NCBI GenBank assembly: GCA_902522415.1
Contig: CABYVI010000003.1
Location: forward strand, 5,092-69,091
Length of the DNA stretch: 64,000 nt
Reading direction: 5' to 3'
Source: an uncultured SAR116 cluster alpha proteobacterium
Lineage (GTDB): Bacteria; Pseudomonadota; Alphaproteobacteria; Puniceispirillales; GCA-002684695
Shown here: piece by piece, positions 1 to 64,000 of the stretch
Position numbering within the stretch: the first letter of the stretch is position 1
Layout of the letters: every line of letters begins with the position of its first letter
Notes under the pieces: model-generated
Seen by the model: only the letters and a program-made list of their open reading frames with translations
Told to the model about the DNA's origin: nothing
The model's database searches: none
Position numbers and translations under genes: made by a program

Positions 1-714
1 AAGGGAATATCAAGGTTAGGGCTTTCAGACGTTCCATTGGGTGTTGGAAGTGTGCCAAAGATTTTTAACTTAGTTCAGGCTACAGACGCTGCTGGAAACG
101 ACTTATTTGTTGATGCTAACGGAAATGTTACTACAACACCCCCAGCAAACCAAGTTGATGGATTTTTTCCATTATACATTGATGAGGGTGAACTTACATT
201 TGATAAAACTGGTAAATTACTAAGTCCCAAAAATAAAGTTCACTACGAAAAGCAGGAAGAAGGTTTCTCTATTGATTTGAATATTGACTTTGCTTCTTCA
301 ACTCAGTTTGCTCAACCATTTTCGGTTCTTTCAGTTGAGCAGGATGGTTTTACATCTGGTCGTCTTGATGGTTTGGAAATTGACGCGTCAGGTACTGTCA
401 GAGCTAACTATACAAATGGACAAAACGATCCATTAGGTAAAATGGTACTTGCAAACTTTAACAACCAGAACGGTTTGAAGCAGATTGGTAACGCGACATA
501 TGTTGAAACAGCGGTATCTGGTTCTGCACAGGTTGGTGAAGCGGGCTCTGAGGGTTTCGGTACAATTCTTTCTGGTTCTCTTGAAAGATCAAATGTTGAT
601 ATTACGGAAGAGCTTGTTAATTTGATTACAGCTCAAAGAAACTTCCAGGCTTCTGCAAAAGCCATTGAGACTACAACAACCCTAACCCAGACAATCATTA
701 ATATTAGAATGTAA
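1..714 (+). CDS. flgE: Flagellar hook protein FlgE, C-terminal part (gene starts upstream of the window; frame open from nt 1)
   Basis: C-terminal axial-protein region SLERSNVDITEELVNLITAQRNFQASAKAIETT; sits directly upstream of flgF-flgG. Confidence 0.85.
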   Translation, partial: KGISRLGLSDVPLGVGSVPKIFNLVQATDAAGNDLFVDANGNVTTTPPANQVDGFFPLYIDEGELTFDKTGKLLSPKNKVHYEKQEEGFSIDLNIDFASSTQFAQPFSVLSVEQDGFTSGRLDGLEIDASGTVRANYTNGQNDPLGKMVLANFNNQNGLKQIGNATYVETAVSGSAQVGEAGSEGFGTILSGSLERSNVDITEELVNLITAQRNFQASAKAIETTTTLTQTIINIRM

Positions 715-738
715 TTATAAATTAAGCGGTTTTAAGTT

Positions 739-1491
739 ATGGATAAAATGATACACACAGCATTGAATTCAATGCATATGATAACACAAAACCAATCTAT
801 GAATGCTCAGAATTTATCTAATCTTAATGTTCCAGGTTATAGAAGAGACTTAGGTGTTGAATTTGAAACAGCTTATTTGGAAACTAAAGACGGTATAGAT
901 GCAAAGGCTTTTGCAACTAGAACAAATGTAGGAGTTTTTTCATCGAAACCTGGTCACATTAATCCTACAGGTCAGGATCTTGATGTTGCTGTTCATGGTG
1001 CAGGTTTTTTCTTTGTCCAGGCAAAGGATGCCAATGGACTTAGCAGACGAGGTGACTTTAATGTAAATGCATCTGGTTTACTGGTAAATGGAGCAAATGA
1101 ATTAGTTTTGTCAGATGGACTTGAGCCAATAGAGATACCTCCTTACAAAAATATTTCAGTATCTGAAAACGGTTCAATAGTTGTTGAACCCCTTGGGGCA
1201 GAACCAGGAACCACTCAGATTGTTGGAACTATTGGTACAACTCAAGCTTCAGGGGAAGAAATTTTCAAAGATAAAGATGGCTTGTTAAAAACAATTAATG
1301 GCGGCCTTCCTGAACCTGATCAAAAAGCTATTCTCATGCAAAAGCACCTTGAAGGCAGCAATATTAACGCAGTTGAGGAAATGATAGTTTCTCTTGACCA
1401 GCAGAGGCAATTTGAATTAAACGTTAAATTAATAAAGATTGCTAAAGACATTGATGAGGCTGCAACAAACCTCATGAGAATGCCTAATTAA
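739..1491 (+). CDS. flgF: Flagellar proximal rod protein FlgF
   Basis: 250 aa; N-terminal NLSNLNVPGYRR and C-terminal QQRQFELNVKLIK rod-family motifs; position before flgG. Confidence 0.85.
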   Translation: MDKMIHTALNSMHMITQNQSMNAQNLSNLNVPGYRRDLGVEFETAYLETKDGIDAKAFATRTNVGVFSSKPGHINPTGQDLDVAVHGAGFFFVQAKDANGLSRRGDFNVNASGLLVNGANELVLSDGLEPIEIPPYKNISVSENGSIVVEPLGAEPGTTQIVGTIGTTQASGEEIFKDKDGLLKTINGGLPEPDQKAILMQKHLEGSNINAVEEMIVSLDQQRQFELNVKLIKIAKDIDEAATNLMRMPN

Positions 1492-1534
1492 CTTTCAAAA
1501 TTAATATTACATGTAATGAGCCAAATAATATTTT

Positions 1535-1550
1535 TGGCACAAGCATTGCT
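1535..1550 (+). promoter_or_regulatory. Sigma-54 (-24/-12) promoter upstream of flgG
   Basis: TGGCAC-AAGCA-TTGCT, exact consensus spacing, about 40 nt before the flgG ATG. Confidence 0.7.
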
Positions 1551-1588
1551 TATTTATCTCTGTATAATTTTATTAAACGGAGAAATTT

Positions 1589-2377
1589 ATGTCCACAAAT
1601 GCAATGCACGTAGCAAAAACAGGTTTGAATGCGCAACAAGTTAGGATGCAAGTAATTGCTAACAACTTATCAAATGTCAACACTACGGGTTTTAAAAGAG
1701 ATAGAGCTAATTTTGAAACACTTCTATATCAAGTAATTAGAAATAGTGGTGATCAAACATCTGCTGAAACAAATCTAAACTCCGCATTTGCAGTAGGAAC
1801 TGGAACAAGAATAGTCAATTCTGACAAGCTTTTTAGTCAAGGAAATATTGTTAGTACTGACAACGCATTAGATATCTCTATTGATGGGGGTGGTTTCTTT
1901 CAAGTTTTAATGCCTGATGGAAGAATTGGCTACACAAGAAATGGTGCATTTTCGAGAAATGCTGAAGGCTTATTAACTACTTCAAGTGGTTATCTTGTTC
2001 AACCTGAAATTCAAATTCCATTGGAAGCAACGCAAGTAAATATTTCTGCTGATGGAATAGTAAGTGTACAAGTACCAGGTGCTGTAGAGGCAGAGGAAAT
2101 TGGGCAAATGCAAATTGCTGACTTTCCAAATAGAAGAGGATTGCAACCTATAGGGGAGTCATTTTTAGTTGAAACTCCTGCCAGTGGTGAAGCTGTTATA
2201 TCAGAGCCTTTTGTCGGTGGAATGGGCAAATTAGTCCAAGGTGCTCTTGAGAGCTCAAATGTCAATGTTGTTCAAGAATTAGTTGATATGATTGAAACTC
2301 AAAGAGCATATGAAGTAAACTCTAAAGCAATTTCAGGTGTTGACGATATGCTTAGATTCATAAACCAAAATCTTTAA
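1589..2377 (+). CDS. flgG: Flagellar distal rod protein FlgG
   Basis: 262 aa; NNLSNVNTTGFKR ... ALESSNVNVVQELVDMIETQRAYEVNSKAI, near-canonical FlgG. Confidence 0.95.
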   Translation: MSTNAMHVAKTGLNAQQVRMQVIANNLSNVNTTGFKRDRANFETLLYQVIRNSGDQTSAETNLNSAFAVGTGTRIVNSDKLFSQGNIVSTDNALDISIDGGGFFQVLMPDGRIGYTRNGAFSRNAEGLLTTSSGYLVQPEIQIPLEATQVNISADGIVSVQVPGAVEAEEIGQMQIADFPNRRGLQPIGESFLVETPASGEAVISEPFVGGMGKLVQGALESSNVNVVQELVDMIETQRAYEVNSKAISGVDDMLRFINQNL

Positions 2378-2379
2378 TA

Positions 2380-3069
2380 ATGAATAAGGTGGCACGTATG
2401 ACCCGTTCACTATTTAAATCTTTACTTTGTATTTTCTTGCTTTCGGGATGTGTTAATACATACATTGAGGAAAAGGCATCACTAGAATTTGAGCCAATAT
2501 ACCCAGCTCAAGAATTTGATAAACCCAATAGAAATGCGAATGGTAGCATTTATGCTCAAGCAGGTGGCGGGTTATTTGCAACAGACAGAAGAGCGCAAAA
2601 TGTTGGTGATATACTTACTGTTAATTTAAGTGAGCAATTCAGCGCAAAAAAAGCTCAAAGTGCTACATCTGGAAAGACAGATGGATTTGAAGTAACTGTT
2701 CCACTTGGTCTTCAGAATAACTTAGGAACTACTGCAGACTTAACTGCTGGAACAAAACAGTCTTTTTCTGGTTCAGGAGGAGCGACACAAAGTAATTCAT
2801 TAACAGGAAAGATCAGCGTAACTGTAATTAGATTACTTGATAACGGAAATTTAGAAATAATGGGCCAAAAGAAGTTAACTCTTAATAATGGAAATGAATA
2901 CATCAGATTGAGTGGTGTTATCCGACCAGAGGATATTTCAGCGTCTAATGAAGTTAGCTCAAACAGAATTGCCCATGCATCTATAACTTATACTGGAACT
3001 GGTGATGTTCATGATACTAACCAACCTGGATGGCTAGGAAAAGCTTTAAGGGTGGTGTCCCCATTTTAG
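2380..3069 (+). CDS. flgH: Flagellar L-ring lipoprotein FlgH (alternative start ATG 2398 has the better RBS, AAGGTGG)
   Basis: Lipobox LLSGC; TGKISVTVIRLLDNGNLEIMGQKKLTLNNGNEYIRLSGVIRPEDI is typical of FlgH. Confidence 0.9.
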   Translation: MNKVARMTRSLFKSLLCIFLLSGCVNTYIEEKASLEFEPIYPAQEFDKPNRNANGSIYAQAGGGLFATDRRAQNVGDILTVNLSEQFSAKKAQSATSGKTDGFEVTVPLGLQNNLGTTADLTAGTKQSFSGSGGATQSNSLTGKISVTVIRLLDNGNLEIMGQKKLTLNNGNEYIRLSGVIRPEDISASNEVSSNRIAHASITYTGTGDVHDTNQPGWLGKALRVVSPF

Positions 3070-3078
3070 GAGATTTAA

Positions 3079-4209
3079 ATGACAAAGTTTAAAGTTTTTA
3101 TATTAGTATTTTCTTTTCTTCTTACAGGATTAAACTCGAGTTTACTTGCTGACAGATTAAAAGATTTAACATCTGTTGCTGGCATCAGGTCTAATCAACT
3201 TATTGGATACGGGTTAGTAGTTGGACTAGCAGGAACTGGTGACGGAAATACAAAGTTAATACAACAGTCCATGAAGTCAATGGTGTCACAACTTGGTCTT
3301 TCTACAGATTCTGGTTCACTAAATGGTAAAAATGCTGCATCAGTTATGATTACAGCTGAACTTCCTCCATTTATAAAACCAGGCCAGAATATTGATATTA
3401 CTGTTTCAACACTCGGAGCTGCTAAATCCTTAAGGGGCGGCACTTTACTCATGACACCATTAAAAGGTGCAGACGGTGAAACTTACGCTATTGCTCAAGG
3501 AAATCTTGTAGTTGGTGGTTTTGGCGTTGAGGGAGGTGATGGATCATCTTTAATTGTCAACATTCCTACTGTTGGAAGAATACCTAGAGGCGCTACTGTT
3601 GAAAAATTTGTAGAAATGCCATTTTTAGAAAAACCTTTTTTGATATTGAACCTTCATCAAGGTGATTTCAGTACAGCAACTAAAGTTTCAGAAGCCATTA
3701 ATGAAATCTTTGGTCCTGAAGTATCAGTTCCACTTGACTCAACATCAGTCAGAGTAAGAGCTCCTATGGAACCTTCACAAAAAGTTGCCTTTATGAGCCT
3801 CCTTGAAAACATAGAAATGGAACCAGCAAGACCGTCAGCTAAAGTAGTAGTCAATGCAAGATCTGGAACTATAGTCATTGGCGGTGATGTCAGAGTAACA
3901 CCTGCGGCCGTCACACACGGTAGTTTGACGGTTAAAGTAAAAGAAGATGTAAACGTAACAGCTGGAACACAAATTATGGGAGCTTTAGGTAACCAAATAG
4001 GCGGAGGTGGAGAGGCTGTCCAAAATCCAGATACTGAAATGGAAGTGACTGAGACTACTGCACAAGCATTTATTTTTGATCCTGGTGTCAAATTATCTTC
4101 AATAGTTGATGCAATGAATGCTGTAGGTGCAAGCTCAGCAGACCTTGTTGCTATACTTGAAGCTTTAAGAGAAGCAGGCGCCCTGAGGGCAGAATTAGTT
4201 ATTATTTAG
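3079..4209 (+). CDS. flgI: Flagellar P-ring protein FlgI
   Basis: Signal peptide; [13 protein letters not shown] and C-terminal [22 protein letters not shown]. Confidence 0.95.
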
Positions 4210-4220
4210 GTTGAAATTAT

Positions 4221-4541
4221 ATGGAAAATTTTATCACACCAGGCTTAGATCCAAAAACTTCTTTTGAAATAAGTTCGAATAAGACTAAAAAATTAAATGC
4301 AGACACTACAAGCTTAAATGAAGCAGCAGAGAGATTTGAGGCTTTATTTTTATCTCAAATGCTCAAATCAGCGAGAGCTGCAAAATTATCAGAAGATATA
4401 ATGGGCAACAATGCAACAGATACTTACTACGCAATGATGGATAATGAATTGGCAGAAAAATTATCAAAGGCAGGTAATTTTGGGATTGCAGAAGCTCTTA
4501 TCAGACAATTTGGTGGAAATGTAGAGGACAAAGATAAGTAA
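4221..4541 (+). CDS. flgJ: FlgJ-like rod-binding protein (rod-binding domain only, no muramidase domain)
   Basis: 106 aa; AAERFEALFLSQMLKSAR rod-binding motif; lies between flgI and flgK; stop overlaps the flgK ATG (TAATG). Confidence 0.7.
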   Translation: MENFITPGLDPKTSFEISSNKTKKLNADTTSLNEAAERFEALFLSQMLKSARAAKLSEDIMGNNATDTYYAMMDNELAEKLSKAGNFGIAEALIRQFGGNVEDKDK

Positions 4542-7500
4542 TGTCTAGTTTATTTGACATTGGTAAAAGTGCTGTTCAGTCATACCGTCAGGCATTGGCA
4601 GTAACTGGACAAAACATAGCTAATGTTAACACAGATGGATATAAAAGAAGAGAAGCTGACCTCAAAGAGGTTGGAGCTAGTAGTGGCAGTGTTACTTCAA
4701 CTGGTAATTCAGCAGGCCTTGGTGTTCGTGTAGAAAATATAAGAAGGTCATTTGATCAATTTTTATTAGATCGCTCAAGAAGTTCAATTGCAAATTATGA
4801 AAAACTAAAGTCTTACACAGATCAAATGAAGCAACTCGAAGATATTTTGCTCCCAGGTGACGCTGATATCGGTAGTTATATTGGTAGATTTTTTGGTGCT
4901 TTACAGGACATAGCTGCTAATCCTGGCGATCTTGCTCCTAGAACTGTTGCTCTTGAAGAGGGGAAAAGTCTGGCTGGTGCTTTTAGAAATCTATCTTTTC
5001 AACTAGAAGAAATGCAAAAAAATGGAAAATCTCAAGCTGATGATACTTGTTCGGCAATTAATATTGTTGTAACTCAATTAGTTGACGTAAATGAAAGGCT
5101 ACTATCTTCAAGTCTGGGAAGTTCTCCAAACTCAACTCTAGACTTAAGAGACAGGCTTCTTGAAGAATTATCAAAATTAACCGATATATCAGTTTCATAT
5201 AACGAGAGAAAAGACGTAACTGTAACAATTGGTAAAACAGGTGCAGGGCCAAAATTATTATCTGGGAAAATTGCAACAAAAATTGGAGTAGCAGATACGG
5301 GCGGTGTTATACAGGTTTTAATGGGTGCCGGAACATCAAACACTCCTACAAATCAAGTAACAGGTGGCGTTCTTGGAGGAGTTATAGACTCTTATGCCTT
5401 GATTGGTGATACCAATAGAGATATTGATAATCTTGCAGTTTTAATTTCTGAAACATTAAATGATCAGCATAAACAGGGTATTACTCTTGATGGAAAAGAG
5501 GGTGAAAATATTTTTGTAACCTCTGGTATGACTGTCAGTCCAGGTAGAGCAAACAGATCTTCTGTATCAGCAGAAATTGTTATAAGTGATATTGAAAAGC
5601 TTCCAAAGGGCCAACTTACAGCAAAATTTAATGAAGTTCAGAATAGATGGACACTATCTGGTTCATCTTTAGAAAACAATATTTTTGGAACGAGTGAAAT
5701 TAAAGGACCAGGTTTCTCATTAAATATTTTAGGCAAACCAACAGATGGAGACGAATTATCAACCACTCCACTTACTGGTGCAGCTTCAGGTATGCAATTT
5801 ATGTTGAGAAGGGCACAAGATTTTGCAGCTGCTTCAAAAACATTGGTTAGTGCAACAGTTTCAAATAAAGGAACTGCAGATATTACAGCAAGTACAGGAA
5901 AAATAAAAACGTCCGATAATCCTCCATTATTGAATAATGTATTTACAAATTCTAATTCTCCCCTAACAGCAACAAATTTTCTAAGTGATGGAGCTGTTTC
6001 TGCAATACCTACTGGATCACAAGAGGCGGATATTCTTAGTTTCAAAACTCAATCACAAATGAGTTTTCAATTAACTGAGGCCGAAATACCAACAACTACT
6101 TCACTGACACTCGAAGTAAATAGTGTTCCTCATGTATTTGACCTTACTTATTCAAGTGTATACCCGAAAGCAGTTGCATCAGAAAAATGGAAATCTTGCG
6201 GTGAAATTGCAACAGCTTTAAACAGAGGTATAATTAAAAATTCTAATTCACAAACACTTTCTGATTTAGGCCTTTTTGCCTCAGGATCTGGAGGAAGCAT
6301 AACGTTTGCATCATCTGAAAACGACTTCTCAGGCCAGTCAACTATTAGTTCAGGTGGCGGTACAATTTTAGGAATAAGCAAAGCATCAGCACTTCCATCA
6401 AATGTTCAGGTTTTTACAAGAGAGGGAAGGCATCTAGCTGGGACACCCCTTACGAAAGAAGATATTGCAAAACTTGTTACCATTGACAATGGCTTTAATG
6501 AGGGAGCAAGTTACAGAGCAGATTACATAAATTTAAGTGGTGATAAAGCATACAGAGGCTTGTCTTTAGAAAGAAAGACTGCAACAGGTGACCATGTAAT
6601 TACCTTGGGGTCTAACAGTAATTCGGTTACTGCAAATACATCAGGAATTGGTTCATCAATTGGTGCAACAATTACGACAGGAACAAATCACGGTTTCTCT
6701 ACTGGAGACACTGTTCAGTACCTCGCTAATAGTACTGCCCTAACTGGATTAACTGATAAAGCAGTATATAAAGTAGCATCTATTAATGGTACAAATCAAT
6801 TTACTCTCACAAAAACTGATGGAACAACACTTACTTACGGAGGTAGTAACGGCCATGCTAATGATAGTTTTAAACTTTTTAACGTTAATTCATCAGGTAT
6901 AATTCCATCTAAAACTATTTTCCCATCAAGTGCTGTATCTGCTTATAATGCAAGTATATCAATGTTTGGCGGTGAGAGCGGAAATATTGATATTCCAGCA
7001 GGTTCATCTGCAGGATTTTCTGCAAATAAAATAAATACTGACCTTGCAAATCTTGGCGTCCAAGCAGAAGCCATTACTAGGGTTGAATTGTCAATGGCAG
7101 AAATTGGTTCTCTGTCCTATGGTCAAACAAGAGTCAACCAGGGTTCTGGATCACCAGCTATAAGCTTATCATCTACTTCCACAAATGGTGCAGCAACTGG
7201 TGAAACAGAGTTTAAAGTTGGCGATATTATAAAATATGAAGCTGTTGATGACCATGCAACAAATGGTGGGCCTTTACAGGGATTAACTGAGTTTGCTGAA
7301 TATATGGTTGCAAGTGTTTCCTCTAACAGTATAACATTAAAAAATACAGATGGAACTTCATTAACCTATGGAAACACAGGCGGGGCAACAGGGGTTGCAT
7401 CTCATTTCGATAGTTTTACCTTGGTTAGAAGAACAGGCCAAGTAACATTAGACTTTGAGTCCAAGAACCAGGATGCAATCAATATTTCAGCTACAATTTC

Positions 7501-10500
7501 ATCTGATGATATGACCGATCTAGCAAAGAAAATTAATGAGCACTCTGCAAATACTGGAGTGACAGCATTTTTATCAGTTGATAAGAAAAAAGTGGTTCTT
7601 GAGAGTAAAGACGGTGACGATATAATGATGACAAATTTTTCATCATCAAGTCCACCACTTAATTTAAAATCACTAGGAGAAAACTTTGAAACTCTTGGTA
7701 ATGAGGTAAAATTAGATAATACTAACTTTGATGCAGCAAGATTTACTGGCTATGTTAAATTGAATGCTGGAGGATCATTTTCTTTAACAACAAACGCTGG
7801 TTCAAATAACTCAACAGTCTCTAGTACAACTGATATTTTTGAAAATAGCTTTATAGAAAAAAGCATGACACCAACTGGCGAGCAAATGACTCTAAAATTT
7901 GATGCATTTGAGGGTGCTGATGGAAATGGATCTTCAGTTGACGGTTCTATGGCTCTTGCTGCAGGTGGCGAGTATAAATTGACAATTCCTAATACTGGTT
8001 CAGGGACCTCATTCTCATCTACAGTCAAAACTAAAGATTTAGAAAGTATCACATCAAATACTGTCGCTGCAGAAATAGCAAAAAAATTACGCTCTGATAC
8101 ACTCATAGCTTCGGTATCAGGTAAAAGTTCAGTAAATGAATTACCTGAAGCAGGAGACAAGTTAGTTGTAAAATTTGCAGAGCAAAATTATACACTTACA
8201 ATGCTTGATAATGGACGTGATGCAGTGCCTGCAACTGCTACGTTAAGTGTAAGCAACGCAGATACAGTTGCAGCTGCAGGAAACCGAATTCATCTAATTT
8301 TATCAGCCGGCATGGAACCAGAAATTGATTTGGATTACACTGTTCAGGCAGGTCAAACTAATATTTCAAGTATAGTTTCAGGACTTAACACTGCTCTAAA
8401 TACTGCAGGAGCTTCTGATAAATACTCATTTTCATTCAGAGGAACCAATTTAATTTTATCTAGAAAGGATGGAGTTAATTTTCAATCATACAAGGGTGCA
8501 AATCAAACAACAAATATACTATTTTTTGATGGTGTTGATATTAGAACTGGAGCTGGTAGAGAGACTATTAATGGCGCAACAACAAATAAAACGCTAATCA
8601 CAACAGATGGGAAACTTTCTGTTGAGAGAGAAATTGAAATATCTGGTGGTGAAAAGAATAGGCTTAATGCTTATTTTGATGAAAATAAAAAGTTACAAAT
8701 TTTTGCTGGTGGGAGTCTTTCTGGACAGCAAATAATAATTCCTGATGATAACTCTGTTTCAGGTAATAGTAGTGCTGCCACTAGATTTGGAATAGATCGA
8801 GCAATAGGAACATTAACAGGAAATGAGATTGCAGTCCCTGCAACAACTTCGACTACGAATGTTAAAGTAGGTGATATTGATTATACTTTAACCATTAATC
8901 CAAATAATGGTGGTAAAGTAACTGCAGAATTAAAAGATGGAAATAATATTGTTCCAACTAACATATTACTCGATGCAACTGTAAACTGGATGAGCAATAT
9001 TATTACTTCAGATACAACGAGTATTGCATCTTCAGCTGGTGCAGTTATCACTTCTGATAGTGATCACGAATTTAAGGTTGGAGACAAAGTAAAATACTTT
9101 AAAGGAGGCACTGCACTTACTGGGTTAACACATAATACTGAATATACAGTTGCATCCATTGTAAAAAAATCTAGCTCTCAAGCTAATACGGTTGGCCTCA
9201 CGCGAGCTGCTAGTTCCACAATAACAACTGCTAATGCTCACGAGTTTAAGGTTGGAGACTTTGTAAAATACGTAAAAGGCGGGACGAATAACCTTCAAAG
9301 TCTGACTGATGGGGAGGTTTATAAAATAAAAGAGGTTGTTGGCACCAATCAATTTAAACTTCAAACAGCTGGTGGCAGTGACTTCACTTACGGTGGAACT
9401 GGTGGTAGTTCAGCAGATGCATTCATCCGATTTGACGGCTTTTCGTTAAAAAGTGCAGCAGGTGCAACCATTACTTACGGTGGTGGAAACGGCCACGCAG
9501 CTGATCAGTTTGTAAAATCAGAAAATATTAGAACCGCTGATACAACAGGGCAAACGAACAATACATCTGCAACAATAACAGTTGGTGAGGGTCACGGATT
9601 TAAAGTAGGAGATTCTGTGACTTATATTCCAGCGGGAACAAGCGTTCAAGGATTAGGGGCAAATATCAACTATAGAGTAAAAGCTCTTATTGGCTCAACT
9701 GGAATTTCGCTACAGACAACAGCAGGCGCTGATTTTGCTTACTTGGGAACAGATGGAAGTGCAAATGATGTTTTTGTAAAGGCTAACGGAAGAATATCAA
9801 TAAAGACCAATCCATATAGTAATAAGGAATATAAATTTGATCATACTGCTAACGCTGAGGCTCTAGGTATTAAAGTATCGGACTACAGAGTTAATGTTGA
9901 CAATGATAAATTAGTAATTGCATCCACTGAAGGAAAAGTTGTTTCTGCTGATACAACAGGAAGCAACACAAGCGTTAAAAGCTTAATTGGAAGCAATATT
10001 AATATTAAAAATGTTGGCAATGAGGATTTAATAATGATTGTCAATGGCGGTGGCGCAAGAAGTGTCGCAACAAGGTCTGACCCCCCTGCCCCAAATTATG
10101 AAGCAAAACCTTCAAACATTGACATCAAAGTTGCAAACGCTGAGGGTAGTGTTATCGAATTCCTTGATGCAACCACGGGTCATTCAATCGCTACAAGAAC
10201 ATTAGACACTGTAGGTAGAGCTGAAGCTGCTGGTTATAAAGTTGTTGTCAAAGGTAAAGGCCAGCTCGATGACAGTTTTAAAATATCAGACAATGCTGGT
10301 GGAACAGGTGACGCAAGAAACTTAGATGCCATGATAATGCTTCAAACTGAAGATGCAAATGGTCCTAATTCAGGTGGGTTCAGAGAAGTTTTTGACAATA
10401 TTGTCACAGGTGTAGGAGCATCAGTATTATCAGGCGGTCTATCTTTAGAGGCAGCTGAAGCAACAAAAGAAGCGGCAATTGCATCAGAACTAGAATTTTC

Positions 10501-10621
10501 TGGTGTGAGTTTGGACACTGAAGCTGCACAGCTTCTGGAGCAACAACAAGCATTTCAAGCTTCTGCAAGAATTCTATCAACTGCTAAACAACTATTTCAA
10601 ACATTACTAGACGTAGTGTAG
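4541..10621 (+). CDS. flgK: Giant hook-filament junction protein FlgK (HAP1), 2026 aa
   Basis: N-terminus SSLFDIGKSAVQSYRQALAVTGQNIANVNTDGYKRR and C-terminus EAAQLLEQQQAFQASARILSTAKQLFQTLLDV are FlgK-type. The ~1500-aa central region contains flagellin-IN-like motifs and five HGF-x-x-GD modules. Confidence 0.85.
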   Translation: MSSLFDIGKSAVQSYRQALAVTGQNIANVNTDGYKRREADLKEVGASSGSVTSTGNSAGLGVRVENIRRSFDQFLLDRSRSSIANYEKLKSYTDQMKQLEDILLPGDADIGSYIGRFFGALQDIAANPGDLAPRTVALEEGKSLAGAFRNLSFQLEEMQKNGKSQADDTCSAINIVVTQLVDVNERLLSSSLGSSPNSTLDLRDRLLEELSKLTDISVSYNERKDVTVTIGKTGAGPKLLSGKIATKIGVADTGGVIQVLMGAGTSNTPTNQVTGGVLGGVIDSYALIGDTNRDIDNLAVLISETLNDQHKQGITLDGKEGENIFVTSGMTVSPGRANRSSVSAEIVISDIEKLPKGQLTAKFNEVQNRWTLSGSSLENNIFGTSEIKGPGFSLNILGKPTDGDELSTTPLTGAASGMQFMLRRAQDFAAASKTLVSATVSNKGTADITASTGKIKTSDNPPLLNNVFTNSNSPLTATNFLSDGAVSAIPTGSQEADILSFKTQSQMSFQLTEAEIPTTTSLTLEVNSVPHVFDLTYSSVYPKAVASEKWKSCGEIATALNRGIIKNSNSQTLSDLGLFASGSGGSITFASSENDFSGQSTISSGGGTILGISKASALPSNVQVFTREGRHLAGTPLTKEDIAKLVTIDNGFNEGASYRADYINLSGDKAYRGLSLERKTATGDHVITLGSNSNSVTANTSGIGSSIGATITTGTNHGFSTGDTVQYLANSTALTGLTDKAVYKVASINGTNQFTLTKTDGTTLTYGGSNGHANDSFKLFNVNSSGIIPSKTIFPSSAVSAYNASISMFGGESGNIDIPAGSSAGFSANKINTDLANLGVQAEAITRVELSMAEIGSLSYGQTRVNQGSGSPAISLSSTSTNGAATGETEFKVGDIIKYEAVDDHATNGGPLQGLTEFAEYMVASVSSNSITLKNTDGTSLTYGNTGGATGVASHFDSFTLVRRTGQVTLDFESKNQDAINISATISSDDMTDLAKKINEHSANTGVTAFLSVDKKKVVLESKDGDDIMMTNFSSSSPPLNLKSLGENFETLGNEVKLDNTNFDAARFTGYVKLNAGGSFSLTTNAGSNNSTVSSTTDIFENSFIEKSMTPTGEQMTLKFDAFEGADGNGSSVDGSMALAAGGEYKLTIPNTGSGTSFSSTVKTKDLESITSNTVAAEIAKKLRSDTLIASVSGKSSVNELPEAGDKLVVKFAEQNYTLTMLDNGRDAVPATATLSVSNADTVAAAGNRIHLILSAGMEPEIDLDYTVQAGQTNISSIVSGLNTALNTAGASDKYSFSFRGTNLILSRKDGVNFQSYKGANQTTNILFFDGVDIRTGAGRETINGATTNKTLITTDGKLSVEREIEISGGEKNRLNAYFDENKKLQIFAGGSLSGQQIIIPDDNSVSGNSSAATRFGIDRAIGTLTGNEIAVPATTSTTNVKVGDIDYTLTINPNNGGKVTAELKDGNNIVPTNILLDATVNWMSNIITSDTTSIASSAGAVITSDSDHEFKVGDKVKYFKGGTALTGLTHNTEYTVASIVKKSSSQANTVGLTRAASSTITTANAHEFKVGDFVKYVKGGTNNLQSLTDGEVYKIKEVVGTNQFKLQTAGGSDFTYGGTGGSSADAFIRFDGFSLKSAAGATITYGGGNGHAADQFVKSENIRTADTTGQTNNTSATITVGEGHGFKVGDSVTYIPAGTSVQGLGANINYRVKALIGSTGISLQTTAGADFAYLGTDGSANDVFVKANGRISIKTNPYSNKEYKFDHTANAEALGIKVSDYRVNVDNDKLVIASTEGKVVSADTTGSNTSVKSLIGSNINIKNVGNEDLIMIVNGGGARSVATRSDPPAPNYEAKPSNIDIKVANAEGSVIEFLDATTGHSIATRTLDTVGRAEAAGYKVVVKGKGQLDDSFKISDNAGGTGDARNLDAMIMLQTEDANGPNSGGFREVFDNIVTGVGASVLSGGLSLEAAEATKEAAIASELEFSGVSLDTEAAQLLEQQQAFQASARILSTAKQLFQTLLDVV

Positions 10622-10630
10622 GAGGAATAA

Positions 10631-11917
10631 ATGCAAGTAAGTACAAAATTATTCAATCAACAATCAGTTAATCAGTTCGGAAAACTGACCAGTGAAATTC
10701 AAGATCTTCAGGCAAAGGTTTCAACTGGGAAAAGTATTTTAAAATCTTCAGATGATCCAGTTGCAGCAGTTGAGTTATCTGCAGCCAAAGAGCAAAAAAA
10801 TATTTTGGAAAGGTTCAGAAGGAATATTGACTCTGCTCAAAGAAGATTAGATTTATCCGATGGTTCTATGCAGCAAGCAATCAACGTTATGACAAGAATT
10901 TCAGAATTAGCTATTCAAGCTGCCAACGACACAAATGGCGTTCCTGAGAGAATTGCCATTAGAACTGAAGTAGAGCAACTCGCAAATGTAATGCTTGAAA
11001 TAGCAAATACTAGAGATGCTCAAGGACAAAGTTTATTTGCTGGATACCACACTAATACTCAAGCTTTCATCAAAAACGTTGACGGAACATTCACTTATAA
11101 TGGAGATCGAGGGAAACACACTCTTCAGATTTCTGAATCAATGAACGTTGCAACAAGTATTGATGGAGGCACAGCTTTTGAAACAGTAGACACAGGTTCT
11201 GGCAGAAAAAGTGTTTTTGATATTATTACAAATATTGTAAACACAATTAACAATGCAGATGCTTTATCTAGCCAAGGATCTGCACGTGCGATGGCGTCAA
11301 TAGATTTCAAAGTACCCAGAGATCCTCAAAATTGGTCTTTTGTTTTAACAGGTGGATTAGGATCTTCAACTGTAGACATAACAGTTTCTGATGGAAACTA
11401 CGATGATACAGTTACTAAAATTAATGCGCTTACTTCAGTAACTGGCGTAAAAGCAAGTTTAGACAATGACACAGGCAGAATAACTTTAACGGATAGCCAA
11501 AGTCGAACTATAAAAATTTCTAATATTGAAATTGAGGGAACTGATTTTGCGACTGGAGAGATAAATAGTTATATTGATTTTAATACTCTTGAGGGATCTG
11601 GCGCAGAAGTTGGTTCTTCTCGAAGGTTGACTGATACAAATCAATTAATATCAAGTTCAGTTGAGGATGTAAAAAAGGCAACAGATCATCTGAGTTTACA
11701 AAGATCATTTTTGGGCGCTCAGCTTAATAAAGCTGAACTTCAAAAAGATTCTATTGACCAAAGGATCATGGCAACATCTGAAAGAGTTTCTGATCTTGGA
11801 GACGCAGACTTAGCTGCAATCGTTACTCAAATTCAGAGTTTGTTGATTAACAGAGATGCTGCTCAACAAGCATATGCAAAAATAAGTCAAAACAGCCTGT
11901 TTGATTTCCTAAAATAG
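10631..11917 (+). CDS. flgL: Hook-filament junction protein FlgL (HAP3)
   Basis: 428 aa; flagellin-like N-terminus (SSDDPVAAVE...RISELAIQAANDT) and C-terminal helix; follows flgK. Confidence 0.8.
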   Translation: MQVSTKLFNQQSVNQFGKLTSEIQDLQAKVSTGKSILKSSDDPVAAVELSAAKEQKNILERFRRNIDSAQRRLDLSDGSMQQAINVMTRISELAIQAANDTNGVPERIAIRTEVEQLANVMLEIANTRDAQGQSLFAGYHTNTQAFIKNVDGTFTYNGDRGKHTLQISESMNVATSIDGGTAFETVDTGSGRKSVFDIITNIVNTINNADALSSQGSARAMASIDFKVPRDPQNWSFVLTGGLGSSTVDITVSDGNYDDTVTKINALTSVTGVKASLDNDTGRITLTDSQSRTIKISNIEIEGTDFATGEINSYIDFNTLEGSGAEVGSSRRLTDTNQLISSSVEDVKKATDHLSLQRSFLGAQLNKAELQKDSIDQRIMATSERVSDLGDADLAAIVTQIQSLLINRDAAQQAYAKISQNSLFDFLK

Positions 11918-11934
11918 TAAAATTAAAAAAGTGT

Positions 11935-11960
11935 TAAACATTTTTTTATATTGACGTTTA
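11935..11960 (+). promoter_or_regulatory. Sigma-28-like promoter of flagellin 1 (TAAA-N14-GACGTTTA)
   Basis: TAAACATTTTT...GACGTTTA. The same TAAACATTTTT box and the same 14-nt spacing occur at 14335-14360 before flagellin 2. Resembles TAAA-N15-GCCGATAA. Confidence 0.45.
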
Positions 11961-11967
11961 TAAATAA

Positions 11968-12024
11968 TGAAGTGGTCAGCGCCCTTCAAAAAATTAATAT
12001 TATTTAGTCAATGAAGGGATAGTT
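11968..12024 (+). promoter_or_regulatory. Flagellin 1 leader: hairpin with GGTCAGCG loop plus alternative RBS-sequestering pairing
   Basis: TGAAG-TGGTCAGCGCC-CTTCA hairpin. CCCTTCA can instead pair with the RBS repeat TGAAGGG at 12012-12018. Confidence 0.5.
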
Positions 12025-13527
12025 ATGACTTCCATCAATAGTGACCAAATGTCTGCAATGGTTCTCGCGAGCCTTAATAAGTCTAATGCAACTATGCAAG
12101 AATCTATGCAAAGGTTATCTACAGGTAAAAGAATTAACCATGCAGGTGACGATGCTGCTGGTCTGTCTATCTCAGCAAAACTCAGAGCGCAGGTTGATAG
12201 TTTAAATGCAGCAATTAAAAATTCATCAGATGCATTGGCAATGGTGAGTACGATTGAAGGTGCACTCGTTGAAACTACGACTATACTCCAAAGAATGAGA
12301 CAATTATCTGTTCAGTCTTCCTCTGATACCAACACAGGAAATGACAGAACTTATCTTCAAGACGAAGTAAATCAATTAATTACTGAAATTAATAGAATTT
12401 CTACTAATACAGAATTTAACTCAACAAAACTTTTAGACGGAACTTTTACTGATAAAAATATTCAAATAGGAACAGCATCTAATCAAGTTTTAAGACTAGG
12501 TGTAAGTGCTACAGATTCTACAAAATTAGGAGCATATCAACTAGATAGTGTGGATGAGAGTATTGCTCCAGAAGATACTCATGCATCTGCTAAAACTGTT
12601 TTAAATGCTTTGTATGATGCCACAGCAGATTACGTTGTTAAAGGTACTTTTGGCACGTTTACAGCTTCAGTTGATGCTGGAGCTGATGCAAGAGATGTTG
12701 CTTCATCTTTTAATTTAATAGGAGGGAATACAGGCGTTAACGCGACAGCACTTACTCGTGCGAAAATGACCGTTTCTGCAGCAGCAACATTCAGTTTTAC
12801 ATTTGAGGGTAAAAGTACAACAACTTCTCAAATAACAGCTACTGTAACTTCTGCGACTGACTTGACTGCAATAAAAGATGCTATTAATGCAGTATCGGGT
12901 TCTACAGGTATTTCAGCTGCTTTGACATCTGATAAATCTGGGGTAGAAATTACACAAGCAGAGGGATACGATATTATTATCGGTGATGTATCAACTGGTT
13001 CAACTGACGCTAACTTACTAGTTACGGCCATGGATATGGATGGAAACCTTGATACAGGAAATACGAGAACATTAGATGGTGACGGAACAACTGGTGACTC
13101 AACAGCGATTGTTGGTACAGTTCGCCTTTCAAGTCAAAACGCTTATACGGTTTCGCCAGGTCATGCGAATAATCACTTTTCTGCTGCTACTACAGAATTG
13201 ACTGCATCACATAGTACAATTTCAGCAGTTTCTCTTACAACAAAGGAAGGTGCGACAAAAGCTATGTCAGTTATTGATGGTGCTTTGTTAATGATATCAG
13301 GTATTAGATCAAATATGGGTTCAGCTAACAATAGACTACAATCTACTATCGATAATCTAAGTAATATTGCAGTGAACGCTCAAAAATCACTTTCAACAAT
13401 AGAAGATGCTAACTTTGCTGAAGAAACTGCAAAACTTACAAAAGCACAAATACTTGCGAAAGCAGCTACATCTATGCTTGCTCAAGCGAATAAAGCAAAA
13501 GAAACAATGCTTGCATTGCTGCAATAA
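12025..13527 (+). CDS. fliC: Flagellin (500 aa)
   Basis: RLSTGKRINHAGDDAAGLSIS N-terminus, NRLQSTIDNL...AQANKAKETMLALLQ C-terminus; central flagellin-IN-like motif DLTAIKDAINAVSGSTGISAAL. Confidence 0.95.
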   Translation: MTSINSDQMSAMVLASLNKSNATMQESMQRLSTGKRINHAGDDAAGLSISAKLRAQVDSLNAAIKNSSDALAMVSTIEGALVETTTILQRMRQLSVQSSSDTNTGNDRTYLQDEVNQLITEINRISTNTEFNSTKLLDGTFTDKNIQIGTASNQVLRLGVSATDSTKLGAYQLDSVDESIAPEDTHASAKTVLNALYDATADYVVKGTFGTFTASVDAGADARDVASSFNLIGGNTGVNATALTRAKMTVSAAATFSFTFEGKSTTTSQITATVTSATDLTAIKDAINAVSGSTGISAALTSDKSGVEITQAEGYDIIIGDVSTGSTDANLLVTAMDMDGNLDTGNTRTLDGDGTTGDSTAIVGTVRLSSQNAYTVSPGHANNHFSAATTELTASHSTISAVSLTTKEGATKAMSVIDGALLMISGIRSNMGSANNRLQSTIDNLSNIAVNAQKSLSTIEDANFAEETAKLTKAQILAKAATSMLAQANKAKETMLALLQ

Positions 13528-13557
13528 AAATTTAATTGTTCATATAAGAATTTTTAT

Positions 13558-14100
13558 TTATTTATCAGATGGCTTCAAAGATATAGCATCAAAAATTGTA
13601 AATTCTTCAGTAGCCAGATCTCTTAAAAAATCAATATCTTTCTCGTCGTCAATTTTCCATCCACTGGGTGACGGTTTGCTTAAATCAGATCTCAGTGAAT
13701 ACATATAAGACTTAAACATTTTTATAATGCCTCTTTCTTCGTAATTACGATCTCTTTCTCCATCAAAAATTGATCCAAGAAGCGGTTTGCGATTTCTGAT
13801 TTTACCATTATCAAAGTTAATCGTATTATATATGAAACCGTCTAGGTACTTAGTTGCATCTGAACCCGCCTCTACTTCTGCTAATATCCTAATTATATCT
13901 TCTGCAATTGATGAGATCTCAATTGGATTGACTTCGTCATATTTTTCTAAAAGAGCTTTAGAATATCTTCTTGCCACTAAGTCGATGGGTATATCCTTGA
14001 CAAGAAAATCTCTAGCTGTAAGACCAATACAAGCTGCGTAAACCCATTGAGGGCAATATACAGCCATTTTACCTCCACTAGATAATAAGTTTGATAACAT
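13558..14100 (-). CDS. Hypothetical protein (180 aa) on the opposite strand inside the flagellin array
   Basis: Intact ORF, convergent with flagellin 1; no recognisable motif. Confidence 0.4.
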   Translation of the reverse strand: MLSNLLSSGGKMAVYCPQWVYAACIGLTARDFLVKDIPIDLVARRYSKALLEKYDEVNPIEISSIAEDIIRILAEVEAGSDATKYLDGFIYNTINFDNGKIRNRKPLLGSIFDGERDRNYEERGIIKMFKSYMYSLRSDLSKPSPSGWKIDDEKDIDFLRDLATEEFTIFDAISLKPSDK

Positions 14101-14334
14101 AATAATACACTTCGTTTAAAAATTATAGAACAAAGTAACTATTGCAAATTATATGCCCAAACAGTCACTTTTTCTAAATAAAGCTGAAAAGAAAAAAACA
14201 TTTAACTCTACATTATTATTTAGGCAATTTTAAACAAAATTTTTGTGAAAAAACCCATAATAAACGACACAAAAAAAATTTGTTTAGAAATAAAAAAAAA
14301 TAATAAAATCAATAACTTTTTACTAAAAATAAAC

Positions 14335-14360
14335 TAAACATTTTTACTATATGCCGTTCA
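14335..14360 (+). promoter_or_regulatory. Sigma-28-like promoter of flagellin 2 (TAAA-N14-GCCGTTCA)
   Basis: TAAACATTTTT...GCCGTTCA, same architecture as 11935-11960. Confidence 0.5.
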
Positions 14361-14370
14361 TTTACTTGTA

Positions 14371-14434
14371 CGGAGGTGGTCAGCGAAAACCTTCTCCGCG
14401 TTTAAATTTAATTAACTCGGAAAGGAGACAAAAA
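14371..14434 (+). promoter_or_regulatory. Flagellin 2 leader: hairpin with GGTCAGCGAAAA loop and anti-SD arm
   Basis: CGGAGGT-GGTCAGCGAAAA-CCTTCTCCG. The 3' arm CCTTCTCCG is also complementary to the RBS region CGGAAAGGAG at 14418-14427. Confidence 0.5.
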
Positions 14435-15952
14435 ATGGTCTCAGTGAATACTAATATTGCGTCAGTTGACGCTAGAAACACATTAATGGGTAATAATGTA
14501 ACGATGGAAAAAGCATTCGAAAGACTTTCAAGTGGAAAGAGAATTAACAGCTCAAGTGATGATGCTGCGGGTCTTCAAATTGCAAATAGCCTAACATCTC
14601 AAATTAATGGTCTAAAAATGGCAGCAAAAAATGCTGGTGATGGTATTTCATTAGTAAATACAGTTGATGGAGCTTTAAGCGAAGCAACTGACATTTTACA
14701 AAGAATGCGTGAACTTGCTGTTCAATCTTCTTCAGATACAAATGCTGGACAAGATAGAGTTTTTATCCAAGAAGAAATAAACGCACTTAATACAGAACTT
14801 AATAGAATTTCATCTACCACTCAATTTAATGGGGTGAACGTTCTTGATGGCACATTCGGTGATGTATCACTTCAGGTAGGTTATGATCCAAGCCAAACTG
14901 TTAATATGAGTGTTACTTCTTCAGACTCTGCAACATTAGGTGCATACCAGGATACATCAACAGTCGAAACATTGGCCGTAGTTGATACATATGCATTAGC
15001 AACCGCAGGTTTAACGACAACTATTGCTGACGCAGGTGATTACACAGTTTCAGGTTTTTTTGGTTCTGATACAGCATATATCGCAGCTGAGGCAGGGGCA
15101 AGAGACACAGCTGCAGCTTTCAACTTAATTGCAGGTAATACTGGCATTACAGCAACTGCAGAAACCAGAGCAAGACTTACTGTAAGTGCTGCCGCAACAT
15201 TAACTTTTGACCTTTATGGCAAAAGTTCAACTAAGTCTTCAGTGACAGCAGTTATTTCTGACACATCTGATTTATCAAACTTGAAGGATGCCATTAACGC
15301 AGTCAGTGGATCCACTGGGATTTCCGCAACTCTTACATCTGATAAAGCAGGCGTCAATATAGTTAATCCAGAGGGTTATACGATATTTTTTGCTGATGTG
15401 ACAGCTGCTGGCGGTACTGATGCAGATCTACAGGTTGCAAATTTAACTGTCGACGCTGCTGGTGCTGAAACAACAGCTAACCAAGTTGCAATGAAAGGTG
15501 ATGCAGCTACTGATGATAGTACATATGTATTAGGTCAAGTTACATTGTCTTCAGATAAAGCATTTGCTTTAAGTTCTGGAAATGCTGCAAACCATTTTGC
15601 AACAGATACTTCAGTTCAAACTAGTGCGTTGAGCCAACTAGGCGATATTAACCTTAAAAATATCCATGGTGCTCAAAAAGCTTTAGCGATAATTGATAAA
15701 GCCATTAATATGATCGATACAACACGTTCAACAATGGGTGCTTTAAATAATCGTCTTGAAAGTACTATTAACAATCTGAATAATATTCAGGTAAAAACGG
15801 AAGCGTCTCTTTCCAGAGTAATGGATGCTGATTATGCAGAAGAGACAACTTCCTTATCTAAATCTCAAGTCTTAACTCAGGCAGCTACTGCTATGCTAGC
15901 GCAAGCAAACCAAGCTCCTCAAGGAGTATTAAGATTACTTCAGGCAGGATAA
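14435..15952 (+). CDS. fliC: Flagellin (505 aa; true start MVSVNTN, not the ORF-track ATG at 14351)
   Basis: AAAGGAGA RBS 7 nt before ATG 14435; RLSSGKRINSSSDDAAGLQIA ... AQANQAPQGVLRLLQ. Confidence 0.93.
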   Translation: MVSVNTNIASVDARNTLMGNNVTMEKAFERLSSGKRINSSSDDAAGLQIANSLTSQINGLKMAAKNAGDGISLVNTVDGALSEATDILQRMRELAVQSSSDTNAGQDRVFIQEEINALNTELNRISSTTQFNGVNVLDGTFGDVSLQVGYDPSQTVNMSVTSSDSATLGAYQDTSTVETLAVVDTYALATAGLTTTIADAGDYTVSGFFGSDTAYIAAEAGARDTAAAFNLIAGNTGITATAETRARLTVSAAATLTFDLYGKSSTKSSVTAVISDTSDLSNLKDAINAVSGSTGISATLTSDKAGVNIVNPEGYTIFFADVTAAGGTDADLQVANLTVDAAGAETTANQVAMKGDAATDDSTYVLGQVTLSSDKAFALSSGNAANHFATDTSVQTSALSQLGDINLKNIHGAQKALAIIDKAINMIDTTRSTMGALNNRLESTINNLNNIQVKTEASLSRVMDADYAEETTSLSKSQVLTQAATAMLAQANQAPQGVLRLLQAG

Positions 15953-16004
15953 AGGCCGCCATTGGATTTGAGAAACTAATGGTAGTTTAGTCTACCTACT
16001 ACGG

Positions 16005-16048
16005 AGCCCCAATTTAGAAATGACCGTCTAAGTTGGGGCTAAAAAAAA
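16005..16048 (+). other. 14-bp hairpin (loop AATGACCG) followed by an A8 run, in the flagellin 2/3 intergenic region
   Basis: AGCCCCAATTTAGA-AATGACCG-TCTAAGTTGGGGCT, one G.U pair; no U-run, so not a canonical terminator. Confidence 0.5.
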
Positions 16049-16084
16049 CTCAAGATGAAAGTCTTGAACAACAAGGAGATAAAT

Positions 16085-17587
16085 ATGACCTCAATAAATA
16101 GTGACTTCATGTCGCAATTGGCTTTAAGAAGCCTCGGACAATCGTCCAATACAATGACCCAAGCAATGGAGCGTTTATCAACAGGAAAAAGAATTAATTC
16201 TGCTGCTGATGATGCTGCTGGACTTGGTATTGCTACTAAGCTAAGAGCACAAGTAAATAGTTTAGAGGCTGCTGGAAGGAATGCTTCTGACGCTTTAGCA
16301 CTTATCGGTACAATTGATGGTGCATTAGAAGAGTCAGGTGAAATTCTTCAAAGAATGCGTGAATTGGCAGTTCAATCTGCATCAGATACAAATACTGGTA
16401 CAGATAGAACTTTCATTCAAGATGAAATAAATCAACTCTCTCAAGAGTTAAACAGAATTTCTACAGCAACTGAGTTTAACAATGTGAAATTGCTTGACGG
16501 TACATACACTGATAAAGCAATTCAAATTGGTACAGGTGCAAACCAAGTATTCAGATTGGGAGTTTCTGCGACAGATGCTTCAACACTAGGTGCGTATCAA
16601 TTATCTTCAACAACAGAATCTATGGATCCAGCTGCTGAAGATACTCACGCATCTGCAATTACAGCATTTGCAGCATTATTTCATGCAGACGCAGATTATA
16701 CAGTTAAGGGTAGCTTTGGAACTGCAACTGCTTCTGTAGCTGCTGGTGCTGATGCTCGTGATGTGGCTAGAACATTCAATTTGCTCTCAGGTACAACAGG
16801 TATTAATGCAACTGTCACAACCAAAGCACAGCTTAAAGTTACTGCTGCCGAGACTTTTAGTTTTACACTTCAGGGTAAAAGTTCAGATAAATCTACAGTT
16901 AATGCAACTATAACTAGTATAAGTGATTTGACAGCTTTGAAAGACGCTGTAAATGCTGTTTCAGGACAAACTGGAATTGTTGCTTCATTAACTGAAGACT
17001 TATCAGGAGTTAATCTTACACAAGAAGAAGGTTACAATATTGTTGTAGGTGACGCGACTGCAGCTTCTGGAGCGATGACAGTCCAAGAAATGAAATCAGA
17101 TGGAACTGTAACAGGTTCAGCAAGAACATTAGACGCAGATGCAACAGCTGCAGACTCTACAGCAGTTGTAGGGCAAGTCACTTTGTCTAGCCATAAGGCC
17201 TTCACTGTAACTTCTGGAAATGCTGCTAACCATTTTGCTACTGATACAGCCGCACAAAACTCAAGTTTATCTACAGTAGGCAGCCTTAGCCTTAAAACTC
17301 AAGCTGGTGCAACATCTGCTATTGCAGTTCTTGACGGAGCAATGGCTCAAATTTCTGAAATCCGAGCAGAAATGGGTGCAGCTGAAAACAGACTAGAGTC
17401 TACAGTTGATAACATCAGTAACGTTGCTGTAAATGTTCAAAGATCTCTATCTTCAGTTGAAGATGCGAATTTTGCTGCTGAGACATCCCAGTTAACTAAG
17501 TCTCAGATACTTCAGCAAGCAGCTACTTCAATGCTTGCACAAGCAAATAAAGCAAAGCAAACAATGCTTGTACTACTTCAAGGTTAA
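16085..17587 (+). CDS. fliC: Flagellin (500 aa; start MTSINSD)
   Basis: AAGGAGA RBS before ATG 16085; close paralogue of flagellin 1 throughout, including the central domain. Confidence 0.93.
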   Translation: MTSINSDFMSQLALRSLGQSSNTMTQAMERLSTGKRINSAADDAAGLGIATKLRAQVNSLEAAGRNASDALALIGTIDGALEESGEILQRMRELAVQSASDTNTGTDRTFIQDEINQLSQELNRISTATEFNNVKLLDGTYTDKAIQIGTGANQVFRLGVSATDASTLGAYQLSSTTESMDPAAEDTHASAITAFAALFHADADYTVKGSFGTATASVAAGADARDVARTFNLLSGTTGINATVTTKAQLKVTAAETFSFTLQGKSSDKSTVNATITSISDLTALKDAVNAVSGQTGIVASLTEDLSGVNLTQEEGYNIVVGDATAASGAMTVQEMKSDGTVTGSARTLDADATAADSTAVVGQVTLSSHKAFTVTSGNAANHFATDTAAQNSSLSTVGSLSLKTQAGATSAIAVLDGAMAQISEIRAEMGAAENRLESTVDNISNVAVNVQRSLSSVEDANFAAETSQLTKSQILQQAATSMLAQANKAKQTMLVLLQG

Positions 17588-17607
17588 TAATTTCAACTTT
17601 GTTTTTA

Positions 17608-17639
17608 GGGGAAGGGTTCCGCCCTTTCCCTTTTTTTTT
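17608..17639 (+). terminator. Intrinsic terminator after flagellin 3
   Basis: GGGGAAGGG-TTCCG-CCCTTTCCC followed by T9. Confidence 0.8.
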
Positions 17640-17658
17640 AAAATAATTATCTAAATTT

Positions 17659-17674
17659 TGGCATGGTATTTGCT
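17659..17674 (+). promoter_or_regulatory. Sigma-54 promoter of the 802-aa flagellin
   Basis: TGGCAT-GGTAT-TTGCT, 40 nt upstream of ATG 17714. Confidence 0.7.
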
Positions 17675-17713
17675 CATTGGACGTTGACCTCAAAATAAAA
17701 TAAAGGTGCAACA

Positions 17714-20122
17714 ATGAGTATTTTAACAAATTTAGCGGCTTTAAAATCGCTGTATCACATAAATCAGAATGAAGGTGAATTCTCTACTTCAGTAGAAAGA
17801 GTGTCTTCTGGTAAAAGAGTAAATAACGCAGGCGATGATGCTGCAGGCGCATCAATCATCAATAGAATGACATCTCAGGTACAGGGTATGAGCGTTGCAA
17901 TAAGAAATGCTGGAGATGCTATTTCTATGGCTCAAGTAGCTGAAGGCGCACTCGATGAAACAACAGAAATTTTACACAGACTGAGAGAAATAGCTGTTCA
18001 GTCTGCTAATGGAACTTACAGCGGCGCGAATAGAGTTGCACTAAACGCCGAAGTTGTTGCATTAAAAACAGAGTTATTAAGAATCGCTGAATCTACAAAA
18101 TTTAATGATGTAAAATTATTAAATGGGCAATTTCAAGATACTACATTTGCTATTGGTTATGATGAAAGTCCCGGTCATACACACTCATTAAGTATTGAGT
18201 CTGTAAAGCCAGATGACCTTGGTATGTGGACAATTACAACCGAACAGGAAAATACTGCCACTCTTAAAACAAGTGGAATGGGAAATTATGGAGAAGCTGC
18301 AAATATAGACACTGCAGCTGATCATTTATTTGAAACAGGTGATATTATTACTTATGAACAGGGACCAGCTGCTACAAGTATTCCAGTTCCAGGTCTAGTA
18401 GACGGGAAAAGTTATAAAGTGACAGTTGTTGACTCTGATTCATTTACTCTTACACATCTTGATGGATCAAAGGTTAAATATGGCGCAATCTCAAATTTTG
18501 GCACACCATCAAATGCTAAATTTCATTTACAAAGTATCTCTAATGCACCAACAGTAGGCTTGTCCAAAGGTTCTTACGCAGCCACTGGGGGAACTGATCA
18601 ATCAGCACCAGCATCAGAGGTTTTAAAAACAGAAGATGTTATGGTCCACGGACATGTTGGTTCATCTGAAGTACAGTTAAGAACTGGAATGACAGCTCTT
18701 GAAATTGCTAATGCAGTATCAAATATGGATTCACTTACCGGTGTTCGTGCTTCAGCAGTAACAAATGCTCGAATAACAGTATCACCAAGCGATAATACTG
18801 ATGATAAGCATGTGATTGCATTTGATTTGCAGGGTATGAATACAACTACACCAGTAAAAATTTCAGCAACCATAGGATTTGGTACAGGTGACGAAGTTCA
18901 TTCAGCAGACCTCTCTGATCTAAGAGATAAAATTAATGGTTTCACAGGCACAACAGGAATTTATGCAAAACTTTCATCAGACAAAAGCTATATTGATATA
19001 AAATCACCAGATGGATATGATGTTGTAATTGACAATGTGGATATGCCAACTGACACCGGCACAACGTTAACCCAAGCACTTGTTAACGCGAGTGGAGCAA
19101 ATACGAGTGATACAATTACCTCAGCATTAGCTCATGGATTTCAAGTAGGTGACATGATTAAGCTAACGGATGTCCATGGTGAAACAGGACTTGTTGGAAT
19201 AGATATGGAAACAACCTATTTTGTCAAAACTGCTCCAACATCTACAACCTTTACTTTAGCAACAGGTTCGCCAGATGGAACAACTGTTGATATTACAACA
19301 ACCAACAACGGTCATTTAGAATTTACTAAATTAGAAAAAACACTTAACCTTCAGACACTTGACAGAGACCTTAATGTAAAAGGTGGCAAAGTAAAGTTAA
19401 TGGATAAAGACATTGAATTACAAGGCTCTGGAGTTGGTGCTGTTATGACATCAGTAGCGTCAAGTGCATCAAATGCAAATATTACCTGCAGCAATGACCA
19501 TAGGTTGCAAGTTGGAGATGTTGTAAAATATACTGTAGGAAGTGTAGTTATTGCTGGATTGACAGATGGTGAATTCTACAAAGTTAAGGCTACATCATCT
19601 GATACAGTTTTTACATTAGAGAATTTAGATGGAACCGATCCTACTTATGGTGGCTCTGGAACTGGTGGCACATTTACTAAAGTAGTATCAAATGAAAATT
19701 CATTGCGACTAACAGGTGAAGTTCAATTTGAATCTGCTTATACATTTACTGTTGTTCCAGCAGTTCAGGACTCTTTATTCAGAGCAGCACCACCTGCAGC
19801 AAACTTAAATAAAGTTTCAGATCTTGATGTTTTAACAGTTGAAAAGTCACATAAATTTCTTACAGCTCTTGATGGAGCTATTAAAAGAATTGACGCAGAA
19901 CGTGGTGACCTTGGTGCGACAATGAATAGAATGCAACATACAATTGATAATTTATCAAATGTAATTGTTGGGACTAAATCAGCACGTGGCAGAATTGAAG
20001 ATGCAGACATGGCTGCAGAAACTGCTAATCTAGCAAAAAATCAAATTCTCCAGCAAGCAGCAACCGCAATGCTTGGTCAAGCAAACCAATCAATGCAAAC
20101 AATTCTTACACTTCTAAGATAA
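17714..20122 (+). CDS. fliC: Large flagellin (802 aa) with three HGF-x-x-GD-type modules in the variable region
   Basis: RVSSGKRVNNAGDDAAGASII N-terminus, DLGATMNRMQHTIDNL...GQANQSMQTILTLLR C-terminus; flagellin-IN-like motifs; modules at about 18300-18532, 19108-19330 and 19465-19686. Confidence 0.9.
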   Translation: MSILTNLAALKSLYHINQNEGEFSTSVERVSSGKRVNNAGDDAAGASIINRMTSQVQGMSVAIRNAGDAISMAQVAEGALDETTEILHRLREIAVQSANGTYSGANRVALNAEVVALKTELLRIAESTKFNDVKLLNGQFQDTTFAIGYDESPGHTHSLSIESVKPDDLGMWTITTEQENTATLKTSGMGNYGEAANIDTAADHLFETGDIITYEQGPAATSIPVPGLVDGKSYKVTVVDSDSFTLTHLDGSKVKYGAISNFGTPSNAKFHLQSISNAPTVGLSKGSYAATGGTDQSAPASEVLKTEDVMVHGHVGSSEVQLRTGMTALEIANAVSNMDSLTGVRASAVTNARITVSPSDNTDDKHVIAFDLQGMNTTTPVKISATIGFGTGDEVHSADLSDLRDKINGFTGTTGIYAKLSSDKSYIDIKSPDGYDVVIDNVDMPTDTGTTLTQALVNASGANTSDTITSALAHGFQVGDMIKLTDVHGETGLVGIDMETTYFVKTAPTSTTFTLATGSPDGTTVDITTTNNGHLEFTKLEKTLNLQTLDRDLNVKGGKVKLMDKDIELQGSGVGAVMTSVASSASNANITCSNDHRLQVGDVVKYTVGSVVIAGLTDGEFYKVKATSSDTVFTLENLDGTDPTYGGSGTGGTFTKVVSNENSLRLTGEVQFESAYTFTVVPAVQDSLFRAAPPAANLNKVSDLDVLTVEKSHKFLTALDGAIKRIDAERGDLGATMNRMQHTIDNLSNVIVGTKSARGRIEDADMAAETANLAKNQILQQAATAMLGQANQSMQTILTLLR

Positions 20123-20184
20123 CAAGTAATTTTAATTTTAGTTCAGAGCCTTTTTGAGGTTTGAATAGTATAAAGGCTAAGTGA

Positions 20185-21624
20185 ATGGAAAATAATTTTG
20201 TTGTTAATAAATTAAAAAATGACAATAACTTAATTTCTTTTCACAATCAGGCCGATATATACAATAACAAAGGTCTTGACTTTTTTCAAAATAATGATTT
20301 TGGGAATGCACTAATCTGCTTTTTCCAAGCTTTGACCCATGATAAGAATTATGCTCATGCATATTCCAATATAGGTAATATTCTCATTCAAAAAGGTGAA
20401 TTTGAAGAAGCTATTAGTATGTATCAAAAAGCAATAAATATTGATAATCAGAATAGCTTATATCATTTCAATCTCGGAATAGCTTATTCAAATGTTAATA
20501 ATAATAAAGCATCTGCTAAAGAATATAAAAGAAGCTTAAAATTAGATCCAGGTAACTTAAAAGCTTATAAATTTCTCGGAAATTGTTACATCAAATTAAA
20601 AGATTTCAAAAAAGCTATCGATACCTACCGAAAATGGTCAGAATTAGATCCCCAAAACCCAGAACCAAATTTTATTCTCGGGCAAATACATGTGAGAAAT
20701 GGACGCTTTAATTTAGGATGGAAATTATACGAATACGGATTGAAGAATAATATAAGAAAACCTTTAAGTGGCTTTTATCACGAAAAAAAGGAAATATGGG
20801 ATGGAAAACCATTTAACGGGTCACTTCTCGTTTACGGTGAACAAGGTCTTGGAGATCAAATAAACTTTGGAACTTTACTTTTTGAACTCCTAAAAATTCA
20901 AAAGAACGTTTGTGTAAAAGTAAATAAAAAATTAGTTGATTTATTTACTTGTACTTTTCCAACAATGAGAGTTTTCAGCGAGGAAGAAGAAATTCCGCAA
21001 AATGTTTACGATAAATATATTGCTCTTGGAAGCCTAAATAAATTCTTAAAAAAACATACAAATGATTATCTTAATTCAAAATTTTATCCATTAAAAGTAC
21101 ATGGCAATAGATACCTCGAGATTAATAATTTTTTTTCTAAACTAAATGGTTTTAATATAGGAATATCCTGGCACTCTTTTTCTAGTAAAACAGGCAAAGA
21201 CAGATGCTTGAAAACACATGAATTAGCTAAAATTGTTAGTGTTCAAAATATTAATTTTTTCAATATCCAGTATGGAAATGTACATAATCAGGTCAAAGAA
21301 GTTAATTTTACTTCAGGTAAAGAGATTTTGAGAGTGCCTTTCGTTGATTTGACTAATGATATTTCATCAGTAGCTGACATTATTAATAATTGTGACTTAA
21401 TAATTTCTGTAGACAATACAACAGCACATTTAGCTGCTGCTTTAGGTAAACCTGTTTGGTTATTATTGCCTTTTAATGCTGACTTTAGATGGATGGAAGA
21501 TATTACAACATCTCTCTGGTATAAAAATGTCACTTTAATTAGACAACAAAAAGAGCATGATTGGTCTAATGAAATTGAAATAATTTACAACTCACTAAAT
21601 AGCTCAAATATAGACAAAAAATAA
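20185..21624 (+). CDS. TPR-repeat protein fused to a GT9-like (heptosyltransferase-fold) glycosyltransferase domain; FlmG-like architecture, candidate flagellin glycosyltransferase
   Basis: N-terminal TPRs. C-terminus has EQGLGDQINF, GISWHS, DLIISVDNTTAHLAAALGKPVWLLLP, FRWMED..SLWY. Location next to the flagellins. Confidence 0.7.
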   Translation: MENNFVVNKLKNDNNLISFHNQADIYNNKGLDFFQNNDFGNALICFFQALTHDKNYAHAYSNIGNILIQKGEFEEAISMYQKAINIDNQNSLYHFNLGIAYSNVNNNKASAKEYKRSLKLDPGNLKAYKFLGNCYIKLKDFKKAIDTYRKWSELDPQNPEPNFILGQIHVRNGRFNLGWKLYEYGLKNNIRKPLSGFYHEKKEIWDGKPFNGSLLVYGEQGLGDQINFGTLLFELLKIQKNVCVKVNKKLVDLFTCTFPTMRVFSEEEEIPQNVYDKYIALGSLNKFLKKHTNDYLNSKFYPLKVHGNRYLEINNFFSKLNGFNIGISWHSFSSKTGKDRCLKTHELAKIVSVQNINFFNIQYGNVHNQVKEVNFTSGKEILRVPFVDLTNDISSVADIINNCDLIISVDNTTAHLAAALGKPVWLLLPFNADFRWMEDITTSLWYKNVTLIRQQKEHDWSNEIEIIYNSLNSSNIDKK

Positions 21625-21640
21625 TTTTCAGAAGGTTTAA

Positions 21641-23833
21641 ATGCACGATATTATTCTATCTCTTGATCAATTAATGACCAGTTCCATTCAAGCAAATAAA
21701 TATGGAAATAAAACTCAAGCATTAAAATATTTTAAAAAATTTGAGGATAAAAAAAATGAAGCCATAGAATTGGCTAAACAGGCTGCTAAAGATGGTAATG
21801 TCAAATTAGTTGATGAAATACTTGGATGCTTAAACAAGTTAAAAAATTATTACAAAACTAATTTACCTGTTGAAACAAAAGAAGAAAATAAACATAGATT
21901 AGAAGAAATATTTGCAATCTATAATCAAGGAAATTTTGAAAAAACCATTTCAATTATTAAGAGCCAACTAGAAAAAAATAATCAAAATCCCAATTTATAT
22001 AACTTATTAGCTTTAAGTTTTTTTAATATCGGAAAGTTAGATCACTCAATTAAATCTTTCCATGAAGGATTAAATAGTTTTCCAAATAATTTTCATTTAA
22101 ATAATAATATTAGTGTTGTTTATAAAGAAATAAAAGATTTTGATAAAGCTTTACTCTATGGTTTAAGAGCTTTTAAGATTGATCCCAATTCTGATGAAGC
22201 ATCTACCAATTTAGGTAATATTTTCTTCGAAACTGAGAACTACGATAAATCTTTATTGTACTTTAAAAAGTCAATTTCACTTAACCCACATAATTCAACC
22301 ACAATTTACAACTTCGCAGTCTGCAACTTAAAATTAAATAATTACAAACTTGCTGATGAAGCTATTAATCTAGCTTTAAGACATCAACCAGATAATCATG
22401 AATTTTTGAATGTTAAAGGACAAATTTTAAGAGAAATGGGAAGACATGATGCATCTGAAGAGTTTTTTTACAAGGCTTTGGATTTAAATTCTAACTCAGT
22501 TTTGACCTTGAATAATTTAGGAATTTTATTACAAGACAAAGTCAAATATAAAGAATCATTAGTTATATTCAAAAAAGCATTAAGTATAGAACCTAATAAT
22601 ATTAATTTTCTATGTAATATTGCCAATTCTTATTTACACCTTGGAAGTAATAAAAAAGCAATTGAATACCTTGATAAATGTTTAATAGTTAACCCAAATT
22701 TTGATAAGGCTTTTTCATTAAAAGGGATAATTTATGCTCATTTAGGACAGAAAGAAAAGTCAGTAAAGAGTTTTAAAAATGCAATTAAAATTAATAACTT
22801 TAACGCCGATGCATATAGGCAATTATCAAGACTTCAAAATTTTAAGACAGGTGACCCTCTCATAAAACAAATGGAACAAGTTTATGATAATAAGTTTTTA
22901 ATACCAGAAGAGAGAGCAATAATGTCTTTTGCATTAGGAAAAGGTTATGAGGATCTTAAAGAATATTCAAAAAGTTTTAATTTTTATAAAAATGGTAATG
23001 ATTTTTATAAAAACAAATACAGACCTCAAATCATACCAGAAGAAGTTTTTTTTAAAAATTTAGCTAAAACAAGTATTAATATTGATACGAATAAAAAGTT
23101 ACTAAAATATAATTTAAAACCTATTTTTGTTTTAGGCTTACCAAGATCTGGAACATCTCTTATTGAACAGATACTATCATCTCATTCTAAAGTAGAAGGG
23201 ATGGGAGAATTAAATTCACTTAGTAAATTTATTGAAAGTAATCTAATTACATATAAAGAAGGGTTTTCTCCAATTATTAAAAAATTTAATAAGGAAGAAC
23301 AAATAAATTTATCCAATTTTTATATGGATTCAGTTAAAACTATTGATAGCAGCGCAAAATATTTTGTTGATAAAATGCCACATAATTTTAGATGGATAAG
23401 TTATATTTTAAATTCTTACTTTTCAGCAAAAGTAATTCTGGTTGAAAGAAATCCCATGGACAATTGTTTTTCCTTATTCAAAATGCTATTTTCTTCAAGA
23501 CAACAACATTCATATTCATTTGATCTTGAAGTACTAGGAAAATATTATTTGATATATAAGGACTTAGTTAACCATTGGAAAGAAATGTATAAAAATAATA
23601 TCTATACTTGCAAATATGAAAAACTTATTTCAGATCCAGAGACTGAAATAAAAAAATTATTAGATTTCTGTAACATTAAATGGGAAGATAAAATAATGAG
23701 ATTTTATGAGACAAAAAGGTCAGTTAATACTGCTAGTCATACTCAAGTAAGACAAAAATTGTATTCTAGCTCTATTGGTTCATGGAAAAACTATGAAAAT
23801 GAATTACAGCCTCTGAAGAAAATTATTAACTAA
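21641..23833 (+). CDS. TPR-repeat protein fused to a C-terminal sulfotransferase domain
   Basis: About 10 TPRs, then a PAPS-binding 5'-PSB-like motif GLPRSGTSLIEQILSSH and a sulfotransferase-type C-terminus (VERNPMDNCFS ... YEKLISDPETEIKKLLDFC). Confidence 0.7.
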   Translation: MHDIILSLDQLMTSSIQANKYGNKTQALKYFKKFEDKKNEAIELAKQAAKDGNVKLVDEILGCLNKLKNYYKTNLPVETKEENKHRLEEIFAIYNQGNFEKTISIIKSQLEKNNQNPNLYNLLALSFFNIGKLDHSIKSFHEGLNSFPNNFHLNNNISVVYKEIKDFDKALLYGLRAFKIDPNSDEASTNLGNIFFETENYDKSLLYFKKSISLNPHNSTTIYNFAVCNLKLNNYKLADEAINLALRHQPDNHEFLNVKGQILREMGRHDASEEFFYKALDLNSNSVLTLNNLGILLQDKVKYKESLVIFKKALSIEPNNINFLCNIANSYLHLGSNKKAIEYLDKCLIVNPNFDKAFSLKGIIYAHLGQKEKSVKSFKNAIKINNFNADAYRQLSRLQNFKTGDPLIKQMEQVYDNKFLIPEERAIMSFALGKGYEDLKEYSKSFNFYKNGNDFYKNKYRPQIIPEEVFFKNLAKTSINIDTNKKLLKYNLKPIFVLGLPRSGTSLIEQILSSHSKVEGMGELNSLSKFIESNLITYKEGFSPIIKKFNKEEQINLSNFYMDSVKTIDSSAKYFVDKMPHNFRWISYILNSYFSAKVILVERNPMDNCFSLFKMLFSSRQQHSYSFDLEVLGKYYLIYKDLVNHWKEMYKNNIYTCKYEKLISDPETEIKKLLDFCNIKWEDKIMRFYETKRSVNTASHTQVRQKLYSSSIGSWKNYENELQPLKKIIN

Positions 23834-23834
23834 A

Positions 23835-25391
23835 TCAAAAAAGTTTATTTTTACAAATTTCAATTAATTTCAAAATTTCCTTGTCCCATGACATTGTCTT
23901 TCTTAAAATATAGGTTTTTGGATACCAAAGACTATTAGTACTATTATCAAACCATCTCCAGTCACTTACTTCAGGGATTAGTGCCACAGTATCTTTTTTA
24001 AGTAAGCTTGATAAATGAAGTGTTGAATTATCTATTGAGATAACCATATCGCAAGCTAAAATTTTTTCAGCTAGTCCTTCAATATTATTTTTATTATCAG
24101 TGTTATCTTCAACAAAAAGACATTTTTTAATTTTTTTAGAAACGCGATCAATTTCCGTTTTAAAATCGCCATATTGAAGGTTAATAAAATTTGCATCTAA
24201 ATTTGTAAAGAGGGGGGCAAATTGTTTTAATTTAATATTTCTCTTTGGTCCAAGCTGTTTATTATTAGTATGCCAAGAAATGCCAATAGTGACTTTATTA
24301 TTATTAATTAATAATTTTAATTTATTTCTCTTACTTTTGTTCTCGGTAAAATTAAAATTAGTTGCTCTAGCAAAATCACTTTCTCTTTTTAGAAAATATT
24401 TACAAAGAGATCCAATAGGAAGATAAGATTCGTATTTTTTTTCTATTGCCTCATCAAATGTTGTTATAAATTCATGTTTTATGTCAGATATACGAAATAA
24501 ATTCTTTAGTCTTTCATCCAGTAAAAGTCCTAATCTATACTTTTTTGAATCTAAATTTTTCAAAAGCGATGAAAACATTAATTCATCACCTAAACCCTGC
24601 TCACCTACAATTAAAATTGAGTTAAAATTTAAATTTGGCTCCCATTTTGGAAGTATGCTAAGAGCTTTTTTTTCTACTCTAAGTTTCCTTTCCCCAAGTT
24701 CAATACCTATTTCGTATCTGTCCCAACCAGCATCAAAACATTTTTCTTTTAAATTTATTATTCCAAGGTTATATTTTGCTTTTTTAGAAGACAACCTGCT
24801 TAATATTTTCTTGGATTTTTCTAAAAATCCTAGTTGATACAAATTTGATGCTATATTTAATTCTACATCATGTCTCTTTTCATTTAAATTTGAAATTTTA
24901 GTGTATTCTGACAAAGATTTTTCAAAATCTCCTTTTAAAAAAAAGATTTTACCAAAAAGGTCAATAACTTTATAAGAATTAGGTTCGATTTTCTTAGCTT
25001 TCTTGGCATAAATCAATGAGTTTTCAAATTCTTCATTTTCATAGAATATCTTTGATATTTCTATTATTGTTTTTACACAAAGAGGTCTAATTTTATGCGA
25101 ATGGAGATAGTGTTTCATTGCAATTTTTGGTTTTTTTGCATCTCTAAATAAATTTGCTAAATTAAAATAATTATCAAATTCATTTGGAAATAAATCACAT
25201 AAAATTTGGAAGTATTTTATAGCTTGAGAAAATTTTTTCTGTTTAGCCAATGAAACAGCAAGCAAATTACATAACCACGGATCAGTAAACCCCTTACTTA
25301 AAAGATAAGTGGCATCTTGTTCAACGTTGTAATAATTACCAGAGTTATAAGTGTTTAAAATTTTATTTTTAAAGTTTTGGCTTACAAGCAT
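23835..25391 (-). CDS. Second TPR plus GT9-like glycosyltransferase fusion, immediately downstream of fliD
   Basis: TPRs; EQGLGDELMF, GISWHT, DMVISIDNSTLHLSSLL, DWRWFDNSTNSLWYP; paralogue of 20185-21624. Confidence 0.7.
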   Translation of the reverse strand: MLVSQNFKNKILNTYNSGNYYNVEQDATYLLSKGFTDPWLCNLLAVSLAKQKKFSQAIKYFQILCDLFPNEFDNYFNLANLFRDAKKPKIAMKHYLHSHKIRPLCVKTIIEISKIFYENEEFENSLIYAKKAKKIEPNSYKVIDLFGKIFFLKGDFEKSLSEYTKISNLNEKRHDVELNIASNLYQLGFLEKSKKILSRLSSKKAKYNLGIINLKEKCFDAGWDRYEIGIELGERKLRVEKKALSILPKWEPNLNFNSILIVGEQGLGDELMFSSLLKNLDSKKYRLGLLLDERLKNLFRISDIKHEFITTFDEAIEKKYESYLPIGSLCKYFLKRESDFARATNFNFTENKSKRNKLKLLINNNKVTIGISWHTNNKQLGPKRNIKLKQFAPLFTNLDANFINLQYGDFKTEIDRVSKKIKKCLFVEDNTDNKNNIEGLAEKILACDMVISIDNSTLHLSSLLKKDTVALIPEVSDWRWFDNSTNSLWYPKTYILRKTMSWDKEILKLIEICKNKLF

Positions 25392-25393
25392 TT

Positions 25394-27631
25394 TTAGTCA
25401 CTATTCTGAGCTTCCATGAAGTTATCTAGGTATTCACCAGTAGATTTAAAGCTATTTACAACAGATTCCATTGCTCCATACTGTTCTTTATATCTATCAC
25501 GCAATTTTTCAATATCTTTATCTAATTCAATCAAGTCTTCATTGTATTCATTTAATTCTTGGTTAAGTGTGTTTGTTCTTGTAGACAATGATCCTGAGTT
25601 TGAAAGTATAGAGTTGAGATATTTTGTAATAGTTGAAACATAACTATTACCTATTGAAATATATGCATCTGAACCTGGAGCAACAACTCCAAGACTAAGT
25701 CCAAAAGCATCACCAGATAAAGTTCTAAATCCCGTTGATGTTTGCTCAATTGAAGATCCTGCAAGTGTGGCACCAGTAACATCTCCAGTCCCTGAAACAA
25801 CTGTACCGCCCTCAATTCCAAGAAAATTATTCAATCCGCTGTCAATTGAATTTATAACAATGTTACTTTCTGAACCATATTTTTTAGAAGTAATCACATA
25901 CTTTCCATTTAAGTAAGACACTGTTACACCCTCACCTTTAACAGCCAGAATGTTATCTGCATTTATTGCAGTTTCAAGTGCATTTGCTAAAGATGAAGTT
26001 GTAGAAAATGGACCGCCAGTGACGTTTATTGTATTTGATGTTACTCCATTTAATGTTATTGAAAGACTTTGGCTGCCATTTGATGGTGTATAGTTTGAAG
26101 CTGTAATATCTGTAGATGGGGAGCTACCAGTGAGTGTTGCTTGAGTTCCAATATCAAAAAAGTAATATCCAGGTTTATAATTTGAGCCTGTTAAAAATGG
26201 TGATATAAAAGATGAAGTGCTATGCAGTCTATCTGAAAAAAGTGCTGTTAAAGCTTGAGGGTCTTCTTTAAATGCTAAGTCAAACATTCTTTCATTAAGT
26301 TTAAGCCCGCCAGTTTTAGTAGTTGAAACTCCTAAATTAGCCAAATAAATAGGTTTTTCCCCGTAACCAAAAATTGGTTCAGTAGTTAATTTTCCTAACC
26401 TATCAGAGATTGCACGAATTGATGAATCACCGGCAAGAGCTCCCTTTTTTCCACCGTTCAAACCTCTTTCAGTAAGTTCACTTAGTTGACTTGCAAGATT
26501 ATTAACTTCTTCTACTAAACTCTCTAAAGCTGAGAGCACTTTATCTTTTGAAGTGGAAACTGATACAATAGCAGGAGAGGAGGTAGTATTAACTAATGAT
26601 AGGGTTGCTCCATCTATAACATCAACAATTTCATTATTGCTTCTTGAAATTGAAACACCATCAACTGTAAATGAAGCATTTTGTGCGTTTGCTGTCTCTG
26701 TGTTTGTTCTTAAAAAAGTATCATTTGAACTTCCATTACCTCCACCATATGTAATTGTATTCCCATTGCTATCATTTAAAGTAAATGACGTGGTAGATGG
26801 AACAGATGCAATTTTATACGATGTGAGAGAAGAAAGTCCATTTAAAGCTGTACCACCAGCTAAGTACTGAACAGTATCACCAACTTTTAAGCCATGTGCA
26901 GATGTTGAATTTAATACCGCTCCTGATGAACTTGATATAGCCGAAGTATTTGATGTATATGTAGTATGTTCTATAGATTTCAAACCCGAGTTTGAACCCT
27001 CAGTTATATCTATTTTAAATGCATTTGATAAACCAGTATTAGATCTTAGAACTAAAGCATAATCTGAAGTATCTTTTTTTACAATAGATGCAGTTACTCC
27101 AAGATTACCAAGATTTATTTTATCCTTAATATCAGTTAACGAATAAGCCGAGTTAGAAATACTCACTGTTTTTTGAGAATAAGACGTATCAGCTGTAAAT
27201 ACCCCATTGGACCACGTACCCTTTTGAAAAACAATATCACCATCACCAACAAGAGCACTACTTGAAGCAAAACCATCAAAAACAAGGGTCTGTGACGATG
27301 CGAGTTTAGAAACATTTATTGAGCTTGTAATCTCTTTAACAGAAGCAGGATCTGTAACGGTTAATGCAACGGAAGTACTAGTACTGGAACCCTCAAAAAC
27401 ATTTGTTCCTTCCATAGCATCAATTATTTTTGTTGATTCTGATATAGATTTTTTCAATTCAGCGATTGCAGAAATAGAAATTTCATTTTTCTCTATTTTA
27501 TCATTAATTTTTTTCTCTTTTGGAGCTCTTTCTGCTGTAATGAGGTTTTTAATTAATTCAGTCGTATTTAATCCACTTCCGACGTTTAATGCACTAAAGA
27601 CATCAGTTTCTGACATTTTGTAATTATCCAA
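25394..27631 (-). CDS. fliD: Filament cap protein FliD (HAP2), enlarged (745 aa), with one HGF-x-x-GD-type module
   Basis: N-terminus GSGLNTTELIKNLITAERAPKEKKIN, C-terminus LIELDKDIEKLRDRYKEQYGAMESVV; module SAHGLKVGDTVQYLAGGTALNGL... at about 26709-26935. Confidence 0.9.
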   Translation of the reverse strand: MDNYKMSETDVFSALNVGSGLNTTELIKNLITAERAPKEKKINDKIEKNEISISAIAELKKSISESTKIIDAMEGTNVFEGSSTSTSVALTVTDPASVKEITSSINVSKLASSQTLVFDGFASSSALVGDGDIVFQKGTWSNGVFTADTSYSQKTVSISNSAYSLTDIKDKINLGNLGVTASIVKKDTSDYALVLRSNTGLSNAFKIDITEGSNSGLKSIEHTTYTSNTSAISSSSGAVLNSTSAHGLKVGDTVQYLAGGTALNGLSSLTSYKIASVPSTTSFTLNDSNGNTITYGGGNGSSNDTFLRTNTETANAQNASFTVDGVSISRSNNEIVDVIDGATLSLVNTTSSPAIVSVSTSKDKVLSALESLVEEVNNLASQLSELTERGLNGGKKGALAGDSSIRAISDRLGKLTTEPIFGYGEKPIYLANLGVSTTKTGGLKLNERMFDLAFKEDPQALTALFSDRLHSTSSFISPFLTGSNYKPGYYFFDIGTQATLTGSSPSTDITASNYTPSNGSQSLSITLNGVTSNTINVTGGPFSTTSSLANALETAINADNILAVKGEGVTVSYLNGKYVITSKKYGSESNIVINSIDSGLNNFLGIEGGTVVSGTGDVTGATLAGSSIEQTSTGFRTLSGDAFGLSLGVVAPGSDAYISIGNSYVSTITKYLNSILSNSGSLSTRTNTLNQELNEYNEDLIELDKDIEKLRDRYKEQYGAMESVVNSFKSTGEYLDNFMEAQNSD

Positions 27632-27653
27632 ATAAATTATTTACATAATAATT

Positions 27654-27669
27654 TGCAAAAAAAATGCCA
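27654..27669 (-). promoter_or_regulatory. Sigma-54 promoter of fliD (minus strand)
   Basis: The reverse complement reads TGGCAT-TTTTT-TTGCA, about 23 nt upstream of the fliD ATG. Confidence 0.65.
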
Positions 27670-27692
27670 AAAATATCATATTTTATATGCAC

Positions 27693-27708
27693 AGGCATAG
27701 ATATTGCA
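27693..27708 (+). promoter_or_regulatory. Sigma-54-like promoter, divergent from the fliD promoter
   Basis: AGGCAT-AGATA-TTGCA (GG-N10-GC kept), 24 nt before ATG 27732. Confidence 0.55.
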
Positions 27709-27731
27709 GAAAAATTTTAAGGAGTTAAAAT

Positions 27732-28367
27732 ATGTTTAATCTATCGCCTCAATATAATTTGCTTTTAGATCAATATAGTTACATGGCAGAAAACGGATAC
27801 CATAGAACTGATGGTCAATTTGTAAAAAATGTATATTCAGATGCTGAGCCTTTGAAGTTTTCAGAGAGCATAAAGGAAATTGTTAAGTGTTTTAATTCAA
27901 AAAATGCTTTAGATTATGGTTCAGGTGGAACTAATTTAAACACTAAAATACTAAAAGAAGATATTAAGTTTATTGACTTCATAGGTCTAAAAAAAATTTA
28001 TTCTTATGAGCCTGCTAGAAAAAAAGGCAACCCTAAAAAATGTGATTTGGTTTTATGCTTTGATGTTCTTGAACATATCTTTATTAATGATATTCCGTGG
28101 GTTTTAAAAGAATTATTTGCAAATGCAAAACAATGTGTAATCATAAATGTTGCTTGCTATAAAGCTGCTGCACTTTTACCTAATGGAGAAAATGCACACA
28201 TAACAGTAAGACCTCCCCATTGGTGGTTAGGACAAATCGAGTGTATAAGCACATTGTATCCTGAAGTTTATTGGGCACTTTTTACTTCTCAAGGTCATCA
28301 GAATTTTGATTTTCTTGGTGTGCATAGAATGAAAGACAAAATAGATAGCAAAAAATTTGTCCAGTAA
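27732..28367 (+). CDS. Putative class I SAM-dependent methyltransferase (211 aa)
   Basis: Motif I-like LDYGSGGT, and CDLVLCFDVLEHI; sits in the flagellin-modification neighbourhood. Confidence 0.55.
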   Translation: MFNLSPQYNLLLDQYSYMAENGYHRTDGQFVKNVYSDAEPLKFSESIKEIVKCFNSKNALDYGSGGTNLNTKILKEDIKFIDFIGLKKIYSYEPARKKGNPKKCDLVLCFDVLEHIFINDIPWVLKELFANAKQCVIINVACYKAAALLPNGENAHITVRPPHWWLGQIECISTLYPEVYWALFTSQGHQNFDFLGVHRMKDKIDSKKFVQ

Positions 28368-28424
28368 AAAAAATATTAAAAATTCTTAAAAGTTTTATAC
28401 AAATCTCCGTTACTATATATGAGA

Positions 28425-28440
28425 CTATTTCGCTGACCTC
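28425..28440 (+). other. 16-nt sequence exactly complementary to the loop of sRNA copy 2, displayed in the hairpin GACTAT/ATAGTC
   Basis: CTATTTCGCTGACCTC is the reverse complement of GAGGTCAGCGAAATAG at 30448-30463. Confidence 0.8.
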
Positions 28441-28442
28441 AT

Positions 28443-28478
28443 AGTCCCTCCATATATTAATGGAGGGACTTTCACTTT
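28443..28478 (+). terminator. Probable intrinsic terminator of the 27732 transcript
   Basis: AGTCCCTCCA-TATATTAA-TGGAGGGACT followed by the T-rich TTCACTTT. Confidence 0.5.
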
Positions 28479-28494
28479 ATATTGTAATATGATT

Positions 28495-28510
28495 AGGCAT
28501 AAATATTGCA
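28495..28510 (+). promoter_or_regulatory. Sigma-54-like promoter upstream of the TPR gene at 28544
   Basis: AGGCAT-AAATA-TTGCA. Confidence 0.55.
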
Positions 28511-28543
28511 CATATCTATTGGTAAAACTTAGATGTGTGAAAA

Positions 28544-30163
28544 ATGTTAATAGATAGAAAACTATCAACAGCTGAAAAACTCAGAAAAATCGGAAATTTT
28601 GAACAAGCAATTATTATTTATGAAGAAATTCTCTCTAAATTCCCATTAAATAAACGTGCTCAATTAGGGAAATCTTCTTGCATAAAATATGCACCTCAAA
28701 TGGAGTTGGATTTTGTCATAAACTTATTTGATAAAAAATTATATAATGAAGCTGAGAGCGAAATTCAGAATTTGATAGTTAAATATAAAAATGATGAGAA
28801 TTTATATAATATTTATGGTGCTATCTTATCTAGACTACAAATATTTGACAAAGCAAAAGAGAAATATCAAAAAGCATTAGAATTGAACCCTAGATTCCCT
28901 GAAGCTCTCAATAATCTTGCGGAATTAATGAACCAAACTAAAGAATTTAATGAAGCAAAGCAATTATGCGAAGAGGCCATAAAACTTAATAAGAATTATG
29001 CAGAGGCTTACAATAATTTAGGTAATTCATATCTAAACCTAGGATCTTACAAGGAAGCAAATACTTTTTATGAAAAATCTTTATTCCTTAACAATCCTAA
29101 CAAATATAGCGTTTTAAATAATTTAGGATTAGTGAATGCTTTTCTAAATAATTTTAAAGTTTCCAATAAATATTTAATTCAGGCAACTAATTTGATCCCA
29201 AAAGAAATTGAAGCAGTTAATACATTAGCTTCAATAGCAATTTATCAAGATAAAGCGGATTATAGTAATATTTCTGATCATTTAATAAAAAATTTAGATT
29301 TTTATGACACAAAAAGTAAAATCTTCATTTTAACTTACTTAAGCATCCTCTTTTATATTGAAGGTGAAATAGAGAAATCAAAAAATTATAACAAGAATCT
29401 AATAAATAGATTAAATGAATTCTTAGAAAACAGAAGAATTTTTGAACCTAAGGATTTAAATTTTGTAAAGGCTTATAGTTCTTTTTTGCGTTCTTTAAAT
29501 AAAATGGCTGCCCAAGAAAGCTTAACTAATAATTTATCAAATAAAAATATAATTTATCATTTAGGTGAGAGCCATTGCCTATCCTTTGCTCATAGAAACA
29601 TTCAAATCAATGATAAAAAATTTAGAATTAAACCTTTAATAACTGTAGGAGCTAAAGCCTGGCATCTCACAGACAAAAGACATAATAAGCAAAAACCTTT
29701 TTTCATTTCGCAATTGAAAAAGGTTCCTTACAATTCAAAGGTATTTATATCTATTGGCGAAATAGATACCAGAATTAGTGAAGGTATTATTACATTCCAT
29801 CAGAAATCAAAAAAAGATTTAAATGAAATAATTAAAGAAACTGTATATGGTTATGTGAGTTTTATTGAAAGCTTTTTAGAGAGTAAACAAATAGAAAAAT
29901 TCTATTTTAGTGTTCATGCCCCTTATCAAATTCGAGAAAATAAAGACTATAACTCTGAACTTGAACTGAGAAGAATAGAAGTTATCAAGACTTTCAATAA
30001 TTATTTAGAAAAATATACTAAAGAGTTTAATTCTAAATTTATAGACACCTTTAGCTTTACATGTAATGAAAAAGGCGAGTCCAACAAGAAATATATGATT
30101 GATCCAACACATCTTTCACCAAAAGCTCTACCAATCATTGAAACAAAGATTAATAATCTTTAG
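28544..30163 (+). CDS. TPR-repeat protein with an uncharacterised ~220-aa C-terminal domain
   Basis: N-terminal TPRs similar to the neighbouring TPR enzymes. I do not recognise the C-terminal half (HLGESHCLSF...ISIGEIDTR...). Confidence 0.6.
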   Translation: MLIDRKLSTAEKLRKIGNFEQAIIIYEEILSKFPLNKRAQLGKSSCIKYAPQMELDFVINLFDKKLYNEAESEIQNLIVKYKNDENLYNIYGAILSRLQIFDKAKEKYQKALELNPRFPEALNNLAELMNQTKEFNEAKQLCEEAIKLNKNYAEAYNNLGNSYLNLGSYKEANTFYEKSLFLNNPNKYSVLNNLGLVNAFLNNFKVSNKYLIQATNLIPKEIEAVNTLASIAIYQDKADYSNISDHLIKNLDFYDTKSKIFILTYLSILFYIEGEIEKSKNYNKNLINRLNEFLENRRIFEPKDLNFVKAYSSFLRSLNKMAAQESLTNNLSNKNIIYHLGESHCLSFAHRNIQINDKKFRIKPLITVGAKAWHLTDKRHNKQKPFFISQLKKVPYNSKVFISIGEIDTRISEGIITFHQKSKKDLNEIIKETVYGYVSFIESFLESKQIEKFYFSVHAPYQIRENKDYNSELELRRIEVIKTFNNYLEKYTKEFNSKFIDTFSFTCNEKGESNKKYMIDPTHLSPKALPIIETKINNL

Positions 30164-30172
30164 TTTGTTGTT

Positions 30173-30188
30173 TGGCATAAATATTGCT
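30173..30188 (+). promoter_or_regulatory. Sigma-54 promoter of sRNA copy 1
   Basis: TGGCAT-AAATA-TTGCT. Confidence 0.65.
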
Positions 30189-30197
30189 CAATATAAA

Positions 30198-30275
30198 TGT
30201 TCCTAGAGGTCAGCGAAAATAGCTAGGAACAATCTCCGATGGCGGTCTTGTCTTTAGTGGCAAGGCCGCTTTTTT
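30198..30275 (+). ncRNA. Candidate small RNA, copy 1 (about 78 nt)
   Basis: GTTCCTAG-AGGTCAGCGAAAATAG-CTAGGAAC hairpin, CAATCTCCGATG linker, terminator GCGGTCTTG...CAAGGCCGC plus T6. Confidence 0.6.
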
Positions 30276-30413
30276 AACATTATATCTAACTAGATTAATT
30301 TTATAAAACAGTTATTAATTTGAAGTAATTGTCAATACAAACTTAAGCACCTATACGATATATCTAGGCAATTATATGATATTTTTAATACTATTTTTTC
30401 AAGTCTTAAACTT

Positions 30414-30429
30414 TGGCATGACTATTGCA
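30414..30429 (+). promoter_or_regulatory. Sigma-54 promoter of sRNA copy 2
   Basis: TGGCAT-GACTA-TTGCA. Confidence 0.65.
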
Positions 30430-30439
30430 AATCATAAGT

Positions 30440-30524
30440 AGTTCCTAGAGGTCAGCGAAATAGCTAGGAACAATCTCCGATGGCGGTCTTGTTGATTTAA
30501 CTCTTCAAGACCGCTAATTTTTTT
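30440..30524 (+). ncRNA. Candidate small RNA, copy 2 (about 85 nt)
   Basis: Same hairpin (loop AGGTCAGCGAAATAG), same linker, terminator GCGGTCTTG...CAAGACCGC plus T7. Confidence 0.6.
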
Positions 30525-30536
30525 AATTTCATACTT

Positions 30537-30552
30537 TGGCATGACTATTGCA
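30537..30552 (+). promoter_or_regulatory. Sigma-54 promoter of sRNA copy 3
   Basis: TGGCAT-GACTA-TTGCA, identical to copy 2. Confidence 0.65.
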
Positions 30553-30562
30553 AATTATTAGT

Positions 30563-30648
30563 CAGTTCCTAGAGGTCTGCGAAAATAGCTAGGAACAATC
30601 TCCGATGGCGGTCTTGTTGATTTAACTCTTCAAGACCGCTAATTTTTT
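30563..30648 (+). ncRNA. Candidate small RNA, copy 3 (about 86 nt)
   Basis: Near-identical direct repeat of copy 2; loop variant AGGTCTGCGAAAATAG; same terminator plus T6. Confidence 0.6.
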
Positions 30649-30658
30649 GAGTTTAATT

Positions 30659-31039
30659 TTATGCTAATAAATTAACTTTTTTAGTAAATCTTGGTTCTTC
30701 AACAGACCAACTTGATATTCTTGAATATTTCGTTTGCGCAACATTATGAGTATACATAGGAGATGATAAAGATTTAGCCATAAGAAATGTTTCAGATGTA
30801 ACAGCTGAAGGTGCTCCATCAGGGTGAGAAATTCTATTCATAGAATATCTTTTCAAGTCCAAATTAGTTTTAGTGACTGCGCCAGGGTTAAAAACTCCAA
30901 CAGAAGTTTGTCTTTCACTTGGCATTAAATTTGCACTAATTCCAAGAAGTTGAGTGTTAGTTTGAGACAAATTGTTTCTAACATTAACGTTTCGGCTAAT
31001 ATTTGAGTTAGAAATATTGTTCAAAATTGGATTATCCAT
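30659..31039 (-). CDS. Hypothetical S/T/N-rich protein (126 aa), cysteine-free, probably disordered
   Basis: Intact ORF divergent from fliS; its composition resembles flagellar export substrates or regulators, but I find no diagnostic motif. Confidence 0.4.
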   Translation of the reverse strand: MDNPILNNISNSNISRNVNVRNNLSQTNTQLLGISANLMPSERQTSVGVFNPGAVTKTNLDLKRYSMNRISHPDGAPSAVTSETFLMAKSLSSPMYTHNVAQTKYSRISSWSVEEPRFTKKVNLLA

Positions 31040-31099
31040 TTTAGATTCTTAGCTTAAATATAAGTAAATATCAAGTTTAAAGACGAGGTAAATGGTATC

Positions 31100-31495
31100 A
31101 TGTCATATAATGTAGCTTCTGAAGCTTATAAACAAGCAGAAAATCTTGGGTTAGCAGAAGTAACTAATCCCCATGAAGTTGTCCAGAAATTATTTAATGA
31201 ACTTATAAAATCTATGAGTTTATTTGAAGAATCATTTAAGGATAAAACCCATTCCGAAACAAGGTCATCAAGCTTTGCACGATCTTTAACGATAATTTAT
31301 TCATTACAATCTAGCTTAGACTTCGAAAAAGGTGGTGAAATTTCTACCAATTTATTTCGAATCTACGAGTATTCAAGACAACAATTAATTTCAGATTTAA
31401 AAAATGCAAAAGCTGAAGGTGTGACAAATGCTATTCACATAATTAAAGAAATTGCTGGTGCATGGGATCAAATAGCAGATGAGGTAAAAAAATGA
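31100..31495 (+). CDS. fliS: Flagellin export chaperone FliS
   Basis: 131 aa; AYKQAE..., [19 protein letters not shown] and AGAWDQI match the FliS family. Confidence 0.9.
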
Positions 31496-31782
31496 AAAAT
31501 GAATATAATATAATTCTCGACCAATTAATGGAAAAAATATCAAAAGCAGTTGCTGAAGAACAATATGCAGAGGTTATTATTTACAATGAAGAACTCTGTA
31601 CTGCGGTTATGGAAATGACTGATAGTTGCTCAGAAGAAGACAAAGAAAGCTTATATAATCTAATTTCTGACGCAAGAGACGAAATTGATGGTTTAAAAGA
31701 CCAAATTATTGCAAGACAGAATAAATTATCAGCTGATACAAATAAATCTAATAAAGCTAAGATAAATTATAACGTCGCTTAA
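31492..31782 (+). CDS. Hypothetical acidic helical protein (96 aa) in the FliT-like position
   Basis: ATGA overlap with the fliS stop; helical and acidic; call rests on position only. Confidence 0.35.
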
Positions 31783-31786
31783 AAAA

Positions 31787-32908
31787 TTAATGATTAATTG
31801 AGAGTTTTTTCATTTTCTCAATTAATGTTGTTCTGTTTAGCCTTAAGCATTCAGATGCTTTTGTGATATGACCACTATTTTTTTCAATTGCAGCTTTGAT
31901 TAAAACTTCCTCTACATCTATTAAGTGCCTTCTTATATCAATGCTGTCATAGTATAAAAACCAATCACTATAGTGAGAAGGGTCAGGTAATGGAGGACTG
32001 TTTTCATTTTCTGCATCTTCCTCAATTTCAAAAGATATATTTGAAGTTGCTTCCCACATAGCATCTTTTTCAATTTGAGGATCAGGCACTTTAAGCCTGA
32101 GAAGATTTTCTAATACATTTTTACCATTAATTTTTTTATTAGGAAATAAAACTGCAGCCCTTTCAACAACATTTCTAAGTTCTCTGATGTTTCCAGGCCA
32201 ATTATATCTTCCCAATTCTCTAAAAGCAGTATCATCAAATTCAGGAATATTATCCCCCTGTTTTCTTAATTCTGACAACATAAATTCAACAATTACAGGT
32301 ATATCAACAATCCTTTCTGCAAGACTAGGCACAATGATTGGAAAAACATTTATTCTAAAAAATAAATCTGCTCTAAATTTTCCTTCATCTACATATTTAT
32401 CAATATTCTGATGTGTGGCACAAATTAACCTTAAATCAATTTTAATTTCTTTATCACCACCCACTCTTTGGATAGTTTTGTTTTCAAGTGCCCTTAGTAA
32501 TTTACTCTGCAGTGAAAGAGGCATGTCTCCAATTTCATCTAAAAATAATGTTCCACCACTTGATTGCTCAAAGCGCCCTGCCCGCGATTTATCAGCGCCT
32601 GTGAAGGCACCTTTCTCATGTCCAAATAACTCACTTTCAAGAAGTTCTGTTGGAATTGCTGCGCAATTTACTGAAATCAATGGTCCTTTTTTTCCAGACG
32701 CTTCGTGAATACCTTTTGCAACAAGTTCTTTGCCTGACCCAGTTGGACCTAAAATTAATGCTGAACTTCCTGTTGGCGCCACTACAGACATCAGACGTTT
32801 CAACTCACTTGCAGGTGCTGAAATTCCTGAGATAAGCTTGTTTATTGATAATGGTATTAAATTTGGATCTTTATTTAGCTTTGTCATAAATTTGTCATTA
32901 CTTAACAA
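31787..32908 (-). CDS. Sigma-54 enhancer-binding protein: AAA+ domain plus C-terminal Fis-type HTH, no receiver domain (FleQ/FlrA-like)
   Basis: Walker A GPTGSGKE, ESELFGHEKGAFTGA (GAFTGA loop), GGTLFLDEIGDM, WPGNIRELRNVVER; C-terminal HITKASECLRLNRTTLIEKMKKL; only about 45 aa precede the AAA+ domain. Confidence 0.85.
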   Translation of the reverse strand: MLSNDKFMTKLNKDPNLIPLSINKLISGISAPASELKRLMSVVAPTGSSALILGPTGSGKELVAKGIHEASGKKGPLISVNCAAIPTELLESELFGHEKGAFTGADKSRAGRFEQSSGGTLFLDEIGDMPLSLQSKLLRALENKTIQRVGGDKEIKIDLRLICATHQNIDKYVDEGKFRADLFFRINVFPIIVPSLAERIVDIPVIVEFMLSELRKQGDNIPEFDDTAFRELGRYNWPGNIRELRNVVERAAVLFPNKKINGKNVLENLLRLKVPDPQIEKDAMWEATSNISFEIEEDAENENSPPLPDPSHYSDWFLYYDSIDIRRHLIDVEEVLIKAAIEKNSGHITKASECLRLNRTTLIEKMKKLSINH

Positions 32909-33010
32909 TATAAGTATATCATGTCAGAATATTGACTTATTTTGCAAATGAAAAATTTTTATTGTTATTTTTCAATGGTTTAGATGCCTACTATACTATT
33001 TTCAAAATTT

Positions 33011-33026
33011 TGGAACGCCATTTGCC
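33011..33026 (+). promoter_or_regulatory. Sigma-54 promoter of the EBP2-fliE... operon
   Basis: TGGAAC-GCCAT-TTGCC. Confidence 0.6.
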
Positions 33027-33092
33027 TTTATACATTCGCTAAGTGAATGAAGTTTCACCAAAGTATAAAAATTAGGCGGGGAGGCCTTTGAA

Positions 33093-34250
33093 ATGAAAAA
33101 TGTAGGTATCATTAAAGAGAATTTTGATCTTGCACATAAATTGACTAAATTACTTAATACAAAACAAATGAATATAGTTGAGCTTCCACTATATAATTCT
33201 GTTCAGATTAATAGCTTAGTTCTAAGTGCTGCAAAAGAGATTGAGATGGGCGGCCAGCAAGCTGTAATCGAATTTTCAAGAAATACCAAAGCTGATCAGA
33301 TAATGATAATCGAAGAAAAAGCAAAAACTTACAAAACTGAAGTGAATTTCGGTGGAAAATTAATCAAAATTAGCATCCCTGAAAAAGAAGATACTCATGA
33401 CTGGATATTGGAGATATCCGCACAAATGCTCGCTACTAAAGAGTTAGTGATGGCAAACGATATTAGAAGTAGAGAACTTTTAGCTTTAGCAAAAAAGGTT
33501 GCAACTACAAATGTTACTGTTTTTATCAATGGTCCTACAGGAACTGGTAAAGAAGTAATTTCAAATTTCATTCATAATAATAGTTCAAGATCAGAATTTC
33601 CTTTTGTGGCAGTCAACTGTGCAGCTATTCCAGAGAACATGCTTGAAGCAATTTTATTTGGACATGAAAAGGGTTCATTTACTGGAGCCTCTCAGGCCAA
33701 TAAAGGTATTTTCCGAGCTGCAGATGGAGGCACTCTTTTGTTAGATGAAATTTCTGAAATGCCACTTTCACTTCAGTCAAAGCTTTTAAGAGTACTACAG
33801 GAGAGAAAAGTAACACCAATTGGTGGATCAAAAGATGTTCAAGTAGATGTACGAGTTGTTGCGACAACTAATCGAGATATGCTTTCAGAAATAAAAAAAG
33901 GAACATTCAGAGAAGACTTATACTATAGGCTTAATGTTTTTCCTCTAAGAACTTTAGCACTTAAAGAGAGACCAGATGATATATTACCTATAAGTGCTGC
34001 ATTACTTAAAAAACATACAAGTGAAGACAAATCTCTACCACTTTTAACAGCTAAAGCATTAGATGTTTTGAAAAATCATTCATGGCCTGGGAATGTAAGA
34101 GAATTAGAGAATGTATTACAAAGAGCAATGGTAATTTGTAATGAAGATATAATAACTGAAAATGACATAATGATTGATAATTCGGCAATTAGTACAGAGA
34201 GGAACCTTGCTGATAGAATTCAATCTGGAAATATGGTTGCTACTGCATAA
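33093..34250 (+). CDS. Sigma-54 enhancer-binding protein with an N-terminal ~130-aa domain and AAA+ core but no DNA-binding HTH (FleT-like)
   Basis: GPTGTGKE, FGHEKGSFTGA, GGTLLLDEISEM, WPGNVRELENVLQR; the protein ends about 45 aa after the AAA+ core with no HTH; first gene before fliE, as fleT is in R. sphaeroides fla1. Confidence 0.8.
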   Translation: MKNVGIIKENFDLAHKLTKLLNTKQMNIVELPLYNSVQINSLVLSAAKEIEMGGQQAVIEFSRNTKADQIMIIEEKAKTYKTEVNFGGKLIKISIPEKEDTHDWILEISAQMLATKELVMANDIRSRELLALAKKVATTNVTVFINGPTGTGKEVISNFIHNNSSRSEFPFVAVNCAAIPENMLEAILFGHEKGSFTGASQANKGIFRAADGGTLLLDEISEMPLSLQSKLLRVLQERKVTPIGGSKDVQVDVRVVATTNRDMLSEIKKGTFREDLYYRLNVFPLRTLALKERPDDILPISAALLKKHTSEDKSLPLLTAKALDVLKNHSWPGNVRELENVLQRAMVICNEDIITENDIMIDNSAISTERNLADRIQSGNMVATA

Positions 34251-34260
34251 GGAGTTTAAT

Positions 34261-34575
34261 ATGACGAATATTGGAATAAAACCTTCTCAATTAACAGATA
34301 TAAGATCTGCATTACTAGAGGCTTCAAAGAGTAATACTCTAGAACCAAATGCTAATGAAAATTTTGGCAATAAAATTAAAGACGCTCTCGATAGTGTTGC
34401 CAATGCACAAGAGAGTTCAAAGGTTCTAGCCCAAAATTATGAATTAGGTAAAGAACACGATTTGACTAAAGTTATGGTTAGTCAAAATATATCCTCACTA
34501 GCATTTCAAATGACATTAAATGTCAGAAACAAAATGTTAAATGCATATAAAGATATTATGAATATGCCTGTTTAG
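34261..34575 (+). CDS. fliE: Flagellar hook-basal body protein FliE (start at ATG 34261 with GGAG RBS, not 34174)
   Basis: 104 aa; FGNKIKDALDSVANAQ...VMVSQNISSLAFQMTLNVRNKMLNAYKDIMNMPV. Confidence 0.85.
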   Translation: MTNIGIKPSQLTDIRSALLEASKSNTLEPNANENFGNKIKDALDSVANAQESSKVLAQNYELGKEHDLTKVMVSQNISSLAFQMTLNVRNKMLNAYKDIMNMPV

Positions 34576-34614
34576 TAATGTTTAATATGAATATAAATAG
34601 AATAAGAGAAAAAA

Positions 34615-36342
34615 ATGGCTGAAACTACCGCAAATGAAATTCAAAGTGATTTAACAACTACTTCAACTAGCACTGGTGTCATGGCTAGAACTGGAGGGGC
34701 AATTTCTGAATTAAGGAGAATGGCAAGCCAACCTGCGGTTCAAAGAGCTATGCCAGCCGCTGCGGCTATACTAGTTGCTTTTATAGGTTTAGTTGCTTAT
34801 TTAATATTACAACAGCCAAGCAGAACTACTTTGTATGCTTCTCTTCCTGAGTCAGAAAAATCAAAAATACTAGATGCATTAACTAATTCAGGTATTGACG
34901 CTACTATCGACCCTACTACTGGTGATGTTATGGTGCCAGTTCCTGATTATCATGAATCAAAGATGAAATTAGCTGCGCAAGGATTACCAACAAGTGTGCC
35001 AGGCGGCTATGATTCTCTTGGTGAAATTCAAATGGGAACAAGTAGAGCTGTTGAAAGTATGCGACTTAAAGAGAGCCAAGAAATTGAATTAGCCAGATCT
35101 ATTTCTGAGATAGATTACGTTACTGCATCAAGAGTTCACTTAGCAATTCCTGAAAAATCAGTTTTTGTTAGGGATACAGCACCCGTTACAGCATCTGTAT
35201 TTGTTCAACTTCTTGAAGGACGTGCACTTGGTGCTTCCCAAGTAAAAGCTATAACTCACTTAGTATCTTCATCAGTGCCTGGTTTAAATGAGGAAAATGT
35301 TACGATTGTAGATCAATATGGGAAACTTTTATCAAATCCTATTGATGATCCAGAATCAATTTTATCAAATTCTCAATTGCAGCACAGAGTTAGATTAGAA
35401 AATATTTATCGTAGTAGGGTTATTTCTATAATTACTCCAATTGTAGGTGCTGGAAATGTGTCTGCACAGATTAATCTTGAATTGGATTTTACCTTATCAG
35501 AAGAAACCGAAGAAATTGTAGATCCAGAGCAAAGTGTTTTACGTAGTGAACAAAATACATTGGATACTACAACTGACGGCAAAGCAAAAGGGATACCTGG
35601 AGCATTATCAAACACACCTCCCATGGCTGCAGAATTAAAAAATTCTCCTGCAGCTGCTACTGCTGGTCAAAGTGTTTTAAGCTCCTCCTCAAGTAACGTA
35701 AGAAACTATGAAATTAGTAGAAAAGTATTAACAAAGAAAAACCCATCCGGAGGCATTACTAAAATTCAGGCTGCCGTTTTAGTAAGAGAAACGACTAGCT
35801 TAAATGAAGATGGTGTAGAAGTATCATCTATATCCGATGCAACCAAGGAAAGAATTACTTTGTTAGTAAAAGATGTGATTGGTTTCAACGAAGATAGAGG
35901 TGACAGCTTAACTGTATCAAGCAGTCCTTTTGTTGCTACAATAGAAGGCGTAAATTTACCTTGGTATGAATTGGATTGGATACAAAAGGGTTTAACGCAA
36001 GCTATAATGGTAATTTTATTAGGCATTGTGACTTTTGGGGTATTAAGACCTCTTGTTAATAGAATTATAGTACCGATTGATGCTGGTCGTCCAGGAGAGC
36101 CTATCAGTGGGACTGATGACGATGAAGTGGACCTAGATAAAGTTACTGTTCAAGAAGGTGAGACTTTAGAAGATATTAAAGCAAAACTAAAACCAAAGAA
36201 ACAAACTATTTCAGCTGAAATGCTTGATACAGCAAATACATATGATGATAAAGTTGCTGTAATAAGAATGATAGTAAGTGATGAAGCTGGAAGAGTATCA
36301 AATGTGTTTAGAACAATGATGAAGAAAGATATAGAAATATAA
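34615..36342 (+). CDS. fliF: Flagellar MS-ring protein FliF
   Basis: 575 aa; N-terminal TM segment, LAAQGLP, ELARSI...V.SARVHLAIPE, second TM near the C-terminus. Confidence 0.95.
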   Translation: MAETTANEIQSDLTTTSTSTGVMARTGGAISELRRMASQPAVQRAMPAAAAILVAFIGLVAYLILQQPSRTTLYASLPESEKSKILDALTNSGIDATIDPTTGDVMVPVPDYHESKMKLAAQGLPTSVPGGYDSLGEIQMGTSRAVESMRLKESQEIELARSISEIDYVTASRVHLAIPEKSVFVRDTAPVTASVFVQLLEGRALGASQVKAITHLVSSSVPGLNEENVTIVDQYGKLLSNPIDDPESILSNSQLQHRVRLENIYRSRVISIITPIVGAGNVSAQINLELDFTLSEETEEIVDPEQSVLRSEQNTLDTTTDGKAKGIPGALSNTPPMAAELKNSPAAATAGQSVLSSSSSNVRNYEISRKVLTKKNPSGGITKIQAAVLVRETTSLNEDGVEVSSISDATKERITLLVKDVIGFNEDRGDSLTVSSSPFVATIEGVNLPWYELDWIQKGLTQAIMVILLGIVTFGVLRPLVNRIIVPIDAGRPGEPISGTDDDEVDLDKVTVQEGETLEDIKAKLKPKKQTISAEMLDTANTYDDKVAVIRMIVSDEAGRVSNVFRTMMKKDIEI

Positions 36343-36398
36343 TTTCAAGTTAAATTAATTAAAAATTTAGACTAATATAATTTATAACGGAGTAAAAG

Positions 36399-37436
36399 AT
36401 GGCAGAAGCAGTTGAGAACAATGAAGAACAGGATGAATATTCCAAACTTACTGGTACTCAAAAATGTGCTATACTAATGATGCTTCTTGGTGAAGAAGAA
36501 GCCTCGGAGATACTAAGAAACTTAGGCCCTAAAGAAGTACAGCATTTAGGATCAGCTATGTACTCTGTTCAAGGCCTAGATCAAGTTACTGTTAATCGTG
36601 TTCTAGATGAATTTTTATCTATCATTAAAGCTCAAACAAGCTTGGGATTAGGTGCAGGCAATTATATCAAGAATGTCTTAACTAAAGCTTTAGGTGATGA
36701 TAAAGCGCAGTCTGTATTAAGTAGAATAACTCCCGTAAGCAGTGACAGGCCTATTGAAATACTTGATTGGATGGATGCTAGATCAATAGCTGAATTAATC
36801 TCTGATGAGCACCCACAAATTATATCTTTAGTAATTTCATATTTAGAATTTGGTTTAGCGGCAGATGTTTTAGGACTTCTACCACATAATTTACAACCTG
36901 ATATTATTAAACGAATTGCAACTCTTCAAACTGTTCAACCCGATGCGTTGGCAGAGTTAGAGAGGGTTATGCAAAGAAAGTTTAAAGATAATACATCTTT
37001 AAGAGCATCACAAGTTGGAGGTGTTAAAGCCGCTGCTAAGATCATGAATTTCACCAAGCAACAGATGGAAACTAGAATAATGAAATCTCTCAATAGAGAA
37101 GATAAAAATCTTATGCAACAAATTCAAGATAGTATGTTTGTCTTTGATAATCTAATTATGGCTGACGATAAATCATTACAAACACTTCTCAGAAACGTTG
37201 ACAATGAAATGCTAATTTTATCACTTAAAGGAGCAGATGAACCTTTAAGAGAGAAGATTTTTTCATGTATGTCAACAAGGGCTGCAGCGAATATTCAAGA
37301 CGAAATGGGTGCTATGGGTCCAGTAAGACTTACTGAAGTTCAAGAAGCACAAAAGCAAATAATTTCTGTTGCAAGAAGATTATCTGATGAAGGCACAATT
37401 GTGTTGGCAGGCAGAGGTGGCGATGATTTTGTTTAA
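36399..37436 (+). CDS. fliG: Flagellar motor switch protein FliG
   Basis: 345 aa; LTGTQKCAILMMLLGEEEASEILRNL, MFVFDNL, EAQKQIISVARRL. Confidence 0.95.
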   Translation: MAEAVENNEEQDEYSKLTGTQKCAILMMLLGEEEASEILRNLGPKEVQHLGSAMYSVQGLDQVTVNRVLDEFLSIIKAQTSLGLGAGNYIKNVLTKALGDDKAQSVLSRITPVSSDRPIEILDWMDARSIAELISDEHPQIISLVISYLEFGLAADVLGLLPHNLQPDIIKRIATLQTVQPDALAELERVMQRKFKDNTSLRASQVGGVKAAAKIMNFTKQQMETRIMKSLNREDKNLMQQIQDSMFVFDNLIMADDKSLQTLLRNVDNEMLILSLKGADEPLREKIFSCMSTRAAANIQDEMGAMGPVRLTEVQEAQKQIISVARRLSDEGTIVLAGRGGDDFV

Positions 37437-37475
37437 ATCAAAAAAATGAAATATTCAGTAAAGTAATTAATTTTC

Positions 37476-38495
37476 ATGGAAAAAGCAGAAAACATCAAAA
37501 AGCTTGATACTTACGAACCTCAAGTATTAAGAAAAGCAGAAATTACAAGAATTTTGGATTCTGTAAAAAATGCGTCTTTTAATCCAAAAGAAACAAATAA
37601 CTCTCCAGAAAATACTTCATTTAAAAAGAGAACCTTATTAGATATTGCTTTAGAATCGTCTAGTTCAAAAAATTCCTCAGACGGTAATGTATCTAGTGGG
37701 GATGAAGTGAAAAGTGAAGAAAAACTTGAAGAAGATAAAACTAAATCTGACCAAAACCTTGAAACAGAAAAAAAATTGTCAAATGAAAATTATGTTAATG
37801 ACACAAGTGAAGATAATTTTAACGAGTTAAATAAACAACAATTAATAGAAGAAAATAATGCTTTATTAGAGCAAAAAATTAAAGAAGCTGAACAAATTGC
37901 TTTTGAAAAAGGGAAACAAGAAGGTTTAAAAGAAGGCCATGAAGCTGGTGTTTCTGAAGCACGAGCGCAATCTCAAGAGGGTTTAGATGGAGCGATTTCT
38001 GTTTTCAGGATTGCTGCTGAAACTATTGATAATAATAACCATGCTAATCTAGATATACTCAATGACTCTATCCAAAAAACTATTATCGAACTTACTCAAC
38101 AAAGTGTAGGTTTCATATTAGATTCATTTCCTGAAAAACTAGTAAAGAGAATTAAAGAATTTTCTAAAATCATAAATGAAAATCTTAAAAAAATCTCATT
38201 GGAGATTAACGACGAAGACTACGATATTATTAAAGAATTTATTCAAGGAGATGATTTTTTAGCTTCGATTAATTTTATTCAAAATAAAGAGTTATCCAGG
38301 GGAGATATGAAATTAAATGCTGACGGAATTAAAGTTGAAGACATAATGAGTTTTAGAGAATTAAATTTAATTGATGAGTTAAGAGGACCTGATGCTGAAA
38401 CAAATCCTGTTGAAAGTTCAGCTGATACCCCTGCCGAAGCCAGTGAAACATCTGATCCTGAAACAAATCCTGTAAAAAAGGATGAAAATGAATAA
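37476..38495 (+). CDS. fliH: Flagellar export protein FliH (long acidic, low-complexity N-terminus)
   Basis: Lies between fliG and fliI; central coiled coil AFEKGKQEGLKEGHEAGVSEA is typical of FliH; overlaps fliI by 14 nt. Confidence 0.65.
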   Translation: MEKAENIKKLDTYEPQVLRKAEITRILDSVKNASFNPKETNNSPENTSFKKRTLLDIALESSSSKNSSDGNVSSGDEVKSEEKLEEDKTKSDQNLETEKKLSNENYVNDTSEDNFNELNKQQLIEENNALLEQKIKEAEQIAFEKGKQEGLKEGHEAGVSEARAQSQEGLDGAISVFRIAAETIDNNNHANLDILNDSIQKTIIELTQQSVGFILDSFPEKLVKRIKEFSKIINENLKKISLEINDEDYDIIKEFIQGDDFLASINFIQNKELSRGDMKLNADGIKVEDIMSFRELNLIDELRGPDAETNPVESSADTPAEASETSDPETNPVKKDENE

Positions 38496-39813
38496 ATTTG
38501 TTAATAACACAATTCAGAATATTGGTCTTGTTAAGGGATTAAGAAAAAAAATTTATTCTGGAAGGGTTAGTAGATATGACGGAAATACAATAGAATGCAG
38601 TGGATTTCCAGCTACAATTGGAACACTTTGTAAAGTATTAACTGACGATGGATCAGCTGCAATTGCTGAAATTATAGGTTTTTCAAATGGCAATAATCTT
38701 GCAGCTATGCACCAACCTAATAGCAGGGTTTTAGTTGGTTCAGAAGTAGTTGCTTTTGATGATGGTTTTTCTATACCAGTAGGCCCAGGAATTCTTGGTA
38801 GAGTTGTTGATGCTTTAGGCCAACCTCTAGATGGTAATATGATCCACGAAGTAAATGAAAGTTGGCCACTAGCAGGCGAGAAAATTAACCCTCTAGAAAG
38901 AAAAGCGGTTGATAGTCCTCTTGATGTTGGAGTAAGAGTAATAAATTCCTTACTAACTGTAGGTAAAGGTCAAAGACTTGGCATTATTGCAGGTTCTGGT
39001 GTTGGAAAATCAGTTTTATTAGGCATGATAACTCGGTTCACTACCGCTGATATTGTTGTTGTAGGTTTAATAGGTGAAAGAGGAAGAGAGGTAGGTAATT
39101 TTGTCAGCTCTAATTTAACAGAAGATACAAAAAAAAGAACTGTTATGGTTGTTGAACCAGCAGACAGATCTCCATTACTTAGAATTAGAGCAGCAAATAG
39201 AGCCACAGCAATAGCTGAATACTTTCGTGATAAAGGGAAAAATGTTCTATTGATTATGGATTCTTTGACAAGAGTTGCTCATGCTAGAAGAGAAATTGGC
39301 CTCGCATTAGGAGAGCAACCAACATCTAAAGGTTACCCACCTTCTGTGATATCTTTGATACCTACTCTAATTGAAAGAACTGGTTCAGGTTCTCACGGGA
39401 AAGGAACTATAACATCTTTTTATACAATTCTCGCTGACGGAGATGACCAAAATGATCCTGTCGTTGATACTGCAAGAGCAATTTTAGATGGTCATATTAT
39501 GTTATCAAGAGACCAAGCACAATTAGGAATTTATCCGGCAGTAGATGTACCTTCCTCAGTGAGTAGAGTGATGAATGAAATTGTTGATGAAAAACATATT
39601 CAGGCTAGCATTAAGTTTAGAGAACTTGTTACTACTTATAATGAAAATAGAGATTTATTGATGATGGGGGGCTATACACAGGGTCAGGATAAAATTCTTG
39701 ATCAAGCCATTGCTCTTTGGCCAAAAATTACTGAATTCATTAAACAAAAAGAAGATAAAATTGAAAACTTTAGTGCATCATTATCTCAGCTGATGCAAGT
39801 CTTTGGAAATTAA
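38482..39813 (+). CDS. fliI: Flagellum-specific ATPase FliI
   Basis: Walker A GSGVGKS, Walker B LLIMDSLTR, F1/T3SS-ATPase signature throughout. Confidence 0.95.
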   Translation: MKMNKFVNNTIQNIGLVKGLRKKIYSGRVSRYDGNTIECSGFPATIGTLCKVLTDDGSAAIAEIIGFSNGNNLAAMHQPNSRVLVGSEVVAFDDGFSIPVGPGILGRVVDALGQPLDGNMIHEVNESWPLAGEKINPLERKAVDSPLDVGVRVINSLLTVGKGQRLGIIAGSGVGKSVLLGMITRFTTADIVVVGLIGERGREVGNFVSSNLTEDTKKRTVMVVEPADRSPLLRIRAANRATAIAEYFRDKGKNVLLIMDSLTRVAHARREIGLALGEQPTSKGYPPSVISLIPTLIERTGSGSHGKGTITSFYTILADGDDQNDPVVDTARAILDGHIMLSRDQAQLGIYPAVDVPSSVSRVMNEIVDEKHIQASIKFRELVTTYNENRDLLMMGGYTQGQDKILDQAIALWPKITEFIKQKEDKIENFSASLSQLMQVFGN

Positions 39814-39819
39814 CATTCA

Positions 39820-40233
39820 ATGAATAAAAAAAATTTATTTGATCTTCTAGCTTTAAAAGAAAAAATTTCGTCTAGCAAATATATTCAAAAACTGAGACCG
39901 CTTAATGATGAAAAGTTAAAAATAATTAACATTCTTGAACAACTCAATGATTTGAAAGAAAATAAAAATACTTCAATATCCATGTCAGCATGGGAACTTA
40001 AGTCTGCATCTAATATCCAAGAAAAAATTTTTAATCAAATCGCAATAGCTGAAACACGAATAGAGAATATAAAAATAGAAATAAATGATTTAGAAAAAAA
40101 ATTTATTGAACATGAAATTAGAAAAAAAAGAGCCTTTGATAAGTCTCTATCAATAAATAAAGAGAAAAAATTAGAGAGTGACAAAAAATTAGATGATGAA
40201 ATTCAAACATATAGTAAGAGTAAATTAATATAA
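39820..40233 (+). CDS. fliJ: Flagellar export chaperone/stalk protein FliJ
   Basis: 137 aa, all coiled coil, follows fliI. Confidence 0.55.
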   Translation: MNKKNLFDLLALKEKISSSKYIQKLRPLNDEKLKIINILEQLNDLKENKNTSISMSAWELKSASNIQEKIFNQIAIAETRIENIKIEINDLEKKFIEHEIRKKRAFDKSLSINKEKKLESDKKLDDEIQTYSKSKLI

Positions 40234-40244
40234 TTTATAATCAT

Positions 40245-40260
40245 GGCATTAATATTGCAA
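40245..40260 (+). promoter_or_regulatory. Sigma-54 promoter upstream of fliK
   Basis: TGGCAT-TAATA-TTGCA. Confidence 0.65.
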
Positions 40261-40291
40261 TCTTGGAATCATTGTACAATATGAGGTTATA

Positions 40292-41794
40292 ATGGTTGCT
40301 GTAGGTTCAAAATCTATACCTGAAAAACAAAGTATTTCTGTTGGAGTATCAAAAAACTCTGAAAATAATTTAGAAAATGAACTTTTTGGTGATATATTTG
40401 CTTCTACTTCTCTAGATACAAAAAAAAATCCTCTTTCTTCTGATAACATAGAAACAGATGATGTCGAAATAACTAAGCAAGAGCATCAAGTTAAAACAAG
40501 CTCAATAAGTAAGGAAGATTCTCAAATTAATACTAACAGTATTGTTGTTAATCAAAACATAGATGATAATACTGATTTGCCAAAATTAGATTATAATTTG
40601 AATGAAGTTTTAAGGGACAATGTTTCCAACGATAAGGAACTAAGTTCAAATTTAAATGAGATTGATTTTGAAACAGGCGTTTCAGCAGAATTGAAAATTA
40701 TCAAAGAGAATTTTCCAATAGAAAATGATATAGGTGTTTTACAGGCTGGATATCTTAGCTATAAATTAAATAGAAATGCTGATAAAGAAACTAATACTAA
40801 AACTGAGAGTTATGTCTCGGAAACAGAAAATAATTTATATAAAAATAGTTTACACTTAAATCAATTTGTCAGAAAAGAAGAGTTTAAAACCAGTGAACAA
40901 AAGCCTGAAGAAACTCATGAATATTTCAATCCAAAAATACACTCAAATAAGTCAAGTTTGAATATAAACAATTTAACTGAGGAAGCAGTTTTAGTGAAAT
41001 CAGTGAACAAAGAAAAAGATCTAAATTATGATGATCATCTAGATAATATAAAAATTAATAAAGAAGATTATTCAAAATTAAACAAAAATGATAAACTAAT
41101 TTATAAAAAGTTTGATAATTTTAGTAATGATATGCAAAATCATGTTGATACAAATACAAACAGGTTTTTTGAAACTAAATACGTTAGTTCTACAAATACC
41201 TATATTCCTCAAAATAAAAATAATATATTGAACAATCAAACTAATTTAACAAATTCATCTTTTGAGCTAAGCAACCTCAATATTTCAAGTAATTTTAGTG
41301 GTGGTAGTTCTAATCAGCAAAATGGAACACAATCCCAAAATAGTGTTAATAATTTTCAGATGTTAAATGATATAAAAGAAAATCTTGATATGTCTGATAA
41401 AAGATGGGCATCTAACTTAGTTTCTCGTCTAAACAAAGCACATTCTTCAAATATTAATGAAATTGAATTAATATTAACACCAAAAAACTTAGGAAGAATG
41501 AAAATAAAAATAAGTCTTTCTGATAAAACAGCTTTTGTAAAAATTACAACTGATAGTGCAGCTGCCTCGTCATTAATTCAAGATGAGCAAGATAAACTCA
41601 ACGAAATGCTTAAAGAGGTTGGATTAGAGTTAGAAGATTTCTCTTCAAGCCAATCATTTCACCAAACATCTGACGATGGTAAAAATCAAGCCAATAAAGA
41701 TAGCAGTGAAACATTAGTCGATCTTAAGAGAAATGATAAAAGTGAAGAAAAACAATTTTTTAAAGACAAGAGTTTGTTAAATATTAAAGTATAA
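40292..41794 (+). CDS. fliK: Hook-length control protein FliK
   Basis: 500 aa; low-complexity N-terminus and middle; C-terminal Flg_hook-type domain IELILTPKNLGRMKIKISLSDKTAFVKITTDSAAASSLI. Confidence 0.75.
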   Translation: MVAVGSKSIPEKQSISVGVSKNSENNLENELFGDIFASTSLDTKKNPLSSDNIETDDVEITKQEHQVKTSSISKEDSQINTNSIVVNQNIDDNTDLPKLDYNLNEVLRDNVSNDKELSSNLNEIDFETGVSAELKIIKENFPIENDIGVLQAGYLSYKLNRNADKETNTKTESYVSETENNLYKNSLHLNQFVRKEEFKTSEQKPEETHEYFNPKIHSNKSSLNINNLTEEAVLVKSVNKEKDLNYDDHLDNIKINKEDYSKLNKNDKLIYKKFDNFSNDMQNHVDTNTNRFFETKYVSSTNTYIPQNKNNILNNQTNLTNSSFELSNLNISSNFSGGSSNQQNGTQSQNSVNNFQMLNDIKENLDMSDKRWASNLVSRLNKAHSSNINEIELILTPKNLGRMKIKISLSDKTAFVKITTDSAAASSLIQDEQDKLNEMLKEVGLELEDFSSSQSFHQTSDDGKNQANKDSSETLVDLKRNDKSEEKQFFKDKSLLNIKV

Positions 41795-41825
41795 ATAAAT
41801 TATTAATAAAATAAGGGATTTTATT

Positions 41826-42395
41826 ATGGCTGAAGAAGAAAAAGAAGAGAAGAAAAGCAGTAAATTAATGCCAATTTTAATTGGTGCTGCAGGGGGTATA
41901 GTTTTATTATTAGCAGGTTTAGCTTTAGGATTTTTTCTATTTTCTTCTCCTGCTGCTGATCCTTCAGCTGAAGTTGATGAAATTATTGAAAAAAATACTG
42001 AAGATGATGAAGAAACTGAAGAAGATGATAATTCAACTCCTGATAAGGTTGCATTAGACACCCCTGAAAACCAAGTTTTTTTAACAACTTATTATGAATT
42101 CCCTGGTTCGTTTACTACAAACCTTATGAATTCTAGAAAATTTTTACAAATTTCAGTTGGAGTTTCTACACAATATGATGATAGAGTAATGGTTAATGTC
42201 GAAGCACACCAATTGGCCTTGAGGTCAGAAATTTTAGGCACAATGAGTGAGTTTACAGAAGAAAGTATACAGGGCAAAGCTGGTAGAGAAGCTTTAGCAA
42301 TGTCTCTTCAAGATGCAATAAATTCAAAATTAGAAATGTTAGAGAATTTTGGAGGAATTGATGAAGTTCATTTTACTTCATTTGTTTTACAATAA
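41826..42395 (+). CDS. fliL: Flagellar basal-body-associated protein FliL
   Basis: Single N-terminal TM segment; YYEFPGSFTTNL...RKFLQISVGV...LALRSEILGTM. Confidence 0.8.
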   Translation: MAEEEKEEKKSSKLMPILIGAAGGIVLLLAGLALGFFLFSSPAADPSAEVDEIIEKNTEDDEETEEDDNSTPDKVALDTPENQVFLTTYYEFPGSFTTNLMNSRKFLQISVGVSTQYDDRVMVNVEAHQLALRSEILGTMSEFTEESIQGKAGREALAMSLQDAINSKLEMLENFGGIDEVHFTSFVLQ

Positions 42396-42429
42396 TAATG
42401 ATTAAATCAATTCAAACTAAGGATCTTTA

Positions 42430-43416
42430 ATGTCTACATCCAGAAAACTATCAACAGACGAAGTCGATGCTTTAATGGAAGGACTCCAATCCGGAGTTAT
42501 TTCAACGGAAGGTAATATAAGTCCAGAAGCTGAAGTTAGACCATTTGTCTTTGGATCAGATGACCTTTCATTGCTGGGAGATTATTATGCTCTAAGATTA
42601 ATAAATGAGAGATTTGCAAGATTGGCTCGAAGTACCTTTTTGCCAATGTTAAGAATTCAACCACGAATAAGTTCTTTCCCACCTGAAGTAAAAACTTTTG
42701 ACGAATACTGTAGTAGCATTGATGGTTTCATGAGTTTAAACACAAGTAGGATTGAGGAATTGAAGGGTTTATTGCTTACCGTTTTGCACCCAAGTTTTAT
42801 TTCAGTATTAACAAACTCATATTACGGTGGTGAGATTTCTCTGTCACAAAATCAAAGAACAGAATTTACTGCTACTGAAGAAAGAGTAATTGAAATAATA
42901 TCTAGTGGTTTAAATGATGCGCTTGAGATATCATGGCGTGACCTGATGCCAATTAACCTTAGAGAACAAGGTAGAGAAGTTAACCCTCAATTTACTTCAT
43001 TTGTTGATGGAAGTGACTTAGTCATTATATGTTCTTTTGTTGTACAGTTACCAGAAATTGATGCTGCTACTTTTGATATAATTTATCCATTACAAACATT
43101 AAAACCAATTGCGTCACAACTTAGATCTAGAGTTCAATCAGATGTTATTGACGATGACTTAACATGGAGAGACAGATTGGAAAAAGCTGTATTAGATATT
43201 CCCCTTCATGTTACTGCAAGGTTAAGTGAACCAACAGTTCAAATGCCAAAATTGTTAAATATGAATGTTGGAGACACAATGCCGATTTCAGTTAGTGACG
43301 GAGTTGAACTTCTTGTAGAGGGAACAGAAATTTTTGAAGGTGATATTGGTGAGGTTGCCGGACAATCAGCAATAAACTTAACAAAAAGAATTGAACAAAT
43401 AGAAAATGAAATTTAA
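42430..43416 (+). CDS. fliM: Flagellar motor switch protein FliM
   Basis: 328 aa; N-terminal LSTDEVDALMEG (CheY-P binding-type peptide), FliM middle domain, C-terminal SpoA-like domain. Confidence 0.9.
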   Translation: MSTSRKLSTDEVDALMEGLQSGVISTEGNISPEAEVRPFVFGSDDLSLLGDYYALRLINERFARLARSTFLPMLRIQPRISSFPPEVKTFDEYCSSIDGFMSLNTSRIEELKGLLLTVLHPSFISVLTNSYYGGEISLSQNQRTEFTATEERVIEIISSGLNDALEISWRDLMPINLREQGREVNPQFTSFVDGSDLVIICSFVVQLPEIDAATFDIIYPLQTLKPIASQLRSRVQSDVIDDDLTWRDRLEKAVLDIPLHVTARLSEPTVQMPKLLNMNVGDTMPISVSDGVELLVEGTEIFEGDIGEVAGQSAINLTKRIEQIENEI

Positions 43417-43430
43417 TATGGAGTGTTACC

Positions 43431-43772
43431 ATGGCCGAAGAAAATGAAATAGTTGAAGAAAATGTAGAAGCCGCAGAGGCACAGGCTGAGCCTGAAACAA
43501 AAGAGCGTGGCAGCAGTGAAAATTTGAGAGTTCTTGAGAATATTGAAGTCAAGTTGACTGTAGAAGTTGGAAGTACTGAAATTAAAATAAGAGACTTATT
43601 AAAATTAAATGAGGGATCAGTAGTTGAATTGGATAGACTAGCTGGTGATCCTCTTGACATTCTAGCTAATGGAACAACAATTGCTAAAGGTGAGGTTGTT
43701 ATGGTTGGTGAAAGATTTGGAATTAGATTTACTGAAGTTGCAGATCCCGAGGAAAGAGTCCAAAACTTATAA
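43431..43772 (+). CDS. fliN: Flagellar motor switch protein FliN
   Basis: LENIEVKLTVEVGSTEIKIRDLLKLNEGSVVELDRLAGDPLDILANG..IAKGEVV. Confidence 0.95.
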   Translation: MAEENEIVEENVEAAEAQAEPETKERGSSENLRVLENIEVKLTVEVGSTEIKIRDLLKLNEGSVVELDRLAGDPLDILANGTTIAKGEVVMVGERFGIRFTEVADPEERVQNL

Positions 43773-43857
43773 GTCAAAAATCTGACATTTTTTTATTTTT
43801 GCTAACTTACCTTTAATAAATACCTTAAAACCTCACAAATAAAAGAATACTGACATT

Positions 43858-43873
43858 TGGCATGTTATTTGCC
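43858..43873 (+). promoter_or_regulatory. Sigma-54 promoter upstream of fliO-fliPQR-flhB
   Basis: TGGCAT-GTTAT-TTGCC in the 130-nt fliN-fliO gap. Confidence 0.6.
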
Positions 43874-43903
43874 TTTTCCAAATATATTAAATTTGGAGTA
43901 TTT

Positions 43904-44212
43904 ATGGGCATTGAAGATCCAATTTGGGGAAGAGTAATAATTGTACTTTTTTTCATTATAATTCTTTTAGGAGCTTTATATTTTTCAAAATATAGAGGAA
44001 AAGAATTTTTTTCTAAACTTTCCAACAATGAATTTCTTAAACTTGACGAAACAATTTCAATATCAAATGTTTCAAAAGTAAGTTTGATTACTGCTCACAA
44101 CCAAAAGTTTTTAATTATTCATGGTAAAGGCCAAAGTGCCTCAATAAGTCACTTATCTCTAGATAATCAATTAAAATCAAATAAAACTAATCATTCTGAG
44201 GACTATCGTTAA
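43904..44212 (+). CDS. fliO: Flagellar biosynthesis protein FliO (start placed downstream of the predicted sigma-54 transcription start)
   Basis: Single-TM small protein before fliP; GGAG RBS before ATG 43904. Confidence 0.55.
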   Translation: MGIEDPIWGRVIIVLFFIIILLGALYFSKYRGKEFFSKLSNNEFLKLDETISISNVSKVSLITAHNQKFLIIHGKGQSASISHLSLDNQLKSNKTNHSEDYR

Positions 44213-44982
44213 TGATCAAGATTTTTAAAAAAAGTTATACCATTCAGGCATTAGTTATTTTATTTTCTCTTCTGTCTATACCAGCTATTGCTCAGTCTCT
44301 CCCGGGGTTGCCGGCACTGAATATTACAGAACAAAGCAATGGGGAAACAACTTACTCATTGTCTTTACAAATATTAGCTTTGATGACTGCATTAACAGTT
44401 TTACCCTCACTCGTTTTGGGAATGACTTCATTTACAAGAATAATTATTGTTTTATCAATTTTAAGACAAGCTATGGGAACTCAACAAACTCCTCCTAATC
44501 AGGTTCTTATTGCAATTGCGTTGTTCCTAAGCTTTTTTATTATGTCGCCAACCTTAACCAAAATTTATGATGAAACAATTACACCATTTATGGCGGAACA
44601 AATGTCTGCTGAAGATGCTATTCTTAATGGGAGCTCTCAAATCAAAGAATTCATGGTTAAAAATACACGAAAAAATGACCTTTCAATGTTCTCTGACATG
44701 TCAGGCACTGGATCATATGAAGGGCCTGGAGATGTTCCTTTTTCAGTTATATTACCTGCTTTTATAACTTCAGAACTTAAGACGGCTTTCCAAATTGGAT
44801 TTTTATTATTTTTGCCATTTTTAGTGATTGATATGGTTATTGCATCTATACTTATGTCCTTAGGAATGATGATGCTCTCACCAATGTTAGTTTCATTGCC
44901 ATTTAAACTATTATTATTTGTTCTTGTTGATGGATGGGCCATGACTGTTGGCTCCCTTGCAAGTACATTTGTAGCTATATAG
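44212..44982 (+). CDS. fliP: Flagellar export apparatus protein FliP
   Basis: FTRIIIVLSILRQAMGTQQTPPNQVLIAIALFLSFFIMSP, canonical. Confidence 0.95.
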   Translation: MIKIFKKSYTIQALVILFSLLSIPAIAQSLPGLPALNITEQSNGETTYSLSLQILALMTALTVLPSLVLGMTSFTRIIIVLSILRQAMGTQQTPPNQVLIAIALFLSFFIMSPTLTKIYDETITPFMAEQMSAEDAILNGSSQIKEFMVKNTRKNDLSMFSDMSGTGSYEGPGDVPFSVILPAFITSELKTAFQIGFLLFLPFLVIDMVIASILMSLGMMMLSPMLVSLPFKLLLFVLVDGWAMTVGSLASTFVAI

Positions 44983-44989
44983 GTTATTT

Positions 44990-45256
44990 ATGACTTTTGA
45001 TGGAAATATTGACATGCTTGAAATGGCCTTTTGGCAAATCATTTTAGCATCAGCGCCTGTTTTATTAATTGCATTGGCAATTGGTTTATTTATTGGTATT
45101 TTTCAAGCAGCAACTTCAATAAATGAAATGACACTAAGTTTTGTACCTAAAGTGATTATTGTAATGCTTACGTTGTTGGTAACTGCAAACTTTGTTTTTA
45201 TTTCTTTAACAGATTACTTTCAGTTTATATTTGATCAAATTGCGGCTCTAAATTAA
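44990..45256 (+). CDS. fliQ: Flagellar export apparatus protein FliQ
   Basis: 88 aa, two TM segments, PVLLIALAIGLFIGIFQAATSINEMTLSFVPK. Confidence 0.9.
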   Translation: MTFDGNIDMLEMAFWQIILASAPVLLIALAIGLFIGIFQAATSINEMTLSFVPKVIIVMLTLLVTANFVFISLTDYFQFIFDQIAALN

Positions 45257-46083
45257 TGATAGATTTAAGTCTGCTAAATAATAATGTTAATGCATTTCCT
45301 GGATTATATTTGTCTAACATTATAAATTTACTCCCACTTTTTTTACTTGCTTCCATTAGAATTGGGGCATTTATCTTATCTGTACCTTTTTTTGGAATGA
45401 AAGGTGTGCCAACACCTCTAAGAATTGTTGTATCTTTCATACTCGGTTTAGCTGTTGTAAGTTTCGTGGGCCTTCCCTCAGAGGAATTACTGAATGATTT
45501 AAATTTTATTTTTATTGTTATGGTTGAGATTGCAGTTGGATTGACCGCAGGTCTAATTGTTACTATTTGGTTTGCTTCTGTTGCTCTTGCAGGAGAGAAA
45601 ATGGCGACTAGTGCAGGTTTAGGCTATGCAGCCCAAATAGACCCTTTAGCAGGAGGCCAGACCCCTGTTATAAGTCAGACTTTAAATTTATTTTTAATTG
45701 TACTTTTTGTGACCCTTGATGGTCACTTATTAATGTTAAGAGTGTTTTTTGAGAGTTATTCAATACTTCCTATTGGAGCAATGCCTCCCCCTTTTGTACT
45801 AATTGGTGCTGGAATAAAGGCGGCAGGATCTATGTTTATTGCTGCTTCTTTAATAATGCTTCCAGTAGTTGGAATAATTCTCATGATCAATGTTTCAGCT
45901 GGCATTATGACTCGCTCAGCTCCACAGTTAAATCTTTTTTCTTTTGTTTTTCCAGTGACCATATTAAGTGCTTTTGTAATTCTATATTTTTCAACTGGTA
46001 CTATGGCTCTAGCTTTTTCTGATTTAATTTTTTCTACAATTGAAGCTCTTGAAGACTTAATGATAGGTATAAATGATGGCTGA
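45256..46083 (+). CDS. fliR: Flagellar export apparatus protein FliR
   Basis: 275 aa polytopic protein between fliQ and flhB. Confidence 0.85.
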   Translation: MIDLSLLNNNVNAFPGLYLSNIINLLPLFLLASIRIGAFILSVPFFGMKGVPTPLRIVVSFILGLAVVSFVGLPSEELLNDLNFIFIVMVEIAVGLTAGLIVTIWFASVALAGEKMATSAGLGYAAQIDPLAGGQTPVISQTLNLFLIVLFVTLDGHLLMLRVFFESYSILPIGAMPPPFVLIGAGIKAAGSMFIAASLIMLPVVGIILMINVSAGIMTRSAPQLNLFSFVFPVTILSAFVILYFSTGTMALAFSDLIFSTIEALEDLMIGINDG

Positions 46084-47242
46084 ACAATCTGAAGATGGTC
46101 AGGAAAAAACCGAAGAACCCACTGCCAGAAAATTGGAAAAGGCAGCGGAGGAAGGTCAAGTATTATCATCAAAAGAAATGTTTGTTTTTACAGGTATTAT
46201 AGGAATGTTTGGCTTAATTTATATCCTACCCTATTTTTCACAAATATTACTTTCCTATTGGTCGATGTTTTTTGACTGGTCAGATATCGTAAATGATAAA
46301 AAATCAATTTTAGATATACTATTCTATGCTTTACGTTTCTTTACTTTAATTATTTTCTTTATTTCTATACCAATGTTTATCATAGTTCTTCTTACACAAA
46401 TATCAGTTGGTGGAATTAATTTTGCTCCTAAAGCAATCCAATTCAAAGGAAAAAAAATAAATCCGGTTGAAGGTTTTAAAAGAATGTTTTCCCAAAAAGC
46501 ATTGGCAGAATTGGTAAAAGCTATTCTGAAAGTTTTACTATTATTTGGTCTAACTGCTTTGGTAATATATGACAGATTAGATGATATGCTTCAGTTGACA
46601 GAAAGAGAGCTTTCCCAAGCAATTATAGTTATGGGTCAGTCTTTTCCTAGGTTACTATTTGTTTTGTTAATTGGTTTAGCAATAATAGCAGCAATTGATT
46701 ACTTTTGGCAGAGACATATATTTATTCAAGGCTTAAGAATGACCAAGCAGGAGATTAAAGATGAATTCAAACAGACAGAGGGGTCGCCAGAAGTTAAAGC
46801 AAAAATACGAAGAAAACAGATGGAAGCATCGGCCAATACGGCTAAGCAAGCTGCGGCTTTAGATGATGTAAAAAATGCTACAGCAGTCATTACAAACCCA
46901 ACACATTTTGCTGTTGCACTTAAATATGAAGTAGGCACCAAAGGTGCACCTACTATTTTAGCATTAGGAAAAGGACCCATGGCTAAAAATATAATAGAAA
47001 GAGCAGAAAATGCTAAAATAACCCTTTTTAGATCACCTTTGCTTGCAAGAGCCTTATTTTTTACAGGCGAAATAGGACAAGAAATAAATGATAAGCTTTA
47101 TACAGCAGTAGCAGTAGCCTTAGCATATATTTATAAAATAGATAGAGGAGAATTTGCTTCGGAACCCGAAATAAATGTTCCTCTAGATATGCAATTTAAT
47201 GAGCAAGGCGAATTACTCGAAGGATCAAAAAATGCTCAATAG
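46073..47242 (+). CDS. flhB: Flagellar export switch protein FlhB
   Basis: EKTEEPTARKLEKAAEEGQV, KQTEGSPEVKAKIRRKQ, autocleavage site NPTHFAVAL. Confidence 0.95.
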   Translation: MMAEQSEDGQEKTEEPTARKLEKAAEEGQVLSSKEMFVFTGIIGMFGLIYILPYFSQILLSYWSMFFDWSDIVNDKKSILDILFYALRFFTLIIFFISIPMFIIVLLTQISVGGINFAPKAIQFKGKKINPVEGFKRMFSQKALAELVKAILKVLLLFGLTALVIYDRLDDMLQLTERELSQAIIVMGQSFPRLLFVLLIGLAIIAAIDYFWQRHIFIQGLRMTKQEIKDEFKQTEGSPEVKAKIRRKQMEASANTAKQAAALDDVKNATAVITNPTHFAVALKYEVGTKGAPTILALGKGPMAKNIIERAENAKITLFRSPLLARALFFTGEIGQEINDKLYTAVAVALAYIYKIDRGEFASEPEINVPLDMQFNEQGELLEGSKNAQ

Positions 47243-47444
47243 AACTAGTTTAGGCCAATTGATAAGTACTGCTGTTTTTTATGGCGTAGCATTGTTAATA
47301 TTTTTAAAAGGAATGGATTTTTTAGCTAATGAACAAAAATTCCATGCTTATTTAAGTTTCTTATGCGCTTTTCTAAATTTTTTGGCTGGAATGCGATTTG
47401 CAATAGCTAGTCTATATCAAAGGATTAAAAAACTTTTGAAATGA
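47199..47444 (+). CDS. Small membrane protein (alternative start ATG 47232), coupled to flhB
   Basis: Two predicted TM segments; overlaps the flhB end; ATGA overlap with the next ORF. Confidence 0.4.
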   Translation: MSKANYSKDQKMLNRTSLGQLISTAVFYGVALLIFLKGMDFLANEQKFHAYLSFLCAFLNFLAGMRFAIASLYQRIKKLLK

Positions 47445-47668
47445 AAAAAAATTTAAAAAAAATAAATTGTAATGATTGCATCGGACTGTTTATTACTCAT
47501 GACCCAAAAAGGAGATGGGGGTGCAATTTTTTTGGATTTAAATCAAATTTTATACCTTCTATTGAGGTTAAAAAGATAACTGGCATGGAATGTGCTTATT
47601 TTAAACTTAAAGAAAGAAAAAAATTGCATAATATTGAAAAAATTAATTCAAATGGGAGACTAGCATGA
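47441..47668 (+). CDS. Small basic Cys-containing protein (75 aa)
   Basis: CNDC...C...C; ATGA overlaps on both sides. Confidence 0.4.
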   Translation: MKKNLKKINCNDCIGLFITHDPKRRWGCNFFGFKSNFIPSIEVKKITGMECAYFKLKERKKLHNIEKINSNGRLA

Positions 47669-48408
47669 GTGTAGATACTAGTGCAGTTCATGAAAGTATT
47701 AAATTAGCATTAGATGCTGCAGATGCTGCAACTGATGTTACCACTGAATATAATAGAGTTAAAAGAGATCATCGAAATCTGGAGGCATCTGTGAAACAAA
47801 TTCACCGTTATACAACTATAATTTTTTCAGTTTCAATAGGAACTGCGATATTAGCAATTTTACTTACCTCATTATTATATTTTAGGTCATTATCTGATTT
47901 ATCAGTTATGACTACAACCAGTAAAGAAGCACTTGTTGTTTTTGCAGAAAATGTCGAAAACGTTAATAGTTCTCTTTCACAATTAGAAGGTGCTCTCCAA
48001 AAACAGACTGAACTTTTAGATGTAAATAGACAGTTAATAAAGAGTATGGAAGGCCTGCAAACTATTGTGACAGATTCAAATGACCAAATGGTTGTTGAAC
48101 TAAGAGCTCTTACTCAAGAAATGAGTGAATCTACACAACAGGTATCTGAATTAGTCAGAGGTTCCTCCCAATCCCAAATTAAATCTATTAATCTTGAGAT
48201 CAAAAAACAATTGTCTGGAGCATCAAATAAAACTATTGAAGAGATCTCTCAATTAAAGTCTAAAATTAAAAATACTGATAGTGATACATTGAGAAAGCTC
48301 TCTCTTAATCAAGCAGCAATTTTATCAACTCTTCAAGCAGTATCATCACAAAATGATGATATTAAAAAAAGATTTGAAGACCAACAAGATAAAATTTCAT
48401 TTCCATAA
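47665..48408 (+). CDS. Single-pass membrane protein with a long coiled coil (247 aa)
   Basis: TM segment YTTIIFSVSIGTAILAILLTSLLYF followed by heptad-rich sequence. Confidence 0.5.
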   Translation: MSVDTSAVHESIKLALDAADAATDVTTEYNRVKRDHRNLEASVKQIHRYTTIIFSVSIGTAILAILLTSLLYFRSLSDLSVMTTTSKEALVVFAENVENVNSSLSQLEGALQKQTELLDVNRQLIKSMEGLQTIVTDSNDQMVVELRALTQEMSESTQQVSELVRGSSQSQIKSINLEIKKQLSGASNKTIEEISQLKSKIKNTDSDTLRKLSLNQAAILSTLQAVSSQNDDIKKRFEDQQDKISFP

Positions 48409-48434
48409 ACTTGAAGTTGCATTAATAAATTACT

Positions 48435-49232
48435 ATGGCAGAGGAAAATTTAAATAATAACTTAGAAGAAGACACAAATTCTAATTCTACAGCAATTGAA
48501 GAAGAAGATTTACAAAAAACTGCGTCATTTTTAAAACTTAATGAATTAAAACTAAGGTGTCGGGCACGCAATCTTAGATTAAAAGAAGATGATGTAATTG
48601 CGGCTGTTGATGGAGAACCTTTTCATGGATCTATTTTAGAACTTACAAATATTTTATCTGAAGAAGACAAAAAGACTTTATTAACTATAAGAAGAAATGG
48701 TATTTTCTTTGAAGTTATTGCTTTTGGTTCGCTTGGCTCAACTTTTAAATTTACTTCACCTGAAGAAACTATTGAAATTGAGAATGCACTAAAAACTCAT
48801 ACTTTTTATCCAATTGAAGAATATAAAATATACGAAATTCTTAGAAATCTTAGAAGAAAAGTTGATATAATTGATACAACCACTTCACCTATGTCATGGA
48901 TACTACCACCTTTTTGGCTTATTCAAAATAAACTCTGGGAAGTTCTTCTAGTAACAATATCGGTATACTTGATAACCCTTAGTGTTGCTTGGTGGATGTT
49001 TGTAATAACTTGGATCCTTTTAGCAATATATTTTAACAAAGGTCAAACTACAATTCTAAGAAGTTTTAGCATATATAGGGATAAACATTTTTGGCTTATT
49101 CTTGCAGGAATTAATGAAGAAGAGATTCAGAAAGTTTGTATAAAGCTAGATGAAAAGTGTAGTTTTGATTATCCGCTTATTCCAACAGTTGAGAATAATA
49201 CTAACTTAAAAAAAAATAAGGCGTTTGCTTGA
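48435..49232 (+). CDS. Hypothetical membrane protein (265 aa)
   Basis: Acidic N-terminus, central domain, two C-terminal TM segments. Confidence 0.45.
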   Translation: MAEENLNNNLEEDTNSNSTAIEEEDLQKTASFLKLNELKLRCRARNLRLKEDDVIAAVDGEPFHGSILELTNILSEEDKKTLLTIRRNGIFFEVIAFGSLGSTFKFTSPEETIEIENALKTHTFYPIEEYKIYEILRNLRRKVDIIDTTTSPMSWILPPFWLIQNKLWEVLLVTISVYLITLSVAWWMFVITWILLAIYFNKGQTTILRSFSIYRDKHFWLILAGINEEEIQKVCIKLDEKCSFDYPLIPTVENNTNLKKNKAFA

Positions 49233-49269
49233 TTTTACTTGAATCATATTTCGTCCCTTAATTATAATT

Positions 49270-50565
49270 TTAATATAGTTTATTTTTAATTTCATTTCCA
49301 TTGACCCAAGTTTTCGTAATCGCTCTGTCATCCCCCATTATTAAAGTTGGGAAAAAACTCTCCCAAAAGTTTTTAGCTCTTTTTTGTCTTTGTTCTATTT
49401 CTATTGTTGATGCTAAATTAATTACTATTAAATCAGCATAATATCCTTTTTTAATATTTCCGATCTTACTCTCTAAGCCTAGTGATATTGATGATCCAAC
49501 AGTAGCTAACCAAAACAGTTGAGCAGGATGGATAGAAAAGTTATTTAGCTGAGATATTTTATATGCTTCAGAAATCGTTCTTAACATAGAAAATGAGGTG
49601 CCGCCTCCTGTATCAGTTGCTAATCCAATATTAATTTTTTTACTGCTAATCTCTTTCATTTTAAAAATACCAGAACCAATAAAAGTATTAGATGTTGGGC
49701 AATGTGCTATAGATGATTGTCTTTCTTTCAACATTTCTATTTCATTGCCTTTTAGATGAATGCAATGTCCAAAGATTGAGTTTTTTTTAACTAGATTAAA
49801 TTTATCATAAATGTCCAGATAACTATCAGATTCAGGAAATAGTTTGCTTACCCATTCAATTTCTTCTTTTTGCTCTGATAAATGAGTTTGCATTAAACAA
49901 TCAGGGTATTCTGACCATAAACTTCCAAGACTATCTAGTTGTTCTGGGGTTGAGGTTGGTGCAAACCTTGGTGTAATAGCATAATATGATCTGTTACTAT
50001 TATGCCATTTTTTTATCAGCCGTTTACTGTCATCATAAGCTGAATTGACACTATCAATTAAATATTCTGGTGCGTTTCGATCCATACATGTCTTTCCAGC
50101 TATTACAGACATATTTCTCTTTTTAGCTTCCTCAAAAAATGCATCAACACTATTAATTGATGTTGTGCAAAAGCTTGCAAGGGTTGTAGTTCCATTTTTA
50201 ATGCAAAGATCAAGCGTTAGTGATGCTACTTTTCTTGCATAATTTTTATCTGTAAATTTTTTTTCTTCAGGAAAAGTATATTCATTGAGCCAATCTAAAA
50301 GTCTTTTCCCATAACTCGCTATAATAGCTGTTTGAGGGTAGTGCATATGGCAATCAACAAAACCAGATGTAATTAAATTTTTGCCATAGTTGTAAACCCT
50401 TGCATGCGGATAATTGGATTTAAGCTTTGAAAATTCACCAACATCTCTAATAAATGAACCATCTACTAGCACTCCGCCTGATTCAATTAATTTTACTGAA
50501 TCATTGATATCAACTAAGAAAGGATTATTTGCAAAACTTAATATTGTTCCCTTTAAGAGCTTCAT
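49270..50565 (-). CDS. guaD: Guanine deaminase (amidohydrolase superfamily)
   Basis: GFVDCHMHYPQTAIIASYGKRLLDWLNEYTFPEE, HLSE, GLATDTGGG. Confidence 0.85.
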   Translation of the reverse strand: MKLLKGTILSFANNPFLVDINDSVKLIESGGVLVDGSFIRDVGEFSKLKSNYPHARVYNYGKNLITSGFVDCHMHYPQTAIIASYGKRLLDWLNEYTFPEEKKFTDKNYARKVASLTLDLCIKNGTTTLASFCTTSINSVDAFFEEAKKRNMSVIAGKTCMDRNAPEYLIDSVNSAYDDSKRLIKKWHNSNRSYYAITPRFAPTSTPEQLDSLGSLWSEYPDCLMQTHLSEQKEEIEWVSKLFPESDSYLDIYDKFNLVKKNSIFGHCIHLKGNEIEMLKERQSSIAHCPTSNTFIGSGIFKMKEISSKKINIGLATDTGGGTSFSMLRTISEAYKISQLNNFSIHPAQLFWLATVGSSISLGLESKIGNIKKGYYADLIVINLASTIEIEQRQKRAKNFWESFFPTLIMGDDRAITKTWVNGNEIKNKLY

Positions 50566-50675
50566 TTTAAGAGCTTCATTTTATTAATATAGTTATTTGA
50601 ATCAATTATATAAAAGTACCAAAATAACTTTTTATATTATTTACAATAAAAAAAAAATATAATTTGAAAAAAAAT

Positions 50676-53534
50676 CTAAACTTGCTTAGTTTCAAGATTT
50701 AATGACTTCAGTTCATTTTCAAATTTTTTGTTAGATAAAACTGATTTTTTACATTCAACTGTTAGATAGGTTTCAGCAACCTCAATAAGCCTTTCAACAG
50801 TTGTTTCAATTACTTTTTGCCTAAACTCTGTTCTCATTTGCTGTGTGTAGCCATTATTATTTGAACTATAATCTGCTAGCGCTTCACTCGCAGGCGATGA
50901 TGGTTTATCTATGGAAGAGATTATGTTCAATATACCTTCCTCAAGTTTATCTTTTGTAATTGACTTGACTGCCCAATTAATTGACTCATTAAAAGCATCA
51001 AATGTTAATGCAACATTTGGATCTCTATAAGAAAAAAATTTAAACGTTTTTGTGCTCATGTCTTGCATAGCGCCAGATCCGTAGGCTCCACCCTTCTCTC
51101 TAATTGCTGTATGCAAAAAACCGTTTCGCAAAACTGCGCCTAAAACGGTTAGAACAGGAGCATCAGGGTGCTTATACCCAACACTTTTAAAAGATTGTGC
51201 ACAAAAGTTAACATCAGTTTCTGTTAACCAAGCTGAACCATTTTGAAATAAAGATATACCAGTAATATCCTCTAATTTATCATTTAAAACTTTATCGCTT
51301 TCAGAAGAAACTAATTTGAGGTCATTAGATGAAACGGTTACATCAGAGGTGGGTTTTATCACAATTTTGTTTTTTAAATTCTGGAATATACCAATAAGTT
51401 TTTGTACATCAGTATTACCATCAGGCAGTCTTAAATTTTTTAAGTTCTTTAAATATGATATTCCACCAGAAACTTCTGAAACCACTCCTAAAAAGGACAT
51501 TTGAGCATCTGCACTAGTCATTGCAAAATAATGCCCGGCATTAGTAAGGCTTTTCTCAAGGCCAGAAATATGCATTTTTGTAATTTCATTTATTCTATCT
51601 ATTTCATCTAATCTAAAATTTTCAATAGTCTCATTTATTAATTCCTTCATTTCATCGGACTTAGATTGAAGGGAATAACCACCCATTTTGATACCTAATT
51701 TAAATGAACTGTTATTTACATCTCTTAATATTGTGAAATTTGAGGTTATTTGGCCTAGAATTTCTGATTGAAGTTTTTGTATATCCTCATAATTTTTTTC
51801 TTTTATGCCTACTTCGCACATAATATCAGCAAATAAAGTTGCATACTTTAAATCATCAAACGTGGGTTTTATTATAGAATGAATAGCTTGATAGTAATCT
51901 ATGCCATTGGTTCCTGCTTTATAATAATTTTTTTTTGTTCCATTTGAAATGTAACTTTTAGATTTGGGATATGATTTAGATTTACCAACATCATTAACCG
52001 TGACTTTTGGCAGTATATTCGGGTCATCTTTTTTTGACTGCCTGATTTCTAATAATTCAGAATTTTTTCTTATATTTTCACGATCGAGTTTACTTAGCAA
52101 TTCTTGTTTATTTGAAATATAATCATTAATTTTTTTGAGTTTTTTCTTATCATGTTGGTCATCAGGTATTAATTGAAAAGTTAGTCTACTACTATTTTTA
52201 ATAAACATTTCATCTAGTTTATTTTCTAGATAATTTATCTTAGTGAGCCTTTTCTTCAATTCATTTAAAGATTTTTCAAGATCATATGATTTTATAATGT
52301 CTGCATCATGAAGAATATATGGCATGGAACCCATCAGTAATTGAAGACCATATGGGAAGCCACCACTTATTTTCTTTAATTTTATTTCCATTTGGTGCAA
52401 AGAAGCATCCACTATAGATTTAGGTATGCCCTCTTTAACCAGCTTTTTAAATACATTAATAACTAAATCTTCAACTTCTTTTTCTTTATTTTTAGCAACA
52501 CCTTCTAAGCCAGCAACAAAAAACATTTGTTTTTTATATGTATCAAAAGAAGTTAAGTCTGACGGCACTCTTCCAATTTTTGATACCTCTAATGCTTTTG
52601 CCAAAGGAGATGCAGAATTTTCTAAAAGAATGCTTTCAATTAACTTTGCTTCCATCTTATCAACTGGATCTAGAGAACTCCCTAAAAGCCAGCTTATTAT
52701 AACATGGTAATTATTTTCATCACCAGATAAAGGCTTATAGTTTTTAGATCCATATCTCGGTGTTTTAAAGTATTCACTTTCTTTAACTTCAATTTTTTCT
52801 AAAGAAGGATTAAAACTAGATAAAACACTTGATTGTATTTCATCCTGTATTGAATTTATATCTATATTCCCATATGTAAAAAAAACTGCATTTGAGGGGT
52901 GATAGTGTTTTCTATGAAATTCTAACAGATTATCATATGTTAAATTAAGTATATCTTCTGGTTCCCCCCCACTATTAAATCCATATGTATGGTTAGGGAA
53001 TAGAAATTCATTGATACCTTGATCAGCCTGACTAGAAATTGAACTCATTGCACCTTTCATTTCATTATAGACTATCCCTTTTAATTCTAGTTTTTCTGAA
53101 CCATCTTTTAATTTAGAAAGTTCAAATCTATGACCCTCTTGCATAAAGTCTAGTTGATTTAGATTTGGGAAGAAGGTTGCATCTAAATAAACAGATAAAA
53201 GATTTTTGAAGTCTTTATCATTTAGGGTTGAGAAAGGATAAGCTGTAAAATCGGATGCTGTAAAAGCATTCATAAAAGTACTTAGAGAACGCCTTGTCAT
53301 CATAAAGAAAGGATCTCTAACAGGGTATTTTTTTGATCCGCATAAAACCGTGTGCTCCAATATATGAGCTACACCAGTTGAATCTGAAGGTAGGGTTTTA
53401 AAAGCAACAACAAAACATTTTTCATTGCTATCGCAAGCTAAATGAATATGTTTGGTAGAAAATTTATCATCTACAAAACATTGAATTTCTACATCACTTA
53501 ATGGAATATATTTTTTTTCAGAAAGTTTAAACAT
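50676..53534 (-). CDS. M16C family metallopeptidase (presequence protease PreP-like), 952 aa
   Basis: Inverted zinc motif HILEH in GVAHILEHTVLCGSKKYPVRDPFFMM; length and layout match M16C. Confidence 0.85.
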   Translation of the reverse strand: MFKLSEKKYIPLSDVEIQCFVDDKFSTKHIHLACDSNEKCFVVAFKTLPSDSTGVAHILEHTVLCGSKKYPVRDPFFMMTRRSLSTFMNAFTASDFTAYPFSTLNDKDFKNLLSVYLDATFFPNLNQLDFMQEGHRFELSKLKDGSEKLELKGIVYNEMKGAMSSISSQADQGINEFLFPNHTYGFNSGGEPEDILNLTYDNLLEFHRKHYHPSNAVFFTYGNIDINSIQDEIQSSVLSSFNPSLEKIEVKESEYFKTPRYGSKNYKPLSGDENNYHVIISWLLGSSLDPVDKMEAKLIESILLENSASPLAKALEVSKIGRVPSDLTSFDTYKKQMFFVAGLEGVAKNKEKEVEDLVINVFKKLVKEGIPKSIVDASLHQMEIKLKKISGGFPYGLQLLMGSMPYILHDADIIKSYDLEKSLNELKKRLTKINYLENKLDEMFIKNSSRLTFQLIPDDQHDKKKLKKINDYISNKQELLSKLDRENIRKNSELLEIRQSKKDDPNILPKVTVNDVGKSKSYPKSKSYISNGTKKNYYKAGTNGIDYYQAIHSIIKPTFDDLKYATLFADIMCEVGIKEKNYEDIQKLQSEILGQITSNFTILRDVNNSSFKLGIKMGGYSLQSKSDEMKELINETIENFRLDEIDRINEITKMHISGLEKSLTNAGHYFAMTSADAQMSFLGVVSEVSGGISYLKNLKNLRLPDGNTDVQKLIGIFQNLKNKIVIKPTSDVTVSSNDLKLVSSESDKVLNDKLEDITGISLFQNGSAWLTETDVNFCAQSFKSVGYKHPDAPVLTVLGAVLRNGFLHTAIREKGGAYGSGAMQDMSTKTFKFFSYRDPNVALTFDAFNESINWAVKSITKDKLEEGILNIISSIDKPSSPASEALADYSSNNNGYTQQMRTEFRQKVIETTVERLIEVAETYLTVECKKSVLSNKKFENELKSLNLETKQV

Positions 53535-53674
53535 TTATCATATTAAGTATTAATAAAAACTAATATAATTACAACTTTATAAAGTACAACTATTTAGATG
53601 ATATCTTTTATATTTAAATTATAATAAATATTTGTATCAGAAATATTCTGGTTAATTTTAAGAATACAAATTAA

Positions 53675-54180
53675 ATGAAAAAATCAAATTACTTATTTTT
53701 AGTGGTAATCAATTTGATACCAAAAAATTATTCTTAGAAACATTGGTCTAACTAGCAACACTTCATCAAATTTAAAATATATTGGTAGAGTCATCGTTAC
53801 AGATGGCGACACAATTCGCAAAGTAAATCTAAAAATTAGATTGCATGGAATTGATGCTCCTGTATATAAACAAAAATGTAAAAACTCAGAAGGTCAGTTT
53901 TATGCATGTGGTATAAAGTCAACAGATTTTTTTGAAATCTGTTATTAATACAAATGATGTTTACTGTACGGGAAAGAATACAGATCGTTACGGTAGATTA
54001 ATAGCAATCTTTTTTGTTAATAATATAAATTTAAATTCTACCATTGTTAAAGATGGATGGGCTATTGCCTATAGATACCAATCAAAAGATTACATTGCCG
54101 AATAAGAAAGAGCAAAGAATAAAAGGGTAATTTGGCAAGGTGTTTTTGAAAAACCTTATATTTGGAGAAAAAATAATTAG
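53675..54180 (+). pseudogene. Decayed staphylococcal-nuclease-like (SNase/thermonuclease) gene
   Basis: Fragments in different frames: signal peptide MKKSNYLFLVV...*, then IGRVIVTDGDTIRKVNLKIRLHGIDAP...*, then TDRYGRLIAIFFVNNINLNSTIVKDGWAIAYRYQSKDYIAE*ERAKNKRVIWQGVFEKPYIWR. Confidence 0.65.
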
Positions 54181-54190
54181 TTACTAATTA

Positions 54191-55513
54191 TTATATTAAA
54201 GCACTCAGCAGTTCATTTACAACTTCCTTACCGCTCGTATCCGCTCCGTGTACTGTTCCATAATTCGTTGATGTCGCTTCACCAGCAAAATAAATTCTAT
54301 CTCCTACAGGAAGCTTTAAAACATTTCTTAAATGTGATTTACCAGGTCTTGCGCTTGAGTAAGAGCCCATCGTATATTTGTTTTTACCCCAACTAGTAGC
54401 GTGAGCTTTAATAAAATACTGATCAAAATTAGAACCAAAAATTGATCTTAGAGAATTTAGTACAAAATCAACTGAAGCATCGTGGCCCTCTTCCTCTAAA
54501 TCTTTTGCAAATTGTCCACCCACATCAAAGTATGATAGATTTGATTTATGAAGTCTTAAACTTCCAAAAAATCCTTTTGGAGGAATACTATTTTTTTCTA
54601 CTTTTGAGAAAAAATAAGTGTCCGGTTGTATCTCAAAGTTTTCGTAAAATTTTTTCTTTAATTTAAGAGTTATATGATTGTATGTGCCTAAAGTAATGCC
54701 ATCAAAAGCTTCATACTTTTCAATTGGTAGTGACGGTATGAATTTTATTTTTCCTAAACGAAGTATCTCAATTGAAACTGTTACGATACAGTATTTTGCT
54801 TTTATTGTACCTTGATTTGTTTCTAAAACAACACCTTTACCATTCCATTTAATTTCTCTAACTTCCGTATTAAGGCTTACTTGTACTTCTTTTCTTAAAT
54901 CTGCCAAAAGTGTACCGTAACCTTCTTTTACAAAACCGTCATTTTCTCCTAGATGCTCATAATTTAACTTCTCATCTATAATTGTATACTTATCGAAATC
55001 AACCCCTGCCAAACATGCCCCCAATGTTAGGTGGGCAGTTTGAAACCACTTATTATCTTTTAATTTTTTTGGTATCTGATTGATAAATGGAACGTCATCT
55101 CTGTAAGACTTTTTGTCTTTATTTAAAACAATATTTCTCTCTAAAAGTTTCTCTTTAAATTCTTTTATATTATTTATGGTTTCAACAAGATGCTTAGGTG
55201 AGACCTTTTTCTTTCCATCATAAACTAAAATATCCTCTTTTATTTTATAGATGGTGAATTTTTTATTTTTTCTTAAACCATATTGAACTATATGATTTCC
55301 TGAATAATTATGAAGCCAGTGCGCTCCAACATCAAATGGCGAGCCAAAAATATCATGGTTAGTAAAGCATCTTCCACCTATTCTATTCATTGCCTCAACA
55401 CAAAGAACAGATCTGCCTTTTTTTATTAGCTCAGAGGATGCTGATAAACCTGCAGCACCTGCGCCTATTACAACAACGTCAATTTCAGAACTTTTACTTA
55501 ATTTTGTTTTCAA
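54191..55513 (-). CDS. FAD-dependent amine oxidase family protein
   Basis: N-terminal dinucleotide fold DVVVIGAGAAGLSASSEL...VLCVEAMNRIGGR; C-terminal YFAGEATS. Confidence 0.8.
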   Translation of the reverse strand: MKTKLSKSSEIDVVVIGAGAAGLSASSELIKKGRSVLCVEAMNRIGGRCFTNHDIFGSPFDVGAHWLHNYSGNHIVQYGLRKNKKFTIYKIKEDILVYDGKKKVSPKHLVETINNIKEFKEKLLERNIVLNKDKKSYRDDVPFINQIPKKLKDNKWFQTAHLTLGACLAGVDFDKYTIIDEKLNYEHLGENDGFVKEGYGTLLADLRKEVQVSLNTEVREIKWNGKGVVLETNQGTIKAKYCIVTVSIEILRLGKIKFIPSLPIEKYEAFDGITLGTYNHITLKLKKKFYENFEIQPDTYFFSKVEKNSIPPKGFFGSLRLHKSNLSYFDVGGQFAKDLEEEGHDASVDFVLNSLRSIFGSNFDQYFIKAHATSWGKNKYTMGSYSSARPGKSHLRNVLKLPVGDRIYFAGEATSTNYGTVHGADTSGKEVVNELLSALI

Positions 55514-55618
55514 TGGTTTAATTACAATTTTATTATAAATTTTTATAGTTGATTGATATCAAATTTAGTATGACTAATATAGATAAATACTTGAAATAAT
55601 TTTCATTGGAAATTTAGT

Positions 55619-56374
55619 TTGTTTAATTTCAAATCTATTTTAGATGTCACAAAAAAAGAATGGTTAAATGGCTTGTGTATCTCTGAAAAAGAAATCCCAG
55701 ATATGGTTATCCAAGAAGGTTCATGGTGGAGGGAAGAAAGACAAAAATTAAGATTAATGCATTTAGAGAGTGTTCGTGAACTTGGATTTCCAGATATTTA
55801 CTGGGGAAAGTGGAAAGATAAAAAAATAGTTTTTTGCATGACATATGGAGCACCACGCGCTTTAGAAATATCACATATTTTTTCAAAAATTGGTTGTAAA
55901 TTGGTTGTCCAAATTGGAACATGTGGAGGTCTACAACCACATCTTTCTCCAGGAGATATTATATTACCTGATCATATCAGTTGCGAGGATGGAGTTGCTA
56001 GACACTTTTCAAAATCAAACTTTGTTAATGCAAGTCCTAAATGGATAAAGCTTGCTGAAAGTCTTCTTAAAAAACAAAATCGAAACGTCTATATAGGAAA
56101 ACATGTTACTTTCTCTTCTTTATTTGCAGAAACTAAAAAGATGTATGAAAAATGGAATAAAAATGGTTTTCTATGTGTTGAAATGGAAACAGCAACAACT
56201 GTTGCCGCTGCAACTCAAAACAATGTTGACGCTATATCTATGGTTGTGGTTTGGGATGAATTAACAGCAGGTAGAAGATTTATGGACCCAATGACAAAAA
56301 AGGCCCTAAAAGAATTAGAAATTAGTAACGAAACTATCTTTAAAGTTGCTTTATCTCTATCTGAAAAATTATAG
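55619..56374 (+). CDS. Nucleoside phosphorylase family (PNP_UDP_1) protein; TTG start
   Basis: VVQIGTCGGL, FLCVEMETATT. Confidence 0.6.
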   Translation: MFNFKSILDVTKKEWLNGLCISEKEIPDMVIQEGSWWREERQKLRLMHLESVRELGFPDIYWGKWKDKKIVFCMTYGAPRALEISHIFSKIGCKLVVQIGTCGGLQPHLSPGDIILPDHISCEDGVARHFSKSNFVNASPKWIKLAESLLKKQNRNVYIGKHVTFSSLFAETKKMYEKWNKNGFLCVEMETATTVAAATQNNVDAISMVVVWDELTAGRRFMDPMTKKALKELEISNETIFKVALSLSEKL

Positions 56375-56561
56375 ATCTAGAAACTATTACTATAAGAAAT
56401 AATAGTTAGTATTAAAATATAGCATAATTATAAATTTGATATTATTTCATTTAGATATAGTAGAAGCCTGTAATATCCGATTCTAATTTAAATGGAAATG
56501 TAGTAGACAATAAATAGTATAAAATAAAGCATAATGCATTTACTAACTAAAAATTTAAATA

Positions 56562-57443
56562 ATGAAGTCTCAAAGTAAAACAAAACAACCTTTATTGGGT
56601 ATTTTGTTTTTTATAATTGCCATTTTTCTTATATCTGTTGTCGATACTGTATGTAAATTTTATACAAAAGAACTCCATTCAATTCAGCTTGTATGGGGTT
56701 ATTTTACTGGAATTAATTTAATTTTATGGACTTTCTTTTTTTTTAAAGGAGAAAAACTTTCAAAATTAAAAGCAACTGAAAGACCATTATTACAAATTTC
56801 TCGTCCCGCTTTCTTAGTTTTTTCAATATCAAGTCTTTTTCTTGGTTTAACATATTTACCTATAGCAGAAGCAACAGCTATTGGATTTGTTGCTCCATTA
56901 TTTATTACAGTACTTTCGGTTCCAATCTTAAAAGAAAGAGTTGATATACATCGTTGGTGTGCCGTAATTATTGGTTTAGCTGGCGTTATGATAATTGTGC
57001 GTCCTGGTGGGGCTTTTTGGCAATTAGCTTCTATAATGCCTTTGCTTGGCGCATTATTTTTTGCTCTCTTTCAAATTATGACAAGATTACTGTCTGCAAC
57101 TGAAAATACCTATACAACTTTATTTTATACAGGCCTTGGGGGATTAGGATGGTCTAGTTTAATGGTACCTTTTGTTTGGACTACACCATTTAAGATACAT
57201 TTTCTTGTGTTTCTTGGTACTGGGACAATGGGTGCACTAGCGCATTTATGCATGATAAATGCCTTTGATCGTGCTGAAGCTTCTCTCATAGCTCCTTATA
57301 ATTACACCAAATTATTATGGGTTGTATTTTTAGGTTATTGGATGTTTGGTGATATCCCAAGTCTTGAAATGTGGATTGGGGCTTTTATAATAATTTCAGC
57401 AGGATTTTATGTTTTCTATAGAGAAATGAATTTAAATAATTAA
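56562..57443 (+). CDS. EamA/DMT-family transporter
   Basis: 293 aa, about 10 TM segments, duplicated EamA pattern. Confidence 0.8.
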   Translation: MKSQSKTKQPLLGILFFIIAIFLISVVDTVCKFYTKELHSIQLVWGYFTGINLILWTFFFFKGEKLSKLKATERPLLQISRPAFLVFSISSLFLGLTYLPIAEATAIGFVAPLFITVLSVPILKERVDIHRWCAVIIGLAGVMIIVRPGGAFWQLASIMPLLGALFFALFQIMTRLLSATENTYTTLFYTGLGGLGWSSLMVPFVWTTPFKIHFLVFLGTGTMGALAHLCMINAFDRAEASLIAPYNYTKLLWVVFLGYWMFGDIPSLEMWIGAFIIISAGFYVFYREMNLNN

Positions 57444-57500
57444 TAGATTGTTTCAAGATAGCATTAACTAAAAAAATAAAACTAGATTGAAGGTGAGGAT

Positions 57501-58352
57501 ATGTTTCCTAAAATTATCAATAATGAACAATTTGAGTTTTGGAATAAAGGAATAGGTCAAAAGTGGGTAAATGAAGACAGTGCAATGAATGAAAGGTTCA
57601 CCGTTTTAACAAATGAATTTTTCAAAAGAGCAAAAATTAATAAAAATGAAAACGTTCTGGATATTGGTTGTGGAGGAGGCATTACATCTTTTGAGGCATC
57701 AAAATTAGTAGGGGAAAATGGATATGTATTAGGCGCTGATATTTCTCAAATTTTACTAGATTTAGCAGAAAAGAATTATTCAAATATTCAAAATTTAGAA
57801 TTTAAATATTGCGATGTACAAAATTATAAATTTAAAAAAAATATTTTCAATAAAGTTATTTCTAGATTTGGAGTTATGTTTTTTGAAAATCCTTTTGAAG
57901 CCTTTAAAAATATTCATAATTCAATTGAGGATGAGGGTTCATTACATTTTATATGCTGGACAAATGTTATGGAAAATGAGTTTTTTACTGCTGCAGCCAA
58001 TATTATTATAAACAGTCTTAATAAAGATTTTCCAGAAGTTACTAGAGCGCCAGGTCCGTTTGCTTTCAGCGAAGAAGAGTATATAAAACAAATTTTAATT
58101 GAAACAGATTTTAGAAATATAAAAGTCGAAAAGTTTTATTCAGAGATTTCAACAAATGACCCACCAACAAAAGATGGAAACCTTCTGTTTAATATTGGTT
58201 TAGCTGGAAGATTATTATCAGAGGAAAATTTGTCAGAGGAGAAACTTTCAATTATTAAAAATGAAATAATAGAGATGTCTCAGAAAAGACAAAAGAATGG
58301 TAAGATCTCATATAAGGCATGCTTAAACTATGTGTCGGCAGATAAAAAATAA
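57501..58352 (+). CDS. Class I SAM-dependent methyltransferase
   Basis: VLDIGCGGG motif I, VISRFGVMFF. Confidence 0.8.
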   Translation: MFPKIINNEQFEFWNKGIGQKWVNEDSAMNERFTVLTNEFFKRAKINKNENVLDIGCGGGITSFEASKLVGENGYVLGADISQILLDLAEKNYSNIQNLEFKYCDVQNYKFKKNIFNKVISRFGVMFFENPFEAFKNIHNSIEDEGSLHFICWTNVMENEFFTAAANIIINSLNKDFPEVTRAPGPFAFSEEEYIKQILIETDFRNIKVEKFYSEISTNDPPTKDGNLLFNIGLAGRLLSEENLSEEKLSIIKNEIIEMSQKRQKNGKISYKACLNYVSADKK

Positions 58353-58549
58353 AAATTTTTTTTTAAATCTTCTGGCGGAGGAACCATCCGCCTCACCTCA
58401 CCGCATAACGGTTGATTTGCTTCAATTCTAGCATTTTGGGATTTTTCAGTCCACAATTTAGTCTACAATATTTAATATCTTAAGATTAACTTTAAAGAAT
58501 AAGTTGATTTTAAATTATCATTTAAAGATATTGTGTTGTAGAGTTATTT

Positions 58550-58915
58550 ATGGCTTTTTATTTTACAGTTCATTTTTTACTTGGGATGTTAGCTGGAAAC
58601 TCAGTGAACATAATAATGAAAGCAAAAACTAATGTTGCCGCTTACCCATTGTGGTTAAACAACTCCCTCTGGTCTACTCTTGGTTCAAGTATAATGGTAT
58701 TTTCAGCTATTTTGGCACTTCCAACAACTTTTTTCCAATGGGGTTTTACTTATACGATGGCAACATTAGGGGAACTGGTTGTAGGAGCATTTGTAGTCGG
58801 ATTTTTTCCTATTCCCTTTAGAATTATTCTGGTTGCAATCGGACCAATCATTTCAATTGCTATAATGGGTGCTTTATGGGGGTTGTGGTATTTATATATC
58901 CCCTTTATTTCTTAA
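58550..58915 (+). CDS. Small polytopic membrane protein (121 aa)
   Basis: Three to four hydrophobic segments; no recognisable family. Confidence 0.45.
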   Translation: MAFYFTVHFLLGMLAGNSVNIIMKAKTNVAAYPLWLNNSLWSTLGSSIMVFSAILALPTTFFQWGFTYTMATLGELVVGAFVVGFFPIPFRIILVAIGPIISIAIMGALWGLWYLYIPFIS

Positions 58916-58984
58916 TTCATGAATTAAAAAAACTAAATGATAGAATGAACTACCATTTAGTTAAGTTTAGGGAGGAAATAATGA

Positions 58985-59506
58985 TTAAATTGGGTTTACT
59001 GTTATAGAGTATTCCTTCAAAACCTTCTTGATTTGAGGAATACCTTTTTCATCAAATTGAATGGAGTTTAATCTCTTTAGATACCAGATGGATAATGCTG
59101 TGGCTTCTGCTGTGCATCGTGTTTTAACTATGCCACTGCCATCAAAGTCTTCAAAGACACATTCTTCATCACGATATTTTATCCAATCTCTCTGAACGTT
59201 TCTTATTCTCTTTTTCTGCTTGGGAAACACAGCGTATCTTTCCATCACATCTTTATAAATTCTATTGAGTTCTGAATCCATTGAAACATTAATTCTATGG
59301 GCACAGACAACTCCATCACCTGTTTTTGGAGCAACACCTCTTTTAAACATAACATTACATTCAGGGTGCTTTTCATTGGTCATGTCCATAACCATTCTGG
59401 TTATTTCACCATCTGATACTTTGGCATTTGTCTGGTAGGAAAAGAATAGTGAGAAAATTAAGAGTGCTGGGAAATAAATTGAATATTCTTTGATTTTACT
59501 GAGCAT
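58985..59506 (-). CDS. Secreted DUF1311/LprI-like (lysozyme-inhibitor-like) protein
   Basis: Signal peptide; LNRIYKDVMERY ... VQRDWIKYRDEEC pattern. Confidence 0.6.
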   Translation of the reverse strand: MLSKIKEYSIYFPALLIFSLFFSYQTNAKVSDGEITRMVMDMTNEKHPECNVMFKRGVAPKTGDGVVCAHRINVSMDSELNRIYKDVMERYAVFPKQKKRIRNVQRDWIKYRDEECVFEDFDGSGIVKTRCTAEATALSIWYLKRLNSIQFDEKGIPQIKKVLKEYSITVNPI

Positions 59507-59665
59507 GAATACCTCCTTGTTGAAACAGTGATACTCTTATAAGAAGGTATGTTGTCTTAAAGGTGATTTAATAATGACCAAAAGAAGGTTTGTTTAAAGA
59601 ATTATTCTCAATTTGAACATAATGTTATTATATTTAAAGAATGTTTGCTTTAGGAAGTTAGAGTT

Positions 59666-60208
59666 TTGAGAATGAAGAAGTATTATTTAATATTGTTTAT
59701 TGTTTTTGGCTTCGTATTAAACTCGTCATATGCCTCTGAAAAAATAACTGAAATTAACTTTAATGACGGAGCAAATTATTATGAATCCCAAGCAATAGCT
59801 AAGGGTTTAAATAAAGAAATTATTTATGCATTTCATACTTGGCTTGAAGTAAGTCATTTTAATTATGGATGCTTATCAGAAGATAATTGCAGACAAAACA
59901 TTAAGTATGAAATGAGTTTTGAAACATATTCAGCAGACTTAAATTCAGATGGAGTTGATGAAGTATTTGTATATTTGAAAGGACCGGGAATATGTGGTTC
60001 TGGAGGGTGTACTACATACATTCTTCAAAAAAAAAGTGAAGATAAATGGATGATAATTGGGGAATATTTTCCAAATTATGGAACAAGTATTTCTTCAAAA
60101 AAACATGAAGGTTTTTCAATTATTTATCATAAAGGGAAATTTGGAAAATATGAGTGTTTTTATCAAGCATGGGAAAAAAATTTATATAGCTGTTATGAAA
60201 AAAAATAA
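59666..60208 (+). CDS. Secreted Cys-containing hypothetical protein
   Basis: Signal peptide; DLNSDGVDEVFVYLKGPGICGSGGCTTYIL. Confidence 0.5.
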   Translation: MRMKKYYLILFIVFGFVLNSSYASEKITEINFNDGANYYESQAIAKGLNKEIIYAFHTWLEVSHFNYGCLSEDNCRQNIKYEMSFETYSADLNSDGVDEVFVYLKGPGICGSGGCTTYILQKKSEDKWMIIGEYFPNYGTSISSKKHEGFSIIYHKGKFGKYECFYQAWEKNLYSCYEKK

Positions 60209-60339
60209 CTTTAGCCCCAAACATCCCCACCCAAACTGGATAGATAATGCTCTTTAGATTGCTTAAATTTAATTTAATACTTACATTACAAGTATTTTTG
60301 TAAGATTTATATATTGTAAATTTAATAGTAAATTAATTA

Positions 60340-61215
60340 ATGATGGAATTATTAATAGTAATTGCTGGAATTATTGGACTTGTCTGGTTTTTTAACAGAG
60401 ACACATCAGACAAAAATATAGACTATACTCCACCCAGAAATAGATCTTCATCAAAAATATTTAAATATAAAGAGTTCTCTAAAAAGTCAAAGCCAAAAAT
60501 TAAATTTAATAACTCGAATCATAAAATAAAAACTGAAAATAGTAAAATTATTAAATGCAAAAGCTGCCAACAAAAACTTAGAGTAGGAAAAATTCCAGCT
60601 GGGAAAAGTGGGGTTGTTACTTGCCCATCTTGCAACTTTAAAAATAAGATTACAGTTAAAAAAAATAAAACAACAGAAAATATTTTAAATTTTGACGGCA
60701 TTAATGATGCTTATACTGGAATACCAATTAATCCCTCAAAACAACTATATAACTGCGGTTGCGGCGTTTTTTATCACGCTGAAAGTTATGAGGTTATTGT
60801 TCAAGAAAATTTTTCACAATGTGTTGCTTGTTCTAAAACAAATATATCAGCTTTTCATTCAAAAGAAGATGTTTCAATCAATATCTCTACTCCAAGAAAC
60901 CACAAAGCTAGTGTTATAACTCTAGTCAATTATAGAAATTATTTAAATAAGGTTGTTACATTTGAAGGAGAGGTAAAAAAGATTTTACAAAGCAGATCAG
61001 GAACAAGTTATGCCGTTATGTTTGAAAATAAAGGTTGGACAAAAGGTTTCAAACTAGTATTTTTTAGGGATGCAGTAAGCCAATATGGAGGCTCTAGATA
61101 TATTTATTCATTAGAAAGAAAAAAGTTAAAAGTTAGAGGTTTATTAATTAAACATAAAACTTTTGGATATGAGATTATAATAAATGAAAAATCAATGATC
61201 ATGAGTGTAGAATAA
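60340..61215 (+). CDS. Membrane-anchored protein with two Cys4 zinc-ribbon-like motifs and a C-terminal OB-fold-like domain; first gene of the Ubl operon
   Basis: N-terminal TM segment; CKSCQQKLRV...VTCPSCNF; CGC...CVAC; VVTFEGEVKKIL...YAVMFEN...LKVRGLL. Confidence 0.6.
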   Translation: MMELLIVIAGIIGLVWFFNRDTSDKNIDYTPPRNRSSSKIFKYKEFSKKSKPKIKFNNSNHKIKTENSKIIKCKSCQQKLRVGKIPAGKSGVVTCPSCNFKNKITVKKNKTTENILNFDGINDAYTGIPINPSKQLYNCGCGVFYHAESYEVIVQENFSQCVACSKTNISAFHSKEDVSINISTPRNHKASVITLVNYRNYLNKVVTFEGEVKKILQSRSGTSYAVMFENKGWTKGFKLVFFRDAVSQYGGSRYIYSLERKKLKVRGLLIKHKTFGYEIIINEKSMIMSVE

Positions 61216-61416
61216 ATGAAATGGAAAAACATAGATTTAAAGAATAAAAAAACAACTAAATATTCTGATGAAGTTTCAGTAGATTATCCTAAAACTAAAG
61301 AAGATTATCATAAGAGTGTAAAAAAATATCACCCCGATATAAATGACCCTTTTTTCAAAAATCGTAATACAAAAAAAATGCAAAAGTTAAATCAAAATAA
61401 AGACAAGTTAAAATAA
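61216..61416 (+). CDS. Mini J-domain-like protein (66 aa) with an HPD motif
   Basis: EDYHKSVKKYHPDIN; abuts both neighbouring genes with no gap. Confidence 0.45.
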   Translation: MKWKNIDLKNKKTTKYSDEVSVDYPKTKEDYHKSVKKYHPDINDPFFKNRNTKKMQKLNQNKDKLK

Positions 61417-62556
61417 GTGGAAAAATTCGCTCGAATATCAGCAATCAATGGATATGATAGAGATTTTATTTCTTCAATAAAAATAATTGTTATAGGCGCT
61501 GGTGCCATAGGAAATGAGATAGTAAAAAATCTTGCTCTTTTTGGTGTTAAAGAAATATTAATTTTTGATTTTGATAAAATTGAGATTCATAATCTTACAA
61601 GAAGTATTTTCTTCAGGGAAGAAGATATAGGAAGATTTAAAGCTGAAACAGTTGCTAAAAGAGCTTCAACTGTTTCTCCAGAAACAAATATAATAGCTAT
61701 TAATGAAAACTTTTGGGATTACTTAACATTTGAAATGTTATCACAATATTCAGCTGTAATATGTGCTGTGGATAATTTTGAAGCGAGAATTCGTTTAAAT
61801 ACATTATGTTCATTTTCAAAAAAACTATTTATAAATACTGGCATTGACCATACATTTGGTGCTGTTGAAGCTTTCCCCTTTGATCAAAATATTAATAACA
61901 CTGTAGCATGTTATGAATGTGGAATACCTTCTTCTGTTTATCTTAGAATGTCAGAAAGATATTCTTGTGGGTGGATTAGAAAAAAATACTTAAAAGAAAA
62001 GGTTATACCAACAACCACAATCACCTCTAGTATTACCTCTGCACATGCAATTTCAGTTTTATTTGAATATTTAAATCCAGACCTCCAAATTGAAGGTTTT
62101 GATTATTCTAAATCAGTAAAAAAACTAATCAATACAAAAACCCTTTCAGTGTCAATAACTGATATCCCCATAAAAGAACTATGTCCTTCCACATTTCATA
62201 ATACTCAAGATACAGTATTCTCAAAATCAAAAAGAAATATGAATAATCTGTTCTCTCAAAATCAAAGTTTAATTGACGCTTCTCAAAACATTAATATTGA
62301 GTTTAGTGAACCCATAATTTTATACACCAAAGAAAAGGATGGTTCTAAAAAATATTTCTTTGATAGAGCTGAAAATTACGATGAAACAATATTAATAAAA
62401 AATGGAGTTCGCTCTTTAGATGCAAAAATTATACAAAATATAAATTTCAAAACATTAATAGATGAATATAATAAATATGAAATACCTTCTAAGTTCATAC
62501 TTTGTAATTTAGATAATTATAAAAAAGCAATTATTGTGGAGATGATAAATGAGTGA
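61417..62556 (+). CDS. E1-like ubiquitin-activating enzyme (ThiF/MoeB/HesA fold); GTG start
   Basis: IIVIGAGAIGNEIVKNLALFGVKEILIFDFDKIEIHNLTRSIFF, CAVDNFEAR, CYECG. Confidence 0.85.
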   Translation: MEKFARISAINGYDRDFISSIKIIVIGAGAIGNEIVKNLALFGVKEILIFDFDKIEIHNLTRSIFFREEDIGRFKAETVAKRASTVSPETNIIAINENFWDYLTFEMLSQYSAVICAVDNFEARIRLNTLCSFSKKLFINTGIDHTFGAVEAFPFDQNINNTVACYECGIPSSVYLRMSERYSCGWIRKKYLKEKVIPTTTITSSITSAHAISVLFEYLNPDLQIEGFDYSKSVKKLINTKTLSVSITDIPIKELCPSTFHNTQDTVFSKSKRNMNNLFSQNQSLIDASQNINIEFSEPIILYTKEKDGSKKYFFDRAENYDETILIKNGVRSLDAKIIQNINFKTLIDEYNKYEIPSKFILCNLDNYKKAIIVEMINE

Positions 62557-62845
62557 TGATATTATAGAAATTGATCAAGGTGGAGATAACAATATTTCTG
62601 TTATTTTAAGAACAGCTGATCAAACAAGAAAAGCTGAAGTAGAGGTTTCAAAAGAAGACTTAATTAGTGAAATAATTGCGAGTGCAATAGAAAATTGGCA
62701 ACTAGATAAAGAAGTTGATTATTCAATTTCAAATGTTACGCAAAGCATTTCTTTAGATCCAGACCAAACCATTGGTGGAACAAATACCAGCAATGGGGAT
62801 ACTTTAGAAATTCAACCTGTATTGGTTGCTGGTTATGGGTGGTAG
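62549..62845 (+). CDS. Ubiquitin-like (beta-grasp) protein, 98 aa, C-terminus ...LVAGYGW
   Basis: Right size and position between E1 and E2; C-terminal GDTLEIQPVLVAG resembles a Ubl tail; overlaps both neighbours. Confidence 0.6.
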   Translation: MSDDIIEIDQGGDNNISVILRTADQTRKAEVEVSKEDLISEIIASAIENWQLDKEVDYSISNVTQSISLDPDQTIGGTNTSNGDTLEIQPVLVAGYGW

Positions 62846-63455
62846 AGCATCAAGAATAGAAAATGATTTAAAAAAAGTAAAAGAACTTTGCCTAAAGAGC
62901 AATGGGGCTATCAATATTATATCTCAAAATAATGAAGAAATTGAATTAGAATTTAAATATAGAACGATTGAAAATTCATCTGGGAAAATAATTAATAAAT
63001 CGATTGTTGAAATTGAGTTTGGACCTAAATACCCTTTTATTGAGCCCAAAGCATTTTTTAAATCTGAAATTTTTCATCCCAATGTTTATACTTCAGGACA
63101 AATATGTTTCGGGATAAAATGGGTTGGTTCACAAACATTAGATTTTTTGGTTGAAAGAATTGCAAATATAATAATATTTGACTCAAACATTCTTAACCTA
63201 GATTCTCCAGCTAATTCAACTGCTGTTAATTGGTATAAAAAAACAATTAGAAACAACCCAGATATTTTTCCTACTGATACATTTGTAAAACAGACACAAA
63301 CTAAAAAAAGCACTATAAAATGGAAAAATGTGAGTAACAACAATTTTGTTGTCAAAAATTGCCCGAGTTGTAATCAAGCATTAAGGTTGCCCACTGGAAA
63401 AAAACTCAAGGTAACATGTCGAAAATGTAAACAGATTTTTGAGACAAAGACATAA
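62835..63455 (+). CDS. E2-like ubiquitin-conjugating enzyme with a C-terminal zinc ribbon (the ORF track starts at TTG 62826)
   Basis: UBC active-site signature FHPNVYTSGQICFG; C-terminal CPSCNQALRL...VTCRKCKQIF. Confidence 0.8.
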   Translation: MGGRASRIENDLKKVKELCLKSNGAINIISQNNEEIELEFKYRTIENSSGKIINKSIVEIEFGPKYPFIEPKAFFKSEIFHPNVYTSGQICFGIKWVGSQTLDFLVERIANIIIFDSNILNLDSPANSTAVNWYKKTIRNNPDIFPTDTFVKQTQTKKSTIKWKNVSNNNFVVKNCPSCNQALRLPTGKKLKVTCRKCKQIFETKT

Positions 63456-63457
63456 TA

Positions 63458-64000
63458 ATGAAGTGGAATTCAGTAAAGCCGGATATTAAAATACACAGTC
63501 TTCATTCTGTTATAAATGAAATTGGCTTTATGTATGGAATCGCATTTATTAATACCAATGAAAATTACCTATTACTATGTTTTCAGAGTTGTTGGGATAA
63601 AATCATCAAACATCTCAAACCACATAAAGTGGAGATGGGTGGATTAATAATTGGCAAAATACATGAAGATCAAAGTTTAGATAAAACAATTGTTCTTTTG
63701 GAGGATATTGTTGTTTCAAATGATCACAAAAGTACATCTGTTTCTCTTGAAATGGGTGCAGGTATTTGGTCAGAAGCCAATAGCAATAAAAATAATGACC
63801 AAGCAGTTGTAGGTTGGTATCACTCTCATCCAAATCTAGGAGCATTTTTTAGTGGTACCGATGTCAAAAATCAAAAAGCTAATTTTAATTCCGCTTTTCA
63901 TTTTGGCTTAGTCATAGACCCTTTTAGAGATGAGTATGCGATATTTAGAGGCGCAGAATCAAAACCTATTAATTTATCAAACTTTTTTATTGGAGACAAT
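63458..64000 (+). CDS. JAB/JAMM (MPN+) metalloisopeptidase, 3' end beyond the window
   Basis: My own translation of an open frame running to nt 64000: ...KVEMGGLIIGK...VVGWYHSHPNLGAFFSGTDV... (E, HxH, S..D JAMM residues). Confidence 0.85.
   Translation, partial: MKWNSVKPDIKIHSLHSVINEIGFMYGIAFINTNENYLLLCFQSCWDKIIKHLKPHKVEMGGLIIGKIHEDQSLDKTIVLLEDIVVSNDHKSTSVSLEMGAGIWSEANSNKNNDQAVVGWYHSHPNLGAFFSGTDVKNQKANFNSAFHFGLVIDPFRDEYAIFRGAESKPINLSNFFIGDN

Follow-up and report, generated by a model that had tools for sequence, protein, structure and literature searches.

In the 64,000-nt stretch of SAR116 DNA analyzed here (the window), a 16-nt plus-strand segment of the flagellar gene cluster, CTATTTCGCTGACCTC (28425-28440), is antisense to the loop of a small RNA whose gene carries a sigma-54-type box. 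This raises the question of whether the segment, hereafter called the seed, belongs to an RNA that pairs with the sRNA, and whether such an RNA would have a gene of its own, be the 3' end of the upstream mRNA, or be a relic of the sRNA itself. The first-pass annotation had noted an exact antisense match to 30448-30463 and judged it very unlikely to have arisen by chance, and this was borne out. Only one site is its exact reverse complement, 30448-30463 (+) of sRNA copy 2, where the seed corresponds to the closing G and the whole 15-nt loop. At least three matches were reached in 0 of 100 dinucleotide shuffles, and analytically an exact 16-mer match would be expected ~3e-5 times in 2 x 64 kb. 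The match between the seed and sRNA copy 2 is far beyond chance.

The sigma-54-type sRNAs as predicted pairing partners

Three sRNA copies lie on the plus strand, an sRNA of this kind being recognized by a GGCA-N6-TTGC box, a 5' hairpin, the linker ATCTCCGATGG and a terminator, in that order. Copy 1 (30174-30276) has its sigma-54-type box at 30174-30187, a 5' hairpin at 30199-30230 with the loop AGGTCAGCGAAAATAG, the linker AATCTCCGATG and a terminator at 30241-30270; its match to the seed (30206-30221) shows 3 mismatches when aligned without gaps, which really reflect one extra A. Copy 2 (30415-30522), which holds the perfect partner, has a sigma-54-type box at 30415-30428 and a 5' hairpin at 30441-30471, followed by linker and terminator. 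The loop of copy 3 (30538-30647; sigma-54-type box at 30538-30551) carries GGTCTGCG, with an A to T change, and 4 A's, and therefore matches the seed less well. Complementarity to sRNA2 extends over 16 of 16 nt and the whole of its loop, and both partners were predicted to be accessible (unpaired values of 0.81 for the seed and 0.76 for sRNA2). Cofolding with the predicted anti-sRNA gave gains of -21.3, -16.1 and -12.4 kcal/mol for sRNA2, sRNA1 and sRNA3, respectively, and of -16.8 and -10.0 kcal/mol for the leaders of flagellins 2 and 1, with controls at about -3.5 kcal/mol (-3.3 for the region upstream of fla3 and -3.8 for the leader of the sigma-54 flagellin, fla54).

When the window was searched for targets of the invariant sRNA linker AUCUCCGAUGG, the best site still had 2 mismatches in 12. 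In relatives, GCTGACC also occurs within the coding sequence of fla3, where the encoded protein accounts for it; the window lacks this motif.

The element at 28386-28479 and its relatives

The seed is part of a plus-strand element that begins with promoter-like boxes (28386-28412; TTAAAA at 28386-28391, N15, CCGTTA at 28407-28412) and ends with a terminator hairpin and its tail (28443-28479). The predicted transcript, placed at 28421-28479 from its distance to the boxes and from the terminator, a layout that recurs in 26 loci, would be ~55-60 nt long and would consist of a single-stranded 5' seed, reading (GA)CUAUUUCGCUGACCUC, followed by the hairpin; both its transcription and its two ends are predictions from this layout. 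A terminator scan found an 11-bp stem, AGTCCCTCCAT/ATGGAGGGACT, at 28443-28470 with the tail TTCACTTTAT, as in an intrinsic terminator. The U-rich tail, TTTCACTTT, is weak in the window; L002 and L005 lack such a tail, and lineage B, one of the two lineages, A and B, into which the relatives fall, has a strong one (T5-T8). Compensatory C-G to T-A changes were seen in the stem at at least 3 positions among relatives (GTCCCTCC, GTCCCCCC, GTCCTCCC and GTCCCCTC). Because the T-run 3' of the hairpin in lineage B and a U.G pair in the stem of L042 both fit the plus strand, this strand is favored. The seed itself was predicted to be unpaired at 0.81-0.88 in folds of the window and at 0.81-0.94 over all lineages. 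An inverted repeat, ACGTAT..ATACGT, lies 5' of the seed in lineage B; its 5' arm varies without compensation, and it is therefore probably not a selected hairpin.

Previously, the motif had been described as displayed in the loop of a hairpin, GACTAT/ATAGTC, from which it would form loop-loop kissing duplexes. The two hexamers do flank the motif, at 28423-28428 and 28441-28446, but the hairpin does not appear to serve as a display structure: alone it is weak, at -2.5 kcal/mol, and is not part of the minimum-energy folds, its ATAGTC reaches into the 5' arm of the terminator stem, with which it competes, and only 3-5 bp of it are left in L002, L005 and L023 and none in lineage B. Since the seed is a 5' single strand in the predicted folds, its interaction with the sRNAs would be of the linear-to-loop type rather than kissing. 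The linker octamer of the sRNAs, AATCTCCG, had also been given weight at this locus. It is present at 28402-28409, but as one extra occurrence against 0.62 expected, and it overlaps the conserved CCGTTA box and is changed in orthologues (AATTCTCCG in L001, AATCTTTCCG in L002 and TTCAACCG in L003); this match is coincidental.

The boxes of the element are similar to those of the flagellin 1 and 2 promoters and are therefore called sigma-28-like, the sigma-28 consensus being TAAA-N15-GCCGATAA; by this resemblance, the anti-sRNA may be sigma-28-dependent. TTAAAA-N15-CCGTTA is kept in 14 of 14 lineage-A copies, in two contexts and 18-21 nt from the seed, and lineage-B copies have CTAAxA-N13-GACGTwT, also at a fixed distance to the seed. 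Scored with the core of a PWM derived from 10 flagellin promoters (flagellins 1 and 2 of 5 genomes), the window site, whose spacer is 1 nt longer, reached 6.2 bits (tail fraction 1.5e-3, or a ~4% chance in the 60-nt search space), and the lineage-B copies reached 8-18.8 bits. With the full-width PWM, the window site ranked 597th among 127,938 positions. The loose pattern TAAA-N15/16-[CA]CGTT was matched 4 times in the window against 4.0 expected, so that this pattern alone is not enriched. No FliA or sigma-70-family gene was present among the window ORFs. Directly 5' of the window seed there is also a sigma-70-like, TATAAT-type hexamer.

The element was found together with the sRNAs in 26 related SAR116 loci, in three genomic contexts. 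It follows a 211-aa gene in the window and in L001, L002, L018, L023 and L038. In 8 other loci (L003, L005, L013, L017, L022, L029, L039 and L044), which have no element 3' of the 211-aa gene, it follows an 847-aa TPR-methyltransferase gene and lies just 5' of a single sRNA. The third context, that of 12 lineage-B loci, is between two sRNA genes, past the strong terminator of sRNA1 and without an upstream coding gene. All copies retain the flagellin-type promoter box, the unpaired 5' seed and a GC hairpin with compensatory changes, and the comparison of loci shows, as judged from their sequences, that the element relocates as a unit. At one locus, L045, an sRNA is present but its surroundings lack an anti element out to 3.8 kb. 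The 211-aa protein also has more distant homologues (L009-L011), which lie outside flagellar clusters and were uninformative. The whole window gave no match in Rfam 15 at gathering thresholds, a search of 28300-30700 at E <= 1 returned only two chance-level matches, both in coding region, and we found no Rfam family or paper describing the anti-sRNA.

Co-variation of seed and loop, and competing explanations

In lineage A, the sRNA loop GCG...AAAUAG occurs with the seed CUAUUU...CGC, and in lineage B, the loop GCA...AAAUUG occurs with the seed UAAUUUUGC, such that one seed/loop pair changes from G:C to A:U and another from A:U to U:A between the lineages. The lengths of the A-run in the sRNA and the T-run in the seed also agree (3/3, 4/4 and 5/5). 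In register, 92.4% of the cells of 13 distinct sRNA/anti combinations are paired, versus 34-51% when slid, two pairs have changes on both sides, and the observed values were reached in 0 of 500 shuffles, all of this co-variation representing few independent events, namely two clades plus two or three changes in A-run length. Pair counts were made on A5, which was N-padded into duplex register by hand; the MAFFT alignments A1, A2 and A4, in which the register shifts between lineages, were left out of these counts. Complementarity is kept by compensatory change across the 26 loci. In a lineage-B-linked genome (L046 overlaps L042 over 446 nt with 88.6% identity), the flagellin leaders still read GCG. 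Because the leaders kept GCG while sRNA and anti-sRNA changed, the sRNA loop tracks the anti-sRNA and not a factor that it shares with the leaders.

The reading that we favor, with reasonable rather than strong confidence, is that 28386-28479 is an autonomous plus-strand anti-sRNA gene with a flagellin-type promoter, whose product pairs with the sigma-54 sRNAs as an antagonist or sponge; which of these RNAs is the regulator and which the sponge is assigned provisionally. The core of the first-pass proposal, pairing of a plus-strand RNA with the sRNA loops, is supported by the co-variation in 26 loci, and three of its details fell away. One of these was the tie to the 3' UTR of a methyltransferase transcript. 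The upstream 211-aa gene (27732-28367; 27694-28367 with its promoter region) does have a GGCA-N6-TTGC, sigma-54-type box at 27694-27707, as had been stated, but it is weakly methyltransferase-like at best, with sub-threshold matches only (E = 0.002, 18 bits versus a cut-off of 27). The window has no terminator between the stop codon of this gene (28367) and the hairpin at 28443-28470, so an mRNA from the 27694 box would carry the seed and probably also end at 28470, and the match to an own promoter is modest in the window lineage. The seed might therefore act only within this 3' UTR, or a processed fragment of it, without a promoter of its own. We consider this unlikely: the element does lie at such a 3' UTR position in the window and 5 relatives, but a different gene lies upstream in 8 lineage-A loci, the 12 lineage-B copies follow a strong sRNA terminator rather than a coding gene, and the promoter boxes are kept at a fixed distance throughout. 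Read-through and the element's own promoter may both operate in the window. The second option raised earlier, an inverted, rearranged and degenerate fourth sRNA on the minus strand, and its variant, a functionless inverted duplication whose similarity is maintained by gene conversion, are hardly credible. Read on the minus strand, the 16-mer is indeed identical to the sRNA loop, but those 16 nt are all that is common and the flanks are unrelated; no GGCA-N6-TTGC box is found on the minus strand near 28480-28560, the hairpin precedes the motif on that strand, which puts the parts in the wrong order, and the linker and sRNA terminator are absent. Instead of decay, the element shows compensatory conservation across 26 loci, in which both its boxes and its co-varying hairpin are its own.

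Two further explanations place a protein at the shared motif. If the GGUCAGCG loops were chiefly the sites of an RNA-binding protein with control over flagellin translation, the sRNAs would be CsrB/RsmY-like sponges for this protein and the anti-sRNA would mask them, which would suit both the multiple sRNA copies and the 8-nt core that is invariant in the flagellin 1/2 leaders of 5 genomes while their stems vary. This is quite improbable, as no CsrA, FliW, FlbT or FlaF-like gene was detected among the window ORFs, each sRNA has a single loop, AGGUCAGCG, from which the GGA motif is absent, and the sRNA loop changed along with the anti-sRNA when the leaders did not; moreover, such binding would extend RNA-RNA pairing and does not exclude it. 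The motif could also be a double-stranded DNA operator of a flagellar regulator that binds shortly 3' of several promoters, in which case its orientation would not matter and RNA complementarity would be a by-product. All copies, those of flagellins 1/2, the sRNAs and the anti element alike, do lie ~10-30 nt 3' of promoter-like boxes, and a concerted change of sites with protein specificity would mimic co-variation. We nevertheless regard an operator as very unlikely, because the motif, wherever it occurs in the sRNAs or the flagellin leaders, lies within a hairpin with co-varying stems, the match between sRNA and anti-sRNA reaches into lineage-specific flanks and the A-run length, which the flagellin sites do not have in common, 3-A and 4-A sRNA copies coexist in one genome, and in the lineage-B-linked genome the flagellin sites are GCG and the sRNA/anti pair has changed to GCA/TGC.

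Flagellin leaders and known RNA antagonists

The core GGUCAGCG is found in the sRNA loops and in the 5' hairpins of the flagellin 1/2 leaders. The flagellin 1 promoter and leader (11933-12027, +) contain GGTCAGCG (11974-11981) in a 5' hairpin, the 3' arm of which, CCCTTC, can alternatively pair with the Shine-Dalgarno (SD) sequence GAAGGG; the 5' arm, the anti-SD and the SD co-vary in 5 genomes. In the flagellin 2 promoter and leader (14333-14437, +), GGTCAGCGAAAA (14378-14389) lies in the hairpin CGGAGG/CCTTCTCCG, whose 3' arm is likewise an anti-SD, with 12 nt in common with the sRNA loop and 11 nt complementary to the seed. Both leaders look like translational switches. The sigma-54 flagellin leader (CGTTGACCTC, 17682-17691) was considered as an sRNA target and set aside as a weak lead at most, with just GACCTCAA kept in 4 other genomes and a cofold gain of -3.8 kcal/mol.

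If the anti-sRNA is made, its seed would pair with the 15-17-nt loop of one to three neighboring sigma-54-driven sRNAs, by a linear-to-loop antisense contact followed by stem invasion, and RNAs of the sigma-54 (middle) and sigma-28 (late) tiers would thereby titrate each other. As the flagellin 1/2 leaders display GGUCAGCG, the anti-sRNA could bind them too, over 8-12 bp; this would most likely free the anti-SD and close the ribosome-binding site, through which the anti-sRNA may affect flagellin translation, and the better-matched sRNAs (14-16 bp) would be decoys that set the timing of leader closure. We tentatively extend this to a three-way competing-RNA circuit that times flagellin synthesis, a possibility that we regard as doubtful on balance. 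The sRNAs, which share with the flagellin 1/2 leaders both the GGUCAGCG(AAAA) loop and an anti-SD-like segment, UCUCCG, would mimic the 5' hairpins of these leaders and decoy a sigma-28-driven repressor RNA that otherwise opens the hairpins, so that the ribosome-binding site is closed by the anti-SD. In this circuit, flagellin translation would be on while hook-basal-body (sigma-54) expression is high, and throttled once this expression stops. If true, this would be target mimicry between sRNAs and mRNA leaders wired over two sigma-factor tiers.

Such a pair, sitting between the tiers of sigma-54 and sigma-28, suggests that flagellum assembly includes an undescribed step at which one RNA controls another. 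Post-transcriptional control of flagella is known in only a few model pathogens, and for SAR116 (Puniceispirillales), a marine clade that is abundant and largely uncultured, there is now covariation-backed evidence of an sRNA/anti-sRNA pair at the sequence level. The putative circuit is compact and testable, with two short RNAs, two leaders and defined compensatory mutations, and could be rebuilt in a heterologous host. Confirmation of the pairing alone would provide a new Rfam family pair and a way to recognize flagellar clusters in metagenomes from the sea.

Previous studies in Campylobacter jejuni showed that CJnc230 (FlmE, RpoN-dependent) and CJnc170 (FlmR, FliA-dependent) have opposed effects on filament assembly, and that CJnc230, a processing product of the flgE mRNA, is a repressor of flgM and Cj1387c; the two sRNAs were not reported to pair directly and the term 'sponge' was not used (PMC11187230). 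Like these two, the SAR116 RNAs comprise one sigma-54-tier and one sigma-28-tier sRNA of the flagellar hierarchy, but they are directly complementary and co-vary, and have no sequence relation to the Campylobacter RNAs. A comparable case is the ProQ-associated FlaX of Vibrio cholerae, an sRNA linked to the sigma-54 flagellin gene and cut from the flaA 3' UTR, which acts by pairing on the translation of a sigma-28 flagellin mRNA (PMC11879080). The window cluster has a Vibrio/Pseudomonas-like layout, as does the FlaX cluster; unlike the SAR116 sRNAs, FlaX has no described anti-sRNA partner or leader mimicry, and there is no sequence similarity. The E. coli sRNAs MotR, FliX, FlgO and UhpU depend on Hfq. 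These sRNAs are sigma-28-dependent, are derived from mRNA UTRs and act on mRNAs (PMC10578931). They resemble the proposed SAR116 case in that small RNAs made with the late flagellar genes exert feedback on the synthesis of flagella, but none of them is described as antisense to the loop of another sRNA.

Known sponges and anti-sRNAs include SroC-GcvB, 3'ETS-leuZ-RyhB/RybB and the prophage-encoded AgvB and AsxR. In addition, CJnc180/CJnc190 form a cis-encoded antagonist pair (PMC8687705). In all of these, as in SAR116, complementarity to the functional region of an sRNA is the main conserved feature; titration is mutual in them and would be so in SAR116. The majority of known sponges arise as by-products of tRNA precursors or mRNAs, or are cis-antisense RNAs, whereas the predicted SAR116 anti-sRNA would be trans-encoded and, if confirmed, a rare dedicated, stand-alone anti-sRNA gene within a core chromosomal flagellar operon cluster; it would target a hairpin loop that is also present in mRNA leaders. 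The contact itself recalls IS10 RNA-IN/RNA-OUT and CopA/CopT, where pairing starts between a large hairpin loop and an accessible loop or 5' end of the other RNA and is extended from there into a longer helix. In these transposon and plasmid systems, the two RNAs are encoded in cis and are complementary throughout, whereas the complementarity here is confined to ~16 nt between separate genes.

An antisense match to tandem sigma-54-type sRNAs

The 16-mer CTATTTCGCTGACCTC (28425-28440, plus strand) was confirmed to be the exact reverse complement of 30448-30463, as the first-pass annotation had reported, and a match count this high did not arise in any of 100 dinucleotide-preserving shuffles. 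The partner sequence falls within copy 2 of three tandem small-RNA genes (30174-30647), where the 16-mer covers the closing G and the whole 15-nt loop. Each of the three copies (30174-30276, 30415-30522 and 30538-30647) contains a sigma-54-type box, GGCA-N6-TTGC (13 occurrences in the window versus 1.55 expected), a 5' hairpin GTTCCTAG/CTAGGAAC with the loop AGGTCAGCGAAA(A)TAG, a linker AATCTCCGATG and a terminator. Copies 2 and 3 have identical promoters and identical terminators and are a recent tandem duplication; the loop of copy 3 carries GGTCTGCG (30572-30583), in which an A to T change weakens pairing with the seed.

The best-supported reading of the match is a plus-strand RNA of ~55-60 nt (~28421-28479), hereafter the anti-sRNA, whose unpaired 5' seed would base-pair with the large loop that the sigma-54 sRNAs present, thereby linking the middle tier of the flagellar hierarchy to the late one; we infer its transcription, RNA ends and sigma-factor dependence. 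The motif had been proposed to be displayed in a hairpin loop. The flanking GACTAT (28423-28428) and ATAGTC (28441-28446) are indeed present, but the hairpin that they could form reaches only -2.5 kcal/mol and is missing from the minimum-energy folds, in which the 16-mer is unpaired at 0.81-0.88; part of ATAGTC belongs to the 5' arm of the terminator hairpin (28443-28470). Likewise, the linker octamer AATCTCCG does occur at 28402-28409 but is not kept in orthologues.

The element and its covariation in related loci

Related loci were collected via neighbouring proteins, via flagellin homologues and by scanning metagenomes once for ATCTCCGATGGCGGTCTTG, the invariant sRNA linker; the scan returned 34 stretches, 28 with real sRNAs and 6 chance matches. 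The linker sequence, comprising the linker and the terminator start (30231-30249, 30472-30490 and 30597-30615 in the window), was unvaried in ~50 sRNA copies from 28 metagenome loci, and its invariance suggests a second functional site in the sRNAs; no site complementary to it was found in the window.

The sRNA and a complementary element occurred together in 26 loci, in three different positions. The element lies directly 3' of a 211-aa gene in the window (27732-28367, plus strand) and in L001, L002, L018, L023 and L038, whereas eight loci (L003, L005, L013, L017, L022, L029, L039 and L044) have it 3' of an 847-aa TPR-methyltransferase gene and ~100 nt before a single sRNA, with nothing like it after the 211-aa gene. 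In 12 loci of lineage B, which differs in seed and loop from the window's own lineage A, it lies between two sRNA genes, 3' of the strong sRNA1 terminator, with no coding gene upstream. Because the same unit is found in three positions, it does not belong to the methyltransferase 3' UTR as such, contrary to what had been supposed. In the window, no terminator separates the 211-aa gene from the element, so the mRNA of this gene probably reads into it. L045 (lineage B, 1-3815) has the order fliD, single sRNA, 126-aa gene, and its 3.8 kb contain no anti element; the partner may be located elsewhere or be absent.

The element could alternatively be an inverted fourth sRNA relic transcribed from the minus strand. 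Its strand, however, is that of the sRNAs in every case, and every copy retains all three parts: promoter-like boxes (TTAAAA-N15-CCGTTA in lineage A, CTAAxA-N13-G(A/C)CGT(A/T)T in lineage B), a seed whose GCTGACC starts 18-21 nt past the second box, and a GC hairpin. The hairpin stems vary compensatorily without a single disrupted pair (GTCCCTCC/GGAGGGAC, GTCCCCCC/GGGGGGAC, GTCCTCCC/GGGAGGAC, GTCCCCTC/GAGGGGAC), L042 contains a U.G pair, which only the plus strand could tolerate, and the lineage-B hairpin is followed by a run of 5-8 T's. Together, these features rule out the minus-strand relic. Of the earlier interpretation, the plus-strand antagonist is supported; the hairpin-loop display tied to a 3' UTR and the minus-strand relic are not.

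The core of the antagonist reading, pairing of a plus-strand RNA with the sRNA loops, is supported by seed/loop covariation in the aligned sequences. In lineage A, sRNA ...GAGGUCAGCGAAA(A)(A)UAG pairs with anti ...CUAUUU(U)(U)CGCUGACCUC, and in lineage B, sRNA ...AGGUCAGCAAAAUUG pairs with anti ...GUAAUUUUGCUGACCU, with two-sided changes between lineages at two positions (G:C to A:U and A:U to U:A). The loop has as many A's as the seed has T's: 3/3 in L001, L002, L018, L038 and window copy 2, 4/4 in L003, L013, L017, L029, L039 and L044, and 5/5 in L005 and L022. Among 13 distinct sRNA/anti combinations, from 43 pairs in 26 loci aligned in a register hand-set with N-padding, standard pairs filled 92.4% of cells in register versus 34-51% with the partner slid by 1-3 columns. 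Both sides changed at two pairs and in 8 cells, and the observed covariation score or paired fraction was reached by none of 500 shuffles; the aligned sequences represent few clades, so independent events number only about four. Imperfect partners occurred among paralogous sRNAs (window copies 1 and 3, L018 copy 2, L002 copy 2 and L023). A clean covariation signal and a small, testable putative circuit make the system of moderate to high interest.

Promoter class and flagellin leaders

The fla1 and fla2 flagellin genes have sigma-28-like promoters, CTAAAC-N13-GCCGTTCAT or TTAAAC-N14-ACGTTTAT, and the 802-aa flagellin gene (fla54) has a sigma-54-type box. On a core PWM built from ten flagellin promoters, the putative lineage-B anti-sRNA promoters scored 8-18.8 bits (tail fraction up to 6e-4 on the window background), and that of the window lineage only 6.2 bits (tail fraction 1.5e-3), with a spacer longer by 1 nt. 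The loose promoter pattern alone was not enriched in the window, which contains no fliA gene. In view of these scores and both negative results, we label the anti-sRNA promoter flagellin-type, sigma-28-like, with good confidence for lineage B and moderate confidence for the window. On the minus strand, TCTAAAC-N13-GTCGTTTAT (14260-14288) forms a third strong promoter of the flagellin type; this site and a nearby sigma-54-type box (14144-14157, minus strand) lie upstream of an unannotated 180-aa ORF (13558-14100, minus strand), which relatives likewise keep between fla1 and fla2.

The mRNAs of flagellins 1 and 2 also carry the core GGTCAGCG close to their 5' ends (11974 and 14378), where it is constant across five genomes while the stems around it vary. 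These leaders (11962-12027 and 14362-14437) look like translational switches, with a 5' hairpin that shows GGUCAGCG and has an anti-Shine-Dalgarno sequence as its 3' arm. In five genomes, the 5' arm, middle and Shine-Dalgarno segments of fla1 covary three ways (GAAG/CUUC/GAAGGG, AGAG/CUCU/AGAGGG and GGAG/CUCC/GGAG..), and in fla2, CGGAGG/CCUUCUCCG is exchangeable with GGAGA of the ribosome-binding site. Common to the sRNAs and the fla2 leader are 12 nt (GGTCAGCGAAAA) and a UCUCCG segment. Predicted cofolding gains with the anti-sRNA were -21.3 kcal/mol for sRNA2, -16.8 for the fla2 leader, -16.1 for sRNA1, -12.4 for sRNA3, -10.0 for the fla1 leader, -3.8 for the fla54 leader and -3.3 for the region upstream of fla3. 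This leader architecture suggests a fuller model, in which the anti-sRNA would open the 5' hairpin and free the anti-Shine-Dalgarno, so that translation of flagellins 1 and 2 is repressed, and the better-matched sRNAs would act as decoys for it; the direction and sign of regulation are those that we infer.

A shared protein or DNA-binding factor might instead constrain both the sRNA loops and the leaders. The flagellin locus L046 and the lineage-B locus L042 overlap by 446 nt at 88.6% identity, and the L046 leaders still have the unchanged GGTCAGCG; hence, the sRNA loop changed with the anti-sRNA and not with the leaders, which favours RNA-RNA pairing over such a factor as what constrains that loop. 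A G.U pair lets the leaders still pair with the lineage-B seed.

The fla54 5' UTR has CGTTGACCTC (17682-17691), antisense to the sRNA loop over 10 nt with one G.U, possibly an sRNA target or an internal anti-Shine-Dalgarno; since relatives conserve only GACCTCAA, we hold it a weak lead. The fla2-fla3 intergenic region (15953-16084) contains a conserved structured RNA of three hairpins, with compensatory changes in 8 of 29 predicted pairs (five genomes) and no promoter motif; it may serve to process or stabilise a fla2-fla3 co-transcript.

Known systems and genomic setting

sRNA sponges and anti-sRNAs are analogues as a general class. The nearest analogues include this class, with the CJnc180/CJnc190 antagonist pair as an example (PMC8687705), the RpoN-dependent CJnc230 and FliA-dependent CJnc170 of C. 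jejuni, which have opposing effects with direct pairing unreported (PMC11187230), FlaX of V. cholerae, an sRNA from the flaA 3' UTR that represses flaB mRNA (PMC11879080), and a set of E. coli sRNAs that derive from UTRs and depend on sigma-28 (PMC10578931). Neither RNA has a family in Rfam 15, and full-text literature searches found no description of either in SAR116. Systems of this kind are known already; new are the family and its host clade, along with the proposed stand-alone gene and leader mimicry.

The window consists of a flagellar gene cluster whose layout resembles that of Vibrio and Pseudomonas, running from flgE to flgL through four flagellins, TPR, sulfotransferase and methyltransferase-like genes, fliD and fliS, and two sigma-54 enhancer-binding proteins to fliE to fliR and flhB. 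The nearest genome is an uncultured SAR116 single-cell assembly (93% amino-acid identity), and other relatives carry the names SAR116 or Candidatus Puniceispirillales. The FlgK-like hook-associated protein is very large (2026 aa, 4541-10621; 2027-2030 aa in relatives). A 126-aa ORF (30659-31039, minus strand), without a Pfam or NCBIfam match, is conserved and convergent to the sRNA array at every locus, and occupies the place of flaG in related gene orders. Finally, consecutive genes at 61417-63455 for an E1-like (ThiF) protein, a 98-aa protein whose ubiquitin-like matches are weak, and an E2-like (UQ_con) protein form a bacterial ubiquitin-like conjugation cluster.

Follow-up and report, generated by a model that had tools for sequence, protein, structure and literature searches.

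Two kinds of small RNA (sRNA) gene in the flagellar cluster of this SAR116 genome probably encode a mutually titrating pair, which would be expressed under successive flagellar sigma factors and in which the loop of one RNA would mimic a flagellin mRNA leader. The probability of this reading is estimated at about two in three. There is good evidence that the hairpin loop of the sigma-54-type sRNA and a neighbouring partner RNA base-pair, because the two segments change jointly in 27 of 27 contigs. The complementarity of the neighbouring RNAs suggests that one RNA acts against the other to switch flagellar assembly from its middle to its late stage in SAR116, an uncultured and globally abundant group of marine alphaproteobacteria.

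Three sRNA units with sigma-54-type promoters

The window, which is the whole 64,000-nt stretch of DNA that was analysed, contains a 47-kb flagellar cluster. The fleQ / fleT-fliEFGHIJ layout corresponds to a sigma-54-driven Fla1-type system, for which a flagellar hierarchy has been described (PMC7277832). Two sigma-54 activator genes are located at 31787-32908 and 33093-34250. The cell carries four flagellin genes; one is of the sigma-54 type and at least two are of the sigma-28 type. The fliA and flgM genes are absent from the 64-kb window, and no contig was found that extends the window upstream.

Three tandem sRNA units had been proposed at 30173-30648, and all of their described parts (promoter, hairpin, linker and terminator) were located there on the plus strand. 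Copy 1 consists of a -24/-12 promoter identified by pattern match (30173-30188, TGGCATAAATATTGCT) and a predicted RNA of approximately 77 nt (30199-30275), which comprises the hairpin GUUCCUAG-loop-CUAGGAAC, the linker CAAUCUCCGAUGG and a terminator with U6. The promoters of copy 2 (30414-30429) and copy 3 (30537-30552) both read TGGCATGACTATTGCA and precede predicted RNAs of approximately 85 nt at 30440-30524 and 30564-30648, respectively. The loop of copy 2 (GAGGUCAGCGAAAUAG) is complementary to the partner RNA described below over 16 nt without a mismatch, and copy 3 carries the loop variant GGUCUGCG. As previously noted, copies 2 and 3 are near-identical repeats (96% identity, 123-125 nt apart) and copy 1 has diverged flanks. 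The end of copy 3 lies 11 nt from the stop codon of a convergent 126-aa ORF (30659-31039, minus strand).

The 8-bp hairpin GTTCCTAG/CTAGGAAC starts 10-12 nt past each promoter, which is the predicted +1. The loop reads AGGTCAGCGAAA(A)TAG, with GTCTGCG in copy 3, and is followed by the linker CAATCTCCGATGG and a GC-rich terminator stem with T6-T7. When folded at 78-85 nt, each predicted RNA forms two hairpins, and the z-scores range from -4.7 to -5.9. Copy 1 has a fold energy of -32.1 kcal/mol (z -5.1) and a covariance-model score of 94 bits, and its terminator was also recovered by a pattern scan.

The pattern TGGCAY-N5-TTGCW occurs at eight sites in the window, compared with 0.2 expected (40-fold), and none of 100 shuffles reaches eight. 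In addition to the sRNA promoters, these sites precede flgG, the 802-aa flagellin gene, fliD, fliS and fliK. The GG at -24, the GC at -12, the exact spacing (TGGCAC-N5-TTGCW) and the presence of an enhancer-binding protein are consistent with sigma-54-dependent genes. Each unit also has the general features of a trans-acting sRNA gene, namely its own putative promoter, no conserved ORF, a Rho-independent terminator and a body that is more conserved than its flanks. The promoters, the anatomy and the flagellar context thus support the earlier proposal of independent small RNA genes with sigma-54 promoters inside the flagellar regulon.

An ATG was reported for copy 1 only, whereas CCGATGG is present in all three copies; the accompanying claim that no ORF is conserved is correct, because the downstream frames differ in length and sequence among copies and genomes (6 to >16 codons). 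A small-peptide reading of the units was ruled out for lack of a conserved frame, and an attenuator or riboswitch reading was ruled out because the same strand is empty downstream. Although its stop codon lies close to copy 3, the convergent 126-aa gene is very unlikely to be controlled by antisense RNA or by read-through; equally improbable is the production of tiny peptides (MAVLLI etc.) from the linker AUG, which is preceded by AGGA in all copies. The former is opposed by a strong terminator on each copy; the latter is opposed by the variable length and sequence of the frames and by the AGGA being buried in the hairpin stem.

Conservation of the sRNA

No Rfam 15 family matches any part of the window at gathering thresholds, in line with the earlier note, which could not place the RNAs in a named family. 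Qrr, CsrB/RsmY/Z, NrsZ, AbcR and cuckoo/CcsR were all without a match in the window at these thresholds. The best score within 30000-30800 belongs to Yfr19 (20.4 bits against a threshold of 70, E = 2.6), and scans of the partner region and of three related loci yielded sub-threshold noise only.

A covariance model was built and searched, and the hairpin loop was found to be conserved in related genomes, as the earlier proposal implied. SAR116 genomes and marine metagenomes yielded 53 sRNA copies at 35 loci, all from a single low-GC SAR116 clade, and every copy is preceded by a TGGCA-N6-TTGC promoter and ends in a terminator. Genomes with the locus include the SAR116 single-cell genomes AG-899-J15, AG-891-F06 and AG-343-K16 and the MAG CPC30. 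Even at FliS identities as low as 71%, the hairpin, the loop and the linker hardly change, in contrast to the variable promoter spacers, terminator loops and flanks. Retrieval of the metagenome loci used a 19-nt pattern from the linker and terminator, which included neither the loop nor the partner, and 6 of 34 matches were discarded as high-GC chance matches (L090, L093, L103, L105, L111, L121). The invariance of the linker and terminator is biased in the metagenome loci, because the retrieval pattern was taken from these segments. The linker CAAUCUCCGAUGG is also invariant in 13 of 13 copies that were retrieved without this bias, via FliS.

The sRNA stems are 100% paired across copies, with one compensatory change and three G-U changes. 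Intramolecular covariation (one compensatory pair; 11 of 500 shuffles reach the observed value) is uninformative because the stems are too conserved. A covariance-model search of 75 more distant Fla1-type loci (SAR116 with 42-50% GC, Parvibaculales, Rhodobacterales and others) recovered no sRNA copies; the loop motif had no match behind sigma-28-like boxes in these 75 loci and none in two outgroup flagellin loci. From these empty searches, the family appears to be limited to one low-GC SAR116 clade. No description of SAR116 small RNAs was found in a literature search.

The linker, which contains CUCC and is predicted to be unpaired, was earlier regarded as anti-Shine-Dalgarno-like. Stand-alone sRNAs could use it to block the Shine-Dalgarno sites of their targets (for example flgM, the target of the Campylobacter sRNA FlmE), in which case the complementary neighbour would be incidental. 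The unbiased invariance of the linker and its 6-7 bp matches at the Shine-Dalgarno sequences of flgI, flgG and flagellin 16085 favour such a function. However, the matches found by the window scan are short and of the generic GGAGA Shine-Dalgarno type, and no convincing conserved target of the linker emerged in the window. Stand-alone function also leaves the co-varying 14-20-nt complementarity between loop and partner unexplained, and is considered improbable. Two further candidates were rejected: an 11-bp linker match near 38199 falls within the coding sequence of fliH, and a match at 17674-17686 is upstream of the predicted transcription start and not conserved.

A predicted complementary partner RNA

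The locus contains a fourth element that was overlooked by the earlier note. This predicted partner RNA of approximately 60 nt (28421-28480, plus strand) has its own terminator and a 5´ seed, CUAUUUCGCUGACCUC (28425-28440), all 16 nt of which are complementary to the sRNA loop. The terminator stem GUCCCUCCAU/AUGGAGGGAC (28444-28469) is followed by a U-rich tail, and its helix has compensatory changes in five of eight pairs. A sigma-28-like promoter (28386-28413, plus strand) consists of TTAAAAG, a 13-nt spacer and TCCGTTAC. In form and spacing, this box matches those upstream of the flagellin genes at 12025 and 14435, and it is kept upstream of the partner element in all relatives. Its similarity to a consensus suggests that it would be read by sigma-28; the relaxed sigma-28-like pattern gives six matches in the window compared with 2.7 expected. 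Each of the 27 related contigs spanning the region contains the partner gene, either beside or between the sRNA copies. The partner is regarded as an independent unit, because it is located between two terminated sRNA genes in type A loci.

Joint change of the loop and the partner

Watson-Crick complementarity of 11-20 nt between the cognate sRNA loop and the partner was observed in every contig with both genes (27/27). Across these contigs, the two segments change together from GCG to GCA, from AUAG to AUUG and in A-run length (3, 4 or 5), so that double-sided changes affect five positions in addition to the length of the A/T run. Four loop classes are distinguished, each of which matches its own partner with the A-run insertions and deletions included. 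Pairing across classes is much shorter, and none of 10,000 partner permutations reaches the observed value. Such extended complementarity maintained by evolution is the hallmark of an sRNA/sponge pair. The cofold ddG of copy 2 with the partner is -21.8 kcal/mol, compared with -2.2 +/- 1.9 kcal/mol for shuffled seeds; the value for copy 3 is weaker (-12.9 kcal/mol). The hairpin loop is the best-supported candidate for the interaction surface of the sRNA.

Gene conversion, or a DNA-binding protein that recognises both segments, is an unlikely cause of the co-variation, because the 16-20-nt tract has unrelated flanks and the A/T-run lengths are matched. In a related reading, the palindrome and the inverted loop and anti-loop are DNA sites for a regulator, such as the enhancer-binding proteins FleQ/FleT. 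The 8-bp inverted repeat is indeed nearly invariant, and in several loci the anti-loop precedes a sigma-54-type promoter by 64-100 bp. However, the distance to the next promoter ranges from approximately 64 to approximately 1,770 bp, and the remaining sigma-54 promoters in the window lack the motif in their vicinity. The A/T run has 3 to 5 residues, with matching length in the two partners, a stem variant in locus L101 introduces a G-U pair and thereby disrupts the palindrome in the DNA, and each unit combines a promoter at a fixed distance with a covarying terminator on the same strand. Action at the DNA level is therefore regarded as highly unlikely.

The loop motif in flagellin mRNA leaders

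Two late flagellin genes have predicted leaders with hairpins that carry the loop motif GGUCAGCG, and on this common motif the sigma-54-type sRNAs are proposed to mimic the leaders. The first gene (12025-13527, plus strand) is preceded by a sigma-28-like promoter at 11934-11960 and a 5´ leader hairpin at 11969-11987, with the motif at 11974-11981. The 3´ arm of this hairpin, CCCUUC, is complementary to the gene's own Shine-Dalgarno sequence GAAGGG. In the orthologous leader of locus L088 (position 2081), the motif is kept and the stem covaries (GGAG/CUCC). The second gene (14435-15952, plus strand) has a sigma-28-like promoter at 14334-14360 and a leader hairpin at 14371-14398, with GGUCAGCGAAAA in the loop (14378-14389) and an anti-Shine-Dalgarno-like 3´ arm, CCUUCUCCG. 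This leader is complementary to the partner seed over 11 nt (cofold ddG -17.1 kcal/mol). GGTCAGCG is present in all five sigma-28-type flagellin leaders examined. The leaders give no co-variation support, because they retain GCG even when the sRNA and partner of the same genome carry GCA, and pairing at that position occurs only through G-U.

The same-sense GGUCAGCG in the 5´-end hairpins of the sRNAs and of two flagellin mRNAs could alternatively mark the site of an RNA-binding protein that controls flagellin translation, similar to CsrA/FliW or FlbT/FlaF. The multi-copy sRNAs would then sequester the protein and the partner would mask the site, an arrangement compatible with pairing between the RNAs. 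Several gene copies would fit a stoichiometric sponge, and the loop is conserved beyond the need of an 8-11 bp pairing between leader and partner. However, Pfam scans and inspection of small ORFs revealed no CsrA, FliW, FlbT, FlaF or Hfq-like gene in the 47-kb cluster. The loop shifts between clades in sequence and length together with the partner, which suits nucleic-acid pairing better than a fixed protein site. Each RNA has one motif, unlike CsrB-type sponges, and the many exposed GGA motifs of CsrB/RsmZ are replaced by a single AGGA per RNA, which is buried in the 3´ arm of the hairpin. A protein decoy is thus judged unlikely.

The sigma-54-type flagellin mRNA contains the opposite sequence class. 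The promoter of the 802-aa flagellin gene (17659-17674, plus strand; 5´ UTR to 17713) precedes a predicted mRNA 5´ end in which CGUUGACCUC (17682-17691) complements the sRNA loop and ranks top of the target scan. The predicted start, GACCUC, is complementary to the loop motif. GACCTCAA is invariant in five of five ingroup orthologues, in which the flanks vary, and is absent from two outgroups that lack the sRNA. Of the 10 bp that could pair in the window, 6-7 nt are conserved among the orthologues. Pairing of the sRNA loop with this mRNA is tentative, because only these 6-7 nt are conserved and the ddG is -5.4 kcal/mol.

A model for the middle-to-late transition

In the proposed mutually titrating pair, the sRNAs of approximately 80 nt would be independent genes with their own sigma-54 promoters in the middle class of the Fla1-type regulon. 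Each RNA would present a 16-nt loop on a 5´ hairpin, followed by the conserved single-stranded linker and the terminator. The loop would pair with the 5´ end of the partner, probably through loop-to-5´-end kissing that extends to 14-20 bp. The partner could pair with the flagellin leaders (8-11 bp) or, far better, with the sRNAs; therefore, the two RNAs would titrate each other. This titration would impose a threshold or a time lag when expression passes from the middle (sigma-54) to the late (sigma-28) class, and would bear especially on which flagellin is made. The anatomy, conservation, complementarity and co-variation of the elements are seen directly in the sequences; from these, we infer transcription from the putative promoters, the sigma-28 assignment, pairing in vivo and an effect on flagellin translation or stability.

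A symmetric four-node extension, in which two complementary sequence classes order the flagellins, is possible but doubtful. The loop class (GGUCAGCG) would comprise the sigma-54-type sRNAs and the leaders of the sigma-28-type flagellin mRNAs, and the anti-loop class (GCUGACC / GACCUC) would comprise the sigma-28-type partner and the 5´ end of the sigma-54-type flagellin mRNA. For each sRNA, the flagellin mRNA of the same stage would be a weak pairing partner, contacted at leader elements complementary to that gene's Shine-Dalgarno sequence, and the sRNA of the other stage would be a strong one. With this pattern, rising levels of the late sRNA would release the early flagellin mRNA from the middle sRNA, and vice versa. 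Synthesis would then change abruptly, at the post-transcriptional level, from the hook-proximal flagellin to the distal ones.

The locus gives a testable model for the timing or ordering of four flagellins. Its four naturally matched loop/partner classes serve as ready-made compensatory mutants, and both RNAs are short enough for in vitro work without culturing the organism. If correct, the pair would represent a new design principle, in which two dedicated sRNA genes under successive sigma factors directly neutralise each other and one mimics a flagellin leader.

Comparison with known systems

The Vibrio Qrr1-5 RNAs are multi-copy, sigma-54-dependent, terminator-ended sRNAs of approximately 100 nt, for which gene dosage matters. 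They have four stem-loops, belong to the quorum-sensing regulon and are encoded by dispersed copies. The SAR116 sRNAs are likewise multi-copy and of the sigma-54 type, but their copies are in tandem; this description and the negative cmscan set them apart. In sRNA sponges, including SroC-GcvB, AgvB-GcvB, RosA-RoxS and C. jejuni CJnc180/190, extended pairing with a functional region neutralises the sRNA by target mimicry. Most of the sponges known so far are fragments of mRNAs, spacers of tRNA transcripts, RNAs from prophages or cis-antisense pairs. The SAR116 pair would instead involve two dedicated trans-encoded genes with promoter forms of successive sigma factors of one cascade, one of which would mimic an mRNA leader hairpin. 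The plasmid systems CopA/CopT and RNAI/RNAII, which control replication, also use a hairpin loop as the recognition surface for a complementary RNA. They are cis-encoded on opposite strands, whereas the SAR116 genes share one strand but occupy separate sites, and the partner would probably pair through a free 5´ end rather than a loop.

The idea of small RNAs controlled by flagellar sigma factors is recent and comes from Campylobacter and E. coli; this locus would extend it to SAR116. In E. coli, MotR, FliX, FlgO and UhpU are sigma-28-dependent sRNAs (cited in PMC11187230). They feed back on flagellar expression, as the SAR116 RNAs may do, but they are UTR-derived, enterobacterial and Hfq-dependent, and are not known to include a sigma-54 member, a complementary sRNA pair or leader mimicry. 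The nearest parallel is Campylobacter jejuni FlmE (CJnc230) and FlmR (CJnc170), which are RpoN- and FliA-dependent, respectively, have opposing effects and tune the middle-to-late transition and flagellin output (PMC11187230). The promoter forms of the SAR116 pair fit sigma-54 and, by similarity only, sigma-28, and the pair may have a comparable place in the flagellar hierarchy and work in a similar way. The SAR116 pair has no sequence or structure similarity to FlmE/FlmR and is not a member of that family. FlmE, which targets flgM, is processed from flgE mRNA by RNase III (PMC11187230), whereas the SAR116 copies have their own predicted sigma-54 promoters and occur as one to three units in tandem. 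Mutual pairing of FlmE and FlmR is not reported (PMC11187230), in contrast to the co-varying complementarity between the two SAR116 RNAs.

Putative small RNA genes under sigma-54-type promoters in the flagellar cluster

The region from 30173 to 30648 contains three units with an identical order of parts, all on the + strand. Each starts with a TGGCAT-N5-TTGC(T/A) promoter (30173, 30414 and 30537, +), which is followed 10–12 nt past the box by a perfect 8-bp inverted repeat, GTTCCTAG/CTAGGAAC. The enclosed loop reads AGGTCAGCGAAA(A)TAG, with the variant GTCTGCG in copy 3. The linker CAATCTCCGATGG follows the loop hairpin in all three units, and the 3´ end of each unit is formed by a GC-rich hairpin and six or seven T. 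Promoter, hairpin, loop, linker and terminator are thus confirmed where the earlier note had placed them. Copies 2 and 3 share 96% identity at a spacing of 123–125 nt; copy 1 keeps the core and differs in its flanks and upper terminator stem. C(-12) at 30187, 30428 and 30551 places the predicted +1 at the first hairpin base, and the predicted sRNAs of 78–85 nt fold into two hairpins with a free linker between them (z-scores of -4.7 to -5.9). The earlier note was right that no conserved ORF is present, because the frames after the ATG vary in length and sequence between copies, and mistaken that copy 1 alone has an ATG, which lies in a CCGATGG common to all copies.

The flagellar cluster forms a single block from position 1 to about 47,000 of the window, which has a GC content of 33%. 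FliS of the window and its counterparts in SAR116-cluster MAGs and single-cell genomes share 73–92% identity, and identical copies of it are present in marine metagenomes. The cluster comprises, in gene order, flgG, flgH, flgI, flgJ, a 2026-aa FlgK, flgL and four flagellin genes; TPR and glycosyl-/sulfo-transferase genes, fliD, the sRNAs, a 126-aa ORF and fliS; a sigma-54 activator with and then one without an HTH domain; and finally fliE, F, G, H, I, J, K, L, M, N, O, P, Q, R and flhB. This layout is the fleQ / fleT-fliEFGHIJ arrangement of the Cereibacter sphaeroides Fla1 system. There, sigma-54 promoters depend first on FleQ and then on FleQ/FleT, and flagellin and other late genes are under the control of FliA (sigma-28) (PMC7277832).

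The 64-kb window contains eight matches to the promoter pattern where 0.2 are expected, and the five sites outside the sRNA units precede flgG, the 802-aa flagellin gene, fliD, fliS and fliK. The fliS box (TGGCATTAAATTTGCA, 30920-30935, +) lies inside the 126-aa ORF (30659-31039), which is read divergently from it and has no Pfam match. Of the first 40 related loci listed (related loci L006-L040), which span Alphaproteobacteria, nearly all conserve a TGGCA-N6-TTGCA box some 180 nt ahead of fliS, and this promoter form is therefore taken as the functional one in this system. Sigma-54-like boxes with a deviant first base also occur: AGGCAT-N5-TTGCA at 27693 (+) before a methyltransferase-like ORF (27732-28367) and at 28495 (+) before a TPR gene (28544-30163), and GGGCAT-N5-TTGCA at 14158 (-) before an unannotated 180-aa ORF (13558-14100) between two flagellin genes. 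The fliO-like gene probably starts at about 43925 rather than 43862, since the longest ORF would begin inside its own sigma-54 box.

Conservation of the small RNA genes

A covariance model trained on the three copies detected full-length copies in five of five close SAR116 loci, always upstream of the 126-aa ORF and fliS, and none in 75 more distant Fla1-type loci. With a 19-nt pattern covering parts of the linker and terminator, 34 metagenome contigs were recovered, 28 of which are genuine low-GC marine sequences (GOS, Tara, JGI). In total, 53 copies were collected at 35 loci, with one to three copies per locus, and a sigma-54 box precedes every copy for which the sequence reaches far enough upstream. 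Almost no variation is seen in the hairpin, loop and linker, whereas the promoter spacer and flanks are variable. Pairing is complete (100%) in the stems, where one compensatory change (C-G to U-A, in related locus L112) and three G-U changes have occurred, and pairing in the upper terminator stem is kept though its sequence differs by lineage. These features indicate that the units are real, selected elements that behave like sRNA genes. The scan of Rfam and relatives proposed in the earlier note gave no Rfam family matching the units and a loop almost invariant in close relatives; its suggestion of novel sigma-54 sRNA genes is backed by this comparison. Its reading of the CUCC linker as an anti-Shine-Dalgarno sequence is not supported, and target scans found no convincing target for the conserved linker.

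A putative partner RNA complementary to the loop

When the loop was used to scan translation-initiation regions and then in a motif search of the window, its sequence turned up again elsewhere. The most striking of these sites, CTATTTCGCTGACCTC at 28425-28440 (+), matches the reverse complement of the copy 2 loop at all 16 nt. Downstream of this anti-loop segment come a 10-bp GC-rich hairpin (28444-28469) and a T-rich tail; upstream of it stand TTAAAAG, a 13-nt spacer and TCCGTTAC, the last of these ending 7 nt short of the segment. The element, missed in the earlier note though key to the sRNA account, is present in 27 of 27 related contigs covering the region, and shares its strand with the sRNAs. 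It lies about 100 nt ahead of a lone sRNA gene, is flanked by two sRNA genes, or, as in the window, sits about 1.8 kb upstream of the sRNAs, from which an inserted TPR gene separates it. The terminator helix differs widely between lineages with pairing kept (both-side changes at five of eight pairs), and no Rfam family matches the element. In some loci the element stands between two terminated sRNA genes and therefore cannot be a 3´ UTR; we accordingly read it as an independent gene for a predicted RNA of about 60 nt (28421-28480, +), whose free 5´ end would be the anti-loop.

The strongest evidence in this study is the co-variation of loop and partner. Four loop classes each have their own matching seed: on the same contig, GCG-AAA-TAGC is matched by CTA-TTT-CGC, GCG-AAAA-TAGC by CTA-TTTT-CGC, GCG-AAAAA-TAGC by CTA-TTTTT-CGC, and GCA-AAAA-TTGC by (G/A)TAATTTTGC or GTAGTTTTGC. 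Counted outward from the invariant GGUCAGC/GCUGACC core, Watson-Crick or G-U pairing continues over seven to nine further positions in 13 of 14 distinct combinations, against 0–5 for non-cognate classes, and five positions have changed on both sides. None of 10,000 partner permutations reached the observed mean. Cognate pairs have 11–20 contiguous Watson-Crick pairs, and cofolding with the partner gives ddG values of -21.8 (copy 2), -17.3 (copy 1) and -12.9 kcal/mol (copy 3), compared with -2.2 ± 1.9 kcal/mol for shuffled seeds. The match could in principle arise by gene conversion between inverted segments, which is much less likely because these are only 16–20 nt long with unrelated flanks; much less likely, too, is a DNA-binding protein recognising both segments, which would have to tolerate A/T-runs of 3, 4 or 5. 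The co-variation points instead to direct RNA-RNA pairing of the sRNA loop and the partner.

Flagellin leaders carry the loop motif

Two late flagellin genes (12025-13527 and 14435-15952, the latter with corrected start codon) are preceded by [CT]TAAAC, a 13-nt spacer and G[AC]CGTT[TC]A. This box matches that of the partner RNA and resembles the sigma-28 consensus TAAA-N15-GCCGATAA, an assignment made by likeness. Seven to eight nt past the box, the predicted start of both mRNAs forms a hairpin showing GGUCAGCG in the same sense as the sRNA loop, and in one leader the match reaches GGUCAGCGAAAA. The 3´ arms of these hairpins (CCCUUC and CCUUCUCCG) are complementary to each gene's own Shine-Dalgarno sequence. 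In the orthologous leaders of two related loci (L087 and L088), the motif is kept and the stems covary. Cofolding allows 8–11 bp between the partner RNA and the late leaders (ddG -11 to -17 kcal/mol).

The sigma-54-driven mRNA of the 802-aa flagellin has an anti-loop-like predicted 5´ end, (CGUU)GACCUCAAA. GACCTCAA is invariant in five of five ingroup orthologues, in which the bases up to the promoter vary, and was not found in two outgroup flagellin loci, both also without the sRNA. In the window, this 5´ segment is also predicted to pair with the Shine-Dalgarno region of the gene. A link between the sRNA loop and this mRNA is tentative, because the conserved complementarity spans just 6–7 nt (ddG -5.4 kcal/mol). 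In the stretch that links the sigma-54 box to the predicted mRNA start, CATTGGACGTTG (17674-17686, +) resembles the complement of the sRNA linker at 9 of 12 positions in the window only; as a linker target it was rejected, being not conserved in orthologues and probably not transcribed.

The third flagellin of about 500 aa (true start ATG 16085) has neither a GGUCAGCG leader nor a sigma-28-like box, and a hairpin GAGCCCCAA...TTGGGGCT followed by an A-run lies ahead of it (15990-16050, +). The longest-ORF starts of two flagellins are probably too far upstream (14351 versus 14435; 16055 versus 16085), Flagellin_N beginning at residue 32 and residue 14, respectively.

A possible regulatory circuit and its relation to known systems

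Comparison of these loci shows two classes of short, putative terminator-ended genes, one with sigma-54 boxes and one with a flagellin-type box; the predicted exposed regions of the two are complementary and co-evolving, and the loop of the predicted late flagellin leaders is copied in the sigma-54 class. The sRNAs would be made in the middle phase and the partner RNA in the late phase, and the two would titrate each other, with one to three sRNA copies setting the threshold. Either the partner RNA or the sRNA may act on flagellin leaders and change translation or stability. If the partner regulates the late flagellin leaders, the sRNAs would serve as sponges that mimic the leaders and are produced beforehand; if regulation lies with the sRNAs, with the loop acting on the sigma-54 flagellin mRNA and the linker on other targets, the partner would be a late-stage sponge.

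The pairing principle is like that of sRNA sponges and kissing-loop antisense systems. The RNAs lack repeated GGA motifs and no csrA gene was found in the cluster, which excludes a CsrB-type sponge. Qrr RNAs are alike in multi-copy dosage and in the sigma-54 dependence predicted here, and differ in sequence, structure and regulon. The closest functional parallel is the Campylobacter jejuni pair of RpoN-dependent FlmE and FliA-dependent FlmR (PMC11187230), to which the SAR116 RNAs have no homology. FlmE is processed from flgE, whereas the SAR116 sRNAs have tandem promoters, and no direct mutual pairing or leader mimicry is described for FlmE and FlmR (PMC11187230). No account of sRNAs in SAR116 turned up in the literature searches. 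The system is of a known kind, flagellar sRNAs under sigma-factor control, here with a predicted directly complementary, co-evolving pair and mRNA-leader mimicry.

Other features of the cluster

Between the flagellins and fliD, a block (20185-25391 and 28544-30163) encodes TPR-repeat proteins fused to glycosyltransferase-9-like/sulfotransferase domains, which suggests flagellin glycosylation or sulfation. The TPR gene at 28544-30163 is found only in some genomes (the window, related loci L007, L096 and L116, and probably L101); in these, the partner RNA and the sRNAs lie on either side of it. The giant 2026-aa FlgK (4541-10621, +) has FlgK_D1 at its N-terminus, Flg_bbr_C at its C-terminus and a Flagellin_IN motif inside, and the 802-aa flagellin (17714-20122, +) stands alongside three flagellins of about 500 aa; both proteins have unusually large central regions.

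What the first reader, a model, noticed from the sequence alone, without database searches (positions are those of the whole stretch)
60340..61416. Two extra genes fused into the Ubl operon: a membrane-anchored double zinc-ribbon/OB-like protein and a 66-aa HPD (J-domain-like) protein
The 291-aa protein's stop (61213-61215) directly abuts the ATG of the J-like ORF. That ORF's stop directly abuts the E1 GTG start. This implies one six-gene operon.

The 291-aa protein and the E2 share the same ribbon signature. Compare CKSCQQKLRV-x-VTCPSC with CPSCNQALRL-x-VTCRKC. The shared signature suggests a common ligand or mutual recognition.

The membrane protein could be the sensor, the conjugation target or the effector of the system. 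An HPD mini J-domain would recruit DnaK/Hsp70. As far as I know, neither partner is part of the described four-gene Bil systems.
Basis: partly seen in the sequence, partly recalled or inferred. Interest (0 to 1): 0.8.

Follow-up and report, generated by a model that had tools for sequence, protein, structure and literature searches.

The report
Membrane E3-like ligase plus J-protein
The two "extra" genes are conserved parts of a rare, mobile six-gene bacterial ubiquitin-like operon: one is a membrane-anchored protein whose core looks like a RING/U-box E3 ligase joined to an OB-fold, the other is a mini J-domain, which would link a complete E1-E2-E3 tagging system to the Hsp70 chaperone.

Summary
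ORFs 60340-61215 (291 aa) and 61216-61416 (66 aa) abut each other and the E1 gene, followed by Ubl, E2 and JAB.

Both genes are conserved operon members:
- Starting from the 291-aa protein, 25 of 26 genomes from about nine phyla have it directly upstream of E1-Ubl-E2-JAB.
- Starting from the E2, 41 of 42 metagenome loci have it upstream of E1.
- The small ORF sits between them in most loci. Full-length orthologues pass Pfam DnaJ (46-52 bits) and HPD is invariant.
- The window copy is a helix-I-deleted variant that scores below threshold.

The main correction concerns the "second zinc ribbon". It folds as a one-zinc RING/U-box-like domain: Foldseek hits in two libraries are almost all RING/U-box E3s. 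It is the only part shared with a distant clade that lacks both OB and J. The C-terminus is a tRNA-anticodon-type OB fold. The first ribbon is a subclade-specific insertion resembling the E2 tail ribbon.

The E1 and E2 are closest to eukaryotic Uba1 and Rad6/UBE2L3, not to Bil, Bub or CBASS.

Best reading: a membrane-tethered E3 plus a DnaK-recruiting J-protein in a probably antiviral mobile operon. A 2011 survey of prokaryotic RING operons could not be read.

The parts
60340..61215 (+). 291-aa membrane-anchored E3-like protein (TM helix, linker, zinc ribbon, RING/U-box-like domain, OB fold)
   Evidence: ORF. It has 195 homologues. It lies directly upstream of E1 in 25/26 genome loci and 41/42 E2-seeded metagenome loci. 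The AlphaFold model has pLDDT 85.4.
60343..60396 (+). N-terminal transmembrane-type helix (residues 2-19)
   Evidence: A helix in the model. Kyte-Doolittle 17-mer score 2.46. A comparable helix is present in 104/118 family members. The N-out/C-in orientation is inferred from basic residues after the helix and from the cytosolic partners.
60397..60543 (+). Disordered Lys/Ser-rich linker containing the conserved I-x-F motif (KIKF, I54/F56)
   Evidence: pLDDT 46-60. F56 is invariant and I54 nearly invariant.
60544..60651 (+). Zinc ribbon 1 (C73, C76, C95, C98), a subclade-specific insertion resembling the E2 tail ribbon
   Evidence: Four strands in the model. Present in only 16/118 members. 13/26 residues identical to the E2 ribbon.
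60700..60852 (+). RING/U-box-like domain with one zinc site (D123-A-Y-T-G127; C139, C141, Y145, H146; helix 147-156; C161, C164)
   Evidence: Invariant columns. Domain model pLDDT 83.5. Foldseek against PDB and against BFVD returns almost only RING/U-box proteins. It is the only part retained in the distant clade without OB or J.
60901..61212 (+). C-terminal OB-fold domain (residues 188-291)
   Evidence: pLDDT above 95. Foldseek hits to the anticodon-binding OB domains of AspRS/AsnRS/LysRS, E 4e-5 to 4e-4, probability 1.0. Weak Pfam tRNA_anti-codon hits in 17 members.
61216..61416 (+). 66-aa mini J-domain protein (W3; H39-P40-D41; D44-P-F46-F), a helix-I-deleted variant
   Evidence: ORF. Pfam DnaJ 17.4 bits, below the cut-off. 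Orthologues in the same position score 46-52 bits. HPD, W3 and F46 are invariant in 19 sequences. Present in 49 of 50 loci whose E3-like gene carries an OB domain.
61417..62556 (+). E1 (ThiF-type adenylation domain plus an unassigned C-terminal region of about 135 aa), GTG start
   Evidence: Pfam ThiF 3.7e-40. The best PDB relatives are the eukaryotic Uba1/UBA7/UBA6 active adenylation domains. Conserved residues: G27xGAxG32, D119, C165xxC168, C184, C256.
62549..62845 (+). Ubiquitin-like protein. The conserved C-terminus ...LEIQPVLVAG95 is followed by a 3-residue extension, YGW
   Evidence: Weak Rad60-SLD/TUG-UBL1 hits. The C-terminal motif is strictly conserved across loci, with 0-7 extra residues.
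62826..63455 (+). E2 (UBC core with H84-P-N86 and C94), tail motif TIKW166KNV and C-terminal zinc ribbon (C179...C201). The likely true start is the ATG at 62835
   Evidence: Pfam UQ_con 1e-11. The family profile hits eukaryotic UBE2A/Rad6 and UBE2L3. Alignment A4. Tail motif statistics.
63458..64000 (+). JAB/JAMM deubiquitinase-type peptidase (E59, H122xH124, S132, D135), cut by the window end
   Evidence: Pfam Prok-JAB 2.3e-11 and JAB 1.2e-9. Conserved motif residues.

Best explanation
The two genes are core parts of a six-gene, horizontally mobile bacterial ubiquitination-like operon. The gene order is membrane E3-like protein, J-protein, E1, Ubl, E2, JAB.

Shown here:
- The gene order is conserved across phyla.
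- The 291-aa protein consists of an N-terminal membrane helix, a disordered linker, a RING/U-box-like domain with a single zinc site, and an OB fold.
- The small protein belongs to a J-domain family with an invariant HPD.
- The E2 has a eukaryote-type HPN...Cys active site.
- The JAB has an intact JAMM motif.
- The Ubl ends in a conserved ...VAG. In the window it carries three extra residues.

Inferred mechanism:
1. JAB trims the Ubl tail.
2. E1 adenylates the Ubl and passes it to the E2 cysteine.
3. The RING/U-box-like domain, held on the cytoplasmic face of the inner membrane, binds E2~Ubl and promotes transfer.
4. Its OB domain selects the target or ligand, which could be a nucleic acid or a protein or peptide.
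5. The J-protein docks through its conserved N-terminal MKW(K/R)N peptide and switches on DnaK/Hsp70 at the complex. DnaK would either present non-native or phage proteins for tagging (as CHIP does with Hsp70) or remodel and activate the ligase.

The genomic context suggests antiviral defence.
For: Operon membership:
- 25/26 genome loci seeded with the 291-aa protein have E1-Ubl-E2-JAB directly downstream.
- 41/42 loci seeded independently with the E2 have the protein directly upstream of E1.
- No other neighbour is conserved.

J-domain:
- Orthologues score 46-52 bits against Pfam DnaJ, above the 27.8-bit cut-off.
- HPD, W3 and F46 are invariant.
- The short variant recurs in diverged marine relatives that are only 48-51% identical.

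RING/U-box-like domain:
- The domain model is confident.
- The top 50 PDB hits are almost all RING/U-box E3 domains: TRAF6, LubX U-box, Pirh2, TRIM21/69, CHIP, RING1B. Probability is about 0.35-0.97 (most 0.7-0.97), RMSD mostly about 2-3.5 A over 54-58 columns (a few poor-fit exceptions), TM about 0.5.
- The independent viral library gives the same answer.
- Two family members give weak Pfam Prok-RING_1 hits.
- The domain is the only part shared by the distant clade.
- Elsewhere it is fused to varied binding modules (OB, TPR, SH3, Ig-like, BON), as expected of E3 ligases.

Other points:
- OB fold confirmed.
- OB and J co-occur: 49 loci have both, 12 have neither, 1 has OB only.
- E1 and E2 are eukaryote-like.
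- Catalytic motifs are conserved.
- Mobility and defence context: operon G+C is below the flanks in nearly all loci. One copy sits in a P22-like prophage next to a restriction-modification system. Another lies between a serine recombinase and PLD-nuclease and KAP-NTPase genes.
Against: - Foldseek E-values for the 55-residue domain are weak (0.01-0.6). No sequence profile places the window protein in any RING or U-box family.
- Only four zinc ligands are present, so this is not a canonical RING.
- No E2-E3 or J-OB contact was tested.
- The window's own J-like ORF lacks helix I, fails the Pfam threshold, and could be functionally impaired.
- The OB/J co-occurrence may reflect a single evolutionary event separating two clades.
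- The defence role rests on the context of a few loci. PADLOC and NCBIfam have no model for this system. In one distant clade the operon sits beside a housekeeping gene.
Confidence: 0.6

Rival explanations
1. The 291-aa protein is not a ligase but the substrate or effector. The Ubl is conjugated to its Lys-rich linker or OB domain, and the modified membrane protein then oligomerises or perturbs the membrane, giving an abortive-infection outcome. The J-protein and DnaK would control its assembly.
For: - It has a membrane anchor and a long disordered, Lys-rich linker in the window copy.
- It is tightly coupled to the cascade.
- Membrane effectors are common in defence systems (general knowledge).
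Against: - It has a single N-terminal helix with no other hydrophobic segment.
- The linker is Ser/Pro/Arg-rich rather than Lys-rich in most homologues.
- The invariant part is a RING/U-box-like fold.
- That fold also occurs with TPR, SH3 and Ig-like partners, which fits an adaptor or ligase better than a pore.
Confidence: 0.15
2. The protein is a membrane-tethered nucleic-acid sensor. The cysteine-rich domain and OB fold bind incoming phage DNA or RNA (or a tRNA) and merely switch the E1/E2 cascade on. The E2 conjugates without any E3, as reported for Bil.
For: - The OB fold resembles anticodon-binding domains.
- One NCBI annotation reads 'OB-fold nucleic acid binding'.
- Bil E1/E2 conjugate without a described E3.
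Against: - The distant clade keeps the cysteine-rich domain but has no OB fold at all, so nucleic-acid binding by OB cannot be the core role.
- The structural neighbours of the cysteine-rich domain are E3 domains, not nucleic-acid-binding ribbons.
- This rival overlaps the main model, in which OB is the recognition module.
Confidence: 0.15
3. In this particular window the 66-aa ORF is a decayed remnant of the J gene. It is translated or not, but no longer able to work with DnaK because helix I is missing.
For: - It scores below the Pfam threshold (17.4 bits).
- About 14 residues covering helix I (PYExLGV) are deleted relative to orthologues.
- It has a low-complexity Lys-rich composition.
Against: - The same short form is kept in several relatives only 48-51% identical to it (L001, L002, L028-L031), with W3, YHPD and DPFF intact and the reading frame open. 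That points to purifying selection.
- It is translationally coupled on both sides.
- The short form co-occurs with the extra ribbon in the E3-like protein, suggesting co-adaptation.
Confidence: 0.2
4. The operon is not antiviral. It would be a membrane-proximal protein quality-control or regulatory tagging system acting on host proteins together with DnaK.
For: - A J-domain implies chaperone involvement.
- No defence-database model matches.
- In a distant clade the operon lies beside a threonine-aldolase-type gene in four loci.
Against: - The distribution is patchy across about nine phyla and G+C is lower than the flanks.
- One copy is in a prophage beside a restriction-modification system. 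Another has recombinase, PLD-nuclease and KAP-NTPase neighbours.
- Related Bil operons are antiviral.
Confidence: 0.25

Closest known systems
Type I and Type II Bil (BilABCD) antiviral operons
   Same: Separate E1, E2, Ubl and JAB genes in a mobile operon. The Ubl carries a conserved glycine followed by a few residues that a JAB peptidase would remove.
   Different: - Bil has four genes with no E3, no J-domain and no membrane protein.
- The PADLOC Bil models do not match this E2, Ubl or JAB, and the E1 matches BilD only weakly (9e-8).
- This E2 is a Pfam UQ_con member with an HPN motif.
- This E1 is 379 aa, against a BilD profile of 453 positions.
Prokaryotic RING-finger E3 operons predicted by Burroughs, Iyer and Aravind (Mol Biosyst 2011; Pfam Prok-RING_1/2/4)
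   Same: From citing papers and from my recollection of the abstract, these are mobile bacterial operons combining E1, E2, JAB, Ubl and a RING-type E3. The E2s have the eukaryote-type oxyanion-hole residue. One review notes bacterial RINGs that keep only two of the four ligand pairs, as seen here.
   Different: - The paper itself could not be read.
- The window protein hits none of the Pfam Prok-RING models. Only two distant members give weak Prok-RING_1 hits.
- No accessible source mentions a J-domain gene or an OB-fold fusion in such operons.
Caldiarchaeum subterraneum eukaryote-like ubiquitin operon (Ub, E1, E2, small RING E3, Rpn11-type JAB)
   Same: It has the same five functional classes in one operon and eukaryote-like E1 and E2. 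This comparison is from general knowledge; the relevant papers are cited.
   Different: That system is archaeal and its RING protein is small and soluble. It has no membrane anchor, OB fold or J-domain gene. No direct sequence comparison was made here.
CHIP (U-box E3) working with Hsp70, and SP-RING/U-box variants of the RING fold
   Same: Works alike: a RING-fold ligase coupled to the Hsp70 system. Like SP-RING and U-box domains, this domain has lost zinc site 1, where D123/T126/G127 stand in place of ligands. It keeps the hydrophobic residue at the usual E2-contact position (F/Y125). The CHIP U-box is among the Foldseek hits. The residue mapping comes from general knowledge of U-box consensus sequences.
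   Different: The coupling to Hsp70 would run through a separate J-protein, not a TPR domain. There is no sequence-level membership of U-box or SP-RING. These comparators are eukaryotic and soluble.
Bub (6E/DUF6527) operons and CBASS Cap2/Cap3
   Same: Both are bacterial E1/E2-type conjugation systems linked to defence.
   Different: Bub works through serine (oxyester) intermediates and a DUF6527 peptidase. Cap2 is an E2-E1 fusion. This operon has a cysteine E2, a JAB peptidase and separate genes.

Membership tests
J-domain (Pfam PF00226 DnaJ) | HPD tripeptide in the loop between helices II and III | tested here: met
   H39-P40-D41 in the window ORF. Invariant in 19 aligned orthologues.
J-domain (Pfam PF00226 DnaJ) | Profile score at or above the Pfam gathering threshold (27.8 bits) | tested here: not met
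   The window ORF scores 17.4 bits, E 0.0047. The close short-form relatives score 22.4 and 16.1 bits. Full-length positional orthologues score 46-52 bits, so the family qualifies but the window copy does so only by orthology.
J-domain (Pfam PF00226 DnaJ) | Complete helical bundle including helix I | tested here: not met
   The segment carrying helix I (PYExLGV) is deleted in the window, L001 and L002 copies. No structure prediction was available for it.
J-domain (Pfam PF00226 DnaJ) | Stimulates Hsp70/DnaK ATPase | not testable with these tools
   A biochemical assay is needed.
RING/U-box E3 ligase domain | Cross-brace-type beta-beta-alpha fold | tested here: met
   AlphaFold domain model pLDDT 83.5. 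The Foldseek top hits in PDB and BFVD are almost exclusively RING/U-box domains: probability up to 0.97-1.0, TM about 0.5, E only 0.01-0.6.
RING/U-box E3 ligase domain | Eight zinc ligands (RING), or none with a hydrogen-bond network (U-box) | tested here: not met
   Only four invariant cysteines, giving one site. This is an intermediate state comparable to SP-RING, so the domain is neither a canonical RING nor a canonical U-box.
RING/U-box E3 ligase domain | Match to a RING, U-box or Prok-RING sequence profile | tested here: not met
   The window protein has no hit. 4 of 118 members give weak zf-RING_4 hits. 2 of 142 give weak Prok-RING_1 hits, best E 2.5e-4, below the cut-off.
RING/U-box E3 ligase domain | Binds the E2~Ubl and stimulates transfer | not testable with these tools
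   Needs a complex prediction or biochemistry.
OB fold, tRNA-anticodon-binding type (Pfam PF01336) | Five-stranded OB barrel similar to known members | tested here: met
   Residues 188-291 have pLDDT above 95. Foldseek matches the AspRS/AsnRS/LysRS N-terminal domains at E 4e-5 and probability 1.0.
OB fold, tRNA-anticodon-binding type (Pfam PF01336) | Profile match above threshold, and nucleic-acid binding | tested here: inconclusive
   Only sub-threshold hits in 17/118 members, best E 0.0065. Binding was not testable.
Bil (BilABCD) system | BilA, BilB, BilC and BilD family proteins as the complete gene set | tested here: not met
   PADLOC gives only a weak partial BilD hit for the E1 and no BilA/B/C hit. 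Two additional conserved genes are present.
Bub system | Serine-based E1/E2 and a DUF6527 peptidase | tested here: not met
   The E2 has an invariant Cys94 with HPN, and the peptidase is a JAB.
Prokaryotic RING-E3 ubiquitin-like operons (Burroughs et al. 2011) | E1, E2, Ubl, JAB and a RING-type protein in one mobile operon | tested here: inconclusive
   The gene content fits. The defining paper and its family lists could not be read, and the Pfam Prok-RING models do not match the window protein.

The most novel reading that the evidence does not exclude
This would be a bacterial counterpart of chaperone-assisted ubiquitination. A membrane-tethered, one-zinc RING/U-box-like E3 would use a dedicated J-protein to draw in DnaK. 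Hsp70-bound phage or non-native proteins would then be tagged with a Ubl at the inner membrane.

If so, it would be the first prokaryotic system that joins a full E1-E2-E3-DUB cascade to Hsp70. It could be an antecedent of the eukaryotic Hsp70-CHIP triage logic.
Probability: 0.25. Interest if true: 0.9.

Novelty: new variant of a known kind. Interest (0 to 1): 0.72.

Why it matters
Bacterial ubiquitin-like conjugation is a young field. The characterised systems (CBASS Cap2, Bil, Bub) have no demonstrated E3 and no chaperone link. This operon offers three things:
- the most eukaryote-like E1/E2 pair seen here in bacteria;
- a candidate E3 with a swappable recognition module;
- a dedicated J-protein.

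It would make two questions directly testable in a compact six-gene cassette. One is how target choice is made in bacterial ubiquitination. The other is whether the Hsp70-ubiquitin partnership predates eukaryotes.

The family is rare (326 clusters among 1.8 billion representatives) but spread across about nine phyla. It includes culturable Pseudomonas, Vibrio, Photobacterium, Cupriavidus and Dyella strains that could be used for experiments.

Tried and rejected
- PADLOC and NCBIfam have no model for the E3-like protein, J-protein, Ubl or E2.
- Pfam has no family above threshold for the 291-aa protein or its 118 relatives.
- A PDB sequence-profile search with the RING-like domain gave only chance-level ribbon hits.
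- The exact-sequence contig look-up for the window protein found nothing.
- The phage database had no hit. Plasmids had only a stand-alone RING-like mini-protein. IMG/VR had a single prophage-like contig.
- The promoter scan was uninformative in this AT-rich DNA, with 31 sites against 27 expected.
- Rfam and tRNA scans of the window were empty.
- A search for a seventh conserved gene upstream or downstream was negative.
- Nine literature searches found no paper joining a J-domain or OB-fold protein to a bacterial E1/E2/JAB operon. The key 2011 and 2012 Burroughs papers are not held.
- I considered mapping the E2 'SPA' motif to the RING-binding loop and rejected it. It aligns instead with the later NPxDP-type loop of UbcH5.
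- I considered the shared ribbon as a general recognition element and rejected it, because it is restricted to one subclade.
Full report
**1. What is in the window**

The + strand from 60340 to the window end carries six tightly packed ORFs:
- a 291-aa protein (60340-61215);
- a 66-aa protein (61216-61416);
- a 379-aa E1 with a GTG start (61417-62556; Pfam ThiF 3.7e-40);
- a 98-aa ubiquitin-like protein (62549-62845);
- an E2 (62826 or 62835 to 63455; Pfam UQ_con 1e-11, plus a C-terminal zinc ribbon);
- a JAB peptidase (63458 onward; Prok-JAB 2.3e-11), cut by the window end.

Stops and starts abut or overlap at every junction. No + strand terminator-like site lies inside. The ribbon similarity between the 291-aa protein and the E2 tail is 13/26 identities.

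**2. Are the two extra genes really part of the system?**

The 291-aa protein has 195 homologues in a 5.8-billion-protein collection.

A scan of one genome per species found 26 loci. They come from Alpha-, Beta- and Gammaproteobacteria, Bacteroidota, Nitrospirota, Verrucomicrobiota, Chloroflexota, Desulfobacterota and Omnitrophota. In 25 of them the gene is followed, in the same order, by E1, Ubl, E2 and JAB.

For the converse test I seeded a metagenome scan with the E2 alone. Of 42 loci with at least 500 bp upstream of the E1, 41 carry the protein directly upstream of the E1.

No other gene is conserved on either side. The unit therefore ends with these genes.

Operon G+C is lower than the flanks in nearly all loci, for example 0.42 against 0.55 in Pseudomonas and 0.50 against 0.66 in a Lysobacteraceae genome. 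The distribution is patchy. Both point to horizontal transfer.

**3. The small ORF**

A short ORF lies between the membrane protein and the E1 in 23 of 26 genome loci and in 25 of 42 E2-seeded loci.
- The usual form is 79-84 aa. It begins MKW(K/R)N and passes the Pfam DnaJ threshold (46-52 bits against 27.8).
- In an alignment of 19 orthologues, HPD, W3 and F46 are invariant.
- The window copy and its marine low-G+C relatives are 64-68 aa, because the stretch holding helix I (PYExLGV) is deleted. This explains the sub-threshold scores of 16-22 bits.
- The short form is kept, with an open frame and intact YHPD...DPFF, in relatives only about 50% identical. That argues it is expressed and under selection.
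- Its ability to work with DnaK is untested.

**4. The 291-aa protein**

An AlphaFold model built on 118 homologues is confident (pLDDT 85). It shows:
- a membrane-type helix (residues 2-19);
- a disordered linker;
- a four-strand zinc ribbon (69-104);
- a cysteine-rich domain with a central helix (121-171);
- a beta-barrel (188-291).

The barrel matches the anticodon-binding OB domains of class IIb aminoacyl-tRNA synthetases (E 4e-5, probability 1.0).

The N-terminal hydrophobic helix is present in 104 of 118 members.

The first ribbon is found in only 16 of 118 members, all in the window's subclade. In most other operons the similar ribbon exists only on the E2 tail. It looks like a local acquisition, not a general feature.

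**5. The second 'ribbon' is RING/U-box-like**

Its invariant residues are D123, G127, C139, C141, Y145, S149, C161 and C164. They are laid out as D-A-[FY]-T-G-x-P-[LI], then a hairpin with two cysteines, a helix, and C-V-x-C. From general knowledge of U-box and RING sequences, this is the pattern of a RING fold that has lost zinc site 1 (as U-box and SP-RING domains have) and kept site 2.

I modelled residues 110-182 alone (pLDDT 83.5).
- Foldseek against the PDB returned, in its top 50, almost only RING and U-box E3 domains: TRAF6, Legionella LubX U-box 2, Pirh2, TRIM21, TRIM69, RNF38, the CHIP U-box, RING1B, RNF4 and Rbx2. Probability is mostly 0.7-0.97 (about 0.35-0.97 overall), RMSD mostly about 2-3.5 A over 54-58 columns (a few poor-fit exceptions), and TM about 0.5.
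- The independent BFVD viral library gave the same picture.
- E-values are weak (0.01-0.6), as expected for so small a domain. No sequence profile supports membership.

Three further observations support the assignment:
- A profile of the domain finds 326 clusters among 1.84 billion representatives. Two members give weak Pfam Prok-RING_1 hits.
- A distant clade of the operon (E2 30-35% identical) has an upstream protein made only of the membrane helix, a conserved [FYW]RP motif and this domain, with no OB fold. This domain is therefore the conserved core.
- Elsewhere the domain is fused to TPR, SH3, Ig-like, BON or peptidoglycan-binding modules, or stands alone. A constant RING with a variable recognition module is typical of E3 ligases.

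**6. The rest of the cascade**

- The E2 family has an invariant (H/N)PN motif and Cys94. Its profile finds eukaryotic UBE2A/Rad6, UBE2L3 and UBE2L6 as the best solved relatives.
- The E1's best solved relatives are the active adenylation domains of Uba1, UBA7 and UBA6.
- The PADLOC Bil models do not match the E2, Ubl or JAB, and match the E1 only weakly.
- The JAB has the full JAMM motif.
- The E1 has the nucleotide-binding glycines and conserved cysteines C165xxC168, C184 and C256.
- The Ubl ends in a strictly conserved LE[VI]QPVLVAG, followed by 0-7 residues (YGW in the window). This implies C-terminal processing, as described for Bil.

**7. Links between the parts**

- OB fold and J gene co-occur: 49 loci have both, 12 have neither and 1 has OB only. 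This may reflect a single split between two clades, so it is suggestive only.
- The short J form co-occurs with the extra ribbon in the E3-like protein.
- The J-protein's N-terminus (M-[KR]-W-[KRTN]-[NDEK], 41 of 48) resembles a motif in the E2 tail just before its ribbon (window: TIKWKNV). That motif is found in 30 of 44 tails in the J clade under a loose pattern, against 5% of shuffled tails.
- The E3-like linker has a similar I-x-F motif (KIKF).
- These may be docking peptides for a common site. I could not test this.

**8. Context**

- The one IMG/VR contig carrying the operon has a P22-type portal gene and umuC upstream. A BsuBI/PstI restriction enzyme and an Eco57I-type methylase lie downstream.
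- In Photobacterium the operon lies between a large serine recombinase and PLD-nuclease and KAP-NTPase genes.
- This resembles defence-island or prophage-accessory context, but only a few loci were examined.
- In a distant clade the operon neighbours a threonine-aldolase-type gene.

**9. Mechanism proposed**

Steps marked 'inferred' were not tested.
1. JAB trims the Ubl (inferred, by analogy with Bil).
2. E1 activates the Ubl and loads the E2 (inferred from conserved motifs).
3. The membrane-tethered RING/U-box-like domain binds E2~Ubl and promotes transfer. The fold is shown; the activity is inferred.
4. The OB domain supplies target or ligand recognition (inferred).
5. The J-protein recruits and activates DnaK at the complex. 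The domain identity is shown for the family; the function is inferred.

Two readings of the DnaK step remain open: substrate presentation, as with CHIP and Hsp70, or remodelling and activation of the ligase complex.

**10. Prior knowledge**

- Papers on Bil and Bub describe four- or five-gene operons without J-domain, OB-fold or membrane components.
[quoted passage not shown] 2011.
- That paper and a 2012 review are not held. I cannot exclude that the five-gene core, or even the J gene, was catalogued there.
- A review paraphrasing it mentions bacterial RINGs that retain only the central-hairpin and C-terminal ligand pairs. That matches this domain.
- No experimental work on such an operon was found in the accessible literature, and no text linking a J-domain to bacterial Ubl conjugation.

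**11. Verdict**

I rate this a new variant of a known kind (bacterial ubiquitin-like conjugation operons). Interest is high, tempered by the weak statistical support for the RING assignment, the unread 2011 survey and the absence of any functional test.

Noticed in passing
L108:6962-7174 (Vibrio coralliilyticus plasmid NZ_CP024629.1, 111993-112205): A stand-alone 70-aa protein consists of just the I-x-F motif plus the RING/U-box-like domain (54% identical to the Pseudomonas homologue). It sits on three near-identical 180-kb Vibrio plasmids among many small hypothetical genes, a cytosine methyltransferase and a PAPS-reductase-family gene, with no E1 or E2 nearby. It could be a decoy or anti-defence protein, but that is speculation.
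   Followed up: partly
window 61216-61236 (J N-terminus), 63315-63335 (E2 tail TIKWKNV), 60496-60516 (E3-like linker KIKFNNS): Three proteins of the operon carry a similar short motif, [IM]-[KS]-[WF]-x-[ND]-[IVL], in disordered tails. It is conserved in 41/48 J N-termini and in most E2 tails of the J clade, against 5% of shuffled tails. It may be a shared docking peptide.
   Followed up: partly
L060, L062, L065, L069, L071, L072, L076, L080-L082, L088, L090, L096, L097, L103, L106: A distant, high-G+C clade of the operon has five genes. Its upstream protein is only a membrane helix, a [FYW]RP motif and the RING-like domain. There is no OB fold and no J gene.
   Followed up: partly
proteins P0189, P0257 (TPR), P0190, P0205 (SH3, Ig-like), P0250 (BON): The same RING-like domain occurs at the N-terminus of larger proteins fused to TPR, bacterial SH3, Big_5, BON or peptidoglycan-binding domains. 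Their gene neighbourhoods were not examined.
   Followed up: no
window 62831-62845: The Ubl ends ...VAG-YGW. The conserved mature end is the glycine at residue 95, and other loci carry 0-7 extra residues. The window protein therefore probably needs JAB processing before activation.
   Followed up: partly
L107 (IMGVR_UViG_2521172724_000002), 5573-16328: The only viral-collection hit places the complete six-gene operon in a P22-like prophage, between umuC and a BsuBI/PstI-type restriction-modification pair.
   Followed up: partly
L005:3-1220 and L033:2-4405: Two loci carry tandem or extra copies of the E3-like gene. L005 (Methylobacteriaceae) has two copies and no J gene, and is the single OB-without-J exception.
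   Followed up: no
L016:9779-11205: An Anaerolineaceae locus has only the E3-like gene, a J ORF run on into extra sequence, and a JAB fragment. The E1, Ubl and E2 are missing, so it looks like a decayed copy.
   Followed up: no
window 58360-58460: A G+C-rich patch with a hairpin (GGCGGA-GGAACCA-TCCGCC) lies in otherwise AT-rich intergenic DNA, downstream of the methyltransferase gene. It has no tRNA or Rfam match.
   Followed up: partly
window 58985-59506 (-) and 59666-60208 (+): The genes just upstream of the operon are an LprI-type (lysozyme-inhibitor family) secreted protein and a 180-aa cysteine-rich secreted protein with no Pfam match. Neither is conserved next to the operon elsewhere.
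   Followed up: partly
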